Source of the DNA: an uncultured virus (IMG/VR IMGVR_UViG_3300035698_002590) | Taxonomy: Duplodnaviria > Heunggongvirae > Uroviricota > Caudoviricetes | DNA length: 64,000 nt | IMG/VR virus record: IMGVR_UViG_3300035698_002590 | Reading direction: 5' to 3' (one strand) | In this document: positions 1 through 64,000 of the stretch, piece after piece | Position numbering within the stretch: position 1 is the stretch's first letter | Layout: each line of letters opens with the position of its first letter | Translations under genes and position numbers: made by a program | Notes under the pieces: model-generated | The model's input: the letters and a program-made list of their open reading frames with translations, nothing else | Told to the model about the DNA's origin: nothing | The model's database searches: none

Positions 1-432
1 AGCTTTATAAATGCTAATAGTATCCATTTCGCCAATAGCATCAATCACAACAACAGCAGCATTGTCAAACGGTGAAGTTTGAAACCCTGCTGCTGCATGA
101 CTTAAATGGTGCCCAACACTGGCTATAGCACCTTTGTGTTCTGCCATTATTAATGGAATTGATTGTTTTAATTCAGTGGCGACACGCCAGTTTCCGCCCC
201 ACGGTTCGCCACTGATTATTTTACGCAACTGGCGTTTCCAAGGCTTTTCATAGTACACAATTTTATCAAACGGCCCGTGTACTAGTGCAGCCTGTTCAAG
301 TGCTGAACAGATATTGCTATCATTTTTTTGTTTACTGTATCGTTCGCTGTGCCCTGCAAATACAATTTCATCATTGTGCAACACAGTTAGTGCTGCATCA
401 TGAAATCCTGCACTAACTCCTAGTATTTTCAT
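1..432 (-). CDS. Carbamoyltransferase (NodU/CmcH/TobZ family), N-terminal part; runs off the window edge
   Basis: Not in the ORF track; translated by hand from ATG at 432: MKILGVSAGFHDAALTVLHNDEIVFAGHSERYSKQKND...YYEKP...GHHLSHAAAGFQTSPFDNAAVVVIDAIGE. Family motifs HDAA, ERYS.K and HHxSHA. Start overlaps the upstream stop codon. Confidence 0.9.
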   Translation of the reverse strand, partial: MKILGVSAGFHDAALTVLHNDEIVFAGHSERYSKQKNDSNICSALEQAALVHGPFDKIVYYEKPWKRQLRKIISGEPWGGNWRVATELKQSIPLIMAEHKGAIASVGHHLSHAAAGFQTSPFDNAAVVVIDAIGEMDTISIYKA

Positions 433-1463
433 TATAGATCTTCTCTATGGTACACGCCATTATCTCCTCGTTGAGGAAATAAATCTGTGCTCTGGTCATC
501 TTCCCTGTGTATATCTAATGTTAAACAATGCCAGCCACCATCAAAGAAACTTCGTGGACGAAAATCAAATGTGTGTACAGTGATTCCTCGTTGGGCAAGC
601 CATTCACTTAGTGGGGGATGGTCTTTCATGCAAACTATATTTTTTTCATCAAGTACCAACATGTTAACTTCAAATACAGTCTCTTGAAATTCGCCTATCC
701 AGTCACTGGCATCGTTTTCGATCCACTTTCCAAACGTTTCATTATTATCATGTGACCCAGGCACTGACCAGTGCTTTGGTTTGTGACTATTAAAGTTGTT
801 AAGTGCTTCTGGGATAGGAAATACCTCCCAGTCTGGAAAACTCACAGTGTAACCGGCTTTCCAGTGGCTACTTGCAATTATGTTTGGTGCTACTGGACAA
901 AAAACACCATCACTGTGTCCGCCTGTACTACATATATTTACACGATATTTTTTAGCAAAATCAATTATTGCTTCGCAACAGAATTCCCACATATTTTCGT
1001 GAGTGTTTGGATCAATATAGATGTCTCTGCCCATTCGCACTATTCCAGCTGGATATATGCAATTTATTGGCAAGTGTTTGGGTTCTTGTACATCGTATCC
1101 TAATGCCCTGTACTCGTCCATGACATGGTGCCATCGATCAAACGGTAATTCTTCATTATGGTCCAATGAGTAAAGGGTTTTGTCAAGAACAATATAATGA
1201 TCTCTTGGAGTTATTGGGGGCTTAACTAGTAAGCCATTCTTGCCAAGATGATGATCAATTGAATCAAATTTTGGCCTGCGTACCTTGATACCCCTGCCTT
1301 CTAAAAACTTTTGCAGTTTGCCCGTGTCTTCCTTGCACCATTGTGTTATTTGACATAGTGGATCTGCTACTTCGTTAGGAAGGTAATCGTAATAACTTTC
1401 TGGATACGTATCCCCAAGCCAAACTTCTTTTAATGGAGTGAATCCAAAGTTACTGTTAATCAT
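432..1463 (-). CDS. Amidinotransferase (glycine/inosamine-phosphate amidinotransferase-like, pentein fold)
   Basis: LKEVWLG N-terminus, PRD, HSDG, NMLVLD and C-terminal GGWHCLTLD with the catalytic Cys. Confidence 0.85.
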   Translation of the reverse strand: MINSNFGFTPLKEVWLGDTYPESYYDYLPNEVADPLCQITQWCKEDTGKLQKFLEGRGIKVRRPKFDSIDHHLGKNGLLVKPPITPRDHYIVLDKTLYSLDHNEELPFDRWHHVMDEYRALGYDVQEPKHLPINCIYPAGIVRMGRDIYIDPNTHENMWEFCCEAIIDFAKKYRVNICSTGGHSDGVFCPVAPNIIASSHWKAGYTVSFPDWEVFPIPEALNNFNSHKPKHWSVPGSHDNNETFGKWIENDASDWIGEFQETVFEVNMLVLDEKNIVCMKDHPPLSEWLAQRGITVHTFDFRPRSFFDGGWHCLTLDIHREDDQSTDLFPQRGDNGVYHREDL

Positions 1464-2549
1464 TTACCATCCAATTTTTTCCCAAGGAACGTCTTTGTCG
1501 CCAAAGTGCCCGTATGTGCAGTTTTTGCTATATTCGTAGAAGTTGTACATATCAAAACGATTAATAATACCCAGTGGTGTTAAATCAATGTTTTCTTTAA
1601 TAAACTTTTCAATACTACGGTCGTGCCCGTTTGATGTAATATACACACTAGTTGGCTCCTTAACGCCAATTGCATACGATAATTGTATCTGACACCAGTC
1701 AGCCATATCGTCTGCTACCACGTTCTTAGCAATCCAACGTGCCATGTACGCTGCGCTGCGGTCTACTTTCGTCGGGTCTTTACCACTGAATGCACCACCT
1801 CCATGAGGAGCAAAACCGCCATAGGTATCAACAATAATCTTTCGTCCGGTAACGCCGGAATCACCATCAGGCCCACCGACAACAAAATTACCAGTAGGAT
1901 TAAGATGCCATACAGTATTTTCATCAATCAAATCTCCTAACACAAGTTGCGCAACACCTCGTGCAATTGCTCTTGCAGCATGTACCTCTCCGGCAATATG
2001 CTGAGTACTAATAACAACCTGGTCAATACGTTTAACCATGCCGCCTTCGTATTCCACGCTAACTTGTGCTTTTGCGTCAGGACCTAATATATTATCTAAT
2101 AGCCGAACTTCTTTTAATTCGTTAAGAATTTCATGTGCATAGTAAATAGGTGCTGGCATAAATGCATCATTGTCATTGCAAGCATAACCAAACATCAGTC
2201 CTTGATCACCTGCGCCAAAATCGTCGGTGCCTAGTGCAATGTCTACACTCTGTGAGTGAATTTCATTGTAGATTTTTAGTTTATCCCAATGGAACCCATC
2301 CTGCTCATAACCAATGTCTTTGACTTTATTGCGTACAATTTCTTTTACTTCGTCTTTGCTTACATTAAAGTTCTTTACTTCGCCCGCCAACGTAACATGG
2401 TTGGTAGTTACAAGTGTTTCAATCGCAACACGAGTAGTAATGTCACCTGCCTTCAATCCTGCATCAACTAGTGCGTCACTGATTTGATCTGCGATCTTAT
2501 CTGGATGCCCTTCGCTAACACTCTCGCTAGTAAAAATATAATTATTCAT
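1464..2549 (-). CDS. metK: S-adenosylmethionine synthetase
   Basis: FTSESVSEGHPDK, GAGDQGLMFGYA, GRKIIVDTYGG, HGGGAFSGKDPTKVDRSAAY. Confidence 0.98.
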   Translation of the reverse strand: MNNYIFTSESVSEGHPDKIADQISDALVDAGLKAGDITTRVAIETLVTTNHVTLAGEVKNFNVSKDEVKEIVRNKVKDIGYEQDGFHWDKLKIYNEIHSQSVDIALGTDDFGAGDQGLMFGYACNDNDAFMPAPIYYAHEILNELKEVRLLDNILGPDAKAQVSVEYEGGMVKRIDQVVISTQHIAGEVHAARAIARGVAQLVLGDLIDENTVWHLNPTGNFVVGGPDGDSGVTGRKIIVDTYGGFAPHGGGAFSGKDPTKVDRSAAYMARWIAKNVVADDMADWCQIQLSYAIGVKEPTSVYITSNGHDRSIEKFIKENIDLTPLGIINRFDMYNFYEYSKNCTYGHFGDKDVPWEKIGW

Positions 2550-2668
2550 TTGTAAATAAATGGATCCCTTTTTCTGAGTTCCTTGAGTTTTTTCCGATAA
2601 CGGATTTCAAGTTTAATTTTGTTGATTAAGTTTTTTGGCCAACATAATATTTTTTTGATTGTTTTCAT
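2546..2668 (-). CDS. Small basic 40-aa protein MKTIKKILCWPKNLINKIKLEIRYRKKLKELRKRDPFIYK
   Basis: Below the ORF-track cutoff. Fills the gap exactly, with ATGA overlaps to both neighbours (2665-2668 and 2546-2549). Confidence 0.75.
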   Translation of the reverse strand: MKTIKKILCWPKNLINKIKLEIRYRKKLKELRKRDPFIYK

Positions 2669-3720
2669 AGCAACGGTACCTGCAATTCTTTGCTGTTACG
2701 CCATGTGTAATCGTACTCGGCGTATGAATCTGATGTGCGTATACTATGTACATCTAGATGCTGTGTTAACTTACTTAGTATTTGGTGGAAGTCGGTGGTA
2801 GAAAAGCTGGCAGCAAGATCTACTTGTGCTACCTTGGGATGCCCAATTGTTAAACTTTTATCCTCAGGGTCAAAACGGTTAGCAACAAGCCAATTGCGAA
2901 AATTATCAAGTTCGTCTTGCATAAAAGAATAACCACTAGGATTCATTCCCCATTCAATATCAAAGTCGCCTGTTGCTTCAGTTTGTGGCTTTAGCGTTGT
3001 TGTAGTAAGTTCATCAACACGACTGTCGCCGCCTTCGTCTTTAAACACTTCCCAATGGTGTTTCCCTACAGCCTTATTAACGCCAACATACACACCACCA
3101 TGGTCACGTGCAATTGTATCAATACCAAAGTGTTCATAGTCTTCCTCGTCAAGAATAAATCGCGGAGCGTTTAAAAAACACATAACGTTGCTGGGACGAA
3201 TCCAATTTGGAGCAGTTTGTTTTTTGCGTAGGCTTAGAATAAGACTCTCTGCTTCGTGGCACAACAAATTCAATTGTCGAATATACCAACGGGTTTCTCT
3301 ATCTGCTGCCAAGTAATGCGGAGACATGTTACCGCTTTCGCCTTGTGTTTCTTCGAAGTACAAGTGTAATTGATTAAACTTGTCGTGATTGATGCCTAGT
3401 GTTTCGCCATGTCCATTGTGTTCCTCTGGCTCAACTACATTGTCCACTGTGAAGTGATCGTCAATTTGGTAATCAATGCTGCTGTTATTAATGCCCTTGA
3501 TTGTTGCATTAATTTGATCAACAAGTAATTGCAAATCACGGTCGCCATCAGGAAATCCAAAAAAGCAATAATTCTTTTCAAGATGTAGACTTTTATCTAG
3601 TATGTCATTGAGTGCTGCTAGCCATTTGTGGCTTAATCCGTTGTCATGAACATCAATATACACAGGAAACAATTCTCCTGTAACACCATGTCTAAGTTTC
3701 ATTTCAATTCTATCCAACAT
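2665..3720 (-). CDS. Hypothetical protein (351 aa) within the modification island
   Basis: Long ORF overlapping both neighbours; His/Glu motifs NQLHLYFE, LNLLCHEAE, VGKHHWEVFKDE; family not recognised. Confidence 0.8.
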   Translation of the reverse strand: MLDRIEMKLRHGVTGELFPVYIDVHDNGLSHKWLAALNDILDKSLHLEKNYCFFGFPDGDRDLQLLVDQINATIKGINNSSIDYQIDDHFTVDNVVEPEEHNGHGETLGINHDKFNQLHLYFEETQGESGNMSPHYLAADRETRWYIRQLNLLCHEAESLILSLRKKQTAPNWIRPSNVMCFLNAPRFILDEEDYEHFGIDTIARDHGGVYVGVNKAVGKHHWEVFKDEGGDSRVDELTTTTLKPQTEATGDFDIEWGMNPSGYSFMQDELDNFRNWLVANRFDPEDKSLTIGHPKVAQVDLAASFSTTDFHQILSKLTQHLDVHSIRTSDSYAEYDYTWRNSKELQVPLL

Positions 3721-5026
3721 CTATGCTATCCCACCATTTTAATATGTCTGCGTTAGCACTGAGTATGTCTCTCATGCATAACTTATTGTTTCTGATACCT
3801 TCAAGTGCAAGCATGCGTCTTTTGCCTTTGCGCATGCCTCTCTGGTACTCATCCCCAGGGTACATTTCTTCCATGTTAGGTCTGTTTTTTAATTGTAGTA
3901 ACACGCTTTTTAATGCATCGCCAAGGTTGTTGTTTGTAATTAGTTCGTCTACTAGACTGTTTAATATTTCACGTGGCAGTGCTAGTGGACTCATTATGAT
4001 GTCTGGCGAAAATGTAAATATCACCTTGGCTAGAATATCGACATTAAGTTCGTCTGCTAACTTTTGCACGTTTACCACGTCAAGCATTCCGGGTAATGTA
4101 AGTGTAAAATCAATACGCATCTGGCGTCGATGTGTTGCTATTTCTAACCCTTGCTTGAAGTTGTCCACCCATTCATTGTATTTTAATCCTGTACGTATGT
4201 ATTCGCCTAATGCACCTGTGCCGTCTAGGCTTGCACACATTTGCCAATCACGTGTATGTGTTAAGATGTCGTGATATAGATTTATACCTTTGTAATCAAC
4301 TCTGCTGAGATTACTATTATACCTTGCATACAAGCGACGGGCATCACCTAATTCAACAATGCGTTTCATGTAACGCCAGTGCTGTTCATACATAAGAGGC
4401 TCGCCGCCTACCCAGTAAATTTCTTCAACACGGTGTTCTTCAACTGCTTCGCTAAATTCTTGTTCAATCTGTGTGTCTTGAAATTTTGTTATCTCTGCAC
4501 GTACTTCTGGTAGCATCCAATTGTTTTTAGGATTAGTCAGATCAGTCATGTTGTGCTTTTTTTGTTCTGTTTCCCAACTACTACTCAACATATCGCCGCA
4601 TGTGCGACATTTAAAGTTACACAAATTACTAAAACGGTAATCCCAACTAACGGGTTTCATTGTAGTATAGCCATTGGCATCAGTGTTGTCCCAGATGTCT
4701 TCGTACTTGTGCTGGAACATTCTCTCAAAGTAACTGCGATATACGTCTGTGTTCAGTAACTTACTGTTGCACACATCACATTCGGGCAATGTTTCTCCGG
4801 CCATCATACGACGACGAACACTTTGCATGTGTTCGTTGTTCCAGTGCTTGTCTAGGCTCACTGGTTGATATTCGCCGCTACCCGATTTAGTGTCGATATA
4901 TTGTTCAAAGCTTTGTGCTTCTTCGCGACTTGCGCAGCACATACGCCTTTCAGTTTGTGGGCTTAAATAAGTGTGTGTCCATGGTGCCATGCACAGGGTA
5001 GGTGGCTTGTTATTAGGTTTTTGCAT
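3710..5026 (-). CDS. Radical SAM protein with N-terminal Cys-rich (twitch/SPASM-like) segment
   Basis: CNFKCRTC (CxxxCxxC), GGEP, ASLDG; N-terminal CMAPW...MCC...CDVC. Confidence 0.92.
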   Translation of the reverse strand: MQKPNNKPPTLCMAPWTHTYLSPQTERRMCCASREEAQSFEQYIDTKSGSGEYQPVSLDKHWNNEHMQSVRRRMMAGETLPECDVCNSKLLNTDVYRSYFERMFQHKYEDIWDNTDANGYTTMKPVSWDYRFSNLCNFKCRTCGDMLSSSWETEQKKHNMTDLTNPKNNWMLPEVRAEITKFQDTQIEQEFSEAVEEHRVEEIYWVGGEPLMYEQHWRYMKRIVELGDARRLYARYNSNLSRVDYKGINLYHDILTHTRDWQMCASLDGTGALGEYIRTGLKYNEWVDNFKQGLEIATHRRQMRIDFTLTLPGMLDVVNVQKLADELNVDILAKVIFTFSPDIIMSPLALPREILNSLVDELITNNNLGDALKSVLLQLKNRPNMEEMYPGDEYQRGMRKGKRRMLALEGIRNNKLCMRDILSANADILKWWDSIDVG

Positions 5027-6084
5027 TAAAATGAATTCACTATTTCGTTATACCAATCAAAATCTTTAAATTTTAATAATTCGCTTTTAAACGATTCTTT
5101 TTCTTGCGGAGTTGCTTGTTGTAATGACAATTCACCATTCACAGTGTGCACATAAAAATTTGATGTAACATCAAAATTTGGCAACGATGCAAACCAGTTA
5201 ATTGTATCGTCTAAATCAAATACATTATGTGTTCCTATAGTGTATGCACAACTAATAGGAATACTGTTTAATAGGTTTACTTTTTTTATAACGCCCGACA
5301 CCTTAGCCCATTTAAGAGGAGTACGAGTTTTTTCAAATCGTTTGCCAATTCCATCAATACTAAAAAATATCTGAACTGACTTTGCTTGATCCCACAATGC
5401 AAGTGTTTCAGCAGACGGATAACAGCTACCATTTGTATTGTAGGATATATCAACGTTACTTAAATCTTTAATTTTTTTCAAAAGAGTCAAATGCTCTCCG
5501 GTTAGCAACGGTTCGCCACCGTTAAAGTAAATTGACTGTACATCATCTAAGTCAGTGCCTAGTAGGTGATCGTACTTGAGTTCATCTCCTGCAATAATCT
5601 TAATACCTTCGTCAGCAGCCCAAAGACTTGAATATTTTGAACTACATATCACACACTTGGCATTGCAAATTGGTAATGTATTATAATCTATGCTATAGCA
5701 CTTGTCTTTATCGAGTTCGCTTTGCTGGAGGGTTACTGGTAAATTTTTAGCTTTGTATTTGTCAATTGCAAGCGCTCTTGGGCTATAACCTCCGTAAGAT
5801 TCGTTCTCCCAGCAATGCTCGCATGCTTCAGGTTTTTGATTATTTCTTACATCATTTCTTATATTTTCTAAATGACGATTTGACATTAAATCATCATGTC
5901 CGGAAAAACGCTGTGAAGGTTTAGCTAAACAACACGGTGCTACTTGTTGCGTGTCGCCGGGAAATCTACGAGCGTATAACCCGTGGAATACCAATGGGCA
6001 ATAACTAGAACTTAGAAACTCATTGAGCTCAGCTGCCTCTCGATCGATTGTTTCCTGAGAAACAGTTATAATCTCACTCGGCAC
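5026..6084 (-). CDS. Radical SAM protein with N-terminal Cys-rich segment (probable GTG start at 6084; ORF track starts at 6159)
   Basis: CNAKCVIC, NGGEPLL, YNTNG, SIDG; N-terminal YCP...PCC...CEHCWENE. Confidence 0.9.
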   Translation of the reverse strand: MPSEIITVSQETIDREAAELNEFLSSSYCPLVFHGLYARRFPGDTQQVAPCCLAKPSQRFSGHDDLMSNRHLENIRNDVRNNQKPEACEHCWENESYGGYSPRALAIDKYKAKNLPVTLQQSELDKDKCYSIDYNTLPICNAKCVICSSKYSSLWAADEGIKIIAGDELKYDHLLGTDLDDVQSIYFNGGEPLLTGEHLTLLKKIKDLSNVDISYNTNGSCYPSAETLALWDQAKSVQIFFSIDGIGKRFEKTRTPLKWAKVSGVIKKVNLLNSIPISCAYTIGTHNVFDLDDTINWFASLPNFDVTSNFYVHTVNGELSLQQATPQEKESFKSELLKFKDFDWYNEIVNSF

Positions 6085-6487
6085 TCTCAACAACCCTTTT
6101 GCGTAATCCGCTACTGCTGTATCTATGATCACGCTCGTTGAATATAATTTCAATGTCACGTTTTTTACATATGTCGCGGCCTGTGTAGTCTTTGTCTCTG
6201 TACTCTACGCCTAGGATGCGAATATCAATGTGCATGCCACTGAGGATGTCTTCTAAATCTTGCTCAGTTGCATACGGGACAATTTCGTCTACATACTTGC
6301 AAGCACGTAACTGTAAGTATCTTTCAACAACTGTTTGCACTGGTGTATTTTTTGCTGGACGATCAATGCTTGGATCAGCTTGAAGCCCTACAATTAAATA
6401 GTCGCAATGCTTTTTTGCTTCTTCAAGCATTAGAACATGCCCGGCATGCAGCAAGTCAAATGCTGAGGCTGTAAATCCTATTCTCAT
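6074..6487 (-). CDS. Cytidylyltransferase (TagD / glycerol-3-phosphate cytidylyltransferase-like)
   Basis: FDLLHAGH (HxGH), DYLIVGL, ER...L.ACKYVDE, C-terminal RYSSS. Confidence 0.9.
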   Translation of the reverse strand: MRIGFTASAFDLLHAGHVLMLEEAKKHCDYLIVGLQADPSIDRPAKNTPVQTVVERYLQLRACKYVDEIVPYATEQDLEDILSGMHIDIRILGVEYRDKDYTGRDICKKRDIEIIFNERDHRYSSSGLRKRVVESAE

Positions 6488-7059
6488 ATTAACTCCATTT
6501 GTTCTGGTACAATTTTATCTAATACGTTAACAATAAACAGTTCAGCGCCTTTGTGTACATTTGCAGCCCATTCTGTACCTTGGTCTTCACCGTCAGCATC
6601 ACTGTCAGAAATATACTTGTAGCAATCAAACGGTAAGGAAAATTGCTGACAAACCTTTGCTAATGCGTATGCTTCCATTTCGACTACTTGATAGTTAATA
6701 TGCGGTACACTAAAGCTGTCGCCAGTTCCGCACACAAACAGACTATCGTGCTTGGTTTGGCAAATAATCATTTGTTCTTCGTCTCCAGGGCTAACATACA
6801 ACGGAAGACCAAGCGGAGTACAATCCATGTCACGCTCAATAACTGCGCTCACACCAACAAGTCGGCCTTTAAGTGCAGCACTTCCTCCTGCTGACCCGTA
6901 GTTTATTATTTTACTGTAACTATTAGGATTATTATAGCATAATTCCATAGTCAATGCAAGTGTTGCATTAACCTTTCCAACGCCAGTGATTAACTTTTTA
7001 TAGCCTGGCGGTAACGTCCCGAGTAGTTCTTCTTCTAATGCTATTACTACTAGTATCAT
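6484..7059 (-). CDS. mtnN: 5'-methylthioadenosine/S-adenosylhomocysteine nucleosidase-like (PNP_UDP family)
   Basis: GVGKVNA, INYGSAGG, TGDSF, VEMEAYA, KYISD. Confidence 0.85.
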   Translation of the reverse strand: MILVVIALEEELLGTLPPGYKKLITGVGKVNATLALTMELCYNNPNSYSKIINYGSAGGSAALKGRLVGVSAVIERDMDCTPLGLPLYVSPGDEEQMIICQTKHDSLFVCGTGDSFSVPHINYQVVEMEAYALAKVCQQFSLPFDCYKYISDSDADGEDQGTEWAANVHKGAELFIVNVLDKIVPEQMELI

Positions 7060-8258
7060 GCAGGACCTTCATATTCAATTGCATCAGCAAGTTCTTTGTG
7101 ATGATCACGCAAGTCTTGATTTCTACGCCAGTCAACGTCTTTTACTTTCATGCGTAATATGTTACCGTCTAAGCTGACTCCACCATTGATAAAGTCAATA
7201 ATATTATTGAATTCTTTTTTATGAAATTCAGTCACATCGGCATTTCGCAAACGCTGTATTGCTATTTGTTTAGCTGCTTCTGGCAATGTCCCCACACTGT
7301 GGTAGTATGCTTCGTGCAACATGTTCCAATATACGAACTCAAAGGATCTGGTATCAATCCAATTAGCCAGACCTTCAAGGTACATCACATTAAACACATT
7401 AACAGTTGCGCAACACTGCAACTGTATGTTGTCTAGTCTATTGCGTAGCTGCTCAAAGCGATCCATGTTGTTGTTAACCAGTTGCCACTCAGCATTAGCA
7501 CGTTGGTATTCGAAACGTTCGTCAACATCATCAATACTAAATGCAATTTCTACTAGCTTAAAGTGTTTCCATATAGCTTCGGCATTCTCTGGATAATGTG
7601 TACCATTGGTATTATAGTGTATTTCAATGTTGCCTGCAATGCCTGCGTCTATGCAACGCTGCAACAAGGCAAAGTGTTCTTGTATCATAAATGGTTCGCC
7701 ACCTGTGAATTCCAAGTAACGAATTTGGTCCATCATTGGATCAATTTGATCCCAAAACTTCTGGTTCTTTCTGGGCCATGCGCCTTTTTGTAGCATTTCG
7801 TAATGAAAGCTGTCTTTGCCTTCAAACTTGATCTCTTCAGTGGCAAATGTGCTACTACTCCAGCTTCCGCAAATACGACATTTGAGATTGCAAATGTTAC
7901 CTAGTTTAAAATCAACAAACACCAAAGGCTTGGCATCAGCAGTCCACTCCGTGTCTTTTACAATGTGCTTGAGTCGATTTAGTGTGTGCATGCGTTTACT
8001 AGTACGCCCACTACGTTCTTCGTTCCAGCACTTTCTACATGTCTGCGGCTTTTTAGCATCCAGAAAGTCTTGACGCAAGTTGTTCATATAATCGCTGTGG
8101 TGTATTTCATTTAGTGTGCTGTTATTGAGATCAAACTTAACACCATTGGCATCTTTGATTTCGTCCTCAGCTAAACAACAAGGGCGGGTTGTGCCAATCG
8201 GTGATGTTTCAATGCTTACCCAAGGCAGCACACAGAATTTATCATGTGGTATTTTCAT
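7056..8258 (-). CDS. Radical SAM protein with N-terminal Cys-rich segment (probable start MKIPH at 8258)
   Basis: CNLKCRIC, TGGEPF, YNTNG, SIDD; N-terminal CVLPW...PCC...CRKCWNEE; ATGA overlap with the upstream gene. Confidence 0.92.
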   Translation of the reverse strand: MKIPHDKFCVLPWVSIETSPIGTTRPCCLAEDEIKDANGVKFDLNNSTLNEIHHSDYMNNLRQDFLDAKKPQTCRKCWNEERSGRTSKRMHTLNRLKHIVKDTEWTADAKPLVFVDFKLGNICNLKCRICGSWSSSTFATEEIKFEGKDSFHYEMLQKGAWPRKNQKFWDQIDPMMDQIRYLEFTGGEPFMIQEHFALLQRCIDAGIAGNIEIHYNTNGTHYPENAEAIWKHFKLVEIAFSIDDVDERFEYQRANAEWQLVNNNMDRFEQLRNRLDNIQLQCCATVNVFNVMYLEGLANWIDTRSFEFVYWNMLHEAYYHSVGTLPEAAKQIAIQRLRNADVTEFHKKEFNNIIDFINGGVSLDGNILRMKVKDVDWRRNQDLRDHHKELADAIEYEGPA

Positions 8259-9541
8259 GTCAATGTTCCTAGCTCTGGGATTACATCCAGTATATTCTCT
8301 TTTCGAATACCGTCGAGTCGGTTGGTTTTCTGCCAAAACTTGTCTATTAGATGTGTGTTGTCTGTGCTTTCCATATACTGCAATGCACTTTCAAATCCTA
8401 CTGTTGCTCTGTTTAGTCGATCTAGTGGACGCAGCCATTCTAAGTGTGCTTTGTACTTTTCTTTAATTCGATCTTTGTATGCCTGTGGTGCAATATCAAT
8501 ACGCAAGTAGTCTGGATCTTGCAAGATGTTTACATTAAGGTCTTGTGGTTTTATCAAGCCTTTCTCAACCCAATCCCGGTGAAAGTCAGGCAAGTGTAGT
8601 GCGTTCATAATGCTTAATGTTGGGCTAATGTAAAAGTCAACGTTGGGACATACTTCCATCATAGTACGTCTATTTTGTTCTACTTCTTCCCACTTGGTGC
8701 CTGTGCGAATGTATTCACCATATGCGCCCATGCCATCTAAGCTTGCGCCTACCGCTACACTATCAAACTTTTTCCAATAGTCAAATACCAACCGGTCTTT
8801 TAGTTTAGTTTTTGTAAAGTTTGTATTGTATATGAGACGCACATCAAATCGACCTCTGCGTTCTAATTCCTCAAGTATACGATAATGTTCGTCCATCATG
8901 CAGGGCTCGCCGCCAGCAAAATATATCTGTTCTACATGATCCAAGTGTTCATATAACTGCTCAATCATATCAGCTTCAAATCGGCCTGCGTAGTTCATTG
9001 GTTTGTTTTCTTTGGCCCAGCCTGGTCCTGCTAGCGCACTTTGATCCTTGTACCAGCTACTACTAAAGATGTGTCCACAACTGCGACAACTTAGGTTGCA
9101 CAAGTTTGAAAACCTAATGTCCCAGTATGTCATTTCAAAATCGTCGTATTGCCCGTCTTCGTGTGTGTCGAGTGCACGACCAATGTGATGCCCGTGGTGC
9201 TTGTTTGCACTCTGGCGTCCACTGAAGAATCCGCTTTTCTCTTGTTCGTAGCAACGTCCACAAGCAGCATTTTCTTGTTCTAGCAGCATGTCTTTGCGTA
9301 GTTGTTTTTGCTCTGGGCTATTCCAGATCTCTTCCATTGTGTTGTTTTTGCAGTTTCCCACTTGGCCAACACCCATCTCGGCGTGACAGCAAGGGTATGC
9401 TTCGCCAGTGGGATAAGCATGCATGTGAATCCAAGGATACATGCAAAACGTTTTACTTTTGGCAAGCAGCTCACGTTCTCTAACGCTCAAGTCCGCTAGC
9501 TTGACCTTAATTGGATCGGCACTGTTGTAATTATAGCTCAT
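8255..9541 (-). CDS. Radical SAM protein with N-terminal Cys-rich segment
   Basis: CNLSCRSC, AGGEP, YNTN, ASLDG; N-terminal CMYPW...PCC...CGRCYEQE. Confidence 0.92.
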   Translation of the reverse strand: MSYNYNSADPIKVKLADLSVRERELLAKSKTFCMYPWIHMHAYPTGEAYPCCHAEMGVGQVGNCKNNTMEEIWNSPEQKQLRKDMLLEQENAACGRCYEQEKSGFFSGRQSANKHHGHHIGRALDTHEDGQYDDFEMTYWDIRFSNLCNLSCRSCGHIFSSSWYKDQSALAGPGWAKENKPMNYAGRFEADMIEQLYEHLDHVEQIYFAGGEPCMMDEHYRILEELERRGRFDVRLIYNTNFTKTKLKDRLVFDYWKKFDSVAVGASLDGMGAYGEYIRTGTKWEEVEQNRRTMMEVCPNVDFYISPTLSIMNALHLPDFHRDWVEKGLIKPQDLNVNILQDPDYLRIDIAPQAYKDRIKEKYKAHLEWLRPLDRLNRATVGFESALQYMESTDNTHLIDKFWQKTNRLDGIRKENILDVIPELGTLT

Positions 9542-10883
9542 TGTACCAATCTTTCATGCTGGGAAATGCAGTAGCAAAGTCTTTGCCTCTGCGCTTGTTG
9601 TACTGTAAATAAAACCGTTTAAAATCGTTGTGTAGTTTTGGCATATCAAATGTGTCGCTGTGCGGAGTTTTTACAACATCAAGATAGTCGATTAGCCGGT
9701 CAGTTTGATTAATTTCATGCTCGTGTAATAATGTATTGTCTCTGTTTGTATCCAACCAATGCTGCAAACGATTTTTGTGCAACGTTCGAATTTCATCAGG
9801 CAATACCAACGGACTTTGGAAACTAGGAAAGCGCAAAATGTTTAATGTGAAGCTTGGAAAATCGCGACCATACGTTTGTTTAAACGTCAGTAGATAATCT
9901 AAAAACTCAGGAAGTGTTTCTAAACACAATGCATTAATCGTGCACATATTGTGCAACCCACGGATCTTGCCTGAGCTCGCCAGCATGTGCATATTGCGAT
10001 CCCAAGTTTTCCATTCTAAACCGTCACGGATGTATTCTGCTTGTGCCGGCATACTTTCATTTGATGTATAGATATCCAGTGGTGCACTAGCAGCTCTGTC
10101 AAGCAATTTTTCCATATCCGCAGTAGCAAGTCCTAGGTTACTGTTGATTGCAATTCGTGTGGTGCTTGCACCTTTGTTATCTTTGAACCAATCAAGCAAC
10201 TTCCACAGGTGACCGCTCATTGCAGGCTCGCCGCCTGTAATACGCAACTCGTCAAGTGTTCTGTGTAGATCACTTTCCCACCATTTAAAAAACGCTTCAA
10301 TGTATGGATTTGTTTCGTTAAATGTATAAAGTTGATTGCTATCATGTGTGTGCGTAAAGTGATTGCGGCCATCGCTGATTAGGTCTTCATATGCACCATT
10401 TTTCTTAATGTCTTTAACCCAAGTTGTACTAAATGCTGGGTTACAATAGCTGCAAGCAAACTGACAAGTTCTGTCAAACGCAATTTCCAATGTTTTAAGA
10501 TCAACATCTTCGCTATAATCTAGTGCATGCGCCGATTGCAATTCTGCGTCCGAATATATTACACTTTTGTATGTTCTGTCAGATATATTGTCCCTACCAA
10601 TGTCTTCAATCTTCCAGCAGTATTCGCAGCCGCTTGGGCGTTCGCCGCATTGCATTTGTTTGCGCTCTTCTTTTTTACGAGAAGTATTATGTAATGCTTT
10701 TGGATTTGCTTGTACTTCTTCAACACTTACTTTATGTGGCAACGGATGATGACAACTTGTGGTCATGCCAGAACCTAACCATATTGTAGCATTATACCAT
10801 TTGGCTCCGCACATGCTCGAACTTAACGGATCAAGTACACGGGTTTTATATTGTAAATCTGTTTCATTATTTTTCTTAGGCAT
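9531..10883 (-). CDS. Radical SAM protein with N-terminal Cys/His segment
   Basis: CQFACSYC, TGGEP; N-terminal CGAKW...SCHHP...CEYCWKIE. Confidence 0.92.
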   Translation of the reverse strand: MPKKNNETDLQYKTRVLDPLSSSMCGAKWYNATIWLGSGMTTSCHHPLPHKVSVEEVQANPKALHNTSRKKEERKQMQCGERPSGCEYCWKIEDIGRDNISDRTYKSVIYSDAELQSAHALDYSEDVDLKTLEIAFDRTCQFACSYCNPAFSTTWVKDIKKNGAYEDLISDGRNHFTHTHDSNQLYTFNETNPYIEAFFKWWESDLHRTLDELRITGGEPAMSGHLWKLLDWFKDNKGASTTRIAINSNLGLATADMEKLLDRAASAPLDIYTSNESMPAQAEYIRDGLEWKTWDRNMHMLASSGKIRGLHNMCTINALCLETLPEFLDYLLTFKQTYGRDFPSFTLNILRFPSFQSPLVLPDEIRTLHKNRLQHWLDTNRDNTLLHEHEINQTDRLIDYLDVVKTPHSDTFDMPKLHNDFKRFYLQYNKRRGKDFATAFPSMKDWYNEL

Positions 10884-11562
10884 TAAAATACAACTCTTTG
10901 TTTCGTTGTTGATACTGGTTTATCAGTTGTTTGACAATAGCAGGCACAGGTTTATTCAAAATAGTTTCTAACCTATCTTCAAGTGACGAACCATCTAAAC
11001 CAAAAACTGTTTTAAATTTTATAGTATGGTCAATAATTGTACGATCTATATTATTATGCCATTTAATGGTATCCTTGTTGAGCTGTTCGTGCATTATATC
11101 AAATACATCAGGGTGGTCAAGGTTACTAATATTATATGGAGGAAAGTTGCATCCTGTTGCTACCCATCTATCGTATTCATGTTTTGTCCAAAGATTTGGA
11201 AATCCTTTTTTTATAAACAACGTTGTTATGTGCACAAAGTCGTCTTCGTCTGCATCTATAGCAAATACCCTTAGATCATTGAACATTGTTTTTAGTTTTT
11301 TTACAAACTCGTGATTGTGTGTATAATAGATCTTTGCAGGAACTGTTCTATCCATTGCATGCTGGTGATCTACACCATCACCTATAAAACAGATATCATC
11401 TTTTAAAGATGAATCAGCCCATTCGCCATCATCAGACTGATGATAATCGCCATGTTCGTTATCAATAAAATTTACTTTTTTTATATCAAGCATCCTGCCC
11501 AACATTGACGTTATAAACATGCCACCACTGCCACTGGCATGATATGTACAGATACTAGACAT
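10876..11562 (-). CDS. Hypothetical protein, possibly sulfotransferase/P-loop-like (probable start MSSIC at 11562)
   Basis: N-terminal YHASGSGGMF Gly-rich loop and YYTHN; function weakly supported. Confidence 0.6.
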   Translation of the reverse strand: MSSICTYHASGSGGMFITSMLGRMLDIKKVNFIDNEHGDYHQSDDGEWADSSLKDDICFIGDGVDHQHAMDRTVPAKIYYTHNHEFVKKLKTMFNDLRVFAIDADEDDFVHITTLFIKKGFPNLWTKHEYDRWVATGCNFPPYNISNLDHPDVFDIMHEQLNKDTIKWHNNIDRTIIDHTIKFKTVFGLDGSSLEDRLETILNKPVPAIVKQLINQYQQRNKELYFNA

Positions 11563-12556
11563 TAAAAATATTTTCCATTTTGTTTTTTTGTTCTTTACTA
11601 AATTCTTTAAGTTGTAGTTTATTATAATGCAGATCTGGCAACATGTCAAGATACATTTGACTTAGGTTTTGAGTTTGCAACCATTGAATTAGATTGCAGA
11701 TGTTTTTGTGTATATCATCTATATTACATGTTTCTAAATTAATATGAGGCCAATAATGATTAAAAGTTTTAAAACCATGTTGACGTAAGTACCTATAGAC
11801 GTCAAGTTGTCCGTTAATCACAAAAGGACGCAATCCAATAATAGGTTTCCATGTTTTTTCAGTAATGAATGTCCATAAGTGATCTTCAAAATCAGTTTCA
11901 CTGACAATATTTAAAAAATGATTTTGCCAATATTCAGACCTTCCAAGACTACTAATGTCATGTGGTATACCTAAATCGTTATCCATGCCCCAATTACCAT
12001 CTTTGTATTCGTCAACGCTTTCATCTAAGTGACGATCATCACCCAGAGTAACAACTCCAAATTGTGTAAGTTTCCTTTGATCTAACATAGCAACAAACTT
12101 TTTTCTGTGTTCACGTGGTTTGCGGTTGTAGTTCAAAAAGGTGTACTTTGCATCTTTAAGCAAAAGTTTATCCTCAAGGTATTTTGGAAAAAAATCTCCT
12201 ATCACTGTGCTGTGAAAATTAAAGTTATATTCTGTATCAAAATGCCCTAGTAAAAAACTTTGCGATGCTCCACTGTCTAATATTAATTGTTTAGTTTCTT
12301 GTTTATTAAAAAAGCAAGGATCTTCACTTGCAAGTAAAAATATATTATCTACTGGTTGGTAGCGTATGTACTCTAAAAATTTAGCATACTCATTGTTGTT
12401 GGTAAATTGTGGTCCAAACCATGTCATGTTTATCAATAGATTTATGTCATTGGGAAACCGAGTGTTGATTTGCTCCTCAATACTGGATATCAGTTTAATT
12501 TGAGTTTTATACCACTGACTTGACTGGGCAAATGTAACTCCTAATGTTTTTAGCAA
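11555..12556 (-). CDS. Putative glycosyltransferase-like protein ('ET...TEK..KP....PF' family)
   Basis: LNYNRKPREHR, NIVSETDF, FITEKTWKPIIGLRPFVING, GFKTF; paralogous motifs in 14820..15761 and 50435..50974. Confidence 0.6.
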   Translation of the reverse strand: MLKTLGVTFAQSSQWYKTQIKLISSIEEQINTRFPNDINLLINMTWFGPQFTNNNEYAKFLEYIRYQPVDNIFLLASEDPCFFNKQETKQLILDSGASQSFLLGHFDTEYNFNFHSTVIGDFFPKYLEDKLLLKDAKYTFLNYNRKPREHRKKFVAMLDQRKLTQFGVVTLGDDRHLDESVDEYKDGNWGMDNDLGIPHDISSLGRSEYWQNHFLNIVSETDFEDHLWTFITEKTWKPIIGLRPFVINGQLDVYRYLRQHGFKTFNHYWPHINLETCNIDDIHKNICNLIQWLQTQNLSQMYLDMLPDLHYNKLQLKEFSKEQKNKMENIFNV

Positions 12557-13374
12557 TTTAACATTTTCCTTATTCCATACTCTAAAGTGGTATCACAACT
12601 TAGTCCTAAACTTTGCATTCGTTTAGTACTACCAACCCTGTGCCCAGCTCCTTCGGGTTCGTTGGTTTGTGTTTTAACTGGTATTGTTACACCGTGTACT
12701 AGTTTGTAAACTGTTTCTGCTACTTCAATAAATGTGATTGCGTTGCCGGTTGCAATGTTTACTGTAACCGGCTCTTCTCTGTGTAACAAGTATTCAAATA
12801 CTTCAAGTGCATCATCAATATATACCCAATCTCTTGTTTGTGTTCCGCTTCCCCAGACACTACATTCTCCTTGCTGTGCTCTTTCTATTATAGCAGGTAA
12901 CGGATAGTCCGCGGATTGCCCAGGGCCGTATATACTAAAGGGGCGCATTACGTGTACAGGAATATCGAGTGTTTTTAGCATACTCTCTGCTACTAGTTTA
13001 GAAAGTCCATATAAATCAAAAGTTTCTAAATTTCCAAACTGTTCTTCGTGCATTGGAGTATTCGGGACTTCTTGCAAGTGTGTTGGATATGCTGCACAAC
13101 TGCTAGGGTAGATGATCTTTTTACAAAACTCATTTGCCCACTTAAATGTTATTCTATCTATTTCTATATTTTTAGTAATAAGCCATTTATTATTGTCTAT
13201 GCCTTTGCGCCCACCTACAAAGGCTGCAAAATGATATAAACAATCAAAGCGTTCGTAAGGTAGATTACGTGTTACATCTTGTGTAAAAGGTGTGACGTCA
13301 TGCCCTTTTTCTTTAAGATACCTAACGGTATTACTGCCAAGAAATCCATCTGCACCTGTAATTAATACCTTCAT
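12550..13374 (-). CDS. NAD-dependent epimerase/dehydratase (extended SDR, nucleotide-sugar)
   Basis: ITGADGFLG, HFAA, SS, YGLSK (YxxxK), RPFSIYGPGQ, GTQTRDWVYIDD. Confidence 0.93.
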   Translation of the reverse strand: MKVLITGADGFLGSNTVRYLKEKGHDVTPFTQDVTRNLPYERFDCLYHFAAFVGGRKGIDNNKWLITKNIEIDRITFKWANEFCKKIIYPSSCAAYPTHLQEVPNTPMHEEQFGNLETFDLYGLSKLVAESMLKTLDIPVHVMRPFSIYGPGQSADYPLPAIIERAQQGECSVWGSGTQTRDWVYIDDALEVFEYLLHREEPVTVNIATGNAITFIEVAETVYKLVHGVTIPVKTQTNEPEGAGHRVGSTKRMQSLGLSCDTTLEYGIRKMLNC

Positions 13375-13389
13375 ATACTTATGTATCTC

Positions 13390-14823
13390 TTATAAGTTGT
13401 TAGCCAAATATTTGCAGTCATTCCACCAGTCTGCCATTTCAGGAAATGTCTTTAAGAAAGCTGTGCCTCTTCGTTTATCATGCTCATTAAAAAATCTATA
13501 AAAATCTGCTTTGTTACGATTAATGTACTCCGGAGATAGCCGTTGTCCATCGCGCATCCACGCAATATCTCTGTCTAGTCTTGCTACTTCGTAGTCTTTG
13601 AATCCGTGAAAGCGAGTAGCTTCAGTTTCAAGATTGTCCAGCATCCACGCTTTAGTAATATCGAGTTCGTACACATAACTTTCAGGCAACAGTTGCAGAC
13701 TTTGCCAAGAAGGTGTACGCAACACAGGTGTGTCAAACCACACTCGCTGATACGTAGTGCTGTATGTTTGTCTTAGTTCAAGTATAGCAGCAAACAATTT
13801 TTGCAGAGTGGTTACGCTTAGGTTGCTCATTGTTATAATAAATGTAACACTATTACGCTCCGGAATGTCACGCAAGAATTGATGCACTCTATCCCATAGC
13901 AAGTCAAAGTCAAGCCCATGGCGTACATATTCTACTTGCTCAAACATTCCATCTAAGCTTACATACTGCATAAAGTGTTCTACAGTGTCTGGTTGACTAC
14001 ATATTTTTGAGACATATCCCTTGTACTTTTGCCACAGTTTTTCATCAACACTAAAGTTTGATGTTGTACTTAGGTGCAAGTTTGACTTGGGATTAGCTAA
14101 CACATGATCAAATACTTTGTATGTATTTTTATCCATCAATGGTTCGCCACCTGTCATCCGGAAGTGTTCTAGATCTGGATACAATGTGGGCCACCATTCC
14201 CAGAATGCATCAACATATGGATTGTGTTCTCTAGCAGGGATGGGCCTGCGCTCTCCTGCAAAGTGTGTAGGATCGTTGTGCGGTGTGCTGGTTGGCCATG
14301 CACCATGTTTTTCTGTTTCAGCCATCCACGTTGAACTGTACTGTGGCGAACAATAGCTACAACTCAGGTTGCATGCACTGTTAAAGTCTACTTCTACATA
14401 ACTAGGAGTAATGTCTTCATCCCACGATGCGTTTGTTATTTTTTCAAAGTCTTTCATTGCCCACGGTTCGCCACTGCGATAATGTCTGTCACTTAGCTTT
14501 CCGTTGTCTTCCATCTTCCAGCAATAGTCACATTCACTCGGCCGTGCGCCCTCAAGCATTAGCTTGCGTTGTTGTTTTTTATAGTCCGTGTTGTGCAATG
14601 CACTAGGATTTTTCTTAATAGCCTCTGCATCTGCACGGTGCAACGGGGGATGATAACAGCTATTATTCATCCCGGTGGTTAAATGCAAGCTAAGTTGCTT
14701 CCATTTAGCTAAACACATGCTAGGCGACACAGTGTTTAATTTCTGTTGTGCTTGTTCAGCAGCAGTGAGAAAATCACTCTTAAAATTCTCGTCAACTCCA
14801 TCGCCTTTGTTGTTAATTGTCAT
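13390..14823 (-). CDS. Radical SAM protein with N-terminal Cys/His segment
   Basis: CNLSCSYC, TGGEPL, SLDG; N-terminal CLAKW...SCYHP...CDYCWKME; close paralog of 9531..10883. Confidence 0.92.
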   Translation of the reverse strand: MTINNKGDGVDENFKSDFLTAAEQAQQKLNTVSPSMCLAKWKQLSLHLTTGMNNSCYHPPLHRADAEAIKKNPSALHNTDYKKQQRKLMLEGARPSECDYCWKMEDNGKLSDRHYRSGEPWAMKDFEKITNASWDEDITPSYVEVDFNSACNLSCSYCSPQYSSTWMAETEKHGAWPTSTPHNDPTHFAGERRPIPAREHNPYVDAFWEWWPTLYPDLEHFRMTGGEPLMDKNTYKVFDHVLANPKSNLHLSTTSNFSVDEKLWQKYKGYVSKICSQPDTVEHFMQYVSLDGMFEQVEYVRHGLDFDLLWDRVHQFLRDIPERNSVTFIITMSNLSVTTLQKLFAAILELRQTYSTTYQRVWFDTPVLRTPSWQSLQLLPESYVYELDITKAWMLDNLETEATRFHGFKDYEVARLDRDIAWMRDGQRLSPEYINRNKADFYRFFNEHDKRRGTAFLKTFPEMADWWNDCKYLANNL

Positions 14824-15761
14824 ACTATCTGCTTTATTTCTGTAGTATAGTTTTTATTCATCAGCAAGTTGTAGTTGTGATCCAGTATTGGTTGCATGTC
14901 CAACAACATGTCAGCAAGTTCTGATTTAGTTTTACTGCCAATTTGATCTAATATTTCTAACATGGCACAGTATCTATTACCGTTTTCATAACCATCATAA
15001 GTTTGTGACCAGTATTCCCAAAAAGTTTTAAAGCCCATTTGATGTAGGTAGTCTAAATAATCTTTGTTGCCAAACACAATAAAAGGTTTTTTACAGTACA
15101 TCGGTCTGGTAATTTTTTCTGTTGGAAAAAATGTTGTTCCTTGATTGTGATTTTCAGCAACTATATCGACAAAAATACTCTTATATAGATTTAACATATC
15201 TTTGTCTTGCCAATTCCAGTCTGCCCTAATGTTATCGTAATGTTGATTATTGACTGTTTGAATAGGCAAAGTTTTTACCAAATCAGTTGCATATTTTACA
15301 CTATCTAAATCATAACTGGCTAACTTGTTCCATTCAAAATTTGGATTATCCGCGTTGTATTCAGTGGTAAATTGTATTAAAGTTTCATCTTGGTAATGAT
15401 GATGTAGCCAACTTGCCAAACCAAGTCTACATGCAATAGGACGACCATACACACACAAGAAAGTTTTTGTTTGATTCCATCTGTGTATTTGCGAATCAAC
15501 TTCTACTTGAGATTCAAAAAAGGTATTTTTAGTTAGATATTCTATTTTGTATCTTGGATGTTTTTGTAATTGATTGCATGTGAAGATTGTAACACTTTTA
15601 AAATCAAAGACATCGATATATTTAAAAACGTCTAGTTCGCCAAGATCGATTGCTTCAGGATTAATGAGAATTACAATATCTTTGCCTTGATTGTGTGCAA
15701 GGTATTCTACAAACTGTACTAGGTTCCAAAGTTTATAGTCTGTGCATTCTAGTATAAACAT
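14820..15761 (-). CDS. Putative glycosyltransferase-like protein ('TEK..RP....PF' family)
   Basis: DIVAEN, FFPTEKITRPMYCKKPFIVFG, GFKTF...YD, HNYNL. Confidence 0.6.
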   Translation of the reverse strand: MFILECTDYKLWNLVQFVEYLAHNQGKDIVILINPEAIDLGELDVFKYIDVFDFKSVTIFTCNQLQKHPRYKIEYLTKNTFFESQVEVDSQIHRWNQTKTFLCVYGRPIACRLGLASWLHHHYQDETLIQFTTEYNADNPNFEWNKLASYDLDSVKYATDLVKTLPIQTVNNQHYDNIRADWNWQDKDMLNLYKSIFVDIVAENHNQGTTFFPTEKITRPMYCKKPFIVFGNKDYLDYLHQMGFKTFWEYWSQTYDGYENGNRYCAMLEILDQIGSKTKSELADMLLDMQPILDHNYNLLMNKNYTTEIKQIV

Positions 15762-15773
15762 TTACCATCCTTC

Positions 15774-16313
15774 TTAACTTCGTATATCAAAACCGCTCAC
15801 TTGTAGTGTATATTTGTCTTTCATTCCTGCATTGGCGCTGACATGTAAGTGATTACTATCCCATATCCAACCTTCGCCAGCTTTCCAGTGTGTTGAATTG
15901 TGCCATTCTTTATCTTTTTCGTATTGTATAATTTCGCCAACACTCCAGTCTTGTAAGTACATGTTTGCTCTTACTTTAAGTCTTGTATCATCTGGAAATG
16001 CTTTTTTAATTTGAAAGAATGTATCTCTGTGAACAGGTATTATGTTTCCTGGTGGCTGAAGTATACTACTTACAGTAACCACTTCTATACCAAGTTGATC
16101 TCCTAGTTCTTGAAAGTCTAATTGTTCCTTGGTCCACCATAGTTGTCTGATTAATGTGTTTCCAGTATCATAACTGTCAGGAAATCCTCCAAACTTTTCA
16201 TGTATATCTGTCAGTTCGTGTACTTGATGACTAATACAACTTCCACTGTGCACACTATAATCTGCACTTGTAAATATCTCTAAATTGTAATCTAGTTTAG
16301 CTGCTTCTAGCAT
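15774..16313 (-). CDS. 2OG-Fe(II)/cupin-type oxygenase-like protein (probable start MLEAA at 16313)
   Basis: QPPGNIIPVHRD (HxD), WKAGE, distal His in HVSANAG, KYTLQVSG. Confidence 0.7.
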   Translation of the reverse strand: MLEAAKLDYNLEIFTSADYSVHSGSCISHQVHELTDIHEKFGGFPDSYDTGNTLIRQLWWTKEQLDFQELGDQLGIEVVTVSSILQPPGNIIPVHRDTFFQIKKAFPDDTRLKVRANMYLQDWSVGEIIQYEKDKEWHNSTHWKAGEGWIWDSNHLHVSANAGMKDKYTLQVSGFDIRS

Positions 16314-16314
16314 T

Positions 16315-17271
16315 TTACCATCCTTCTTGTGCTCTAATAACATCAATTTCGCGTGTCATAATGTTTTTGTTGTGCCAGTTACTGCGATAGTGGTGTTTGA
16401 AAAATTTACTTTGGTCTGGATCAAGTACATTCATTGGCAAATCCAATTGTCTGTTTAGTGCATCAGTATACTTATTAACCACGTCCGACGGGTGAGAGTT
16501 TTTAATTTCACTCCAAATTTGTTCTAAGCTGTCAAACCACTGTACTTGTTTATGATCCCAATCTGTCAGCATGGTTTTGTATGTCCCAAGTCTTGCACCA
16601 GCAATTGCCCACATACCGTGATCAGCATCGCTGCCTACGTTTTGCCAAATAGTCAAGTGGTCAAGATTTCGGCTATGCACACGATCTTTAAACTCGCCGA
16701 CACTTGGCTTGCGTCCTCTGTCAAGACACATCTTTACACCTTCTCGGAAACCAGCACGCCAAGCATGATATGCGCTTCCGTTTGGGTGTGTGGTTGAATA
16801 ACAGTTGTACATTGCCCAGTACTTTGGATCAAAACAAAACTCTACATCGGTGGCATCAGAACCTTCACTTGCTTCATGTGTGCGCATGTTCATAACAAAC
16901 TCTTTTGTCCAGGAACTCATACCGCCGTTGCCATACATTAATCCATTAACATGATTGCGGGCTCTCCATCGATAAACTGCTTTTTCGTAACTGCTGTCTT
17001 TGTATTCAATGGTTTGATTAAAGAAGTTCTCTTCAGGGAGATTGTCACCGTCTATTAGTATAAAACGTTCAGTATCACTTGCTTCGGCAGCAGCTTTGTG
17101 TGCAGAATCTGACCCTTTAACATTATCAACACGTTTTGCCCACGGAACCATGTTGCGTATTTTAACCCAGTACTCTTCTTTTTGTGGTTCGTCATAGGAA
17201 AGATAGATACAATCCAAATCGGCAATATCAATTGATTTAATCTCGTCTGTGCTAATAGTTGACAAGTACAA
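16315..17271 (-). CDS. Putative GT-A-fold glycosyltransferase-like phage protein
   Basis: YLSYDEP, FILIDGDN (DxD), N..NGLMYGNGG, AWRAGFREGVK. Confidence 0.55.
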   Translation of the reverse strand: MYLSTISTDEIKSIDIADLDCIYLSYDEPQKEEYWVKIRNMVPWAKRVDNVKGSDSAHKAAAEASDTERFILIDGDNLPEENFFNQTIEYKDSSYEKAVYRWRARNHVNGLMYGNGGMSSWTKEFVMNMRTHEASEGSDATDVEFCFDPKYWAMYNCYSTTHPNGSAYHAWRAGFREGVKMCLDRGRKPSVGEFKDRVHSRNLDHLTIWQNVGSDADHGMWAIAGARLGTYKTMLTDWDHKQVQWFDSLEQIWSEIKNSHPSDVVNKYTDALNRQLDLPMNVLDPDQSKFFKHHYRSNWHNKNIMTREIDVIRAQEGW

Positions 17272-17277
17272 TCCTCT

Positions 17278-17592
17278 TTATTTTGAATAAGGCATAAAGT
17301 TATTACCGGTGGCAACCACACAAGCTGTACCGTCACCGTATATGCTTACTAAACTCCAGGTACCAGTGTCTTGGTTTACTTGGAAAAGCATATTGCTTTT
17401 AAAACTTTCGTTTTGCAGACCAATCTGTTTGCCATCTGCTGTGAATAAAATATCTTCGTTGTACTCTTTGAGTCTTTTTGCAACATGTTGCCAAGGACCG
17501 CATAGTTGTTTAGCCTGGAAAGACTTAAAATCTTGTGCTGCCAACGGCTGAATTAATAGCAGACTTACTGCAATGCTTGATAACCATTTCAT
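17278..17592 (-). CDS. Small secreted/periplasmic protein
   Basis: Signal peptide MKWLSSIAVSLLLIQPLAA; two Cys; TGTWSLV...GTACVVATG. Confidence 0.75.
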   Translation of the reverse strand: MKWLSSIAVSLLLIQPLAAQDFKSFQAKQLCGPWQHVAKRLKEYNEDILFTADGKQIGLQNESFKSNMLFQVNQDTGTWSLVSIYGDGTACVVATGNNFMPYSK

Positions 17593-17615
17593 TTAACTTC
17601 TCCTGTGTGGAGTAT

Positions 17616-17960
17616 TTACTCTAGATAGTGGGTTTTTGTTGTCCACTTGGCATTACTAGAAGAATCAACTATCATTACATTATCTTCTCTGCAACTAGTA
17701 CCTGACTCTGACGGTACTAGTTTTGTCCAACCCACAGCATCAATTAAATTTATAATATTCCCGTTACGTACAATTAAATCATATCGACCTTCACTGTGTT
17801 GCTTCTGTGTTACAGTAATATAATCACCAATGGGTTGTTCCATGGTATAGAATAACGGTTCTTCAGTTTCTTTATTATAGTACAATCTATATTCAAAGTC
17901 AACCGGTTTATTGTTTGACATTATTTGGTCAAATAATAGTGCTAGTTCTTCTTCAGTCAT
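17616..17960 (-). CDS. Hypothetical phage protein
   Basis: 114-aa ORF overlapping the upstream gene; EYRLYY motif. Confidence 0.75.
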   Translation of the reverse strand: MTEEELALLFDQIMSNNKPVDFEYRLYYNKETEEPLFYTMEQPIGDYITVTQKQHSEGRYDLIVRNGNIINLIDAVGWTKLVPSESGTSCREDNVMIVDSSSNAKWTTKTHYLE

Positions 17961-18732
17961 AGTACTTTCCTAATTCTTGTGCTAATTCTTTTTGATGATA
18001 GTGCACAAATCCATGTTGATTATGACCGTTAATACGAATTACCCCGTTAACTACTTCCCATACTAGCTCTCGAGTCCAATCCTCTGAACTAGTACCAAGT
18101 ATTCTTGGTTTCATGTGTACAATTTGAGGACCCGTGCCAGGAGTAACAAAGTCGCTGCCATTGAGTGCATAAATTAAGTCTGTACTAGCCACTTCGTCGT
18201 TGCCCAGTTTAATGTTGAGTTTGATTTTATCCCAATTGTGAAAGCATTGTTTTACGTTATTAAAAAATCGCTCTGCATCAGCACTTACTCTCCAGTATGT
18301 AATTGCATTGTACACATCAGGCAAATTGTTATGATCAAATATTTTTCTGTAATGACGAGCTGTTGATGTGGTTCCATGAAAATTTCGTGCACCGGTACTA
18401 ATCCAGACTGGCTTGGTTCTAAACAATGTCCACCAATGATCAATTGGACCACTGATGACCATGTCTGCTTCTAGCTTCACAGTTTCGTGAAACGGGCTAG
18501 CATAAAACACTTGCCAATCAGTGGTCCAGCCGCCTGTATTACCTTGTGGGAATGGTTTAATATAATCAAAAAGAGGATTTTGATAATCAATATGATCAGT
18601 AACCAGACATACTTGTGCATCTGGGTGCCAATACTTGAGACTCTTTACTAGTGTTTCGGCACAAGTTATATAATCAACCGAGTCAGAGGTTCCAGCGACA
18701 ATTAGATATCCTCGATCCGCTTCATACTGCAT
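17953..18732 (-). CDS. GT-A glycosyltransferase-like protein (probable start MQYEA at 18732)
   Basis: RGYLIVA, Y..CA..L..SLK, VCLVTD, SPFHETVKLEADM, VHMKP. Confidence 0.7.
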   Translation of the reverse strand: MQYEADRGYLIVAGTSDSVDYITCAETLVKSLKYWHPDAQVCLVTDHIDYQNPLFDYIKPFPQGNTGGWTTDWQVFYASPFHETVKLEADMVISGPIDHWWTLFRTKPVWISTGARNFHGTTSTARHYRKIFDHNNLPDVYNAITYWRVSADAERFFNNVKQCFHNWDKIKLNIKLGNDEVASTDLIYALNGSDFVTPGTGPQIVHMKPRILGTSSEDWTRELVWEVVNGVIRINGHNQHGFVHYHQKELAQELGKYYD

Positions 18733-19510
18733 ACAGTTTCTCCAAATAACTCTTGCACATAATATGTAAATCGTGATTTTTAACACAAATCTTCTTTTTA
18801 CGATCGGCATTGGTGTATTCGATCCACCATGTATTGTTAATGTTGCTAACTTCTACTTCAGTATCTACATTTAACAACGGCCAAGGAAGTTCGCACTGTT
18901 GAGGATGCACGTTGCCGTTGCATAATAGTAATGCAATACTTAATGCATAATCATTGCGATACTGTCTGCTACTAAAACCAAACAAATTTGCATAATGCGT
19001 GTAGTTTTGTTCTACCATTTTCCAAACATCAAACACATCTTGAGTAAAATTACTACTACGATCAAAAATAACAACAGTGGCCCACCACATGTGTGTATTT
19101 TTTGTACCAAATGTTTGTAGTCTCGGCGCTGGAACATGTACGCTATGCACATGTCTGTGACATAAAAAAGGCTGTGAGCTTTCTAGGAAAGGCAACAAAT
19201 TACTGCTATTAAGCATGTAATCTGCATCAACTAACAATGTTCGATCATATGGCGACAAATCAAGTGCAGCGTTTCTTCCAAAATTAAACCAGGTAGTTGC
19301 AGCTTGTCTGTCATTAAAAAATCGTCTGTTGGTATCCTTGCCGCGATCAACTATTAGTTGACTGTCAAACATATCTGTGTCAACGGATTTGTCAGTGACC
19401 AGAGTTACAGGAATATCAAGATATTCCTTTATTCGTCTAGCGCACTCGATTGCAAGTTTGGTGTATTGTATCTCGCTGTCAAATGCAAAAAGTAAGGCGC
19501 CAGTGGTCAT
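18722..19510 (-). CDS. GT-A nucleotide-diphospho-sugar transferase-like protein
   Basis: GALLFA, VTLVTD, SPYDRTLLVDADY (DxD), RNDYALSIA; paralog of the adjacent gene. Confidence 0.75.
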   Translation of the reverse strand: MTTGALLFAFDSEIQYTKLAIECARRIKEYLDIPVTLVTDKSVDTDMFDSQLIVDRGKDTNRRFFNDRQAATTWFNFGRNAALDLSPYDRTLLVDADYMLNSSNLLPFLESSQPFLCHRHVHSVHVPAPRLQTFGTKNTHMWWATVVIFDRSSNFTQDVFDVWKMVEQNYTHYANLFGFSSRQYRNDYALSIALLLCNGNVHPQQCELPWPLLNVDTEVEVSNINNTWWIEYTNADRKKKICVKNHDLHIMCKSYLEKLYAV

Positions 19511-19827
19511 CTTTGGTTGGAAATTTCGTTGTATTCAGCTTGCCAGGCGTTCATTTGCTCTTGCCACCGTTGAATTGCTAACTGTTTAAGTTCAAGTGGG
19601 TCTACACTCACTGGCGTGTTGTAGTAATCCTCGAGCACCACACGCGAATCCTTGCAACACTCACACAGCACAATTAAGTCTGGCGATGCTTTCCACATGC
19701 CGTTGCTGTGAGCAAAAAGCATTTTGGCTTGATAGGTTTCGCGCAACACAAGTCTTGCTTGTTGATGATCGAATCTAGTTTTAATGTTTTGGGAGAGTTG
19801 GTCTGTTTGCATGCTAGTAGTTAGCAT
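19507..19827 (-). CDS. Hypothetical protein (possible tail-fibre assembly-associated)
   Basis: ORF between the structural and glycosyltransferase genes with stop/start overlap. Confidence 0.7.
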   Translation of the reverse strand: MLTTSMQTDQLSQNIKTRFDHQQARLVLRETYQAKMLFAHSNGMWKASPDLIVLCECCKDSRVVLEDYYNTPVSVDPLELKQLAIQRWQEQMNAWQAEYNEISNQR

Positions 19828-19858
19828 GCAAACTATGACCTGATTAAATTTTTAAATA

Positions 19859-20782
19859 TTAAGTTAGCGTCCAGGTTGCAGAGTTCTGTGTTGGGGTTCC
19901 CCAGGTGTCTGCAATATAGGTAGTAGACGGTGCGCGAAGTGTTGTATCCATAGTAAGTGTTCCGTCAATACTATCCAAACCACCGGGTACGCCTGGACCA
20001 CTAACATCAGCTAGCGATACTGTAATTGTAATAACTGCTCCACTAATTGATGCATCAATTTTAGTGTAGTTTGACGTGTAAGTGTATGTAGTAGCAAATT
20101 GCTTGTAAAGTTCTTGGTTGGATCCAGTAAGATTATATACACCTATGCCTTCAGCTAATACAGTTGGAGTACCGGTGCCGCCAATTCTAGTAGTACCATA
20201 ATAAAGTGTACCTGCAATAGTTTTTTGCGGACCCGGATCGCCAGCTCCTGTTAACACAATTGTACCAGCCTGAGTTAATAAGTTAGTCCAGGAAGTGTTT
20301 TGATCACTTGCTGTTCCGCCTGAGCGAGAAAAGCCCATTCTAATCATGCCGCCGGCATTAAAGAAATAACGCAGTTGGTCGGCACTTGCAAATGTAATAG
20401 TTTTAGTTGTTGTTGCGGTTGCTGTCCAAGCAGTAGTTGTTGTAGTAGATACTGTAGTGTCAGCGCCGCTGGCAGCGGCATTGTTATTTCTAATAGCATC
20501 AACGTTTGTGCTTAGTGCAGCATATGCTGAAATTGTAGATCCTGCTGTTGGGTTTGTTATCGTCGAAATTGAAGTTCCGCTATGCGATGCGGCACTTGCT
20601 ATTCTTGTTAGCAAAGTTGCCCACTGTGTTGCTGTTACTGTGAATCCTTGGGTTACGTATCCTACTGTATTAGTTTGACCGTATCCGCTTTCGTCGGCCC
20701 CAGTTCCCCATACTGCATCAGTATCCACTGCAAATGCGTTGTAGTCAGCATCGTCAATTACTGATCCTGTGGTGTATGTCAT
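19859..20782 (-). CDS. Virion structural protein (Thr/Gly/Ala-rich, tail/baseplate)
   Basis: MTY..G..I...DYN, GYGQ, W..L..RI, RYFFNAGG.I; located in the tail module. Confidence 0.75.
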   Translation of the reverse strand: MTYTTGSVIDDADYNAFAVDTDAVWGTGADESGYGQTNTVGYVTQGFTVTATQWATLLTRIASAASHSGTSISTITNPTAGSTISAYAALSTNVDAIRNNNAAASGADTTVSTTTTTAWTATATTTKTITFASADQLRYFFNAGGMIRMGFSRSGGTASDQNTSWTNLLTQAGTIVLTGAGDPGPQKTIAGTLYYGTTRIGGTGTPTVLAEGIGVYNLTGSNQELYKQFATTYTYTSNYTKIDASISGAVITITVSLADVSGPGVPGGLDSIDGTLTMDTTLRAPSTTYIADTWGTPTQNSATWTLT

Positions 20783-20946
20783 TTTTAATTCCCTTTGTAT
20801 TAGTAGACTTCTACGGCTATATATTGTGGCGTCCTGCAGTTGCAGTAAAGAATGTTATAGTAATTCTTTTTAGTATTTGTACCACGTCACTTGATAAATT
20901 AATATAGCTGGGTTATGGGTCTTTCTATTATGATGTATTTAGTATA

Positions 20947-20980
20947 TTTAACTTAACTTAACTTAATTTAATTTAACTTA
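20947..20980. repeat. Short AT-rich pentamer tandem (TTAAC/TTAAT) at the gene junction
   Basis: ttta acttaactta acttaattta atttaactta. Confidence 0.6.
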
Positions 20981-22397
20981 TCTTAACAATTGCTTCTACA
21001 GTGCCGAGGCCCTCGGATGTTTTATCCGCTAGCGCACGTCCAATCACATTAAAAGCTGTTACTTCCGTCAAAGTTGCTGCTCTAGCTGCGCCATTTCCTG
21101 CACTTACTAGTCTATCGCCTTTGGTTACAAAACCCATTGTCATAACTGGAACACGTCCGGTCATAGCAATTGCTGGGTGTGTGTCGTTGTTGCCAGAGCC
21201 TGCGTTCATAGTGTAAGCTGGCTGAGTTGATACTACGCCAAACACGCCTGGTGAAAGATCATCTACACAAATTGTGATTTCTTCACTGCCGCCAAGCTCA
21301 ACAACTGTACCCGGAGCATATATTGCATCTGATGCAAACCGCTCCGCCAAGTCAGCATATTCTGCAGACGTTGCTTTAGCAAATACGGTGTTAAAAGATA
21401 GGGCTGACGAACCAATATTACCAACACCGTCGGCATTGCCATTTATTATACTGCCAACTGTTACTGAGCCTGTTGAAACCATACTGCCAGCTGTTACTGA
21501 GCCTGTTGAAACCAAGCTAGTGTTAACAGTAACAATTGAAGTAGCGCCATCAATTGTTAGCGCAGTAGTTTGGGAGCCGCCGTCGTTTACCCGAACTATG
21601 ATATCACCGTCTTGTGTTTGGTTTTGCAGGTATACGTCTGTGCCGGTAACACTGAGTCGACCATCGTTGTCGCCACCAAAGTAAATACCAGTATCATTTA
21701 ATACACTTAATGTTCCAGTTGTACTAGTAGCTGCGTCTGACCGCATAAACTGAGACGCTGTGAGTCCTTCTAGTCCGTCACTGTCACTTGCTGTACCTTT
21801 AAATGTTGCACCAGATACCGCGGTACTCATGTTTAGACCTGGACTAATTGTAGCAAATCCTGAAAGTGCCGCAGCCGGAGTAAAAGTTGCGTCTTTTGAC
21901 CAAATACCAACAATAACGTTGTTTACGTACATTAACACAACAACGTGATCAGAACCAGGTGCACTGTCAGTGATTGTATCGACAATAGCCCCCGAAGTTC
22001 CTTCGCCACTAGTAAACGCCGGTCCAATGGTTACAAAAGCACTACCGCTGTATACTTTAAGTTGGTCATTTGTAGTATCAAACCAAAGGTCGCCTGCAAC
22101 GTTACTAGTTGGTGTGGTACTAGACGATATTGCTCCCGAAAGTGATTTAAACAACGTGCCGTTGTATACTTTAATAATGTTATTGGTTTGATCGTACCAC
22201 AATTGTCCTTGCAAGGGCGCACCCGGTGCAGTTGGGTTGGAATAATTTTCCAATAAGTGAACAAAGTTCTCTCCCAGGAACTCGCCATATCCTGCGTAGT
22301 TTTTACCTACAATAGTCTGACTTGAATCTGTGTTAATAGTACCATCTGCAACTACTGCAAAGATTGTACCATCTGTCTTGTTAATGGTATACGACAT
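20973..22397 (-). CDS. Tail fibre/structural protein with C-terminal chaperone (peptidase G2/IMC-like) domain
   Basis: N-terminal YTINKTDG...GKNYAGYGE..ENF..LLEN, repeated GQLWYD/GDLWFD, C-terminal YADLAERF.SDA.Y.PGTVV..GG..EIT...GRVPV. Confidence 0.8.
   Translation of the reverse strand: MSYTINKTDGTIFAVVADGTINTDSSQTIVGKNYAGYGEFLGENFVHLLENYSNPTAPGAPLQGQLWYDQTNNIIKVYNGTLFKSLSGAISSSTTPTSNVAGDLWFDTTNDQLKVYSGSAFVTIGPAFTSGEGTSGAIVDTITDSAPGSDHVVVLMYVNNVIVGIWSKDATFTPAAALSGFATISPGLNMSTAVSGATFKGTASDSDGLEGLTASQFMRSDAATSTTGTLSVLNDTGIYFGGDNDGRLSVTGTDVYLQNQTQDGDIIVRVNDGGSQTTALTIDGATSIVTVNTSLVSTGSVTAGSMVSTGSVTVGSIINGNADGVGNIGSSALSFNTVFAKATSAEYADLAERFASDAIYAPGTVVELGGSEEITICVDDLSPGVFGVVSTQPAYTMNAGSGNNDTHPAIAMTGRVPVMTMGFVTKGDRLVSAGNGAARAATLTEVTAFNVIGRALADKTSEGLGTVEAIVKIS
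21448..21513. repeat. 33-bp in-frame tandem duplication (2 copies, 1 mismatch)
   Basis: atactgcca(a/g)ctgttactgagcctgttgaaacc x2; encodes VSTGSVTAGSM/VSTGSVTVGSI. Confidence 0.9.
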
Positions 22398-22422
22398 CTG
22401 TTTATTACTCCGTTTTCAAATG

Positions 22423-22430
22423 TATTTATA
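22423..22430 (-). promoter_or_regulatory. T4-type late promoter TATAAATA
   Basis: Exact T4 late consensus 26 bp upstream of the 22397 start; gp55-like sigma encoded in the window. Confidence 0.7.
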
Positions 22431-22450
22431 TCTTTTTAATCTATGTATAT

Positions 22451-23116
22451 TTATGTTGCACTAAGATTTGTTAAAGTCTGGATGCGCACTGTGTAATCAA
22501 TTTGAATTTGTCTATTCAATGATTTTTGAACAGGGTGAAAAATAACGTGTGTTATTAATCTCAAATTAGTTGCACTGCCATTCCAAACTTTAAGCCCAAG
22601 CTCGTCGAACACATAGTCGCCATTAAAATCTGTCGAGTTGTCAAATGCCTGCTGTCCGCTGGGCTCGCCATAATCTAATAGACAACTGACTAAGATGTCT
22701 GTATACACTTTACCGGTGGTATGCGTGACCGTTAATTTATTACGACTAGTGTCGGTGTTTGCTGCACTGTTATTATCAACAACTTTTGCATAAGTTGGAT
22801 TATACAGATTAGCGTTTTGGCCTGTGGTATTAGGTGGCAAATATGTAATAACACCTGTTGGGTCTACACTACTACCACCGTTGCCAAAGGCCATGTTATA
22901 TATTTGCCCAATGTTTTTATTTGCAAGGCTATTTGCAAGCGCATCACTCATATTTTCATAATGAATTGCATTGCGTTTATCTACAATTACTTCATTGGTA
23001 TTTGGATCAAAAATCTTGATGTGACCACTAATAGCAATCTGTCCATTTTCGTTTGGCGCAACTTCTTTATCTGTTTCCATTGACATCTCGTTAACGTTAT
23101 CGTTTTTTACTTCCAT
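22451..23116 (-). CDS. Virion structural (baseplate) protein
   Basis: GHIKIFD...NAIHYEN, FGNGG, LDYGEP, FDELGL, THVIFHPVQKSLNR.IQIDYTVR. Confidence 0.75.
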   Translation of the reverse strand: MEVKNDNVNEMSMETDKEVAPNENGQIAISGHIKIFDPNTNEVIVDKRNAIHYENMSDALANSLANKNIGQIYNMAFGNGGSSVDPTGVITYLPPNTTGQNANLYNPTYAKVVDNNSAANTDTSRNKLTVTHTTGKVYTDILVSCLLDYGEPSGQQAFDNSTDFNGDYVFDELGLKVWNGSATNLRLITHVIFHPVQKSLNRQIQIDYTVRIQTLTNLSAT

Positions 23117-23135
23117 GCTGTATTTACCTATCTAG

Positions 23136-26100
23136 TTAACCTTGGTCTTTAAGAAACAGCGCAGCCGCAGTTGTTTGATCTTGCAGGGCAATCCCATTAC
23201 TTGCTGTTCCGTTTCCTTGTGCATACATTACTTTACCAGTGACTATTGAAATATCAATTTCGACACCATCACCTGGTGCAGTTGTAAGCGTGATTTCAAC
23301 TTGTGTTGCGTCGACTTCGGTTACTGTAAAATCAGTAGTAGGAATCAATACTGTACCACCGACACTAACCCTAACTGCTTCGTCGAGCTCTGTGCTGTCA
23401 ACTACTGTTGGCACAACAATGTTAGATCCAATGAATGTAGTAGTCGATCCATCTCCGATATTAGTAGTGTCAGATGTAGTTACTTGCTGGTATGCACTTG
23501 GTACTTGTTGTGCCATGCCAACATCACTGACTGAAACTCCACTAACATGTGCAAAGGCACCAGTTCCGGCTACTCCTCTGCGCAATCCGCTAACGGTGTT
23601 GTTTTCTAAACTACGTGTTCTGTATGTAATACGCTCTGCTCCGACCATCATTTGTCCAAAGATATTTGACGCCAATGCAGGTGCAGACAACTTGCTTGCA
23701 TCTTTTACATAAACAGTGTCTGCTGTTTGTGTTAAGTCTGCAACTAACTCTGTTGTATTACTGTTGTTTAGTTTGAGTATTTTTTGACTGTTTAACATAT
23801 CCTGGAAGATACGGAAGTTTAGGCTATCTGGAATAACATTCATTGTAAACATAGTTACTATTAGAACGTCATTGGCACCAAGTATACCACCATCAACTGT
23901 TAGTATGCTAAATCCATCTGAGCCAGTGGTTAAATTAAACTCTCCGCCGATATGTAAGTGCCCACCGTTTAGTGTTACTACCATTCTGTCTGGGTTAGTC
24001 ACAAGCCTGCCAAGTGCAAAATTGTTAGTTTGGATAACAATGCCTACTGTATAATCATATGGATCATCATCATAATCACTTTCATCAAACGCAATGCCAG
24101 TGGTTGTGCCTTCACTAGTCGGTCCTTGGAACACTTTAGTGATTATATTTTGTTGTGCAGTATCATTATATGTGTGTACGTTGAATTGTGTATTAGGTAT
24201 AGCAGTAACACGCAACAACAAATCATTTGTGTTTACTATTGTATAATCAGCTTCAGTTGTTACTGCAATTAAAATTTCTGCACCGTTTGCTGGCTGAGAT
24301 GATGAATTAAACTCAACATACCTGTCGCTACTGCCATCAAATTCACTGAGTGTCCAATCAACTGCTAGATTCTTTTGTACATTATCAACATATACAAGCA
24401 CATCGTTGTCTGCAATCAAGTCTTGATTTGTTTTACCTGTTGTGCTCAAATAGTAAGGACCTAAACTTGACCCATCGCTAGTATATTCAATACCTTCTGG
24501 TGCTCGTAGACGTAACCCATTGCGTTCGACTATCATGTTAACAATGTTTGTGCCTTGTAAACTGTTTGTTAGTGCATATTGCGAAGTACTGCCGTCATGT
24601 GTGAAACGTTGTATTTGAGGTGTACTCCAACTTAGTTGCGTTGGTGTTGTTACACCAAGTGCAGTAATTGTTACCCAATCAGTTGCAGTAGGTTGTATAT
24701 CAAACGTTACATTTGTTGCAAAGTTTCCGGATGCTGCGTAAGTGTATGTTGTAATAAGTTCGCCGTTAACAAACACAACCAATTCAGCAATTTCTGTGTA
24801 TGCTACATTAATAAGCTGTGTTGCATTAGTAATAGCACTACCAACAAAACTTTCTTTGTAAAGTTGCGAGCCGCCACCCAATCCCCAAACTTCAACATTA
24901 AACGTATCGCCAATGGCTCCGTTATTGATTGTATTGATTGTAATTACTTTAGTAATCCAGTTTACAGCATAATCACCTTCTGGAATGTTTTGCCTGGTCG
25001 TCTCGTTGATAACGTCAACACCAACAGGGTAATTCATAAGAGCTGCAAAGCTAACAGTTGTTCCAACTCCTGCGTATTCAACGCTGACATTATTAATAGC
25101 AAATCCGTTACCATCGGTCAGCCAATCGCTACCTGGACGAGTGTAAACTTTAAGATCCAGTGTGTCAAATTCACTACCCGGAACTAACTCTTCTGGTGCA
25201 TGTGAACTATATGTGTCAATAAACTCTCCGCCTTCAACATTAATGTCAGTTGGACGAATACCTAAGTAAGAGTCAAGGAATGTGCTTTCGTATATAGCAT
25301 CAAGAATGCCTGGATCGTATGTTGGCTGGCCTTCTGGGCCAAAGTCAATGTTGTCAAACGGGTTAATATCAAAATTGCCCACGTCATACCCGGTATTTTG
25401 TGAAAAATCTGGACCTTCTACTTGCACACCAGGGTAATTAATACCCAACATTAGTTGTGCTAGTTCGCGGCCGGGTTCGGTTGGTGTTGGCGTATACATA
25501 CCAATTGTTCTGTCAGCACCATCTAGCGTACTTGGATCAACTACTGTGTAGTTTTCAGGATCAAAGATTGTTTCACTAGTAAAGTCTGTAATTACTTGAT
25601 AAACTTGTGGCTTGACTGCATTAACTTTTCCAACAGTTGGCACAGGATAGCGCACAAGCTCAGTTGCAGTGTACACTGTGTTTGGTGCCCAATCGAGTAC
25701 TTGACTAGTATATGTAATTCTGTTGTACTTAATTGTTGTTGTGAAATCTCGAATTACGCCAGTTGCAAGAACTGCGATTGCAGTTGCGCCAACGCCGTTG
25801 CCGCCCGAAATTGTAATAACTGGAGTAGTTGTATACCCACTTCCGGTTGTGAGTACATCTACACTAATAACTTCACCGGCACTATTAACTTTTGCTTCCA
25901 TTGTTGCTTGTGTAGTAGCATCGCCTGTTACAATAACTTGTGGAGGAACAGTATAACCTGTGCCACCGTTTAGTACAGTAACACTGTTTAGTTCTAGCAA
26001 ATAATTATTAAACCATTGACTGTAAGGCCATGTTCCCCAAATTGGATCAGTGCTCGGAAAGCTACTCAATGAACTTGGGTTGTCTGTGTTGTTATCCAGT

Positions 26101-29100
26101 ATAGGCGATATAAACTTGCCTCTGAGAGCATCGTAGTATGCCGGTACATCAAAGTCTGTGTCGTTGCCTAAGTAGTTGTCAAGCCCTTCATAACGTAAAC
26201 TAAACTCACGAATTTGAACATGATACGGCTTAACTTCTTTAATATAGTCACTAACAAAATCCTGGTTATCCCGTCTGTAGATTGGATACGGAACCAAGTC
26301 ACGAATTTTATGAGTAACATCAATTAAGCTGGTTTTAAACAACCAGTCTGGGGCTGTTTGTTCTGACATAATAAATTCAAATGCCTGCACTAGCAGTTGG
26401 TTGCGATAAATCTCTAAGTCTGTTGTAAAGATTTCTTGGTTTAATGCTTTGAGGATTTGGCGTGTCTCAATTGTTGGTGCCTGGTCAAATAGTTGCGCAT
26501 CAAACACTTCAGTGTCAAATCCAAAACGTCCAATTGCATAGTCCCAGATGGTATTACTAATTGCAACTGTACCGTCTGTGAGCTGTACACGCACCCATTC
26601 AGCACTAGTTGCATTCCATTGATATATTTCACTTTTACCGAAGCTATTTGCAGTAACTTTAACTGTGTCGCCGTTTGATGGTGTCAGTGCAAGTAAGTCG
26701 CTGTAAAGAGGAACTTCAACTGCTGGTCTAGTTGAAACATCATATCCTGTCGCTGACCAGTTAACATAGTTCCAGTAAAGTTTTGTATCATAGTTCTGAA
26801 CTCTATTCAGCAATAGTGTTTTATTTGCCTCAACTATATAGATAGTCCATAAGCCTTGTTGAGTAGCATCGCTTGCCACAAGGTACTTGTAGCCAACTGG
26901 AACTTGGCGCAGATCCTGGTATGTTAGTTCTGCATAAGTTGCAACACGTTTGTTCCATGCACCGCTAACACTAGTTGGTTCTGGATCTTCGCTGTTGAGT
27001 AAATCAAATTTCTTGCTTTCACTTAGTGGATATAGAGCCATGATTTTATTTGCACGAGTTAAGTAGTTTTCAAGTGCAAGGAATCTATCTACAAATAAAC
27101 TCTGTCTTGGACGGAAGCTAACTCCATACTTGTCTGCTATACCCAAAGTTGCATCAGGCACTAGATTCCCCAAAGTGTCTTCGCCACAATAGCTGTCGAG
27201 CATCTTTCTATAAAGTCCTGCTCCTAAGAAACTGTTAGCATTATTGACAGTAATTAGATCATATTCAGCGTGAACATTATCGTTATTTTCAATTTTATCA
27301 AACTCAATATGCAAAATTGTGTCAGTAGCACTTATTAATTCACGACAATTGTATAATGCCATTGTGTTTGGTGCAATTGCAGCAATATAATTAATACCAC
27401 TGCTGCGCGGATTTTCAATATACTGAGCAACACCTTGTGCACTTAATGTTTTGCCTGTGCTGACACTAGTAATGTTCTTAACCCAATAGTAATAATAAGT
27501 TACAAAAGTGCCTGCACTATCAAGTACACTAGTTATAGTAAAACTTGTAATATTGTAAACTGTACCTGGGCCAGTGTATTCAGCCGGTGGAACACTGCTT
27601 TCAGTCCATTGATAAACATCTACAACCGAACCTTCAAATAGTTGTCCCCAACGACGGGCTTTGTACTCGATTGTATCTTGATGGTAATCAATGAATCTAA
27701 CTGTTGATAGATCCCACCACATTTCGCCAAGGTGATCGCTGTTCCACTGGCTACCAAAGTTGTTTACTGTGCCGGCGTTATACGCTGCTGGGTCAATTCC
27801 GCCAGTAAAGTCGATGTTTGCTTGTGCTGCTCCAAGTATTTTTCCTTGTAGCGGATCAATGAAGTCTAGGTAGTTAGTAACAGCGTTATCAATTTTGTTA
27901 TACGTAAATACACTGTTTAATAGTGCTGCATTAACAATTGGTTCTTGTATATAGACTATTTTCCACGCTAGTTGTTTATTAGCGTTAGTAAATTGAGAAA
28001 TGCGTCCAAAATTAGCTATTGCGCTATCACCAAGATCATCATTTGGTGCGCCAACTAGCAATATACCATCATGATAATTAACTGCTGCGCCAAAGTTGTC
28101 AAAGCTGGTAATAGTAGTGTCGTAAATTTGTTGTCCAAATACAAACAAGCCAGGATTTGTAATACTTGCATTAGCTGCATTCAAGAAGTCGTATGTATAC
28201 ACAACACCTGATTCAGTCACTGCATCTAGGAATGATGTACTGTTTGAATCAAAGTAAGTAGTTGCAGCATCGAATGTTGTTGGCAAAAATGCAGTTGCAT
28301 CCGGTGCGCCAACAACTAGTGTTGCTGCTGTATCACTAATGCTCAAACTGGTACCAAAATGCCCATATCCTTGTGCAACCGGAGATGTAATTGTTTGCGC
28401 ATAGACCATTGGTGCAAGTCCAAGATCAGTATATGCTGTTCCGGTGCCAGGCAGTACTTGTAGTTTAATAAACGCATCGCCAGCAGCTACATTCTGCAAG
28501 GTAAGTTGTAGTTTGTTAGCATTATTAATTGCAACTACGTTAGGAATATTAGCATTGTTAATATCGCTCACTAGAGTGGCAACTGTTGTGCCTGTTAGTG
28601 CAACATAATAGTTGTTGATACGAATGCTATTGCCTATTGATAGCGCTGGATTAGCAACTGTTCCAGTTATATTGCCAAACAATCTACTTTGGTTTGCCCA
28701 ACGATCAACACTGCCGCCTTCTGGCACAATTGCACTGTCGTTTGGCATGCCGATGTATAAACTGCAATTTGTTGGGCAGTTTTCGACTACATTACCAAAA
28801 TTGTAAGCAGCGCCAGGTGCAGTCGATTGTATGCTTTGCATTAATCTAAACGTGTTAGTTTCAATTTCAATAATATCACCAACATTTAGTGTTACAGGAT
28901 TAACAGTAGTACCAATTGTAACAACACTGCCAGCAACACTAAACTGTGGATTGTTAAAGTTGTTAGTCGGGATCAAATAGTTGCCATTGACAGTAACACT
29001 TACTGGTCCATTTGGTGCATCTGTTACTGTGTAGGCGACCACTGCTGAGTCAGTAACTTGGAACCGTTCAACACTTCTGTCAATGATATGAACTGTTCCT

Positions 29101-32100
29101 GCTAAGGTGTCGCTACCAACTGTGTTGTTTGGTGCGCCAATAATAATCTGGCGGCCATCTGTGGTTGTCGAAATACTCTGCCCAAAACGGGTTGCACCGC
29201 TAAGTCCAGCAATTGATTGTGGTATTACGTAAACATATTTCCAATAGCTATCTGCTCTTATAAGAACTGATCCTGTTACTCCAACAACAAGCACAACATT
29301 ATTGCCAGACAAGTTATAATCAATTGTAGGGCGTTGTAATACGTTATTGACGTAAACTGCAAAACTGTAAATATCAGTCACAGTGTGCAGCATGCTGGCA
29401 TCGAACGTAGTTTCTGATACCGTTGGAAAATATGTTTTACTTTGTAGTCTTGTAATGCGCAACTCGTCACCGTTGTTTAACGCTGTGTTAAACGTTACAG
29501 ATACTACACTGTTAACAGATGTTAATACCCAGTCTGTTACAGCAACTTTAGGAACGTTGTTAACAGTTACACCAATCTGAGTTTGTGCCGTTGCTAAATT
29601 GCTGTCAATCACAATAGTCGGAGTAATTGCAAAGCCGGTAGTAGCAGCATCTCCTGTGTATTTTACACTCTGACTTTGCACATCAATCAAGTTGTACGCA
29701 TTAACACTATTGTCACCTGGTGAGGAAATATACATCCAGCGTTCGTCTCTGCTAACTGCTACTCCGTAACCAAGCTCTGATGTTGCACCTGCTCCAGTAA
29801 AGATTTGAGTTTGTCTGTAGCTGCCGTTAGTTGAATTTCTGTTGATTGCAGTTGCATAACCTGTGTTACTGTCACTGGCACTTGCGCCTACTACTGCCCA
29901 ATCAAATTGTCCAGATGATACACTGCTACCAAATCTAGAGAATCCAGTAGTAGCAGGAATTATAGTTGCAGTTGCTACATATGCCCCTTCTCCTTTATTG
30001 TAAGCAACTACACCGCCGCTGTTGGTATACCCAGGCATGCCAACTAGTAGTCCTTGTTTGCGCAAGCCTTGGGAAATTGATGTACCATACAAGGCAGTCA
30101 CTTCGGCATCTGGTGCTTGCAAACCGGTTGGTGTAGAGAATGGGTTAATTTTTTCTAATACTTCCCATTTGTCGTTGCCGTTGTTGTCGACCCAAACTTG
30201 CTCACCGGTTACAATGTTATTTGCAAAAGTCAAGTTAGCAACGTCAGCGGGCTGAGCAACTCGCACACTTTCGAGAACAAATGCACGGCCATTGCCAGTT
30301 AAGTCAGTTGTGGTTCCGTTTAAGCTTAAATCAATTACTATGGTCCGTAAACTTGGCACCGAATCAACAATGTACGCACCGTCGACTGCACTTTCAAAGT
30401 ACTTAATAATCATTCTGTCAGCTGGCAATAGTCCATGATTAACATCAAACGTAATTGTACTAGTGCCATTTAAATTATCAAATGCAGAAATAACTGTAGC
30501 ATTAACTAAGTTGGTTCTGTAGATGTTCCAATCAAATCTATTTGCTTTGGCTACCCATATGTTAGAACCAACGATTACTGTATCAAGGTTGTTGATAACG
30601 CTTGTTAAGTCAGCATAGTCAAAAACTTTGATATCAATGTCGTCATAGTTTACATACCCAGCAGTCGGTAATCCTATGTCTTCGGCGATTTGATCTAACG
30701 TTGGCAATATATTTTTATTAGTTATTTTATAGCTTTGTTTCCATATAGAAGTTAACGGAACTGATTGATTAGCACTGCTTGTTTCGCCAGGATCAATGAC
30801 TGCAATAGTACTTGGATTTCCTAGTAATTTGCTTTCGTCGAGGCGTAATTCAAAATAACTACGATTTGCATTAGCACCATAAAGGCCGCGTTGAATTGCC
30901 CAATTTTCATATATTTCATACTCAGCTTGCTCTTTGCCAAGATTGGCACTAGTGAATATTTCAGCCGCAGCAAGTGTGCCTTTGGTTCCCAAGAATTGCG
31001 AATACAGTCCAGCTTGCGAAATATCATCTAAGTTTAAATTTTGCATGTACTGTCTAGGTCTAAATCCAATTAGTCCTAGTCCAAGTAGAGTAGCGTCTTG
31101 TTCTAGATTTGCAGTGTGTATATCGTAGTTTTCACGGAAGCCGTCTGCTTTACTAGCAAGGTTTGGCAGCAAGCCTTTTTGTATTTGAGTGTAATCACTT
31201 TTTAGCCATTTAGAAAAATCAAATGTCTCAGTCGGTGACAACAGTTCAGCTGCACTCCAATAAGCATTTTTATAAAGAACAATTTGTCCTTTAGTGTATG
31301 AGTTGTTAGGTACCCACTCTTTTATATTGTCCTCATTGAGGATAAACCCTTGCGCATCAAGTGTGCCGTTCCAGTTATACACTGTATACCCATTTAACAA
31401 CAAACGACTTTGTCTTGCAGCAGTTTTTGGTTCATAGATAAGGTCATTAAAAATACTAATATTATCAAACACAATAATATGTTCATAGCTAGTAAATCTT
31501 GCATTAAGATAGCTAAATGTCTGATTATTAAGTCCAATTAATTTAAGTTCATTGTCAAGTCTCTCAACTGAGTAGTCTTGTGATAGCAATGGCTCAAAGT
31601 TTTGATTTAACAATATATCATTGATGTTTTCACTTTTTAAACTTTCAACTACACTATTTGGTTTTTCTAATGTCAATACATTAGCAGAAGGATTTAAATT
31701 AATCAAACTACCAGCAATCCAACTTTGTCCAGACCAATATAAAAATTCTTGAGCCATCTGACTCCAAGTAAGAATAGAACCGCGGTCAGTATTGTCAAAA
31801 CTTAAACCTTGTGACTCTAGCAATTTACCGTAACTAATTAAAAAATCAACAACTCCATTTTTAGTTGTAAACTCATATCCATACGGAACTTGAACTACAG
31901 TATTAGTAAAAGTTTTAGCAACACGAACTGTTTCGCCATTTACAGTTATTGTACTGAAGTTTCCACTTGGTACACTTTGTAATATGTCAAAATACGGTTT
32001 TGTAGTAGAGTAACCACTGACAGTCCATCCTGTTGTAGATCTCTGTACAATAACACTACTATACTGCACTTCTGCAAAACTTGGATTCTGATAAAGAAAC

Positions 32101-35100
32101 AGTTGATAACTTTCGTCTGGCAGTAACAAACTAGCGTTCAGGCTATTTGGTGAAGATTTTTCGCTGAATATTTTTAGGTAGTTTTGGTCACTGAATGCAG
32201 CCATTCTATAACACAAACGTACATCAATATTTGCTAATTTAGTTTTTAGTATATCGGTACTGTCCAGGCCAGTGACTCTGTTGTAGTCAACAATAAAATT
32301 AATGTAACTATTCTTAATAGTACCATTGCCATAAATTTCAAGTTGTGATGGGTTTAGTCTAAATCTGTTGTTATACAAATATTGGTTAAAGTCTGTATTA
32401 TACTGCCACTCATCCCTGTCTGCAAACAATGAGAAGTAGTTTGCTGGTTTAGTTAGTGCAAGCAATCTTTGAATTGCAAACGGATAGTAACTACTGCGTC
32501 TCCATGCTGTTTCGGCTGGGCCCATGTCGCCGGCAACCCAAGATTTTTTGAAACTGTTTTGATCATAGTTTCCAACAATGCTACTAAATGGTGATAATAA
32601 GATACCTTGTGTATCAGTTGGAATACATTGTAACAATTCTGGACGAACGTATTCAGGACGAATATATGGTGTTACCGGATCAGCGACACGACCTGCTGCT
32701 AGATCTTCCCATAACACTAAGTTACCAGAAGTATAAGGAGCTGGACCGTATCTAGTGTTCCACCAAGTTGGTTTTTCTGACAATCCTAGCATTTCCCAGG
32801 GACGAGTGTCCGGGCTGTCTGTATCATATAGCTGGAAGTAGATAGCTCTCCACCCACCTAATAGGGGATCAGTTGACAAGCGATTGGTACTACTACTATA
32901 ATTCCAAGTAAACTCGTCGTTTGCCAAGTAGGTCTGTGATTTATAAGGAATGCGGTTGCCGCCGCACCAGGATAGAAAACTAACAGCAAGTATGTTGTTA
33001 ACGTCAGCCAAACTGTATTCAGTTGTGCGGAACTGCCCTGGGATAACATCAGTTGCTTTAAGAGGTAACGCATTACGTTCTTCTGCGTTAATTTTAATAT
33101 TGTTGTATACTCTCTTTTCAAACTCGAGCAATACTTCGTTTCTGTAATCGCCTTGCTCCCACGCAACTGTTATGCTACCGTCATGTCCTTGTATAACTTC
33201 TTGCGGAACAACATATGTATTGTCAACAAATGTACGCGGACGATATATTTCATACATTCCCATCATACTAGGTGTTGCTGGAACAAAACTGCCAGCAGTT
33301 GACTGATACTCACGTATAGAAATAAGATCGCCGTTGTTTAAGGTAACGTTGGCAGTGTTAATTGTGATCCGTGGTCCATCTACTGCAACAGTATAGTCAT
33401 ACCCTTCGCCAGTTAAAATAGTTTGTATGCCAGTGCTAATTGGTGTGTGGTATACCAATATGCCTGCATAGTTTGCTGTAAGCATGTCATAGCTGTAAAG
33501 CGTGTCAAACACATTTGAAGTAATTGGACTAACCGTATATGTTGTTAACTCAAATATAGGACCTGCTGGGATAGCATCAGTCCAATAAAACGGACTAAAC
33601 TGATTCTTGCCAGCGTTAACTGCTTGCAATGAATCGTCTAATATTTCAGCAGTAGTTTTTCCTTGCCAGTCAGTTTGCGCAACATAGTTTAAAATTTTAT
33701 TTTTTGTTTTATTATATTCAGTTGCATTAAATTCTAATGCACGGAAAAACTCAAACTGTCTGCCGTTGATAAAGTTTGTCATCATGCTCAACGGAGCACT
33801 TTGTTGCAAAATTATTCCGCCAAACGGAACAACATTCCCTAGATCGCGCATGTTGTTTGCACCGTGTATCTTGCCAGAGAAGTGTTGTAAGTTCTGACAG
33901 ATACTTTCATAATGCTTGCGAACAGTACCTAGTGTAAATCCATCGCTGTTTTCATTTAATGCATTTGATTCGAGGTTAACTGGTATAGTATAAAAGCCAA
34001 CGTTACTCGCAACATCACTGATAACTTGAGCTTCAACTACTGCACCAGCAGCTGGAGTAGAGGTTGTTGTGCTGGCATTAAAGGTTATCGACGTTGTTCC
34101 GCTAGCATTAGTTGCATAGGTATATGTGCTCGGAAGAACAAATTGTCCTTCAACATAAACCTTAACAGGAATTAATGACGTATCAGCAACAACTTGTACG
34201 TCGAGAACAAGAGGCACGCCTGTGTATTCAAAAGTAAAACTTTGGCGTTGAACTGTCTTAGTAAATGATGTTTGCCACCCTAGTAGTTTGTCAAATGCAA
34301 TTCTAGTACTATACTGTCTGACTACACCTGTGTCAATCTTTTTTGTAACACTAACTGTGCCCTTAACATAAACAAACGTATCAACATACAAGTTATTGTC
34401 AAATACAATATCACCGACATTAGCAATAGCTGAGTATTTTAGTGGCTGCCCAATAATAGTATCTGTTACACCTGCCCCGACTGCATAGCTAAACAGCTTG
34501 GTGCCCACAAACGTGGAACTTGGATAAACAGTTTGGTCGCCAAAGCTGTACCCATTGCTGTCAAATGTATCAAACAACGGGGCTTGGTTAACACCAGATT
34601 TTTGTTGTGATGGTAACCAGTTAGTACCGTTAAACCAATATGTTAACCCTTGTAGCGTTGCGCCACTTGATATCACAGTAGTTGTATTATTTGGGATATC
34701 CGGAGTTGTTAAACTTGCCGGCTGTAGATCAATAATTGGCAAGACAGTTGAATCGCCAATATCTGGCGTAATAAACGTTACTTCGTATATTTTATTTCTT
34801 ACCTCAGGATCCAAGTCAGCAGCAAAGATGACTTTAGATCCTGTAATTAACGCATAACCATCAATGCTATATCCAATACTGCCATTGATATTTGAGAACG
34901 CATCAGTTTCATTGAAGTCAATGATATTAACTGTGTTAATTCCCACTGTGCCGTAATTATAAAGTTTTAGATTCTTCCTAAACTCTAACACAGGACGTTT
35001 GGCTCTGTTAGTATTATTGATTTCTGCTGGAACTTTATTATAAATTGCAGTAGCATTTAATACATCAACGTGGAACCATCTATTACTACGACTCCATGCA

Positions 35101-36686
35101 TTTCTATCAATGCTTGCTCTATTAATAGTCATGTAATCTTGGGTAGTTGGCGCATTTAGTGTACTATCAAAATTGCCTTCGTCATATGGTGTGCTGTCGT
35201 ATGGAAGCGAAGAACTAGCTGTGTATGTTTCCGGAGTGATAAAGTCAGACACTAATAACAAGTCAATTGCTGTGCCAACTCCTTCAACATAGTATTCGTT
35301 GTTTTCGTAACTAGCAGGAACAACTGTTCCAATAAACCGCACCTTGAGACCATTAGTAAACACAACACCATTTGGAGATGTGTAGTCCTTCTTACCAATA
35401 ATAGCAGACATGTTTAAATCTGCAGAATTTGCTTGATCAACAACGTTGATAACACCAAAGTTGGTTTCGTCAATGCCATCTTGGTAGTAAAGAATATTTG
35501 CATTAGCAGTAATAAGAGGTTGACGCTCTAACGTACCTTCGGCATTCTTGTACCACGTAACACCAGCATTGTTTGTACCGTATTCAATTAACGTTTTATT
35601 TAAATTTGGAATACTTTGATTAACAGTGAGCTCCATAAACGGACGGTCAGGATCTGCATAGTTAAAGTTAATTCTCCACTGCACATATCTTTGAGCGTCA
35701 GTAGCCAATGGAGTAGAGTCATCGTATGGACCTTCGCCAAAGCCATTGCCTTCTGTGTCAAATGGCACTTGAATTTCCCATCCAGCATCAGTGCTAGTTG
35801 TAAAAATCAACGTGCGATTTTGTAAGTCGGTGATTCCGTCAATGCCGCCGTGTGCAGCAAGAAACGTATCGACATATTGATTATTAATTTCAGTAAATTT
35901 TAATGTGTCTTCGACTAGATCAGTTGCCCCAATATCAGCAAGTGTAAAATAAAAGTTTTGGGCAGTTTTTGCAGGTACATCAAATGTAACTGTGCCAGTG
36001 TCTTCTCCATTGTTAATTACGCCTAGTACTTGTCTTGATGATTGATTTGTTTGATATGGCAAGACACCAGCGGTGCCAGGGACACTTTGAATCCAAAAAT
36101 CGTGCCCAGAATCATTTACATTAAATGTGTAATTGCCTTCGCGCACAAGTGTTAGCGTAGGCAATGTACCAGCTTCGCCCGAAAAAGTATAACCAGTGGC
36201 TGTTACGTCAACATCAAAATCATCACGAATCGGTGCAGAATTTGCAAATACGTCAACGCTGTTTGGTCCTTCGGGCACCCAGTAGTATTGTCCAAAGTTT
36301 ACATATTTGTCGTAGTCAACAAATGGGTCAAAGCTATAGTGCTCACTGTTAAACAATCTGTTGTGGCGTGTAACATCTGCACCTTGCAGTGCTAGGCTAT
36401 TAATAATACCCGGGTAAGTAATTGCTGATTCAATTTTATTAGTATTTGGTTTAAGCTGAACAACACCTGGTTCTAGTTGGTAATCTGTTCTAGTAACCGT
36501 TGGTTCTAGCACATAGTTGTCACTGGCAGTAACACCGGGGCCTATTTTGCGCCCAATGTACCCTTGAGTTGGTTTTAATTTTGGGTTTTGATATAATTGG
36601 TCAAGAGTACTACGCAACAATTGTTTGTTAGCAGGTGTCTGGAAGATCTCTGGAAGAAACTCTTCAGAACGAATTCTTTTAGCCAT
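23136..36686 (-). CDS. Giant (4516 aa) virion structural protein, baseplate wedge/fibre-like
   Basis: Uninterrupted 13.5-kb ORF directly after gp6; FG-GAP-like beta-propeller repeats (FGxSV...VGAP), GGTGY/GSGY repeats, GDGSTTTF-type repeats. Confidence 0.85.
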   Translation of the reverse strand: MAKRIRSEEFLPEIFQTPANKQLLRSTLDQLYQNPKLKPTQGYIGRKIGPGVTASDNYVLEPTVTRTDYQLEPGVVQLKPNTNKIESAITYPGIINSLALQGADVTRHNRLFNSEHYSFDPFVDYDKYVNFGQYYWVPEGPNSVDVFANSAPIRDDFDVDVTATGYTFSGEAGTLPTLTLVREGNYTFNVNDSGHDFWIQSVPGTAGVLPYQTNQSSRQVLGVINNGEDTGTVTFDVPAKTAQNFYFTLADIGATDLVEDTLKFTEINNQYVDTFLAAHGGIDGITDLQNRTLIFTTSTDAGWEIQVPFDTEGNGFGEGPYDDSTPLATDAQRYVQWRINFNYADPDRPFMELTVNQSIPNLNKTLIEYGTNNAGVTWYKNAEGTLERQPLITANANILYYQDGIDETNFGVINVVDQANSADLNMSAIIGKKDYTSPNGVVFTNGLKVRFIGTVVPASYENNEYYVEGVGTAIDLLLVSDFITPETYTASSSLPYDSTPYDEGNFDSTLNAPTTQDYMTINRASIDRNAWSRSNRWFHVDVLNATAIYNKVPAEINNTNRAKRPVLEFRKNLKLYNYGTVGINTVNIIDFNETDAFSNINGSIGYSIDGYALITGSKVIFAADLDPEVRNKIYEVTFITPDIGDSTVLPIIDLQPASLTTPDIPNNTTTVISSGATLQGLTYWFNGTNWLPSQQKSGVNQAPLFDTFDSNGYSFGDQTVYPSSTFVGTKLFSYAVGAGVTDTIIGQPLKYSAIANVGDIVFDNNLYVDTFVYVKGTVSVTKKIDTGVVRQYSTRIAFDKLLGWQTSFTKTVQRQSFTFEYTGVPLVLDVQVVADTSLIPVKVYVEGQFVLPSTYTYATNASGTTSITFNASTTTSTPAAGAVVEAQVISDVASNVGFYTIPVNLESNALNENSDGFTLGTVRKHYESICQNLQHFSGKIHGANNMRDLGNVVPFGGIILQQSAPLSMMTNFINGRQFEFFRALEFNATEYNKTKNKILNYVAQTDWQGKTTAEILDDSLQAVNAGKNQFSPFYWTDAIPAGPIFELTTYTVSPITSNVFDTLYSYDMLTANYAGILVYHTPISTGIQTILTGEGYDYTVAVDGPRITINTANVTLNNGDLISIREYQSTAGSFVPATPSMMGMYEIYRPRTFVDNTYVVPQEVIQGHDGSITVAWEQGDYRNEVLLEFEKRVYNNIKINAEERNALPLKATDVIPGQFRTTEYSLADVNNILAVSFLSWCGGNRIPYKSQTYLANDEFTWNYSSSTNRLSTDPLLGGWRAIYFQLYDTDSPDTRPWEMLGLSEKPTWWNTRYGPAPYTSGNLVLWEDLAAGRVADPVTPYIRPEYVRPELLQCIPTDTQGILLSPFSSIVGNYDQNSFKKSWVAGDMGPAETAWRRSSYYPFAIQRLLALTKPANYFSLFADRDEWQYNTDFNQYLYNNRFRLNPSQLEIYGNGTIKNSYINFIVDYNRVTGLDSTDILKTKLANIDVRLCYRMAAFSDQNYLKIFSEKSSPNSLNASLLLPDESYQLFLYQNPSFAEVQYSSVIVQRSTTGWTVSGYSTTKPYFDILQSVPSGNFSTITVNGETVRVAKTFTNTVVQVPYGYEFTTKNGVVDFLISYGKLLESQGLSFDNTDRGSILTWSQMAQEFLYWSGQSWIAGSLINLNPSANVLTLEKPNSVVESLKSENINDILLNQNFEPLLSQDYSVERLDNELKLIGLNNQTFSYLNARFTSYEHIIVFDNISIFNDLIYEPKTAARQSRLLLNGYTVYNWNGTLDAQGFILNEDNIKEWVPNNSYTKGQIVLYKNAYWSAAELLSPTETFDFSKWLKSDYTQIQKGLLPNLASKADGFRENYDIHTANLEQDATLLGLGLIGFRPRQYMQNLNLDDISQAGLYSQFLGTKGTLAAAEIFTSANLGKEQAEYEIYENWAIQRGLYGANANRSYFELRLDESKLLGNPSTIAVIDPGETSSANQSVPLTSIWKQSYKITNKNILPTLDQIAEDIGLPTAGYVNYDDIDIKVFDYADLTSVINNLDTVIVGSNIWVAKANRFDWNIYRTNLVNATVISAFDNLNGTSTITFDVNHGLLPADRMIIKYFESAVDGAYIVDSVPSLRTIVIDLSLNGTTTDLTGNGRAFVLESVRVAQPADVANLTFANNIVTGEQVWVDNNGNDKWEVLEKINPFSTPTGLQAPDAEVTALYGTSISQGLRKQGLLVGMPGYTNSGGVVAYNKGEGAYVATATIIPATTGFSRFGSSVSSGQFDWAVVGASASDSNTGYATAINRNSTNGSYRQTQIFTGAGATSELGYGVAVSRDERWMYISSPGDNSVNAYNLIDVQSQSVKYTGDAATTGFAITPTIVIDSNLATAQTQIGVTVNNVPKVAVTDWVLTSVNSVVSVTFNTALNNGDELRITRLQSKTYFPTVSETTFDASMLHTVTDIYSFAVYVNNVLQRPTIDYNLSGNNVVLVVGVTGSVLIRADSYWKYVYVIPQSIAGLSGATRFGQSISTTTDGRQIIIGAPNNTVGSDTLAGTVHIIDRSVERFQVTDSAVVAYTVTDAPNGPVSVTVNGNYLIPTNNFNNPQFSVAGSVVTIGTTVNPVTLNVGDIIEIETNTFRLMQSIQSTAPGAAYNFGNVVENCPTNCSLYIGMPNDSAIVPEGGSVDRWANQSRLFGNITGTVANPALSIGNSIRINNYYVALTGTTVATLVSDINNANIPNVVAINNANKLQLTLQNVAAGDAFIKLQVLPGTGTAYTDLGLAPMVYAQTITSPVAQGYGHFGTSLSISDTAATLVVGAPDATAFLPTTFDAATTYFDSNSTSFLDAVTESGVVYTYDFLNAANASITNPGLFVFGQQIYDTTITSFDNFGAAVNYHDGILLVGAPNDDLGDSAIANFGRISQFTNANKQLAWKIVYIQEPIVNAALLNSVFTYNKIDNAVTNYLDFIDPLQGKILGAAQANIDFTGGIDPAAYNAGTVNNFGSQWNSDHLGEMWWDLSTVRFIDYHQDTIEYKARRWGQLFEGSVVDVYQWTESSVPPAEYTGPGTVYNITSFTITSVLDSAGTFVTYYYYWVKNITSVSTGKTLSAQGVAQYIENPRSSGINYIAAIAPNTMALYNCRELISATDTILHIEFDKIENNDNVHAEYDLITVNNANSFLGAGLYRKMLDSYCGEDTLGNLVPDATLGIADKYGVSFRPRQSLFVDRFLALENYLTRANKIMALYPLSESKKFDLLNSEDPEPTSVSGAWNKRVATYAELTYQDLRQVPVGYKYLVASDATQQGLWTIYIVEANKTLLLNRVQNYDTKLYWNYVNWSATGYDVSTRPAVEVPLYSDLLALTPSNGDTVKVTANSFGKSEIYQWNATSAEWVRVQLTDGTVAISNTIWDYAIGRFGFDTEVFDAQLFDQAPTIETRQILKALNQEIFTTDLEIYRNQLLVQAFEFIMSEQTAPDWLFKTSLIDVTHKIRDLVPYPIYRRDNQDFVSDYIKEVKPYHVQIREFSLRYEGLDNYLGNDTDFDVPAYYDALRGKFISPILDNNTDNPSSLSSFPSTDPIWGTWPYSQWFNNYLLELNSVTVLNGGTGYTVPPQVIVTGDATTQATMEAKVNSAGEVISVDVLTTGSGYTTTPVITISGGNGVGATAIAVLATGVIRDFTTTIKYNRITYTSQVLDWAPNTVYTATELVRYPVPTVGKVNAVKPQVYQVITDFTSETIFDPENYTVVDPSTLDGADRTIGMYTPTPTEPGRELAQLMLGINYPGVQVEGPDFSQNTGYDVGNFDINPFDNIDFGPEGQPTYDPGILDAIYESTFLDSYLGIRPTDINVEGGEFIDTYSSHAPEELVPGSEFDTLDLKVYTRPGSDWLTDGNGFAINNVSVEYAGVGTTVSFAALMNYPVGVDVINETTRQNIPEGDYAVNWITKVITINTINNGAIGDTFNVEVWGLGGGSQLYKESFVGSAITNATQLINVAYTEIAELVVFVNGELITTYTYAASGNFATNVTFDIQPTATDWVTITALGVTTPTQLSWSTPQIQRFTHDGSTSQYALTNSLQGTNIVNMIVERNGLRLRAPEGIEYTSDGSSLGPYYLSTTGKTNQDLIADNDVLVYVDNVQKNLAVDWTLSEFDGSSDRYVEFNSSSQPANGAEILIAVTTEADYTIVNTNDLLLRVTAIPNTQFNVHTYNDTAQQNIITKVFQGPTSEGTTTGIAFDESDYDDDPYDYTVGIVIQTNNFALGRLVTNPDRMVVTLNGGHLHIGGEFNLTTGSDGFSILTVDGGILGANDVLIVTMFTMNVIPDSLNFRIFQDMLNSQKILKLNNSNTTELVADLTQTADTVYVKDASKLSAPALASNIFGQMMVGAERITYRTRSLENNTVSGLRRGVAGTGAFAHVSGVSVSDVGMAQQVPSAYQQVTTSDTTNIGDGSTTTFIGSNIVVPTVVDSTELDEAVRVSVGGTVLIPTTDFTVTEVDATQVEITLTTAPGDGVEIDISIVTGKVMYAQGNGTASNGIALQDQTTAAALFLKDQG

Positions 36687-36689
36687 AGT

Positions 36690-39600
36690 TTATACTACTC
36701 CGCTATTTGGTGCAGTGCGTAGTTGACTGCTGGTTAGTGCACTAATTACTTCAACGTCATTAACCGTTGCTGCATTAACAAAAATTTCACTTGGTTGGCT
36801 ACGAATTTCATACAGATCGCCGAATGATTTCAATGGATCAGTTGGCACAAGAACCACAGTTGAAATAATACTGCCTAATTGATCATGTAAATATGCACTG
36901 AGTTCTGAGAAGAAGAAGGTATCTCCAAAGTCCCAATTTTCAATAGTAAAATATTGATTCATTGCTGCAACAACCTGGCTTTTAATTTCACTGGTACTTA
37001 CTGTGCTGTTTGGATTTTTAACACATTTAATTGTTGCTCTCAATTCAGGTGCAGACTTGGTGCCAAACAGTGGTTTAAAAATTGCACTGTTTAGAATAAT
37101 GTTGTCTGAAATCATTTTATAGTCATTCAACGTACTGTAACTTGTTGTTAGCTCGTCAATGGTAGGTTGTGCCGGTTGCAACACAGTTCCTGTGCTATCT
37201 TTAACATAATTTTGATATGCAGTATAATATGCACTGGTAACTAAGAAGATGTCAATAATGTTAGTTGTACCCGGATCAATACGTCTACTTAATGGAGCAT
37301 TGTGTCTATACTGGAAGTATAAGTCTTGGCGGCCAACATAATATATATAACCCAGTGCTTGAGTTAACGTGCGAGTTCCAGTATAGGCAACAGTTAATAT
37401 ATAAAATAATTTATCGGTGTATGCGTAAAACACTTGGTTGTCAGGGAATTCACTTTTAACTAATTCAATTGCTGATTTAGTTGCATACTGCCCATTGACA
37501 ACTCCGCTCGCTAAAGGAATATATCTTTCTAAATTGTCAAAGTCAACAGTTTTTTGTAAATACACTCTTTTGGTATTAGGGTTTGTTGTAGGCGCAACTA
37601 ATGTCTGAAAGTAGTCTGGATTGTCTGGGATGCCATCGTTGTCTGAATCTTTGTAACTAATTCTAACACGGAAATCATCAACGTATCCGTCTGTTTCCAC
37701 TGGTTGGCCAACAATATCAAGTATCTCATCACTATTTAATGTTGAGCTAGTATCAGGTTGGTTATTGGTTTTCAATACGTTAATAAAGTCATTGATAACT
37801 GTACCGGTCTTAGGATCATATACTTTTTGTGTGCCATCATAGAAGAAACGGGTTTCTAAAACACTAGCCCAAAAACGTTCTAAACTTCTAGAGCTTACTG
37901 TGTAGGTAATACCATCTGTTGAAAATGCAACTAGCCAACTGTTGTCTAGCCCAGTACCGGATGTGTTTTGTGCATAGTCGAGACTGAAGGTTGTTGCTTC
38001 ATTTAAGTTAGTTGATGTAATAACATACCACGCTCCAGTTAAGTTGTTATATCCTAACCCAAAGTTTCTATACAATTCCATTTGCTCACGCATGGTTTGC
38101 TCAATGGCAGCAGGCAAGTCAGTGACAAAGTTTGTAATAACTTGCACAGGCACAGCATTTGTTGGGATAAAGTTGTTAAGTGTTACTGGCCCAGTACCGT
38201 CTGTGTTATTGCCTACTCCAAAGTTTGTGCCATTGAGTTCAAGCTGTGTAACAGTTGCCCATAGTGTCATTTTATCGCCCGGTAATGTTGGCGTGCCAGG
38301 AAGCAATCTATTGAATTTATTAAAATAGAAACCACTTGGTGGTACAAATTTAATTAGACCGCCTTGTGCAATATATTGTTTATTGTCTGACGTTTGTGGG
38401 CCCACTGGGGCAGGGGCGCCGTTTGCAGTGAATCTAAAAAATCCTGTTGTTTCGTTGTTGCTAGTTGTACTTTGGCTCCAATTAAGATTTAGGCTAGTTA
38501 AATCTGGACGATTGAAGTTCTGATAATAAAACTCTTGCATACCTCTACTAGATAGCACAGGTTCAACCTGGTTGATAATAACATTGCTAATATCATTCTG
38601 ATCTATAAACGTAAATGTAAAACTTGGAACATCTGTGGTTTCGTATATTAGACCGTCGCTGGCAAATATATTAGTTGAGCTGTACTTTCCAGTGATGTCA
38701 ACTAGATCTAAGTATCGGCTTGTGCCAATGGAACTTCTGTTAACTGCTTTTGATTTAATAATTGTGCTGTACAAAGTGTAAGGAAAGTTGTTGTAATCTT
38801 CTCCGTTAACCATGCGGTTTTGTGTATAATACCTAGCAGGAGCACGTTGTTTAATATCATTAATATTTTCTCTAGTGGTTGCATTACTCACTGGTGATGT
38901 TAATGCACAAGTCATTGTTAATGTTTCGTTGCGTCCTGTTCTACTTACATAGCTAATAGCAATAGTAATATTTTGCATTTCGTTAGCATTAATAACATAG
39001 TTCAATCCGTTTGAACTTCTAACGTAAGATCTGAATGTGCCAACTGGTATAGACGAAAACACCCCGTCGCCAAAGTTTAAATTAATTTGGTCATTTGTTC
39101 TTGATGTAATAGTAAAATATTTACGCTGATCAGGAGTAAGTTGCTCAACTGCACCAGTGTATATGTTTTCTACAAATTTCCATTCGTCGCCAACTGCACC
39201 TAGAGAATCTATTTCATAAAGCCAAACGTCTTCGTTGTTAATGCCTTCAATGTTTACATTAACTACTCTATTAGAAATACGCTCTCCTAAGTTAAACGGA
39301 AAATCTTGCAAGGACCCTTGTTTGAACATAAAGAAGTATCCAGTGTTAGCACTAGCGTATCCTTGTCTGTCGTTTTTATACAGCATATTAAATAAGCCAT
39401 TTGGCTTTGGTGCAGGCTCATACATGTAAGTTTTGTTTACCGACGTTGAACTTACTGCCTCAAACACCATGTTAGTACCATTAATTGTTGACGAAAATGG
39501 TACTACTGGTAAAAAGCCGTTTGCAAGATTAAGGGTGTACTCATCAGTTTGCACACCAAGAATATTTTGGCTGTTACCCGGGCGACCAAATCGTTGGCTA

Positions 39601-40097
39601 CTACTTAATGCAGCATTAACAATTACAGTGAATTGCTCTAACCAATTTGGATTGGTAGTATCATTCCAGTTAACTGTGACATTTGACAAATTAACACCTG
39701 TAAAGTCAACTATATCTTCGGTGCTACTAATGCTTTGTACTTTAATATAGCCCTCGGCAGCGGTGTTACGCTTAGGAGTATAACTTACTAGTTCAGCCAG
39801 GCGTGTTACACTGTCTCTTCTTTCAGCAGTGTCAATGAAGTTTTCTCTGGTATTGAGATCGTTGCGAAAGCTACCTGCTTGTCCCATGAATGCCATAACA
39901 TCAAGGATGGCAATAAATTCTGAACTCTCAATATAATCGTTAAAGCTTTCGGGATAATACAGACGTATGTAGTCAATGAAACTTTTTCTTAATGTTTCAA
40001 AGTCATAGCTTTGAAAGTCAGCTTCGCGATAGGTTTGGTAAATTCTTTTCCAATCCTCAACGCCGAATATACTGGTTTGTCTAGTTGTTTTTGCCAT
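36690..40097 (-). CDS. gp6: Baseplate wedge subunit, T4 gp6-like
   Basis: DFETLRKSFIDY, ENFIDTAERRDSV..LA..VSY.PKR, FGDG, IKQRAP..Y.TQNRMVNGEDY. Confidence 0.88.
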   Translation of the reverse strand: MAKTTRQTSIFGVEDWKRIYQTYREADFQSYDFETLRKSFIDYIRLYYPESFNDYIESSEFIAILDVMAFMGQAGSFRNDLNTRENFIDTAERRDSVTRLAELVSYTPKRNTAAEGYIKVQSISSTEDIVDFTGVNLSNVTVNWNDTTNPNWLEQFTVIVNAALSSSQRFGRPGNSQNILGVQTDEYTLNLANGFLPVVPFSSTINGTNMVFEAVSSTSVNKTYMYEPAPKPNGLFNMLYKNDRQGYASANTGYFFMFKQGSLQDFPFNLGERISNRVVNVNIEGINNEDVWLYEIDSLGAVGDEWKFVENIYTGAVEQLTPDQRKYFTITSRTNDQINLNFGDGVFSSIPVGTFRSYVRSSNGLNYVINANEMQNITIAISYVSRTGRNETLTMTCALTSPVSNATTRENINDIKQRAPARYYTQNRMVNGEDYNNFPYTLYSTIIKSKAVNRSSIGTSRYLDLVDITGKYSSTNIFASDGLIYETTDVPSFTFTFIDQNDISNVIINQVEPVLSSRGMQEFYYQNFNRPDLTSLNLNWSQSTTSNNETTGFFRFTANGAPAPVGPQTSDNKQYIAQGGLIKFVPPSGFYFNKFNRLLPGTPTLPGDKMTLWATVTQLELNGTNFGVGNNTDGTGPVTLNNFIPTNAVPVQVITNFVTDLPAAIEQTMREQMELYRNFGLGYNNLTGAWYVITSTNLNEATTFSLDYAQNTSGTGLDNSWLVAFSTDGITYTVSSRSLERFWASVLETRFFYDGTQKVYDPKTGTVINDFINVLKTNNQPDTSSTLNSDEILDIVGQPVETDGYVDDFRVRISYKDSDNDGIPDNPDYFQTLVAPTTNPNTKRVYLQKTVDFDNLERYIPLASGVVNGQYATKSAIELVKSEFPDNQVFYAYTDKLFYILTVAYTGTRTLTQALGYIYYVGRQDLYFQYRHNAPLSRRIDPGTTNIIDIFLVTSAYYTAYQNYVKDSTGTVLQPAQPTIDELTTSYSTLNDYKMISDNIILNSAIFKPLFGTKSAPELRATIKCVKNPNSTVSTSEIKSQVVAAMNQYFTIENWDFGDTFFFSELSAYLHDQLGSIISTVVLVPTDPLKSFGDLYEIRSQPSEIFVNAATVNDVEVISALTSSQLRTAPNSGVV

Positions 40098-40117
40098 GTT
40101 TATCTATCCTTGGCAAG

Positions 40118-40125
40118 TATTTATG
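40118..40125 (-). promoter_or_regulatory. Late promoter-like CATAAATA
   Basis: One mismatch to TATAAATA, upstream of gp6; similar motifs at 40531-40538, 47874-47881 (minus) and 56101-56108, 58401-58408, 60167-60174 (plus). Confidence 0.6.
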
Positions 40126-40145
40126 ATACAAATAAACTGGGTAGT

Positions 40146-40526
40146 TTATACGTCTGAATACCCGGCACGCTGCTGGTTTTGATCAAAAAAGATACTTAGC
40201 ATTTCAGACTCTTGGCCTTGTACTGTTTGTACTTCAAGCTCAATCAATATGCCATTTGCTTGTGCATAAACATTAATATCACTAATGGCTAGTCTAGGAT
40301 CTTGTGCAACTACACGCTGGATTTCAGTATTTATTTGCTGTGTGGTACTAGCATTTTGTGGTTCAAAAATTAAACTCCACATAGTTGTGCCTACTGTAGG
40401 ACGTCCTGGCATTTCGCCTTGTCTTATGTTTAATGCATTCAGCAAGTCACGTTTGATCAACGCAAAGTCAGTGAGTACATACGACTTATATTGGTTAATT
40501 GTGCTATATCCGATGAATGTTGGCAT
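40146..40526 (-). CDS. gp25: Baseplate wedge subunit, gp25/GPW-like
   Basis: IKRDLLN.LNIRQGE.PGRP..G...WSLIFEP, DPRL. Confidence 0.88.
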   Translation of the reverse strand: MPTFIGYSTINQYKSYVLTDFALIKRDLLNALNIRQGEMPGRPTVGTTMWSLIFEPQNASTTQQINTEIQRVVAQDPRLAISDINVYAQANGILIELEVQTVQGQESEMLSIFFDQNQQRAGYSDV

Positions 40527-40541
40527 AATGTATTTATTGTC

Positions 40542-43115
40542 CTATACTATCTTATTTTTTATACTTTTGATTACAGAATTAGCACTACCACCGTTTCCAG
40601 CTGCCATTAGTTTCAGTGCTGCCTGATATTCCAGAACATTCAACGGCAATGCTTTTACTGTTGCATTTTGTACCTTAAATGATCCAACAACGTTGTTAAC
40701 TGCGTTGTCAATGGCAATTCTGTTAGTGGCGTTTGTGATACCCTCAACTACTGTATTGTTTACAAATGCAGGGAATGAATAAGAGCCGCCGCCGCCGCCG
40801 AACAAGCCGCCAAATATGCTGCCTAAGCCGCCGGAAAATACACCTGCAACAGTGCTGCCAAGACTAGCAATGCTTGTAACGTTACCAAGACTAGCAATGC
40901 TTGTAAGATTTCCAAGTCCTGCTAAATCAGACAAGCTAGCTACTTTACTAATGTCAAAATTTGCTAAGCTGGCTAGGTCTGATCCGATTGAGGTAAATCC
41001 TTGCAACGAAGAAGGTATTTTGCCTAGTACTAGGTCAACAGCATATTTTCCGCCTTGTACTATTTCGTCCATTTGTAAACTACTAATAGCACTGCTGTCC
41101 AATCCAGAAAAAGTTTTTCCAAGTACAGCAGCACCGTCGACCCACTTAGCAACTGCTGGGCCGCCAAATTTTGCAGCACCTTGCACTAATCCAGCAAGAT
41201 CTGCTGAGTTTTCTAAACCAGTCACAACACCAAGATTTTGTAATGCACTAAGTCCTGTGTTTAACAAATCAGTCTGTGCAACGTCTTGTAAATTTTGATT
41301 TGACAAGAAGTCGTTTATGTTACTAACACCGTTTACACCTGTCCACACACTACCATTGTTTAGAACTGATGTAATACTAGCCGATGGATCATTGAGAAAG
41401 AAATCTGAAGTTCCTGGTTTTAAGTATCCAGCGTTTTCTAATTGCTGTGCGCTAAATCCAAATTTACCAACACCTAATGTATCTGAGATAGCAGTAAAGT
41501 CCTGCGGAACTTGCTTGCTAGCTTGTGCTAACATCGCCTGAACTTGCGATGGGGTTAATTTACCAACAGCAGTAGCAGTCCCGTCTTGTACTTCGTAATC
41601 TGACACTGTAATTTTTGAAACGCTAACACTATCAGCCTTAGCAATAGCTGCTTGTGTGTTTACGGCTGTTGGTACTTCAGATGCTCCACCAGATAAAGAA
41701 GCAGTAGAGTTGACTCCTGTGCTATGGAATGGGTATGGTTCGTGTGTTGGTGCTCTACTGACCACTGATTCAATAGCATCTTTTTCAATTACCCATCCTA
41801 CATTATTTTTAAACGTAGTGTCTGGCAGTTTGTTTTTAGGAATGTCTTGCGGGGTTGGAACATCACTAGCTGCTCCACTGTTTAGTTTAATTGGCTTCCC
41901 TACAAAGGTTAAGCTTCCGCTGTTCCATGATCCATTTTTTGACTTTAATGCAAGATTACCGTCACTTTTAATACCAATTTGCTTGCGACTGTATAGCAGT
42001 AGGTTGTCAGTTGCATTTAAACTCAATGCTTTAGTTTCAATGCCCATTGCAAGTTTAGCAAACATTTTAATGCTGCCTTTTTCGCTGTTGATGTTAATAT
42101 CACCGGATGCATGCATGTTGATTTCGCCTTGACTACGAATGTTAACACTGTTTGATGCATAAACATCCAATGTTCCTTCTTTGCCTAGTTCTACCCACGA
42201 TTGCCCATTGGCATGCATAATATGAATAGTGTCACCAGTGTCGTTTAGCATAACTTGATGGCCAGACGCTGTGCGCAGTCTTAGTAGTTGATCTTGCCCA
42301 TCAAGATCGCCATCGTCCATTACAATGCTGTGGCCGCCTAAGCGCGAAATTACCTGAACTTCGTTGGCTTTAACTTGGTTGTTTGAAACTTTAGCTGACG
42401 TTTCAGCAGGAGTAAAGCCACCTTTGTATACCGGTCTGCCTGGACTACTCCATCCGTACACTGTGCTTGGCGATTCACGTTGTGAATTACTAGTAATAGG
42501 ACCTAGCAATGGATCAGAAATAACACCTTGATCAAGCATTTGTCCTGCTAACACACTGTGAACTGGTTTTGACTCTTCAAAAAATCTTGGATTTTCAGAA
42601 ATAGATGGGTTACTGTTGTTTACTTCAGTTACTGGTAGTTGTGTTGCTCCGGCAAAATATGGAGAATTAGTATCGTCGGTGTATTTTTTACTTGCGCCAA
42701 TTGCTGGCATCATATGATTAATGCCTGGGTCAATGGGTGCACCGATATAATACCCCATGTTTGGATCGCCATTGGCAAAGAAACAAATAACCTTGGTTCC
42801 AATGTCTGGTGGCGTTCCCCAAAAACCATAGCTTTGCTGGTTTCCTGTGAATGATCCAGGACCAGTTGTTTGCGGCGCACTTTGTTGGGTAGTGCCGTAC
42901 ATCGGAGAAATATAGCTAACCGTTCTCCATAAACTTTTTTCAGTTTTATCAGAACCTGCAAGATACTCGATGTAAACTTGCAGTCTCCCGCTGCGAGTAG
43001 GATCCACGTTGTTAGTTATTTCACCAAGAAACGGTCCAGTTTCAGCTGGAGCACCACCTTTGTCAGTTTTAAATGACTTTGGTTGTCCTTGACTTCGTTG
43101 ATAGTTTTCTACCAT
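40542..43115 (-). CDS. gp5: Baseplate hub/spike protein, gp5/VgrG-like
   Basis: N-terminal OB fold (DPTRSGRLQVYI, PDIGTKV..FF.NGD), beta-helix region (GHSIVMDDG, RTASGHQV.LND), PTHEP, degenerate lysozyme-like C-terminal part. Confidence 0.82.
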   Translation of the reverse strand: MVENYQRSQGQPKSFKTDKGGAPAETGPFLGEITNNVDPTRSGRLQVYIEYLAGSDKTEKSLWRTVSYISPMYGTTQQSAPQTTGPGSFTGNQQSYGFWGTPPDIGTKVICFFANGDPNMGYYIGAPIDPGINHMMPAIGASKKYTDDTNSPYFAGATQLPVTEVNNSNPSISENPRFFEESKPVHSVLAGQMLDQGVISDPLLGPITSNSQRESPSTVYGWSSPGRPVYKGGFTPAETSAKVSNNQVKANEVQVISRLGGHSIVMDDGDLDGQDQLLRLRTASGHQVMLNDTGDTIHIMHANGQSWVELGKEGTLDVYASNSVNIRSQGEINMHASGDININSEKGSIKMFAKLAMGIETKALSLNATDNLLLYSRKQIGIKSDGNLALKSKNGSWNSGSLTFVGKPIKLNSGAASDVPTPQDIPKNKLPDTTFKNNVGWVIEKDAIESVVSRAPTHEPYPFHSTGVNSTASLSGGASEVPTAVNTQAAIAKADSVSVSKITVSDYEVQDGTATAVGKLTPSQVQAMLAQASKQVPQDFTAISDTLGVGKFGFSAQQLENAGYLKPGTSDFFLNDPSASITSVLNNGSVWTGVNGVSNINDFLSNQNLQDVAQTDLLNTGLSALQNLGVVTGLENSADLAGLVQGAAKFGGPAVAKWVDGAAVLGKTFSGLDSSAISSLQMDEIVQGGKYAVDLVLGKIPSSLQGFTSIGSDLASLANFDISKVASLSDLAGLGNLTSIASLGNVTSIASLGSTVAGVFSGGLGSIFGGLFGGGGGSYSFPAFVNNTVVEGITNATNRIAIDNAVNNVVGSFKVQNATVKALPLNVLEYQAALKLMAAGNGGSANSVIKSIKNKIV
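40858..40916. repeat. 27-bp in-frame tandem repeat in the gp5 C-terminus
   Basis: ccaagactagcaatgcttgtaa at 40858 and 40885; encodes LGNLTSIAS/LGNVTSIAS. Confidence 0.9.
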
Positions 43116-43136
43116 CTAAGGTGTTCCTTTAATTTA

Positions 43137-45947
43137 TTAAAATGGCCCTGCGCCATCGTCGTCTAATGCGTTAGTTGGATTTTTAGCCACACCGCCCGGG
43201 AATATGTCGCTGAGCTCATCATCGGTATAGTTTATGTAATATCCCTTATTAAGCAGTTCTTCGTCAGTTTCAGTATAAGTTTTTAGCCCGTTTTTGTTAT
43301 TTGTACGAGGTACACTAACCCCTTGGTTAGATGCTAGATTGTCGGCTGTAAATTCTCGCAACGTGCCTTCGATTCTTTGTGTAAATTTACCTGCTTTAAA
43401 CATGTTGGTTATAGAATATGCAGCAAATACCAAACGTTCTTCGGCTATGTTTGTATTGTTGTTGATAGCACCTTGGTTGATATTTTCTTCGTACTTTGGT
43501 GTTAAGCCTGTTGCTAAATCATAATCATTTGCTCTGTTAAAACGTACTTCAAATAACACCTCACTGCTATTAACATTCATACTGCCATCAGCTTCAAAAG
43601 GTGAAAGATTGTCCTCTGTGTAAAACACTTCGCTTTGCGTAATCCAGTCTGGGTCTCCAACAATTTCAAGCTCAACTTTTAACACATCCGACTCAGCATA
43701 CAGTCTACCTGCTAATTGTGCCGCCGGCAATGTTGATTCGCCTGCTCCGCCTTGTTGACTTGACTCTGCACCCGGTGAATGCATTTGTTTGTTAGCAAAT
43801 CGACCGTCCCCGACAACTGGTGCAGTTAATCCGTTATTTCCTATAGGTGTTATGTAGTTAGTGTTTGCTTCAAATTCAAGATTTAATACTTCTGTATTCA
43901 GACCTGTGAACAAATATTCATAAATTTTATGAGATCCTCTATATGTTGACGGAGAGAAATACGGAGACTTTGGTGTGTTAATTTGATATCTATTTACTTT
44001 GTAAGTAATTTCATATGCATAATCTTTTCGAATATTATCCCAACCGATTGCTTTTGATTTTTGTGTAATTTTATACCACATTGTAGTTTGCACCGGCGGG
44101 TTTGAAATTTCTTTTTTAGTTACTTCGTCAAATACCACAGTTTGTTGAGCAGTAACATACTCGCTGTTTTTCATCACTTGATCGATTAACTGTGTAATCT
44201 GGGTGCCTGCTGTGATGCTGTATGTTCTTCCTGCGTTATCAAAGTTTTGTTTTTTTGAGTTTAGTAATATATTTGGATTGTCAGTCACAGTCATTGGGGT
44301 TGTTTTTTTGTTGGTTGTTCCTTGCTTTTTCATTTTAGCATCTTTAAACCCCGGAATATCTTCTAATAGAATAATATACTTGTCTGCAATCTCTTGCGCA
44401 CCTTTTTTAACCAAGTCAAGTTGATTTTGATTTAGTGCGTCTGTTAACCCTTGAGTTACAGTTGGAGCACTGCTGCCAGCTTTCTGATTACCGGTGCCAA
44501 ATTCCCCGCCTTGCGCATCACCGGCTGCAAATTCATTGGCTGCAATTGTACCAGCTGACAATTGCATATTACCATTAAACAGTGTGCCCACGTCTGGTGC
44601 GTCAAGCTGAAAGTTAAAAGGTATTGAACCCCTAGACGTACTAAATCCAACTGTTGTCTGCGGTATCATGCATTGCAGTTGATACTCAACAACTTGTGCA
44701 GCAAGTTTATATTTGAGCATGGCTATTTGGAAAGGAATAAACTTTTCTACTATTGCATTTGGATCACTTGTAGTCTCTCCGCCATTTTGTGCTGACCCAC
44801 TGACTAAATTTCCGTTTTCGTCATACCCATAAAAACGTATAACCATAAGATAATTTTGACCATTAATAGTTGCACCCGGGATGCCAGTATGATCCCAAAC
44901 TGCTCGGCGTAATCTTTCTAAAAATGTTATGCCTTGCGGTTCAAGAACATCAAACTCAAGCGTAACAGCATTGTGCGGGCTTCCGGCTCCTTGAGTACCG
45001 ACTAAACATTTAAGTTCAATATTTTCTGGATAGAAATCTAAGTCAAAAAATTTGTTGCGTTCACCAATTGTTGCACCACCTGATTGCATAATTAACTGCT
45101 GAGATGGTAGTGTTTTTCTGTCAGAATTTACTACTCTGTCGTATTCTTCAACATCCATAATATAAATTGAAATAGTGTAAGTTTGTGAAGCAAGTCCAGC
45201 AAGTCTATTTGGGGCGGCAGTAATGGTTTGTAAAAATTCACTAGCAATGGCTACACGACCGTCAACTCCATTTGCATTGGCTGTGTACGCATCGTCAGTT
45301 TTGCTAACTCCGCCAGGCCTTATACCAGGAAACTCAATGCCGCCACCGGTTGTGCTGATTACCCCACCGCCTGGTGCAGTATCTATTGTACTTGAAAAAT
45401 CACCACGTAGTGTTGCTAATCGAGCATTAGTAAGATCAACTGTACCTGCCGGGATTATATCTGTACCTGTAATATTACCGTCTTTATCCTTGAGCACAAC
45501 TAGTGTTTCTGTACCTAATGTAGGAGAAGTAACTCTGGAATCGCCAACAGCCGCATCTTGTGCCTCTATAACTTCCGTACCTGCGCTTGCAGTTGGTAAA
45601 TTATTTAAATTTGCATCAGAGTTGCCGTTAGAAACTGCGTCCCTTTTCACTTGATCCATCCGTGTGCGCAAATTACTATTTGCACGTTGGTTTTCAATCA
45701 ACTTTGCAGCCAATGCTACTTTTCCAGGATCAAAATCAGGCACACCGCTGTTTTGTTGCTGTAAGTTTGTTATTGATGAAGTAATGCCTGATAGATTACC
45801 AGATAGTGTATCCCACCGTTGGCTAATTTCAGGCCACGGTGCGCCGTCGTCAACTAAAAATTCAAATGTACGAACTTGAGGTTCTGCTTGATTAATCTGA
45901 AGCTGTAGAGACAGTCTAGCTTGATTTAACTCTGCCGCGCTGGTCAT
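43137..45947 (-). CDS. Baseplate hub protein (gp27/tail protein-like) with a long N-terminal extension
   Basis: Position between the gp53-like and gp5 genes; EPQGITFLERL, LEIVGDPDWI, F.AGKFTQRIEG. Confidence 0.65.
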   Translation of the reverse strand: MTSAAELNQARLSLQLQINQAEPQVRTFEFLVDDGAPWPEISQRWDTLSGNLSGITSSITNLQQQNSGVPDFDPGKVALAAKLIENQRANSNLRTRMDQVKRDAVSNGNSDANLNNLPTASAGTEVIEAQDAAVGDSRVTSPTLGTETLVVLKDKDGNITGTDIIPAGTVDLTNARLATLRGDFSSTIDTAPGGGVISTTGGGIEFPGIRPGGVSKTDDAYTANANGVDGRVAIASEFLQTITAAPNRLAGLASQTYTISIYIMDVEEYDRVVNSDRKTLPSQQLIMQSGGATIGERNKFFDLDFYPENIELKCLVGTQGAGSPHNAVTLEFDVLEPQGITFLERLRRAVWDHTGIPGATINGQNYLMVIRFYGYDENGNLVSGSAQNGGETTSDPNAIVEKFIPFQIAMLKYKLAAQVVEYQLQCMIPQTTVGFSTSRGSIPFNFQLDAPDVGTLFNGNMQLSAGTIAANEFAAGDAQGGEFGTGNQKAGSSAPTVTQGLTDALNQNQLDLVKKGAQEIADKYIILLEDIPGFKDAKMKKQGTTNKKTTPMTVTDNPNILLNSKKQNFDNAGRTYSITAGTQITQLIDQVMKNSEYVTAQQTVVFDEVTKKEISNPPVQTTMWYKITQKSKAIGWDNIRKDYAYEITYKVNRYQINTPKSPYFSPSTYRGSHKIYEYLFTGLNTEVLNLEFEANTNYITPIGNNGLTAPVVGDGRFANKQMHSPGAESSQQGGAGESTLPAAQLAGRLYAESDVLKVELEIVGDPDWITQSEVFYTEDNLSPFEADGSMNVNSSEVLFEVRFNRANDYDLATGLTPKYEENINQGAINNNTNIAEERLVFAAYSITNMFKAGKFTQRIEGTLREFTADNLASNQGVSVPRTNNKNGLKTYTETDEELLNKGYYINYTDDELSDIFPGGVAKNPTNALDDDGAGPF

Positions 45948-45948
45948 A

Positions 45949-46254
45949 TTAGATTCCTAATACTTGTTTTAAGGTTGATATCTGTGGTAGGTATATTTGT
46001 GTGTCTGTTGTGAAATCTCCCAGCGGGTCTTGCAGTTGGTTTGGATTTCTCTGCGCAAACACCCACCATAACGCAGCATCTTTATATAAGTCATATGCCA
46101 ACAAGTCTGGTCGCAGGTTGTATGTTTCATTGATAGTCATTAACAAATCATCAACTTTTTTAGGAATAGGTCTGTTAACCATTACACCAAGATATTTTTT
46201 ATTAACCACAGGTGTGTCAAAATAAGGACTGCTACTCGTGTATCTATTTTCCAT
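45949..46254 (-). CDS. Baseplate wedge protein, gp53/LysM-like
   Basis: Y..RPDLLAYDLY....LWWVFAQRN. Confidence 0.8.
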   Translation of the reverse strand: MENRYTSSSPYFDTPVVNKKYLGVMVNRPIPKKVDDLLMTINETYNLRPDLLAYDLYKDAALWWVFAQRNPNQLQDPLGDFTTDTQIYLPQISTLKQVLGI

Positions 46255-47855
46255 TACCACATGCCTTTCTTGATTAAGTTACCGTTTGCATACTCTCTTA
46301 AACTAAACTGTTCACTAACTTGCTGTCTGCTTTGTATTGGTAGTAGGTTAATGGTCATTGACATTTTAGTTGGCACATATGTTGCACCTTTACTTCCTAA
46401 TTTACCTGGTGATGGTGTGAATGGCTGTGCGCCGGCTTGAAGTGGCTGCGATCCGCCGCCAAATAACGAAGTAAACGCTGTGGATAATCTAGTTAAACTA
46501 GAGAAGTTACCATTGGTTGCACTTGTTGCTAGTGGCTTTTGATACTGTAAATTATCAGCACCTGTTATATGTCTACTTCTTGCTCTAATGTAATTAACAT
46601 CAGCAGGCAAGTTAAGGTTAAATTCTGTTATCACACACGGCGACTCGTTAAATTGATATTCACCAAGGCCAGACAAATACAATAACGGTGGCGGTGATCC
46701 GCGCTCCGCATCTTGTCCGTAAAACATCTTACTTGCACTCTTAAAGAAGTGCATAACTGCTAACAAATATTCTGCTTCAACTGTGTCTTGTGCTGTAAAT
46801 TCAGCCGTGAGCTGCACAGTTTGAACACTTGATCCTTTGTAGAAATAGTGCATGTAGTTACTGTGTGTTGGCTGATAAGTGTTGTAGTCTGATCTGTATT
46901 GTAAATCAATTTGAGGAGTATATGGAAATATAACACCGTCTGTAACTGTTAATGGTGCAAGTATTCCCGGGTCGGCAGCTTTGTACAAATATGTTGCTTG
47001 TGGTGCAAGTCTTAACTTAACACGCCAGTCGCCATCGGCATTTTTAACTCCGCTTGCTTCTCGTTGAGCACTGACAGTTTGCTGATTACGTGCTTTGATA
47101 AGCAACTGATTGGCATCAATTGCTCTGCGCATCTCTTCAGAGTCTGTGTAAGGAGCTAAACCTCGGGTAACACGTTCTTCATTTATCAATCTTGCAACTT
47201 CAGGATCGTCAAGGTTAGGCACAACTTTGTCTCGAAGTGCGGCTTCGATAGCAGCAGCATCTACAGGAGATACTGTGTAAGGATTATCTTGAAAGTCAGG
47301 AAGTTGACCAAGCACCTTGCCAGGATACAATATAGTTTCTTCTCTCAGCGGTGGACCAATCCCAAGTTTGTACTTTTCCATTCTCCCTGGACCACCATTG
47401 TATGCTTGTAGAATTTCTGCGGGTGTGTAGTCTGGATATTCTTTCCGCAATCCTTCAAGATACTGTCTAGCAAATTCTCTAGATCTCACTGGATCGAGAA
47501 CTTCTCGAATTGTAATAGGTTTTACACCGTATCCCGGTTCTGCCGCAGTCGCTGGCATAATCTGATATACGCCTAGTGCACCTGCTGGGGACACTGCATT
47601 AGGATTGTTGCCCGATTCGACAACTGCTAGCGCATCAAGCAAGTCGTCTGTTACCCAAGTGGCTTGTGTATTTTGTACACTAGTAAGTTGGCCATAGTCA
47701 CTGTTTATTGTAGGAGTTGCATTTAAATCAATAGCATAGTTACCAAAGTCCGCAGGCGGTATACCTGCCATAACCATTAACCTATCTCTATTATAATTTG
47801 GGTATTGTAATAGTAGTTGGTTGTAAGTATCTGCTAATGCTTGTTCGTACGCCAT
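46254..47855 (-). CDS. Lytic transglycosylase (SLT) domain fused to a tail-tube initiator/baseplate (gp48/gp54-like) domain
   Basis: AVVESGNNPNAVSPAGALGVYQIMPATA...AYNGGPG (SLT motifs); C-terminal GVIFPYTP, HSNY, PPP.LYLSGLG, PCVI. Confidence 0.8.
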   Translation of the reverse strand: MAYEQALADTYNQLLLQYPNYNRDRLMVMAGIPPADFGNYAIDLNATPTINSDYGQLTSVQNTQATWVTDDLLDALAVVESGNNPNAVSPAGALGVYQIMPATAAEPGYGVKPITIREVLDPVRSREFARQYLEGLRKEYPDYTPAEILQAYNGGPGRMEKYKLGIGPPLREETILYPGKVLGQLPDFQDNPYTVSPVDAAAIEAALRDKVVPNLDDPEVARLINEERVTRGLAPYTDSEEMRRAIDANQLLIKARNQQTVSAQREASGVKNADGDWRVKLRLAPQATYLYKAADPGILAPLTVTDGVIFPYTPQIDLQYRSDYNTYQPTHSNYMHYFYKGSSVQTVQLTAEFTAQDTVEAEYLLAVMHFFKSASKMFYGQDAERGSPPPLLYLSGLGEYQFNESPCVITEFNLNLPADVNYIRARSRHITGADNLQYQKPLATSATNGNFSSLTRLSTAFTSLFGGGSQPLQAGAQPFTPSPGKLGSKGATYVPTKMSMTINLLPIQSRQQVSEQFSLREYANGNLIKKGMW

Positions 47856-47907
47856 TCGGTAACTCCTATACGTTATTTATGTCTATCAAAAACGGCTAAG
47901 TTAATGA

Positions 47908-47936
47908 TTGACACCCTCCCTAAAGTCGTATATAAT
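47908..47936 (+). promoter_or_regulatory. Consensus sigma70 promoter for the late-sigma/gp47/gp46 operon
   Basis: TTGACA (47908-47913), 17-bp spacer, TATAAT (47931-47936); GGAGG RBS before ATG 47960. Confidence 0.88.
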
Positions 47937-47959
47937 AAGTACAATTATGGAGGACTTAA

Positions 47960-48868
47960 ATGTCAGTAGACAAAAAAATAGTTGTTAAAAAACCTAAAAA
48001 AGTTAACTATCTCAACAACCGAGATATTCTCAAAGAAATTTACAAAAGTAAAAGCACATATTGTTCATACCTAGAGGCTAAGTTTGCACAGTATGATATT
48101 ATTTTGCCTAGTGTGGACAAAATAAATCAACGCACTGTTGCGGAGGCGCGGCGTAATAAAGCTGATCGAATTAAACGAGAAACAGGAGAGATTGTTGATC
48201 CAACAAAACTTAGCAACCAAGAGCTAGTGTTTCGTATTACTTGCTGGGAACATATCCCAATGGTACCAAAGAAACTAACTAAAGCTCAAGAAAAAAAGAA
48301 ATCCAAGCTAGAAGAGATTCTAGAAATGGATGATATTGATTACACTGACGATGGGTTACAAGAACTTATGTCCGAAGTTGAACAAGATCTCAACTTTGTA
48401 AAGTTAAACTTTCCTCCATTCTGGCATTACATAATCGACAAAGATAAAGTACCGCATATTGTTGGGAAAAGCCATTGGGTAGGTGGATTGGAAAACGGTC
48501 ACTTCTCAAAAGATCACGGCAAGATGACAGACAAACTAGCACACATGTTTATTAAACTGTGTGAACGCTATGCAACACGTTCAAACTGGCGTGGGTATAC
48601 TTACAACGAAGAAATGCGAGGACAGGCACTGTTGCAGTTGAGCCAAATTGGTTTGCAGTTTGATGAATCTAAATCACAAAATCCATTTGCATACTACACG
48701 GCTGCTATCACCAACAGCTTTACCAGAGTGTTAAACATCGAAAAGAAAAATCAAAACATTCGTGATGATATTCTAGAGAACGCTGGGTTAAATCCAAGCT
48801 GGACACGACAGTTTAACAACTCAGCTGAATCAAAAAGATTTATAGCAGAGACAAAAGTAACCAAATAA
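47960..48868 (+). CDS. gp55: Late-transcription sigma factor, T4 gp55-like
   Basis: NYLNN..IL.EI, RSNWRGYTYNEEM, FDESKSQNPFAYYTAAI.NSF.R.LN.EKK; synteny with gp47/gp46. Confidence 0.85.
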   Translation: MSVDKKIVVKKPKKVNYLNNRDILKEIYKSKSTYCSYLEAKFAQYDIILPSVDKINQRTVAEARRNKADRIKRETGEIVDPTKLSNQELVFRITCWEHIPMVPKKLTKAQEKKKSKLEEILEMDDIDYTDDGLQELMSEVEQDLNFVKLNFPPFWHYIIDKDKVPHIVGKSHWVGGLENGHFSKDHGKMTDKLAHMFIKLCERYATRSNWRGYTYNEEMRGQALLQLSQIGLQFDESKSQNPFAYYTAAITNSFTRVLNIEKKNQNIRDDILENAGLNPSWTRQFNNSAESKRFIAETKVTK

Positions 48869-48878
48869 GGACTTATAC

Positions 48879-49892
48879 ATGGGTTTGTTTAATAAAGCCT
48901 TGGTATTCACTGACATCCACTTTGGCATGAAAAGCAACAGCACTCTTCACAACCAAGATTGTGAGGAGTTTGTTGAATGGGCAGTGGAACAAGGCAGATT
49001 GCACGGATGTGAAACTTGTATTTTTATGGGAGACTGGCATCACCATAGAGCAAGTTTAAGTTTGCAAACAATGCATCACAGCTTACAAGCATTAGAAAAG
49101 TTAAGTGCAGGATTTGATGATACACATTTTATTACAGGCAATCACGACTTGTACTATCGCGATAAACGCGATATTTATAGCTACGAGTGGGCACAACATA
49201 TTCCAAATGTGCACATACACAACGAATGGTTTGAACAAGACGATGTTATACTTGTTCCGTGGCTAGTCGGTGATGATCATAAGCGTGTTAAAAATGCCAG
49301 TGCCAAATACATGTTTGGACATTTTGAACTTCCTCACTTTAAGATGAATGCAATGGTAGAAATGCCAGATCATGGTGATATCAACGCAGAACATTTTACT
49401 GGCTACGGCGAAGTGTTTAGTGGACACTTTCACTTGCGTCAGAAGAAGAACAACATCAATTATATTGGTAATGCATTTCCGCATAACTTCTCTGATGCCG
49501 GCGACGATCAACGTGGAGTTATGATACTAGACTGGGATGGTACCAAGGAATACATCTCTTGGCCCAATCAACCTCTTTACAGTGTTATGAATTTAAGTGA
49601 TGTAATTGACTTTGCAGACGATCGCCTCAAGCCAAGGATGCATGTTCGTGTTAATTTAGACATTGAAATCTCATACGAAGAAGCAAACTATATCAAAGAG
49701 CAATATATTACCAAGTACAACTTACGAGAGATGGCACTAATTCCAAACAAGCAAAGTGTACTAGAAGAAGAGATGAATCCTGGTGATATCAAATTTGAAA
49801 GCGTTGATCAGATTATCACTGAGCAGATTATTGCAATCGACAGTGAGTTTTACGACAACAAATTGTTGCTAGAAATATACAGGAGTCTTTAA
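48879..49892 (+). CDS. gp47: Recombination endonuclease subunit (Mre11/SbcD-like)
   Basis: DIHFG, GDWHH, GNHD, GHFE, SGHFH metallophosphoesterase motifs. Confidence 0.93.
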   Translation: MGLFNKALVFTDIHFGMKSNSTLHNQDCEEFVEWAVEQGRLHGCETCIFMGDWHHHRASLSLQTMHHSLQALEKLSAGFDDTHFITGNHDLYYRDKRDIYSYEWAQHIPNVHIHNEWFEQDDVILVPWLVGDDHKRVKNASAKYMFGHFELPHFKMNAMVEMPDHGDINAEHFTGYGEVFSGHFHLRQKKNNINYIGNAFPHNFSDAGDDQRGVMILDWDGTKEYISWPNQPLYSVMNLSDVIDFADDRLKPRMHVRVNLDIEISYEEANYIKEQYITKYNLREMALIPNKQSVLEEEMNPGDIKFESVDQIITEQIIAIDSEFYDNKLLLEIYRSL

Positions 49893-49953
49893 TATTTTAA
49901 CATCAGTATTTAAAGAATCAAAATTTAACATTGTTGAATCTTTTGTTGTAGGC

Positions 49954-50445
49954 ATGATTGACAATGATTTTAACCTTGTTAAACAACAACTGTTAACATC
50001 TAAGTTAGACTGTTATACACCAAATGATCGTTATATTATGTTTGACGACGATACACACTATTATGTAGACGGCTGTTCGTATAGTTTAACTTGGTATAAT
50101 ATTATAAAAACATTCTTAGACGTAGATATTCCCCTAAGTTCGATAATAGTTTTACACAACGGATATGGTTTATTACAAGAACTAGCAACATTAATACCAA
50201 AGCAGTTACAAGAACAAAACTGTATGCCTGTTGTGATTGATCGAAGATCCAGCTGCTGGTTGTCAGACACTGATTGTGAATTTATTAAAAACTTTAATAA
50301 GGAAAAACCTGTTGTTAACACTATTAACAGGCATGCTGTTACAATGATGGGCAGGCCTCGTGTACATCGACATATTATTCAAAATTATATTAAAGAAAAA
50401 CAACTGTTTAACAAAATAGCAATGGCATACAACAATGTTTCATAG
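49954..50445 (+). CDS. Hypothetical protein; resembles the N-terminal half of the GT-like family
   Basis: Ends in MMGRPRVHR, matching YNRKPREHR in 11555..12556. Confidence 0.6.
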   Translation: MIDNDFNLVKQQLLTSKLDCYTPNDRYIMFDDDTHYYVDGCSYSLTWYNIIKTFLDVDIPLSSIIVLHNGYGLLQELATLIPKQLQEQNCMPVVIDRRSSCWLSDTDCEFIKNFNKEKPVVNTINRHAVTMMGRPRVHRHIIQNYIKEKQLFNKIAMAYNNVS

Positions 50446-50974
50446 ATTATACCCGACCCCTTTTACAACAATTAACGAGGCCTGGGATCCATTAGGACAA
50501 TTTAACAGCACACCTGGAGAGCCGTATTGTGATCCAATGATTACTGGTAAATCAGCGCAGTTTATGGATGGTGAAACTTACTGCAACTTTTACGATAATA
50601 TTGCCATTGACATTGTCACCGAAACTGTGTACAATTATCCATCTCCGCAGATTACTGAAAAAACTCTGCGCCCTATACTACAAAAACGAATGTTTTTAAT
50701 AGTTGGAGCGCCAGGGTCAATGGAATTATTGCAATATCAAGGTTTTCAAACATTCCATCCTTGGATATGCGAAGATTATGACTGCATTAAAGATCCGTTT
50801 AGTCGCATGGATGCAGTACTAGCCGAACTTGATCGTCTGACTAATTTACCGCTTGACACGATACAAGAGTATATGTTAGAATGTAATGATATACTAGAAC
50901 ATAATCGTGCACACTTGATCAATGAGTACCATGAGATGCCAACTCGACTTGCTACAATGATAGAGGAAATGTAA
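50435..50974 (+). CDS. GT-like 'ET...TEK..RP' family protein, C-terminal half
   Basis: DIVTETVY, ITEKTLRPILQKRMFLIVG, GFQTF...EDYD, ILEHN. Confidence 0.65.
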   Translation: MFHRLYPTPFTTINEAWDPLGQFNSTPGEPYCDPMITGKSAQFMDGETYCNFYDNIAIDIVTETVYNYPSPQITEKTLRPILQKRMFLIVGAPGSMELLQYQGFQTFHPWICEDYDCIKDPFSRMDAVLAELDRLTNLPLDTIQEYMLECNDILEHNRAHLINEYHEMPTRLATMIEEM

Positions 50975-50975
50975 T

Positions 50976-52733
50976 TTGATTCAAATTAAAGATCTTACAG
51001 TTAAAAACTTTATGAGTGTAGGTAACTCTACACAAGCAATTAACTTTGATCGTCAAGATCTTACATTAGTACTAGGCGAGAACCTTGACCTTGGCGGCGA
51101 CGGTAGCAGAAATGGTACTGGTAAAACCACTATCATTAATGCACTTAGCTATGCACTGTACGGACAAGCACTTACTAATATCAAACGTAACAATCTAATC
51201 AACAAAACTAATAGCAAAGGTATGATGGTAAGTTTGGACTTTTGCATAGGTGAGCAATGCTACCGAATTGAACGTGGCCGTAGTCCTAATGTGCTGAAGT
51301 TTTATATTAACAATAGCGAACAAGAATCTGATGACAATGCACAGGGTGATAGTAGAGAAACACAAGGAGCTATTAACAAACTGTTAAACATGAGTCACAC
51401 CATGTTCAAGCACTTAGTAGCACTAAACACTTACACTGAACCGTTTTTGAGTCTTAAAACAAACGATCAACGTGAGATAATCGAGCAACTGCTGGGCATT
51501 ACACTGCTCAGTGAACGTGCTGAAAAGATTAAAGAACTAAACAAGCGTACCAAAGATTCAATCAAAGAAGAAGAAATGTCAATTCGGGCATTACAAACTG
51601 CCAATGAAAAAATTGGCGAGCAAGTTGAAGCACTCAAGCGTAGACAAACTCTTTGGTTAAACAAAAAAGCCGAAGATACTAGTAACATTGAACGTGCTAT
51701 TAGCGATTTAGGCCATGTAAATATTGAAGAAGAACTTGCAGCACACGAAAAGTTGGTTAACTGGACTGCAATTGACAACGAACAATCACAATTACAAAAA
51801 GACATTGCTGCATTACAGTCACAGGTCAGCCGAGCTGATAGAGATTTCAAAAGAACCAAGAAGTCAATTGACAGCATCGAGGACGGTACTTGTAGTGCAT
51901 GTGGGCAAAGTGTTGATCACTTGGAAACACACAAACAACAAATGATTGATGCAAAAAAAGAGCACCAAGATGCAGTCAACTTCCTAACAGAGCTAGAGCA
52001 AGGAATTGCTACACTGTTAACTGGGAAGAAAGATGTTCCTGCAAAACCTCAAACATTTTACGACAGCCTTGCAGATGCACACAATCACAAGTCAAGTTTG
52101 TCTGCACTTGAAACTCAACTAACAAACAAAAAAGATGAAAACGATCCGTATGTTGAGCAAATATCCGAAATGGAAACCGCAGCTCTGCAAGAGATTAGCT
52201 ATGACAATTTAAACGATCTAACACGGTTACAGGAACATCAAGACTTCTTGTTAAAACTATTAACAAATAAAGACAGCTTTGTTAGAAAACGCATCATTGA
52301 CCAAAACCTTTCTTATTTAAATTCTAGATTGACACATTATTTAGATCGGATAGGGTTGCCGCACACTGTTATCTTCCAAAACGATCTCACTGTAGAGATT
52401 CAAGAGCTGGGCAGAGACTTAGACTTTGACAACTTGAGTCGCGGTGAGCGCAACAGACTTATACTAAGCATGAGTTGGGCGTTTCGTGATGTGTGGGAGA
52501 GCTTGTATGGCTCAATCAACTTGTTGTTCATCGACGAGCTAGTAGATTCAGGAATGGACACATCAGGTGTTGAAGCAAGTTTAGCACTGCTTAAAAAGAT
52601 GGCTCGCGAACGTAACAAGAGTATCTGGCTTGTTTCCCACAAGGATGAACTTGCAGGTCGTGTAAATAACTTGCTTAAGGTTGTTAAGGAAAACGGCTTT
52701 ACTAGTTATAGTAACGATGTGGAAATAATCTGA
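50976..52733 (+). CDS. gp46: Recombination ATPase subunit (Rad50/SbcC-like)
   Basis: KNFMSVG, Walker A NGTGKTT, Zn hook CSAC, signature LSRGE, Walker B LFIDE, VSH; TTG start. Confidence 0.95.
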   Translation: MIQIKDLTVKNFMSVGNSTQAINFDRQDLTLVLGENLDLGGDGSRNGTGKTTIINALSYALYGQALTNIKRNNLINKTNSKGMMVSLDFCIGEQCYRIERGRSPNVLKFYINNSEQESDDNAQGDSRETQGAINKLLNMSHTMFKHLVALNTYTEPFLSLKTNDQREIIEQLLGITLLSERAEKIKELNKRTKDSIKEEEMSIRALQTANEKIGEQVEALKRRQTLWLNKKAEDTSNIERAISDLGHVNIEEELAAHEKLVNWTAIDNEQSQLQKDIAALQSQVSRADRDFKRTKKSIDSIEDGTCSACGQSVDHLETHKQQMIDAKKEHQDAVNFLTELEQGIATLLTGKKDVPAKPQTFYDSLADAHNHKSSLSALETQLTNKKDENDPYVEQISEMETAALQEISYDNLNDLTRLQEHQDFLLKLLTNKDSFVRKRIIDQNLSYLNSRLTHYLDRIGLPHTVIFQNDLTVEIQELGRDLDFDNLSRGERNRLILSMSWAFRDVWESLYGSINLLFIDELVDSGMDTSGVEASLALLKKMARERNKSIWLVSHKDELAGRVNNLLKVVKENGFTSYSNDVEII

Positions 52734-52744
52734 TAACTACTGAT

Positions 52745-53152
52745 ATGACATGGTATCACAACGACAATGAAGTACTAGACATCCCAGAAGGTGCAATTGG
52801 GTTTGTATATTTAATTACAAATACAACAAATAACCGAAAGTACATTGGTAAAAAACTTGCACAGTTTAAACGCAGCCGAAAGCCACTTAAAGGCAGAGTT
52901 AACAAACGTAGATACACTGTTGAAAGCGATTGGCAAGACTATTATGGAAGTAGCGATGCACTATCAGCTGACGTAGAACTACTAGGCAAAGACAAGTTTA
53001 AACGTGAAATAATGTTTTGGTGTAGTAGCAAGAGCGAACTTAGCTACATTGAAGCTAGAGAACAATTTTCGCACAAAGTGTTAGAAAGCAAAGACTGGTA
53101 CAACGGGCACATACAAGTCCGTGTACATCAAAAAGGCATACTAAAAGAATAA
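52745..53152 (+). CDS. Stand-alone GIY-YIG nuclease (135 aa)
   Basis: GFVYLITN..NNRKYIGKK, YYGSS, F.REI, conserved E in YIEAREQ, WYNGHI. Confidence 0.85.
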   Translation: MTWYHNDNEVLDIPEGAIGFVYLITNTTNNRKYIGKKLAQFKRSRKPLKGRVNKRRYTVESDWQDYYGSSDALSADVELLGKDKFKREIMFWCSSKSELSYIEAREQFSHKVLESKDWYNGHIQVRVHQKGILKE

Positions 53153-53254
53153 AATTACATACTAGATAACTATTTGCATAACTATCATGCACAGGCAACT
53201 ATACAGAGCAATGCTCAAATTTCCCTTTAAAATTTCCCAGCTATTATAGGAACA

Positions 53255-53612
53255 TTGTTTGGTCGAGGTACCTCGACTCGCTATGAGAGCATGCGACATC
53301 GTATGTTCAGATATTATAGTGCTGTTCCAAGGACAAGCTAACTTAAGGCTAAAATGATATAGGCTCTGTGAAACAGATACAACCTATACCCTCGATATAC
53401 TTGCTTGAATAGGTATATTATAGGGCTCCGTTGCGAGACAAGGCTAGAGTAGGGTGTAAAGCGTAACCGCATCCGTTGTAGTATAAACCGTGCATTAAAA
53501 ATTGTTAATGTAGTGTTTATTTTATGAATCTCTTTATTCAAGTGACTGTTACGACTCAGATGATGACGTTCAGTTGTACTTGCCCTGTGTAAGGGCAAGT
53601 ATGACCAAATAA
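53255..53612 (+). ncRNA. Putative large structured non-coding RNA (~360 nt), family unassigned
   Basis: Closing helix 53255-53264/53603-53612, at least 8 nested hairpins, G-U pairs favouring the plus strand, a GCGA tetraloop, and a potential pseudoknot 53402-53411/53535-53544; folded by eye only. Confidence 0.6.
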
Positions 53613-53710
53613 TCTAGATGATAACGAAACACTCGTTACACTCGTGCTTATATATTACTACTATAAAAATGTTATAATAAAAGTATTATTAAGAGCGTTA
53701 GCGAATTAAT

Positions 53711-53731
53711 AAGTCTTGCGAAGTAAGACTT
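53711..53731. other. Hairpin aagtcttgc-gaa-gtaagactt in an AT-rich tract between convergent units (terminator or origin element)
   Basis: 9-bp inverted repeat with one G-T pair. Confidence 0.45.
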
Positions 53732-53783
53732 CCATAGTGTAACACTAAGATACTTAAATAATTAGATATATGAATAGTTCTCT

Positions 53784-54107
53784 TTAATATTGATCTGGAA
53801 AATCTCTATAGAGAAAATGTTGGATAGTTTCCACGTCAACTAACTGATTAAACGCATGATGTTTAATTTCGATATCGTTGCTGTCAGTTACTACGTGCTT
53901 CATTGCGTCATCTAGATCTTGCATGTTTTTAAATTCCATGTCAATGCGGAACTCTGGTAAGTCCATGCTGCGGAACCCTAGTTTCATTCTAGTAATGCGA
54001 TAGCTGTGCAGTGTGGGTAATGCATCAAGAAATGCACTCATTTTTGTTACAAAGTCATGTGCGTTAACGCCTTCGTTTACGTCTGAGTAGATAGTATAAA
54101 TGTCCAT
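53784..54107 (-). CDS. Hypothetical protein (DUF6614-like, dimeric alpha-beta barrel-type)
   Basis: MDIY.I, YRITRMKLGFRS..LPEF.IDMEF, C-terminal LYRDFPD; family recalled from memory. Confidence 0.6.
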   Translation of the reverse strand: MDIYTIYSDVNEGVNAHDFVTKMSAFLDALPTLHSYRITRMKLGFRSMDLPEFRIDMEFKNMQDLDDAMKHVVTDSNDIEIKHHAFNQLVDVETIQHFLYRDFPDQY

Positions 54108-54109
54108 GT

Positions 54110-54538
54110 TTATGTCCTTGGTCCTAAAATTTCAAATCCATTGATTTGTTTCTTATATTCATTGGCTTCACCTAAGTAAAGATATTCAAATCCTAAACGT
54201 TTGTAGAGTGCGCACTCACTGCGTAAACTTGCAATTCCTAACTTTAATTTAGGATTTTTGTAATCCCAAGCAAATTGCACCGCCTCTACGTTTTTACTGT
54301 TGTATCGTCGCATCAATGAAAATGCAACCAACGTATCTTCGTTGTAGTATCCAATAACATCGTTGCGAAGTTCGTGATACTCCTCAGGAAATATTGGTTC
54401 AACACTACTAAATTTTTTGTACACACAGTACGAATTAAATAGTTCCTCGAGTTCATCTTGGTTGGGATCTGTTATAATTTTACAATTAGGTAATTCAGTG
54501 TAGTCTGTCTCGTATAGTTTAATTCTTGCGTATAACAC
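54110..54538 (-). CDS. Arginyl/leucyl-tRNA-protein transferase (ATE1/Bpt) C-terminal GNAT-like domain protein
   Basis: YY....LVAFS, AVQFAWDY..P.LKLG..SL..E...YK.LGFEYLYLG...YK. Confidence 0.65.
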   Translation of the reverse strand: MLYARIKLYETDYTELPNCKIITDPNQDELEELFNSYCVYKKFSSVEPIFPEEYHELRNDVIGYYNEDTLVAFSLMRRYNSKNVEAVQFAWDYKNPKLKLGIASLRSECALYKRLGFEYLYLGEANEYKKQINGFEILGPRT

Positions 54539-55034
54539 GTGGATCCTCTCTATTTGTGAATAACCCTTGCAGGTATTCCTCGTCCCAGCCTGTGTAAAAG
54601 CCTCTTTTACCTAGTATTTTTGCATGACTGTGTAATTTACTAAGACTTTGTACTAAAGCTAGTGCATACTTGCCTTGGTTAAAATGCACACCATTGACTA
54701 CTTCGGAAATCCCTGGATGGTCAGACAGTGCTAACATATCAATGGGTACCAGTGTTTCTTCGTTAGCAATGTCAATTGTATTTTCAAATTCTTCAGGATC
54801 GTAATCGCCGGGATTGTAAACATAGATGTAAACATCTTGGTCTCTCATTCCTTCGCTGGCTGCATTTATTAAGTCTGCACTAAGTGATGTACCAATGCGC
54901 ACACTATATTTGTTATCAAGTCTGGCTTTCCTTGCATACGGACAAGGTGCCCAGTTGCCAAGCGCAGGGTGAGGAATTTCAACAAAGTTAATCAACCATG
55001 CTTCGATATCAGCTTTTACTTCATCAATTACCAA
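54519..55034 (-). CDS. Hypothetical protein (DUF1415-like)
   Basis: WL..FV...CPYA, DHP, L..RGFY..W. Confidence 0.6.
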   Translation of the reverse strand: MVIDEVKADIEAWLINFVEIPHPALGNWAPCPYARKARLDNKYSVRIGTSLSADLINAASEGMRDQDVYIYVYNPGDYDPEEFENTIDIANEETLVPIDMLALSDHPGISEVVNGVHFNQGKYALALVQSLSKLHSHAKILGKRGFYTGWDEEYLQGLFTNREDPRVIRKN

Positions 55035-55204
55035 AAGTCTCTTCCTGTTTTCTTTGCAGTCTCTAAATTACCTTTAATAATGCTGCCTAGAATTTCGCGT
55101 TCAGGGCCGCTCATTTGTGTGATTTCAGAATAACTAACTCCGCCGCGCATAAACCAGCAAATCTTCATCATATCCTCTTTTAGGCCCTTAACTTCTTTTT
55201 CCAT
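55028..55204 (-). CDS. Small gp51-like/tail chaperone C-terminal ORF (58 aa), probably also reached by -1 frameshift from the upstream gene
   Basis: Hand translation MEKEVKGLKEDMMKICWFMRGGVSYSEITQMSGPEREILGSIIKGNLETAKKTGRDFW; frame stays open back to the slippery site at 55258-55267. Confidence 0.75.
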   Translation of the reverse strand: MEKEVKGLKEDMMKICWFMRGGVSYSEITQMSGPEREILGSIIKGNLETAKKTGRDFW

Positions 55205-55242
55205 TTTCTCGATGATTATTTCTATCTCACCGGGTGAGGATG

Positions 55243-56088
55243 TTAAGAGCCTGATTCGAAAAAATTTGCGACATTCATAGTAAACGGAGTCTCGTACTCG
55301 TGCTTACAATCATTGCAAGTAATCTTCAAAGGATCAATTGCACCTATCTTCTTGATATCCTCAATCTTCTTGCGTACTTTTGAAAAAACTTTAGCTTCGC
55401 AGTTTTTAATGTACTCTGTGATGTGCACTTTGTCTACCACAATATCATCACCTGCTTTAATCATACTAATACTGTCGCTGATTGCATTTACTGTAAGCTC
55501 ACTAAGACTTTGGAATGCTTCAGTGAGCAATCTAAGTTTTTCAGCTTCGTCGATATCAGCATCAGGTAATGCTTCCAGCATTTTTTGATCTTGGAACTGT
55601 AACATGTTGTTACTGTTTTGCTCTTTGTAATTTAACGGTTTAAAGTGTATTTCAATATCGCCTGCTGAAACTGGTGTTGAAAAATCTGGAGTTTTGATAC
55701 GGTCCATGATATTTCTCAAGTCAATCCCAAACTCATTGGTCTCGCTGCATTTTGGGCATTTACTAGTAAATTCCATTTCGTGGCCGTAACTAGCAATACG
55801 TATAGCAATTAACAAAGTGTCAAGATCCAGTGTGCTAACTTTCCATGCATCCTTAAATGCAGGAATGCAACTTTTAACCACACTAGCAATAGCAGCGCCA
55901 TTAAACAATGCGTCAGCAGTTCTGTATGAAATTTCATCAAGTGCCGTCATTGGGTAAATTGGAATCTCCCCATTTTCAGGCATTTCCACAATGTCTTCAT
56001 CGTAAAACGCTCCGTCGCTTGGCAATTTAATATAAATTGCGGGCTGTCTGAAGTGTTTTGCAAGCGGATTTGGGTTGTTGTTTAACAT
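55243..56088 (-). CDS. gp26: Baseplate hub/tail assembly chaperone, T4 gp26-like (probable start MLNNN at 56088)
   Basis: IKLPS.G, PMTA.DE, D.D.LLIAIRIASYG, CPKC and CNDC Zn motifs, C-terminal NFF; AGGA RBS. Confidence 0.8.
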   Translation of the reverse strand: MLNNNPNPLAKHFRQPAIYIKLPSDGAFYDEDIVEMPENGEIPIYPMTALDEISYRTADALFNGAAIASVVKSCIPAFKDAWKVSTLDLDTLLIAIRIASYGHEMEFTSKCPKCSETNEFGIDLRNIMDRIKTPDFSTPVSAGDIEIHFKPLNYKEQNSNNMLQFQDQKMLEALPDADIDEAEKLRLLTEAFQSLSELTVNAISDSISMIKAGDDIVVDKVHITEYIKNCEAKVFSKVRKKIEDIKKIGAIDPLKITCNDCKHEYETPFTMNVANFFESGS

Positions 56089-56152
56089 GTTTTTTCCTGC
56101 CATAAATATATGATAACTGTACTTATACAGCGGAAAAGCGGGCAAAAATTTA

Positions 56153-58402
56153 ATGGCTGAACTAGATGACCAAGAACTGCGTAGACTTAACGACGAAATA
56201 ACTCGATTACAACAATCAATGTTGCAACTTGCTAACAGTCAGCAAGTTGGAAGTACCCAGTGGAATAAAATTCAATCTCAACTCGGTGCGGTTCAAACCA
56301 AGTACAAAGGAATTATAGCTGCTCAAAACTCATTTGCCAATTCAGTTGGTAAAGGTACCGTAGCTGTAGGTAAAATGGCAGTTGGTGCTGTTAAAGTTGG
56401 TGAGTCTTTTGCAAAGGCAGCTAATGCAGTTAGAGAAAGCAGAGAAGATTTTACTAGTTTAAACCCGTCGATAAACTTAGCTGGGTCAGCATTAAAAATA
56501 ACAGGAAAGATGGCCGGAGTAGCTGCTGACGCACTTGGTGGTATTGCTAGCGGTATTCCTATTGTTGGTGGTGTAATTGGCGGTGCAGTTAGTGCAGTAG
56601 GCAAATTTGCTGCGGGCGTGTCAGAAGCACTAGCTGACATTCTTGTTATGGTAGGTCCGCTGCTAACAGCCGAAGTACAACGTGCAAGCGAAGCATTCCG
56701 TGCAGTAGGGCAAGTTGGCGGATTGACTGCTGGCGGCTTAACTGAGCTAATGAATCAAAGCATTGATGCTGGACTTAGTTTTACACAGTTTAGTGCCTTA
56801 GCTTCTAAGGGTGCTGAAGGTCTTGCGTTTGCATTTGGTGATGCAAGCCAAGGTATTGAAAGATTTTCCCGAGTCTCAGCAGACATGGAACCATTTCGTC
56901 AAGGTTTGCTATCCTTAGGTGTGGGCTTTGAAAAGCAAAACGAACTAACATCAAAATACTTGTTGCTACAAGCAAGAACCGGCAGAGTTGAAACAATGTC
57001 AGCAAAGGCACTTGCACAAGGCAGTGAAGAATACATCCGTAAACTGTCCACACTTTCTAGGATAACTGGTACAAGCATTGACGATCAACAAGCTATAATG
57101 GATGCACAAACACGCAACATACGTCTAATGGGCGCTGCTGCTGATATTCAAGAGAGATTAGGTGGCGATGCAGGCAGACAAGCTGCACTGGCTATGCAAA
57201 CCACATCAGCAACTATTGAAAAAGTTGCAAGTAAAGAAATTGCTGATGGATTGCGTGATGCAATGGCAGGAAACTTTGGTACTGAGGCAGCGCAAGGATT
57301 TGTTCTTGCAGCTGGGCAAGAAGGTGTTGCTGCGGTTGCTGCACTTCGTGCAGGTACTATAAGTGATCTTGATGCAACATCACTAATCATGCAAGGTATT
57401 AACAATAGATTTGATTCGCTAGGAGGATCAGCCGGCATTGCTAGACTAGTTGGACTTGGCACACCAATGGATGCAGTGTTTGAAGGTATGTTTAATGTGG
57501 CCCAACGTGCTAATTTAACTGCTGACGAGCTAAGATTGCTAGAAACATCGCAAGATAGTTTAACAACAGCAACGGATGGCACAACTGCTGATATGATTTC
57601 TGCACAAGTTGCTTTACAACAAGCAGCTATAGCAGCTGATAAAATGTCTGCAGAGCTTATGGGCCCGGCTGCCTCAGCAGTTAAAGAATTTTCTCAAGTT
57701 GTACAAAGAACAAACGAAGAAATTCTTAAAGTAATTACAACATTCAGCAATGAAGGAATATCTGGATTAAAAACACAAATTCTCAATGATATTATGCCAG
57801 ATGTTACATCTGGAATTGTAGATTTTACAGGTATGAGTCCAGCGGAAAGAGCCGCAGCACAACAACAAATTCAAGAACGACTTGACAACGCCCAAGACAG
57901 ACGGGCGGAGATTTGGAACAGCATCAAAAGCATGTTTGGCATTGACGGCAGAGCTGCAGGAGGCCCAGTTGATTCTAACGAAACCTATATCGTTGGGGAA
58001 AATGGTCCAGAAATGTTTCAGCCCAAGTCTTCTGGCACAATAATACCAAATCAAAATTTATCAAGTAGCAGCTCGGCTACTCCTGACTATGGTGCCATCA
58101 ACTCAGACTTAGCTAAAATTCTTCAGTCAAGTAGAGATGGCATCGGGTCGTTAACAGGTACAACCACTACTACTGCATCAATAGCTGGTCCAGGTGGCAC
58201 ATTGCGCACTGAGGAGTTTTCTACTGCATTTGCTGAAAATCTTGATGTAGCAAATGCACAGTTAGCAAACTCTAAAGCAGATACTCTAATAAGAAAAGAA
58301 ATATCTGATCTAACTATTGAAAAACTAACTGAACTTGTAACTGCAATGGATCGTGCTAATAGTACCAGTGAGAAGATACTAAGGCAGACCAGGCAAGGGT
58401 GA
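56153..58402 (+). CDS. Tail tape-measure-like protein
   Basis: 749 aa, Ala/Gly/Gln-rich helical sequence, hydrophobic GIPIVGGVIGG segment, RAAGGPV...YIVGENGPEMF motif. Confidence 0.75.
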   Translation: MAELDDQELRRLNDEITRLQQSMLQLANSQQVGSTQWNKIQSQLGAVQTKYKGIIAAQNSFANSVGKGTVAVGKMAVGAVKVGESFAKAANAVRESREDFTSLNPSINLAGSALKITGKMAGVAADALGGIASGIPIVGGVIGGAVSAVGKFAAGVSEALADILVMVGPLLTAEVQRASEAFRAVGQVGGLTAGGLTELMNQSIDAGLSFTQFSALASKGAEGLAFAFGDASQGIERFSRVSADMEPFRQGLLSLGVGFEKQNELTSKYLLLQARTGRVETMSAKALAQGSEEYIRKLSTLSRITGTSIDDQQAIMDAQTRNIRLMGAAADIQERLGGDAGRQAALAMQTTSATIEKVASKEIADGLRDAMAGNFGTEAAQGFVLAAGQEGVAAVAALRAGTISDLDATSLIMQGINNRFDSLGGSAGIARLVGLGTPMDAVFEGMFNVAQRANLTADELRLLETSQDSLTTATDGTTADMISAQVALQQAAIAADKMSAELMGPAASAVKEFSQVVQRTNEEILKVITTFSNEGISGLKTQILNDIMPDVTSGIVDFTGMSPAERAAAQQQIQERLDNAQDRRAEIWNSIKSMFGIDGRAAGGPVDSNETYIVGENGPEMFQPKSSGTIIPNQNLSSSSSATPDYGAINSDLAKILQSSRDGIGSLTGTTTTTASIAGPGGTLRTEEFSTAFAENLDVANAQLANSKADTLIRKEISDLTIEKLTELVTAMDRANSTSEKILRQTRQG

Positions 58403-58443
58403 TAAATACTTGTATCACAATGTGCATATTGGAAAAATAATAC

Positions 58444-60171
58444 ATGGCCGGATGGAAAAAATACTTTAAAGTAGTAGGCAACGAAGGTGGGCAACTTTCG
58501 CCTATTAGCGGAAGGTCTAATCAAGGATCAACAGGTCAAGGCGGCCAATTTGGTTTTAAGAATTATCAAAGTCACTTACCTGAGGTGTATTCGGGGCACC
58601 CAAACAGAATTGAACGCTACAATCAGTATGAAAATATGGATTGCGACAGTGAGATTAATGCGTGTTTAGATATTATTGCTGAGTTTGCAACACAAACTAA
58701 TGAAAGCAACAATACACCATTTGAGGTTGAGTATGAAGATACTCCTACAAATAACGAAATTGAGATTATTAGAAAACAACTACAACAGTGGACTAAACTT
58801 AACCAGTTTGATCAACGCATATTCCGTGTTTTCCGTAACACACTAAAGTATGGTGATCAAGTTTTTGTTAGAGACCCCGAAACATTTGAACTATACTGGG
58901 TTGACATGACCAAGGTAGTAAGAGTTATTGTTAATGAAAATGAGGGCAAGCGCCCAGAGCAATATGTTATCCGTGACATTAATCCAAACTTTCAAAATTT
59001 AAGTATTGCTCCTAAGCAAACTACAGACTACGGATCAAATCCTAATTCAGGATCAATCGGCGGCGGCAGCTCTGGAGGCGGCAACGGCCCAGGCGGAAAC
59101 TATACCCAGCCAATATCAGGCGGACGCAGTAGATTTGAGCATACTGTAAATGAAACAGTAATTGATGCTAAAAATGTAGTACATCTTGGCCTTAGTGAAG
59201 GGCTAGACTTCTATTGGCCGTTTAGTCAAAGTATACTTGAAATGATTTTCAAAGTGTTTAAGCAAAAAGAACTGCTTGAAGACTCGATTTTAATCTATCG
59301 TGTACAACGTGCGCCAGAACGCAGAGTATTCTACATTGATGTAGGCAACATGCCATCACACCTTGCTATGCAATTTGTTGAGCGTGTTAAAAACGAAGTG
59401 CATCAAAGGCGTATTCCAAATCAAACTGGTGGACAAGCTGGGACCACAATGGATACCACATACAATCCACTGTCAATCAACGAAGATTACTTTTTCCCAC
59501 AAACTGCTGAAGGACGAGGTTCAAAAGTTGAAACACTGCCAGGCGGTGAAAATCTTGGCCAAATCGACGATTTAAAATACTTTAACAACAAGATGTGCAG
59601 AGGACTGCGTGTTCCTAGCAGTTACTTGCCTACTGGACCAGACGACAGTGATCGTCCAATGAACGACGGTCGTGTTGGCACAGCACTTATACAAGAGCAC
59701 AGATTTAATCAGTATTGTGAAAGATTACAAAAACAAATTAGTCAGAAACTTGATGATGAATTTAAAATGTTTTTGCGCTGGAGAGGTTTTAACATTGACA
59801 GTGGCCTGTTTAATATCTCGTTTGCACCACCGCAGAATTTTGCTAGTTATCGCCAAGCTGAACTTGATACAACTCGTATGCAAGCGTTTACTACTTTAGA
59901 ACAAATACCTTATATGAGTAAGCGTTTTCTTATGAAACGCTACTTAGGACTCACTGATGATGAGATGCAAGAAAACTCAAAATTATGGAGTGAAGAAACC
60001 GGGCAACCAAGTGAACTTGAGCCAATGGGCAAAGATCTACGCACAGTTGGTGTTAGTCCTGCTGATTTTGATGCAGACATTGAAACAGGTGGTGATATAG
60101 AAGCAGGCGGTGAGGAAATTGATGTTGACATTGACGCCGGTGCTGTTGCTGCAGAAACGCCTCTGGCATAA
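58444..60171 (+). CDS. gp20: Portal protein, T4 gp20-like
   Basis: LLEDSILIYRVQRAPERRVFYIDVGNMP, EDYFFP...GRGSKVETLPGG.NLG.IDD..YF. Confidence 0.96.
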   Translation: MAGWKKYFKVVGNEGGQLSPISGRSNQGSTGQGGQFGFKNYQSHLPEVYSGHPNRIERYNQYENMDCDSEINACLDIIAEFATQTNESNNTPFEVEYEDTPTNNEIEIIRKQLQQWTKLNQFDQRIFRVFRNTLKYGDQVFVRDPETFELYWVDMTKVVRVIVNENEGKRPEQYVIRDINPNFQNLSIAPKQTTDYGSNPNSGSIGGGSSGGGNGPGGNYTQPISGGRSRFEHTVNETVIDAKNVVHLGLSEGLDFYWPFSQSILEMIFKVFKQKELLEDSILIYRVQRAPERRVFYIDVGNMPSHLAMQFVERVKNEVHQRRIPNQTGGQAGTTMDTTYNPLSINEDYFFPQTAEGRGSKVETLPGGENLGQIDDLKYFNNKMCRGLRVPSSYLPTGPDDSDRPMNDGRVGTALIQEHRFNQYCERLQKQISQKLDDEFKMFLRWRGFNIDSGLFNISFAPPQNFASYRQAELDTTRMQAFTTLEQIPYMSKRFLMKRYLGLTDDEMQENSKLWSEETGQPSELEPMGKDLRTVGVSPADFDADIETGGDIEAGGEEIDVDIDAGAVAAETPLA

Positions 60172-60179
60172 ATATTATT

Positions 60180-60395
60180 ATGAAACTATTTGAATTTTTT
60201 GAAGCAGCACCTGAAGGTTACCAAGATGTAGAAGACGACAATTCTACCCCTCGGCTTGGAGAACTGCGTAAAACCAAACTAACTCTTAAGCAGATTTCTA
60301 AGCTGCGTAAAATGTACGACATGCGAAATTATGAAAAACAAGAAGAGCTGAAAAAGATTCAAGCACAGTTTGCACCGCCACCTGCGCAAATGTAA
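60180..60395 (+). CDS. Small head-module protein
   Basis: 71-aa ORF between portal and core genes; RKTKLTLKQISKLRKM. Confidence 0.75.
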   Translation: MKLFEFFEAAPEGYQDVEDDNSTPRLGELRKTKLTLKQISKLRKMYDMRNYEKQEELKKIQAQFAPPPAQM

Positions 60396-60524
60396 GACTT
60401 TAATAGAGATTTTTTCTTTAGTCCTATTAAGTCATCGTTTTCTACCCATTTTACCCCTATAACTACATAGTTTTTAACATCTATGTTAAATATTACACTG
60501 AGCCCATACTTTGGAGGAACCAAT

Positions 60525-61337
60525 ATGAATAAATTTGAACAACTTATTGAATTCGTCATTAACGACGAACAAAATAAAGCAAAAGCTCTCTTTCATGAGA
60601 TAGTTGTAGAACAATCTAAATCTATCTATGAAGATATTATGTCTGAGGAATCAGACGCAGAAAAAGACGACCATGCCGAAAAAGCTGGCGCTGAAGTCAA
60701 AAAAGACATCGAATATGATGACAAGATGGACGAGTCAGATCTAGGCGGATCGCAAGTTGACGATCTTATTGACGAAGTAGAAGCCGAAGAGCAAGGCGTT
60801 ACTTTTGAAGATGATGAAGAAATTGAAATTGTTGACATTCAGAACGACGACGACGATTACGAAGAAGCAGAACTAGAAGATCGCGTTGTTGGTCTAGAAG
60901 ATAAACTAGACGAACTAATGGCTGAGTTTGAAGACCTTATGGGTCAAGTTGATGACAATACTGATGACATCGACGGCGAGCAAGACGAAATTGATGGCGA
61001 AATGGATGACATGGATGCTATGCAAGATGAACTTGACGAACCAGTTGACGTTGAAGTTGAAGTTGAAGGCCGCTTTAATGAAAATGTTGAACTAACTGCT
61101 GCTCCTAAGCCAGTAACAACATCAACATCTAGTAAGTCACCTGTTGCTGCAAATAGCGGCGCAAAAGGATCTGTAGCAAAGCCAGTAAATTTTGATGATG
61201 GAAACAAAGGCGACCAAGGCCGTCCAACACCAAAGTATGCTAGCCAAGACAACACAACAAAGCCTGACGTTAAACCAGCTACTAAGCCTGATTTAGCACA
61301 AGCTGCTGGTGTAAACACTAAAAGTGTTATTGACTAA
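60525..61337 (+). CDS. Highly acidic prohead core/internal protein (probable start MNKFE at 60525)
   Basis: GGAGG RBS at 60513-60517; Asp/Glu-rich; located before the prohead protease. Confidence 0.75.
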   Translation: MNKFEQLIEFVINDEQNKAKALFHEIVVEQSKSIYEDIMSEESDAEKDDHAEKAGAEVKKDIEYDDKMDESDLGGSQVDDLIDEVEAEEQGVTFEDDEEIEIVDIQNDDDDYEEAELEDRVVGLEDKLDELMAEFEDLMGQVDDNTDDIDGEQDEIDGEMDDMDAMQDELDEPVDVEVEVEGRFNENVELTAAPKPVTTSTSSKSPVAANSGAKGSVAKPVNFDDGNKGDQGRPTPKYASQDNTTKPDVKPATKPDLAQAAGVNTKSVID

Positions 61338-61351
61338 AAAGGATACCTAGT

Positions 61352-61978
61352 ATGGCTCTTTACCTTAGAGAAAATCTTACTTTTGAAACCGCACAAATTC
61401 AACTCGTTGAAGGCAAGGACGGTAAGGAACTCTTTATGGAGGGCATCTGCATACAAGGCGGAGTCAAGAACGCTAATGAGCGAATATACCCTGTGAGTGA
61501 GATTTCTAACGCAGTTAAAACTCTTAACGAACAGATCAAAGAAGGCAATAGTGTCCTTGGTGAAGTTGATCACCCGGATGACCTTAAAATTAATTTGGAC
61601 CGTGTCTGTCACATGATTACTAGTATGTGGATGGACGGTCCAAATGGATACGGAAAACTAAAAATACTTCCAACACCGATGGGTGAGCTAATTAAAACCA
61701 TGCTTCAGTCAGGTGTACGGTTGGGAGTATCAAGTCGTGGATCAGGTAATGTAGATCCACACAACGGACACGTCAGTGACTTTGAAATTGTTACTGTCGA
61801 TGTAGTCGCGCAACCCAGTGCTCCAAATGCTTATCCTAAAGCTATCTATGAAGGACTTTTGAACATGAAACATGGTCATACAGTTCTTGAGATGGCTAGG
61901 GAGTCTGGATCAAACGACAAAGTGCAAAAGTACCTAACAAACGAAGTATCTCGTTTGATTAGGGACCTAAAGATTTAG
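61352..61978 (+). CDS. gp21: Prohead protease, T4 gp21-like
   Basis: KNANERIYP, LGEVDHP, KILPTPMG, GVSSRGSG, DVVAQPSAPNAY. Confidence 0.95.
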   Translation: MALYLRENLTFETAQIQLVEGKDGKELFMEGICIQGGVKNANERIYPVSEISNAVKTLNEQIKEGNSVLGEVDHPDDLKINLDRVCHMITSMWMDGPNGYGKLKILPTPMGELIKTMLQSGVRLGVSSRGSGNVDPHNGHVSDFEIVTVDVVAQPSAPNAYPKAIYEGLLNMKHGHTVLEMARESGSNDKVQKYLTNEVSRLIRDLKI

Positions 61979-61987
61979 GAGAATCGC

Positions 61988-63067
61988 ATGTTAGATGCTA
62001 TTAAACCACTACTAGATAGCGACCTGGTTAATGAGGATACTCGCCAAGCTATTGCTGAACAATGGGCAGCAAAGCTAGTCGAGACCAAAGAAACAGTTCG
62101 TGCAGAACTTCGTGAGGAGTTTGCACACCGCTATGAGCATGATAAAACTGTGATGGTAGAAGCCCTAGATAAAATGGTAACAGAAGGCTTGCAAGAAGAA
62201 ATTTCTCAACTTAATGAAGAGAAAAAGGCACTTGCAGAGGACCGTGTAAAAAATGCAAAGACGATGAAAGAGAATACTGCAAAGTTTAATAACTTTATGG
62301 TTTCAAAACTTTCTGAAGAGCTTCGTGAATTGCGCACGGATCGTAAAGTACAAACAGAAGGTTTTGGTAAACTAGAATCTTTTGTTGTTCGTGCTTTAGC
62401 CGAAGAAATCAAGGAGTTTGCAGCAGACAAGAAAGACTTAGTGGAAACTAAAGTAAAACTTGTTCGCGATGCACGTGGACAACTTGATAGTCTAAAAAGC
62501 AAATTTGTTAAAGAATCTGCTAAAAAGATGTCAACAACTGTTGCTACCCATCTTACGCAAGAACTAAGTCAACTTAAAGAAGACATCAAAGCTGCTCGAG
62601 AGAACAATTTTGGTCGTCGTATATTTGAAGCATATGCTACAGAGTTTGGTGCTACTCATCTCAATGAGAATGCAGAAGTACGCAAGCTAGTAGCTACTAT
62701 TGAAGATAAAGATATTAAGTTGTCAGAAGCCATTAAAGCTCAAAAACAATCTGCAAAGCTTGTTGAGAGTAAAAATCATGAAATTAAAATCATTCGTGAA
62801 GCTAATGAGCGCGAAGCTACATTAGACGAACTTTTATCCCCTCTCAATGATGAGAAGAGAGATGTGATGATTAATCTTCTTGAAAACGTTCAAACATCTC
62901 GTTTAAAGAACGCATTTGAGAAATATTTGCCAGCAGTACTCAGTGAAGCTAAAGCAGTTAAGAAAGCTGAAGCACTTGTTGAATCAACTGGTAACAAAAC
63001 TGTTAAGGCCGTAGAAAGATCCGACGTAAATAACGTTATTGATCTCAAGCGCCTAGCAGGGCTTTAA
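61988..63067 (+). CDS. gp22: Prohead scaffold protein, T4 gp22-like
   Basis: Coiled-coil, Glu/Lys-rich; FGRRIFEAY; position between gp21 and gp23. Confidence 0.85.
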   Translation: MLDAIKPLLDSDLVNEDTRQAIAEQWAAKLVETKETVRAELREEFAHRYEHDKTVMVEALDKMVTEGLQEEISQLNEEKKALAEDRVKNAKTMKENTAKFNNFMVSKLSEELRELRTDRKVQTEGFGKLESFVVRALAEEIKEFAADKKDLVETKVKLVRDARGQLDSLKSKFVKESAKKMSTTVATHLTQELSQLKEDIKAARENNFGRRIFEAYATEFGATHLNENAEVRKLVATIEDKDIKLSEAIKAQKQSAKLVESKNHEIKIIREANEREATLDELLSPLNDEKRDVMINLLENVQTSRLKNAFEKYLPAVLSEAKAVKKAEALVESTGNKTVKAVERSDVNNVIDLKRLAGL

Positions 63068-63087
63068 AAAAGAAAAAGGAGACAGAA

Positions 63088-64000
63088 ATGTCACAAGAAC
63101 TACTAGAAAACAGATGGAGTGAGACCAAGGAAGCCCTCCTAGAAGGCCTTCAAGGTTCACGCCGTTCAACAATGGGTGTTATCCTAGAAAACACTCGCAA
63201 GCACTTGGCAGAGAATGCAACAGCAGGTTCAACTTCTTCCGGTAACGTAGCAACACTTAATCGTGTTATCCTACCAGTTATCAGACGTGTTATGCCAACT
63301 GTTATTGCTAACGAACTAGTCGGCGTTCAGCCAATGACTGGCCCAGTTGGTCAAATTCACACACTACGTGTTCGTTATGCAAACGCAATGACAGACAACT
63401 CAGCAGCAGCAACAAATACAGCCGCTGGTGACGAAGCTCTATCACCATTCAAAATTGCACAAGCTTACTCCTCTGCGTCCACAGTGACAGCAGGCGTTGT
63501 ACAAGCTGCACAGAACACATACCAAGGTGCAAACACAGCAGTACTTGAAGGTTCCGGCGGTCGTCAGATTTCCGTACAAATCCTCAAGCAAGCTGTTGAA
63601 GCAAAAACACGTAAGCTACAAGCTCGCTGGACTTTTGAAGCAGCACAAGACGCACAAGCCATGCACGGTATTGACGTTGAAGCTGAAATCATGGCAGCAC
63701 TTGCTCAAGAAATTACTGCTGAAATCGACCAAGAGATCCTACTTTCTCTACGTTCACTAGCAGCAACTGAGTTTACATACAACCAAGCCACAGTATCAGG
63801 TACAGCAACATTTGTTGGTGACGAGCATGCAGCTCTTGCAGTTCTAATCAACAGAACAGCTAACTTGATTGCTCAGCGTACACGCCGTGGCGCAGGCAAC
63901 TATGCTGTTGTTTCCCCTGCTGCACTTACAGTGCTACAGAGTGCAACAACAAGTGCATTTGCTCGCACAACAGAAGGCACATTTGAAGCACCAACAAATA
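63088..64000 (+). CDS. gp23: Major capsid protein, T4 gp23-like; runs off the window edge
   Basis: Not in the ORF track; AGGAG RBS then MSQELLENRW...LPVIRRVMP.VIA.ELVGVQPMTGPVG...AKTRKLQARWTFE.AQD..A.HG.D.E. Confidence 0.96.
   Translation, partial: MSQELLENRWSETKEALLEGLQGSRRSTMGVILENTRKHLAENATAGSTSSGNVATLNRVILPVIRRVMPTVIANELVGVQPMTGPVGQIHTLRVRYANAMTDNSAAATNTAAGDEALSPFKIAQAYSSASTVTAGVVQAAQNTYQGANTAVLEGSGGRQISVQILKQAVEAKTRKLQARWTFEAAQDAQAMHGIDVEAEIMAALAQEITAEIDQEILLSLRSLAATEFTYNQATVSGTATFVGDEHAALAVLINRTANLIAQRTRRGAGNYAVVSPAALTVLQSATTSAFARTTEGTFEAPTN

Follow-up and report, generated by a model that had tools for sequence, protein, structure and literature searches.

The window analysed here, a 64,000-nucleotide stretch of DNA from an uncultured virus of the Caudoviricetes (IMG/VR record IMGVR_UViG_3300035698_002590), carries on its plus strand a gene for a SegE-type GIY-YIG nuclease of 135 aa that consists of the catalytic domain only (52745-53152), followed by a structured non-coding RNA (53187-53735). 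On the minus strand at 54110-54538 lies a gene for an ATE/Bpt-like protein (aminoacyl-tRNA protein transferase C-terminal domain), which is a recurrent neighbour of the RNA. The gap that holds the RNA (53153-53783, 631 nt) is the largest internal non-coding stretch of the window, as had been recognised from the letters alone, the runner-up measuring 311 nt when ORFs of at least 90 aa are considered. The RNA is conserved and pseudoknotted, with a length of approximately 550 nt in the window and approximately 480 nt in most relatives, its limits being the range spanned by nhmmer and covariance model (CM) matches. An earlier sequence-only reading of this DNA had proposed an ornate, pseudoknotted plus-strand RNA of about 360 nt; the RNA is real and matches no Rfam family, and its actual extent of about 53187-53735 replaces the size given then. 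The plus strand folds with a minimum free energy of -114.9 kcal/mol (z -4.84), which none of 100 shuffles equalled, compared with -89.6 kcal/mol (z -3.10) for the minus strand. On the plus strand, nine of the listed pairs are G-U, in agreement with the earlier assignment of the imperfect pairs to that strand. The RNA region lacks a conserved ORF, and its indels have lengths that are not multiples of 3. A protein-coding region was rejected as an explanation, since an 86-aa ORF on the minus strand (53338-53598) matches nothing in Pfam or PHROG and is broken by the indels of relatives, and relatives keep no ORF in the same place and on the same strand.

Covariation among homologous loci, which the sequence-only reading had put forward as a check, is extensive. 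In a CM alignment of 92 distinct sequences, which as a fitted alignment is biased toward the model structure, both members have changed in 21 of 24 core pairs. The covariation score of 0.545 compares with 0.186 in shuffled alignments (0 of 500 shuffles reach it) and with at most 0.167 when slid, and 89.3% of cells are paired, compared with 68.4% after shuffling. An unfitted MAFFT alignment of 15 relatives served as a second covariation test, and here 41 of 92 pairs have changed on both sides, with a score of 0.213 against 0.112 that was again not reached in 500 shuffles.

The helices named in the earlier reading are present where it placed them, including the closing helix, the palindrome at 53262-53277, the stem at 53577-53601 and the pseudoknot. 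The values that follow refer to the 15 relatives unless another sample is given. The closing helix P1 joins 53255-53261 to 53606-53612 (75% of cells paired) and shows G-C to G-U changes and one double change; by eye from the alignment, the divergent clade appears to have an equivalent pairing. Within it, hairpin P2 (GTCGAGG/CCTCGAC, 53262-53277) is 87.6% paired with 5 of 7 pairs changed on both sides, and hairpin P4 (53336-53350), with a conserved 7-nt loop, is 100% paired with 2 of 4 pairs so changed. P5 (ATAGG/CCTAT) and its inner helix P5a (CTG-TGAAA-CAG, with a UGAAA loop) occupy 53359-53387; P5 is 100% paired in the unfitted alignment, and among the 92 distinct sequences of the CM alignment 4 of 5 pairs of P5 and all three of P5a have changed on both sides. 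The same is true of all 11 pairs of hairpin P6 (53389-53425) in the 92 sequences, and of 10 of 11 in an independent scan of 42 sequences. The loop of P6 takes part in a 9-bp pseudoknot between GCTTGAATA (53403-53411) and TATTCAAGT (53535-53543), for which 86.7% of cells pair in the window's clade, both partners having changed in 5 of the 9 pairs, and which has six covarying pairs in the divergent clade. P7 (GTT-GCGA-GAC, 53430-53439), a 3-bp stem with a GNRA loop (GCGA or GUGA), is 88.9% paired; the divergent clade does not keep it in this form. Conservation within the family is highest in hairpin P8 (53452-53474), which has a conserved 11-nt loop; its pairing reaches 99.8% in the 92 sequences, where both partners have changed in 3 of 5 pairs, and 100% in the 15 relatives. 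Hairpin P10 (TACTTGCCCT/AGGGCAAGTA, 53577-53601) is 89% paired, and in the divergent clade has 11 bp with five pairs covarying. CUAGA (53444-53448) and UCUAG (53613-53617) can also pair (96% paired, no double changes). Towards the 3' end, a module at 53689-53709 combines a covarying stem (TTAA/TTAA, TTGC/GCAA or GAAAC/GTTTC) with a constant GAGCG..AGCGAA loop, and a terminal hairpin at 53711-53731, which has 7 bp and three covarying pairs in relatives, is the likely 3' end; it was not called as an intrinsic terminator. Two arms that had been described as parts of the structure are not features of the family. The arm P3a (GAGCATGCG/CGTATGTTC, 53287-53308) is lineage-specific, being only 40.8% paired across the 15 relatives and restricted to the window's sub-clade, other clades having a different, longer arm at the same place. 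P9 (53476-53527) is a variable expansion arm in which 53483-53520 is an insertion specific to the window, missing in the other 14 aligned relatives, two of which have different inserts there.

The RNA is a new, previously uncatalogued family. Rfam 15 has no match at the gathering score in the window, and neither the window region nor any of 14 diverse homologue loci gave anything meaningful at E values up to 10. The best sub-threshold match was RAGATH-14, whose 19.6 bits (E 0.78) compare with a gathering score of 149.1, and the 14 loci gave seven weak matches, all far under the gathering score and with no family recurring at the RNA. That the RNA resembled no tRNA, tmRNA, RNase P or group I/II intron had already been proposed and was borne out, ARAGORN finding no tRNA or tmRNA gene in the window and Rfam giving no match. 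A resemblance to RNase P was rejected, with no match to an RNase P model in the window or the 14 homologues at E up to 10. A group I/II intron with a homing ORF was likewise rejected: gp46 is complete (585 aa), no intron model matches, and in 22 loci the RNA lies on the strand opposite the nuclease. As in other large ornate phage RNAs, the RNA exceeds 400 nt, is multi-helix, pseudoknotted and supported by covariation, and is phage-encoded. A full-text search of the literature other than subscription journals yielded no account of it. Homologues occur in more than 100 phage contigs, and the family is abundant among phage contigs of marine and saline origin; a 17-mer taken from P8 for database scans has more than 120 exact matches in IMG/VR, with holders in 17 sequencing studies. 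A blastn search for cultured relatives, using the window RNA and a divergent-clade RNA against 50,697 phage records, gave no match. In cellular genome contigs the 17-mer had 87 matches compared with approximately 70 expected by chance, and of the 80 such loci searched only four, all on small marine MAG contigs, had strong R1 matches (96-116 bits), a fifth (L245) being marginal at 24.4 bits; 20 of the 80 were compared with Rfam and showed no relevant family.

In metatranscriptomes, the alignment of one relative's contig starts at 53187, and a near-identical contig covers 53390-53767. The metatranscriptome check suggested earlier did find contigs of relatives over the RNA; these come from two RNA libraries that possibly include DNA, and ends, strand and level cannot be read from them. 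The relatives' contigs skip 53475/80-53527; stretches left uncovered in such contigs are uninformative, and their depth cannot rank genes. A putative promoter region, weak in the window, may lie at 53156-53186: relatives with another gene upstream share sequence conservation from about 53177 onwards, and the divergent clade has a conserved TTGACC-N15/16-TATAAAC between the nuclease start codon and the RNA. A consensus scan of 52600-54000 called neither a promoter nor an intrinsic terminator, and sigma-70-like sites were not in excess there. The ATAACTA motif, earlier likened to a late promoter, is at chance level (13 matches, 14.2 expected). Given the conserved promoter-like block, the covarying terminal hairpin and the lack of a same-strand gene following the RNA in the window, the RNA may form its own transcription unit, whose ends would lie at about 53187 and 53735.

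The nuclease matches Pfam PF19835 (SegE_GIY-YIG; E 1.9e-35) over residues 3-123 of 135, and in 24 relatives the GIY and YIG motifs and R56, E103 and N120 are invariant, with a mean column identity of 74%. These motifs and the Arg, Glu and Asn residues place it in the GIY-YIG superfamily (SegE type); the best fold match, to the catalytic domain of I-TevI, is weak (E 0.26, prob 0.89), and a sequence comparison with the PDB gave nothing relevant. Its AF2 model is a single domain (pLDDT 88) with a disordered tail from residue 125, in line with the earlier view that only the catalytic domain is present. Neither Pfam coverage nor the model leaves a C-terminal DNA-binding domain of the kind found in Seg-like homing endonucleases, and no RNA-binding domain was detected by Pfam, NCBIfam or fold comparison. 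RNA and nuclease adjoin in 60 of 80 loci, whichever of the two was used for ascertainment, with 38 tandem and 22 divergent arrangements. Five loci (L085, L092, L098, L108 and L111) have a PD-(D/E)xK nuclease in place of the GIY-YIG enzyme, and two (L087 and L158) have no nuclease adjoining the RNA. Conversely, the GIY-YIG family occurs without the RNA in five cultured phages, Melnitz, S-SRM01 and phiM12 having no R1 match near the nuclease gene, and P-SSM4 and S-RIM2 no large gap beside it. Across cultured phages the neighbours of the nuclease differ (nrdB, endolysin, talC), and in two cyanophages it is syntenic after talC. Nuclease and RNA distances correlate (Spearman 0.58, 81 loci), and in comparisons of L142 with L121, L163 and L093 the nucleases differ by 1-6% and the RNA cores by 26-29%. 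The nuclease is absent or replaced in some RNA loci and some distances are discordant, yet the distances correlate overall, conservation is strong and the gene is syntenic in cyanophages. The linkage of nuclease and RNA is real and is not obligatory, and of the earlier description as a nuclease-associated RNA the genetic linkage stands and an obligate pair does not. The conservation of the nuclease, an adjacency that survives inversion and the correlated distances may reflect a functional tie between the two.

The ATE/Bpt-like gene was identified by Pfam ATE_C (E 3.3e-07) and by an NCBIfam arginyltransferase match that falls under its cut-off (E 1.3e-05). Homologues were found in the fetched flanks of 52 of 98 RNA loci and were absent from those of 46. 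In 34 of the 98 an ATE-like ORF follows directly after the terminal hairpin on the same strand; it lies downstream on the opposite strand in the window and 10 other loci, and upstream in seven (six on the opposite strand, one on the same strand). DUF6614 was rejected as a universal neighbour, two divergent-clade loci having no homologue.

In its 3' half the RNA contains two pseudo-repeats, R1 (53541-53566) and R2 (53599-53625), which are direct repeats of each other with P10 between them; R2 overlaps the 3' strand of P1 and the UCUAG strand. Both contain the tag AGAUGAU, at 53558-53564 in R1 (triplet AUG at 53560-53562, A at 53563) and at 53616-53622 in R2. It consists of a triplet preceded by two prefix nucleotides and followed by a near-invariant A, reading AG-AUG-A-U in the window. 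Within a genome the two tags agree in all but one of the 42 sequences of one alignment and in all 15 of the other, with nine different 6-mers across both alignments, and they differ between lineages, at least 15 variants occurring among 67 sequences. Each tag column has as its top mutual-information partner the equivalent column of the other repeat. The variable guide-like segment for which the sequence-only reading advised a search exists, in the form of two identical tags. Triplets observed include AUG, CAC, GUG, UAC, AAG, AAA, ACA, AUA, GAA and UAG, and A follows the triplet throughout the two alignments (41 of 41 and 15 of 15 sequences); U in L041 and G in L115 and L130 were seen as exceptions. 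The tags are not self-complementary. No consistent complement in cis was found in the RNA (67 sequences, G-U allowed, and a column scan) or within approximately 3 kb, and the complement is not enriched in the 64-kb window; a degenerate 14-mer search recovered only both tags (0 and 2 mismatches) and mostly 3-mismatch noise. A mini-CRISPR or anti-CRISPR repeat mimic was rejected, as a conserved hairpin that covaries takes the place of a 'spacer' between the two repeats. We note that identity of the tags could also suit a dimeric protein or a DNA-level site.

We tentatively favour, at somewhat less than even chance, the view that the product of the plus strand at about 53187-53735 is a stand-alone scaffold RNA which acts in trans and recognises a base-pairing partner through two sites, the nuclease being a neighbour and not its partner. 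The pseudoknotted core (P1-P8 with the P6-loop pseudoknot) would hold the 3' half of two pseudo-repeats, each presenting the same unpaired 7-nt tag, and both tags would base-pair in trans with the same kind of partner nucleic acid, giving bivalent recognition; the remainder of the RNA would be scaffold. The GIY-YIG gene that often adjoins the 5' flank may code for a housekeeping nuclease of the phage, or it may be free-standing and exchangeable. A base-pairing partner in trans is the most economical reading because the tags are identical within a genome, differ between lineages and have no complement in cis. Two tags that must stay identical are a built-in clue to mechanism, and the partner can therefore be tested by tag swaps. 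An improbable form of such recognition is a phage-encoded tRNA reader acting in trans, in which each tag, as triplet plus A, would pair with the anticodon loop of one tRNA species. The species read would then differ between phage lineages, the scaffold would hold two such tRNAs, and the RNA might serve an ATE/Bpt-like aminoacyl-tRNA transferase, or shield or sequester tRNA during infection, as T-box-like decoding outside a riboswitch. The variable triplet followed by a conserved purine resembles, and only resembles, the T-box Stem I specifier, and a gene whose product uses aminoacyl-tRNA is nearby. Unlike in a T-box, the tag is in two copies, the RNA is phage-encoded and it is not consistently a leader; no T-box match was found in Rfam (window region and 14 homologue loci), the copy in the window has no downstream same-strand gene or called terminator, and neither a K-turn, S-turn or double T-loop nor a T-box bulge could be recognised in the RNA. 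A close relative's contig carries tRNA-Met among nine tRNAs, another AUG-tag contig has none among three tRNAs typed of four matches, and phage tRNA sets show no consistent match to the tag triplet.

The RNA might instead be architectural or catalytic, an RNA-only assembly or ribozyme comparable to ROOL, GOLLD or OLE, with the tags serving not for read-out but as structural contacts, for instance symmetric tertiary or intermolecular ones. We consider this rather unlikely. Size, many covarying helices, the pseudoknot, GNRA loops and phage location all suit it, as does the failure to find a tag partner, and with ROOL and GOLLD, Rfam families associated with phages and prophages, the RNA shares a length above 400 nt, numerous covarying helices, pseudoknotting and phage encoding. 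However, a structural contact would normally be expected to have a covarying counterpart, which was not found in cis; the tags do not pair with themselves, no CM similarity to known large RNAs was detected, and this RNA differs from ROOL and GOLLD in its architecture, in the duplication of its variable tags and in having nuclease and ATE-like genes as recurrent neighbours. Few large structured RNAs show strong covariation, and several of these proved to be new kinds of machine; the present RNA is of sufficient size for cryo-EM. IscB is a nuclease with omega RNA (HEARO) as its associated guide, and by analogy the RNA could scaffold or guide the adjoining small nuclease. The frequent adjacency, kept in both orientations, a second nuclease family at the same position, short lineage-variable segments in the RNA and a nuclease without its own DNA-binding domain would be consistent with such a particle. 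In contrast to HEARO and IscB, the variable segment lies inside the RNA and occurs twice, the nuclease, of GIY-YIG or PD-(D/E)xK type, has no detected RNA-binding part, and neither obligate co-occurrence nor a fixed arrangement was found, each partner occurring without the other. In addition, one tag is common to a GIY-YIG locus (the window) and a PD-(D/E)xK locus (L098), and some nuclease-RNA pairs are discordant. The nuclease is not an obligate RNA-guided partner, and a nuclease-RNA particle is in our view doubtful, with a chance as small as that of the tRNA reader.

The placement of the nuclease has a further, unlikely, explanation, namely that free-standing homing endonuclease genes of the T4 seg/mob type use the RNA gene, conserved at the nucleotide level, as target or landing pad, the variation of the tags being in part escape from cleavage. 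A SegE-type gene beside a conserved gene, always inserted at the 5' flank in either orientation, exchanged for another nuclease or absent in some relatives, with different neighbours in cultured phages and some discordant distances, recalls those elements; unlike them, the nuclease lacks a C-terminal DNA-binding region, is strongly conserved and is syntenic in cyanophages, and homing leaves the identity of the two tags unexplained. It is very improbable that the RNA acts in cis on the ATE/Bpt-like gene downstream, as a giant leader at its 5' end or as an attenuator, as the loci with an ATE-like ORF right behind the terminal hairpin might suggest, because that gene is elsewhere on the opposite strand, upstream or missing from the flanks, and no terminator was called in the window. 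Least of all do we expect a DNA-level element, such as an iteron origin or recombination or protein-binding sites, with incidental structure: direct repeats that match within a genome yet vary from one genome to the next are reminiscent of iterons or crossover sites, but the strand asymmetry with G-U pairs and the compensatory changes in 21 of 24 core pairs and in the pseudoknot speak for RNA. The small GIY-YIG gene, widely mis-annotated as 'NAD synthetase' in phage genomes, encodes a nuclease-domain protein; it accompanies the RNA without depending on it.

The structured RNA lying 3' of the small GIY-YIG nuclease gene represents a new family of large phage RNAs that are pseudoknotted and show strong covariation. 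The 631-nt gap that holds it, between the 135-aa nuclease ORF (52745-53152, plus strand) and the convergent genes, was found by comparison of ORF gaps to be the largest internal non-coding stretch of the window, as the sequence-only reading had proposed. The second largest gap between ORFs (60172-60482, 311 nt) separates the portal gene from the next ORF. The plus strand of 53250-53620 folds to -114.9 kcal/mol (z -4.84, equalled by 0 of 100 shuffles), and the minus strand to -89.6 kcal/mol (z -3.10). The helices named in the sequence-only reading were all found at or near their proposed positions, and nine of the pairs listed there are G-U on the plus strand, as it had claimed. Two of these helices proved to be only lineage-specific: the arm at 53483-53520 is an insertion confined to the window, within a variable expansion hairpin, and GAGCATGCG/CGTATGTTC is swapped for a different arm in other clades. 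Since conservation spans from near 53177 to a hairpin at 53711-53731, the RNA can be assigned a length of ~550 nt in the window and ~480 nt elsewhere.

In the model-fitted core alignment (98 hits, 92 distinct sequences), which is biased towards the structure of the covariance model, paired cells amount to 89.3% against 68.4% in shuffles, both-sided changes occur in 21 of 24 pairs (453 cells), and the covariation score is 0.545 against 0.186 when shuffled (0 of 500 shuffles reach 0.545) and at most 0.167 with partners slid. Because of this bias, a hand-written 92-pair structure was also scored on 15 window-clade RNAs aligned with MAFFT without fitting to the model (alignment A1). Here 41 of the 92 pairs changed on both sides and the score was 0.213 against 0.112 shuffled (0 of 500), and RNAalifold predicted 70 pairs, of which 26 had compensatory changes. 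Column pairs were also scanned independently in 42 sequences from the divergent clade, with all mutual identities below 95%, and the same elements emerged: covariation was seen in 10 of 11 pairs of the P6 hairpin, in six pairs of the pseudoknot (9 bp) that the P6 loop forms with a strand further downstream, and in five pairs of the P10 hairpin, and the 3'-module stem and terminal hairpin were likewise recovered. The whole 64-kb window gave no match to Rfam 15 at gathering score, and at E up to 10 the region of the RNA gave only RAGATH-14 (19.6 bits, with 149.1 required) and a snoRNA model. Among 14 diverse homologue loci no Rfam family recurred at the RNA, and ARAGORN found nothing in the window. 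This is consistent with the earlier failure to match the RNA to tRNA, tmRNA, RNase P or group I/II introns. A possible resemblance to RNase P RNA was without support from model search and was dropped. No description of the RNA was found in the open-access full-text literature.

Relatives were collected both through the nuclease and through the RNA itself. With the nuclease protein as query, IMG/VR yielded 594 relatives among 600 matched stretches; in the best 80, blastn detected gap sequence kept beside the nuclease gene (69-79% identity) in 15, a sequence profile detected the RNA in 49, and a 120-position core covariance model, R1, built on 60 sequences, detected it in 60. The same model found the RNA in none of three cultured-phage loci with a nuclease homologue, and blastn of the window RNA and of a divergent-clade RNA against 50,697 deposited phage genomes gave no match. 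The most conserved hairpin supplied a 17-mer as an RNA-only probe, which matched more than 120 viral contigs; 80 of them were taken, and two of these, L103 and L105, are chance matches without a model match. In 596 Gb of prokaryote genomes the 17-mer occurs 87 times, approximately the chance expectation, and of 80 prokaryote loci searched with the core model four gave strong matches, all on small marine-MAG contigs that are likely to be mis-binned phage DNA, and one (L245) a single marginal match of 24.4 bits. The four contigs (L254, L266, L280 and L282) come from bins of Neomarinimicrobiota and Pseudobdellovibrionaceae and from two archaeal bins.

Part of the stretch is present in 20 sequencing runs from 17 studies of marine, salt-lake and brine samples, and two of the runs are RNA libraries. 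A 378-nt contig in one of these matches 53390-53767 with four differences, and contigs of relatives in the other align to 53187-53480, 53362-53475 and 53527-53625, skipping the window-specific arm; as contigs, these speak to presence only and not to ends, strand or level. The divergent clade has a conserved TTGACC-N15/16-TATAAAC block between the RNA and the start codon of the nuclease gene on the opposite strand. The corresponding region of the window is weaker, and a simple consensus scan of 52600-54000 called neither promoter nor terminator.

The window is a segment of a T4-like, and probably jumbo, myovirus. Upstream of the RNA lie genes for a gp55-like late sigma factor (47960-48868), gp47/SbcD (48879-49892) and gp46/SbcC (50976-52733), with two small ORFs between the latter two, followed by the nuclease gene; beyond the gap a convergent group comprises a DUF6614 gene (53784-54107), an ATE_C-like gene (54110-54538, minus strand), a DUF6875-like gene and a gp26-like baseplate hub gene, with the portal gene further along. 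The nearest cultured gp46 proteins, from PA5oct-like Pseudomonas jumbo phages, are only 49% identical. Elsewhere in the window, a giant ORF of ~4,500 codons (23136-36686, minus strand) precedes genes for the baseplate wedge and hub, and 5026-14823 (minus strand) holds at least five radical SAM-domain genes in a row and a nucleotide-sugar epimerase gene. The related loci L004, L009, L013 and L111 have radical SAM/SPASM genes on the flanks of the nuclease gene.

As suggested earlier, the nuclease is a catalytic domain only, with a SegE-type GIY-YIG domain covering residues 3-123 of 135 (Pfam E 1.9e-35). Its catalytic motifs are invariant across 24 relatives and its fold is predicted confidently (pLDDT 88); the best PDB match of the model, a weak one, is the I-TevI catalytic domain. 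The family has 762 records in cultured myoviruses, all below 60% identity. Homologues in deposited phages (P-SSM4, S-SRM01, phiM12 and many more) are frequently labelled 'NAD synthetase', and on domain evidence these are nucleases. The homologue follows nrdB in Melnitz and talC in P-SSM4 and S-RIM2, and has endolysin genes as neighbours in S-SRM01 and phiM12; no large gap adjoins it in any of these phages. In S-RIM2 (L292) a tRNA-Arg gene (3535-3607) lies ~160 nt 3' of the homologue.

The proposal of a nuclease-associated RNA holds as far as adjacency is concerned, which was seen in 60 of 80 loci under both ascertainments (within 2.5 kb in the RNA-ascertained set), but the RNA and the nuclease each occur without the other. 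Where both are present the nuclease gene is at the 5' flank of the RNA; the two are in tandem at 38 loci, and at 22 the nuclease gene is on the opposite strand, in most of these directly adjoining the RNA. Extra ORFs that match no Pfam family separate the two in some close relatives, L003 (3405-4394, 329 aa) and L004 (3405-4226, 273 aa). Twenty RNA-ascertained loci lack a GIY-YIG gene, and in five of them its place is taken by a gene for a PF24608 PD-(D/E)xK nuclease ('phage putative PDDEXK endonuclease'), upstream and on the strand of the RNA, which is one ORF away in L085 (3724-4239) and directly adjoins the RNA in L092 (1779-2285), L098 (2732-3238), L108 (2751-3281) and L111 (2716-3234). 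An ATE-like gene holds the nuclease position in L087 and L158, and in others contig ends cut the flank or small unknown ORFs are present. Over 81 loci, the distances between nucleases correlate with those between RNA cores (Spearman 0.58), and discordant cases exist, the nuclease of L142 differing by 1-6% from those of L121, L163 and L093 and its RNA core by 26-29%. The exchanges and absences of the nuclease, its RNA-less homologues, and the distance correlation with its discordant pairs therefore indicate that RNA and nuclease are linked but separable, and the nuclease is a neighbour rather than an obligate partner of the RNA. The gene may be a mobile homing-type gene, or else a conserved housekeeping nuclease.

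A variable, guide-like segment, such as the sequence-only reading had suggested looking for, is present in the form of two identical tags. The 3' half of the RNA contains two direct pseudo-repeats of ~24 nt, R1 (53541-53566, plus strand; distinct from the model of that name) and R2 (53599-53625, plus strand), on either side of the P10 hairpin. Their constant parts are unlike, the spacer of R2 being the 3' strand of the closing helix P1, and each closes with 7-9 nt that R1 and R2 share within a genome but that vary from genome to genome. This tag consists of a 2-nt prefix, purine-first as a rule, a triplet (AUG, CAC, GUG, UAC, AAG, UAG, AUA, AAA, ACA and GAA were observed) and then A, which is replaced in L041 and L115/L130. 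Prefix, triplet and following base are identical between R1 and R2 in 15 of 15 window-clade and 41 of 42 divergent-clade sequences, the 42nd being misaligned; the top mutual-information partner of every variable R1 column is the equivalent R2 column, and at least 15 tag variants occur among 67 sequences. No complement of the tag was found within the RNA or within ~3 kb, and the 64-kb window shows no enrichment of the motif. Identical segments lacking a complement in cis would be expected of two sites that recognise one kind of partner, and the co-varying pair thus points to bivalent recognition. Base pairing with this partner is favoured over protein binding because the tag changes between lineages are large. 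The mechanism of the RNA is one that we infer.

The triplet-and-purine form of the tag resembles a T-box specifier, but no T-box model matches the RNA, and we treat the likeness as a lead only. The idea that the RNA reads tRNA, an unlikely but novel one, is retained because an ATE_C/Bpt-like gene, with an aminoacyl-tRNA protein transferase fold, recurs nearby, in the fetched flanks of 52 of 98 RNA loci. It lies directly 3' of the terminal hairpin on the strand of the RNA in 34 loci; in 11, the window among them, it is downstream but on the other strand, and in seven upstream (six opposite strand, one same strand). This recurrence may also be plain synteny. The tRNA genes of the phages gave no consistent match to the tags: the contig of a close relative carries tRNA-Met among nine tRNAs, and another contig with an AUG tag has no tRNA-Met among three typed tRNAs, out of four matches. 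The ATE-like proteins of L121 (1515-2288, minus strand) and L087 (1522-2247, minus strand) share 27% identity (E 5e-22), and only one of the two matches Pfam ATE_C. Two RNA-bearing contigs, of 330 kb (G003, from L115) and 192 kb (G004, from L085), carry 33 and 27 tRNA matches, respectively, mostly in one or two clusters.
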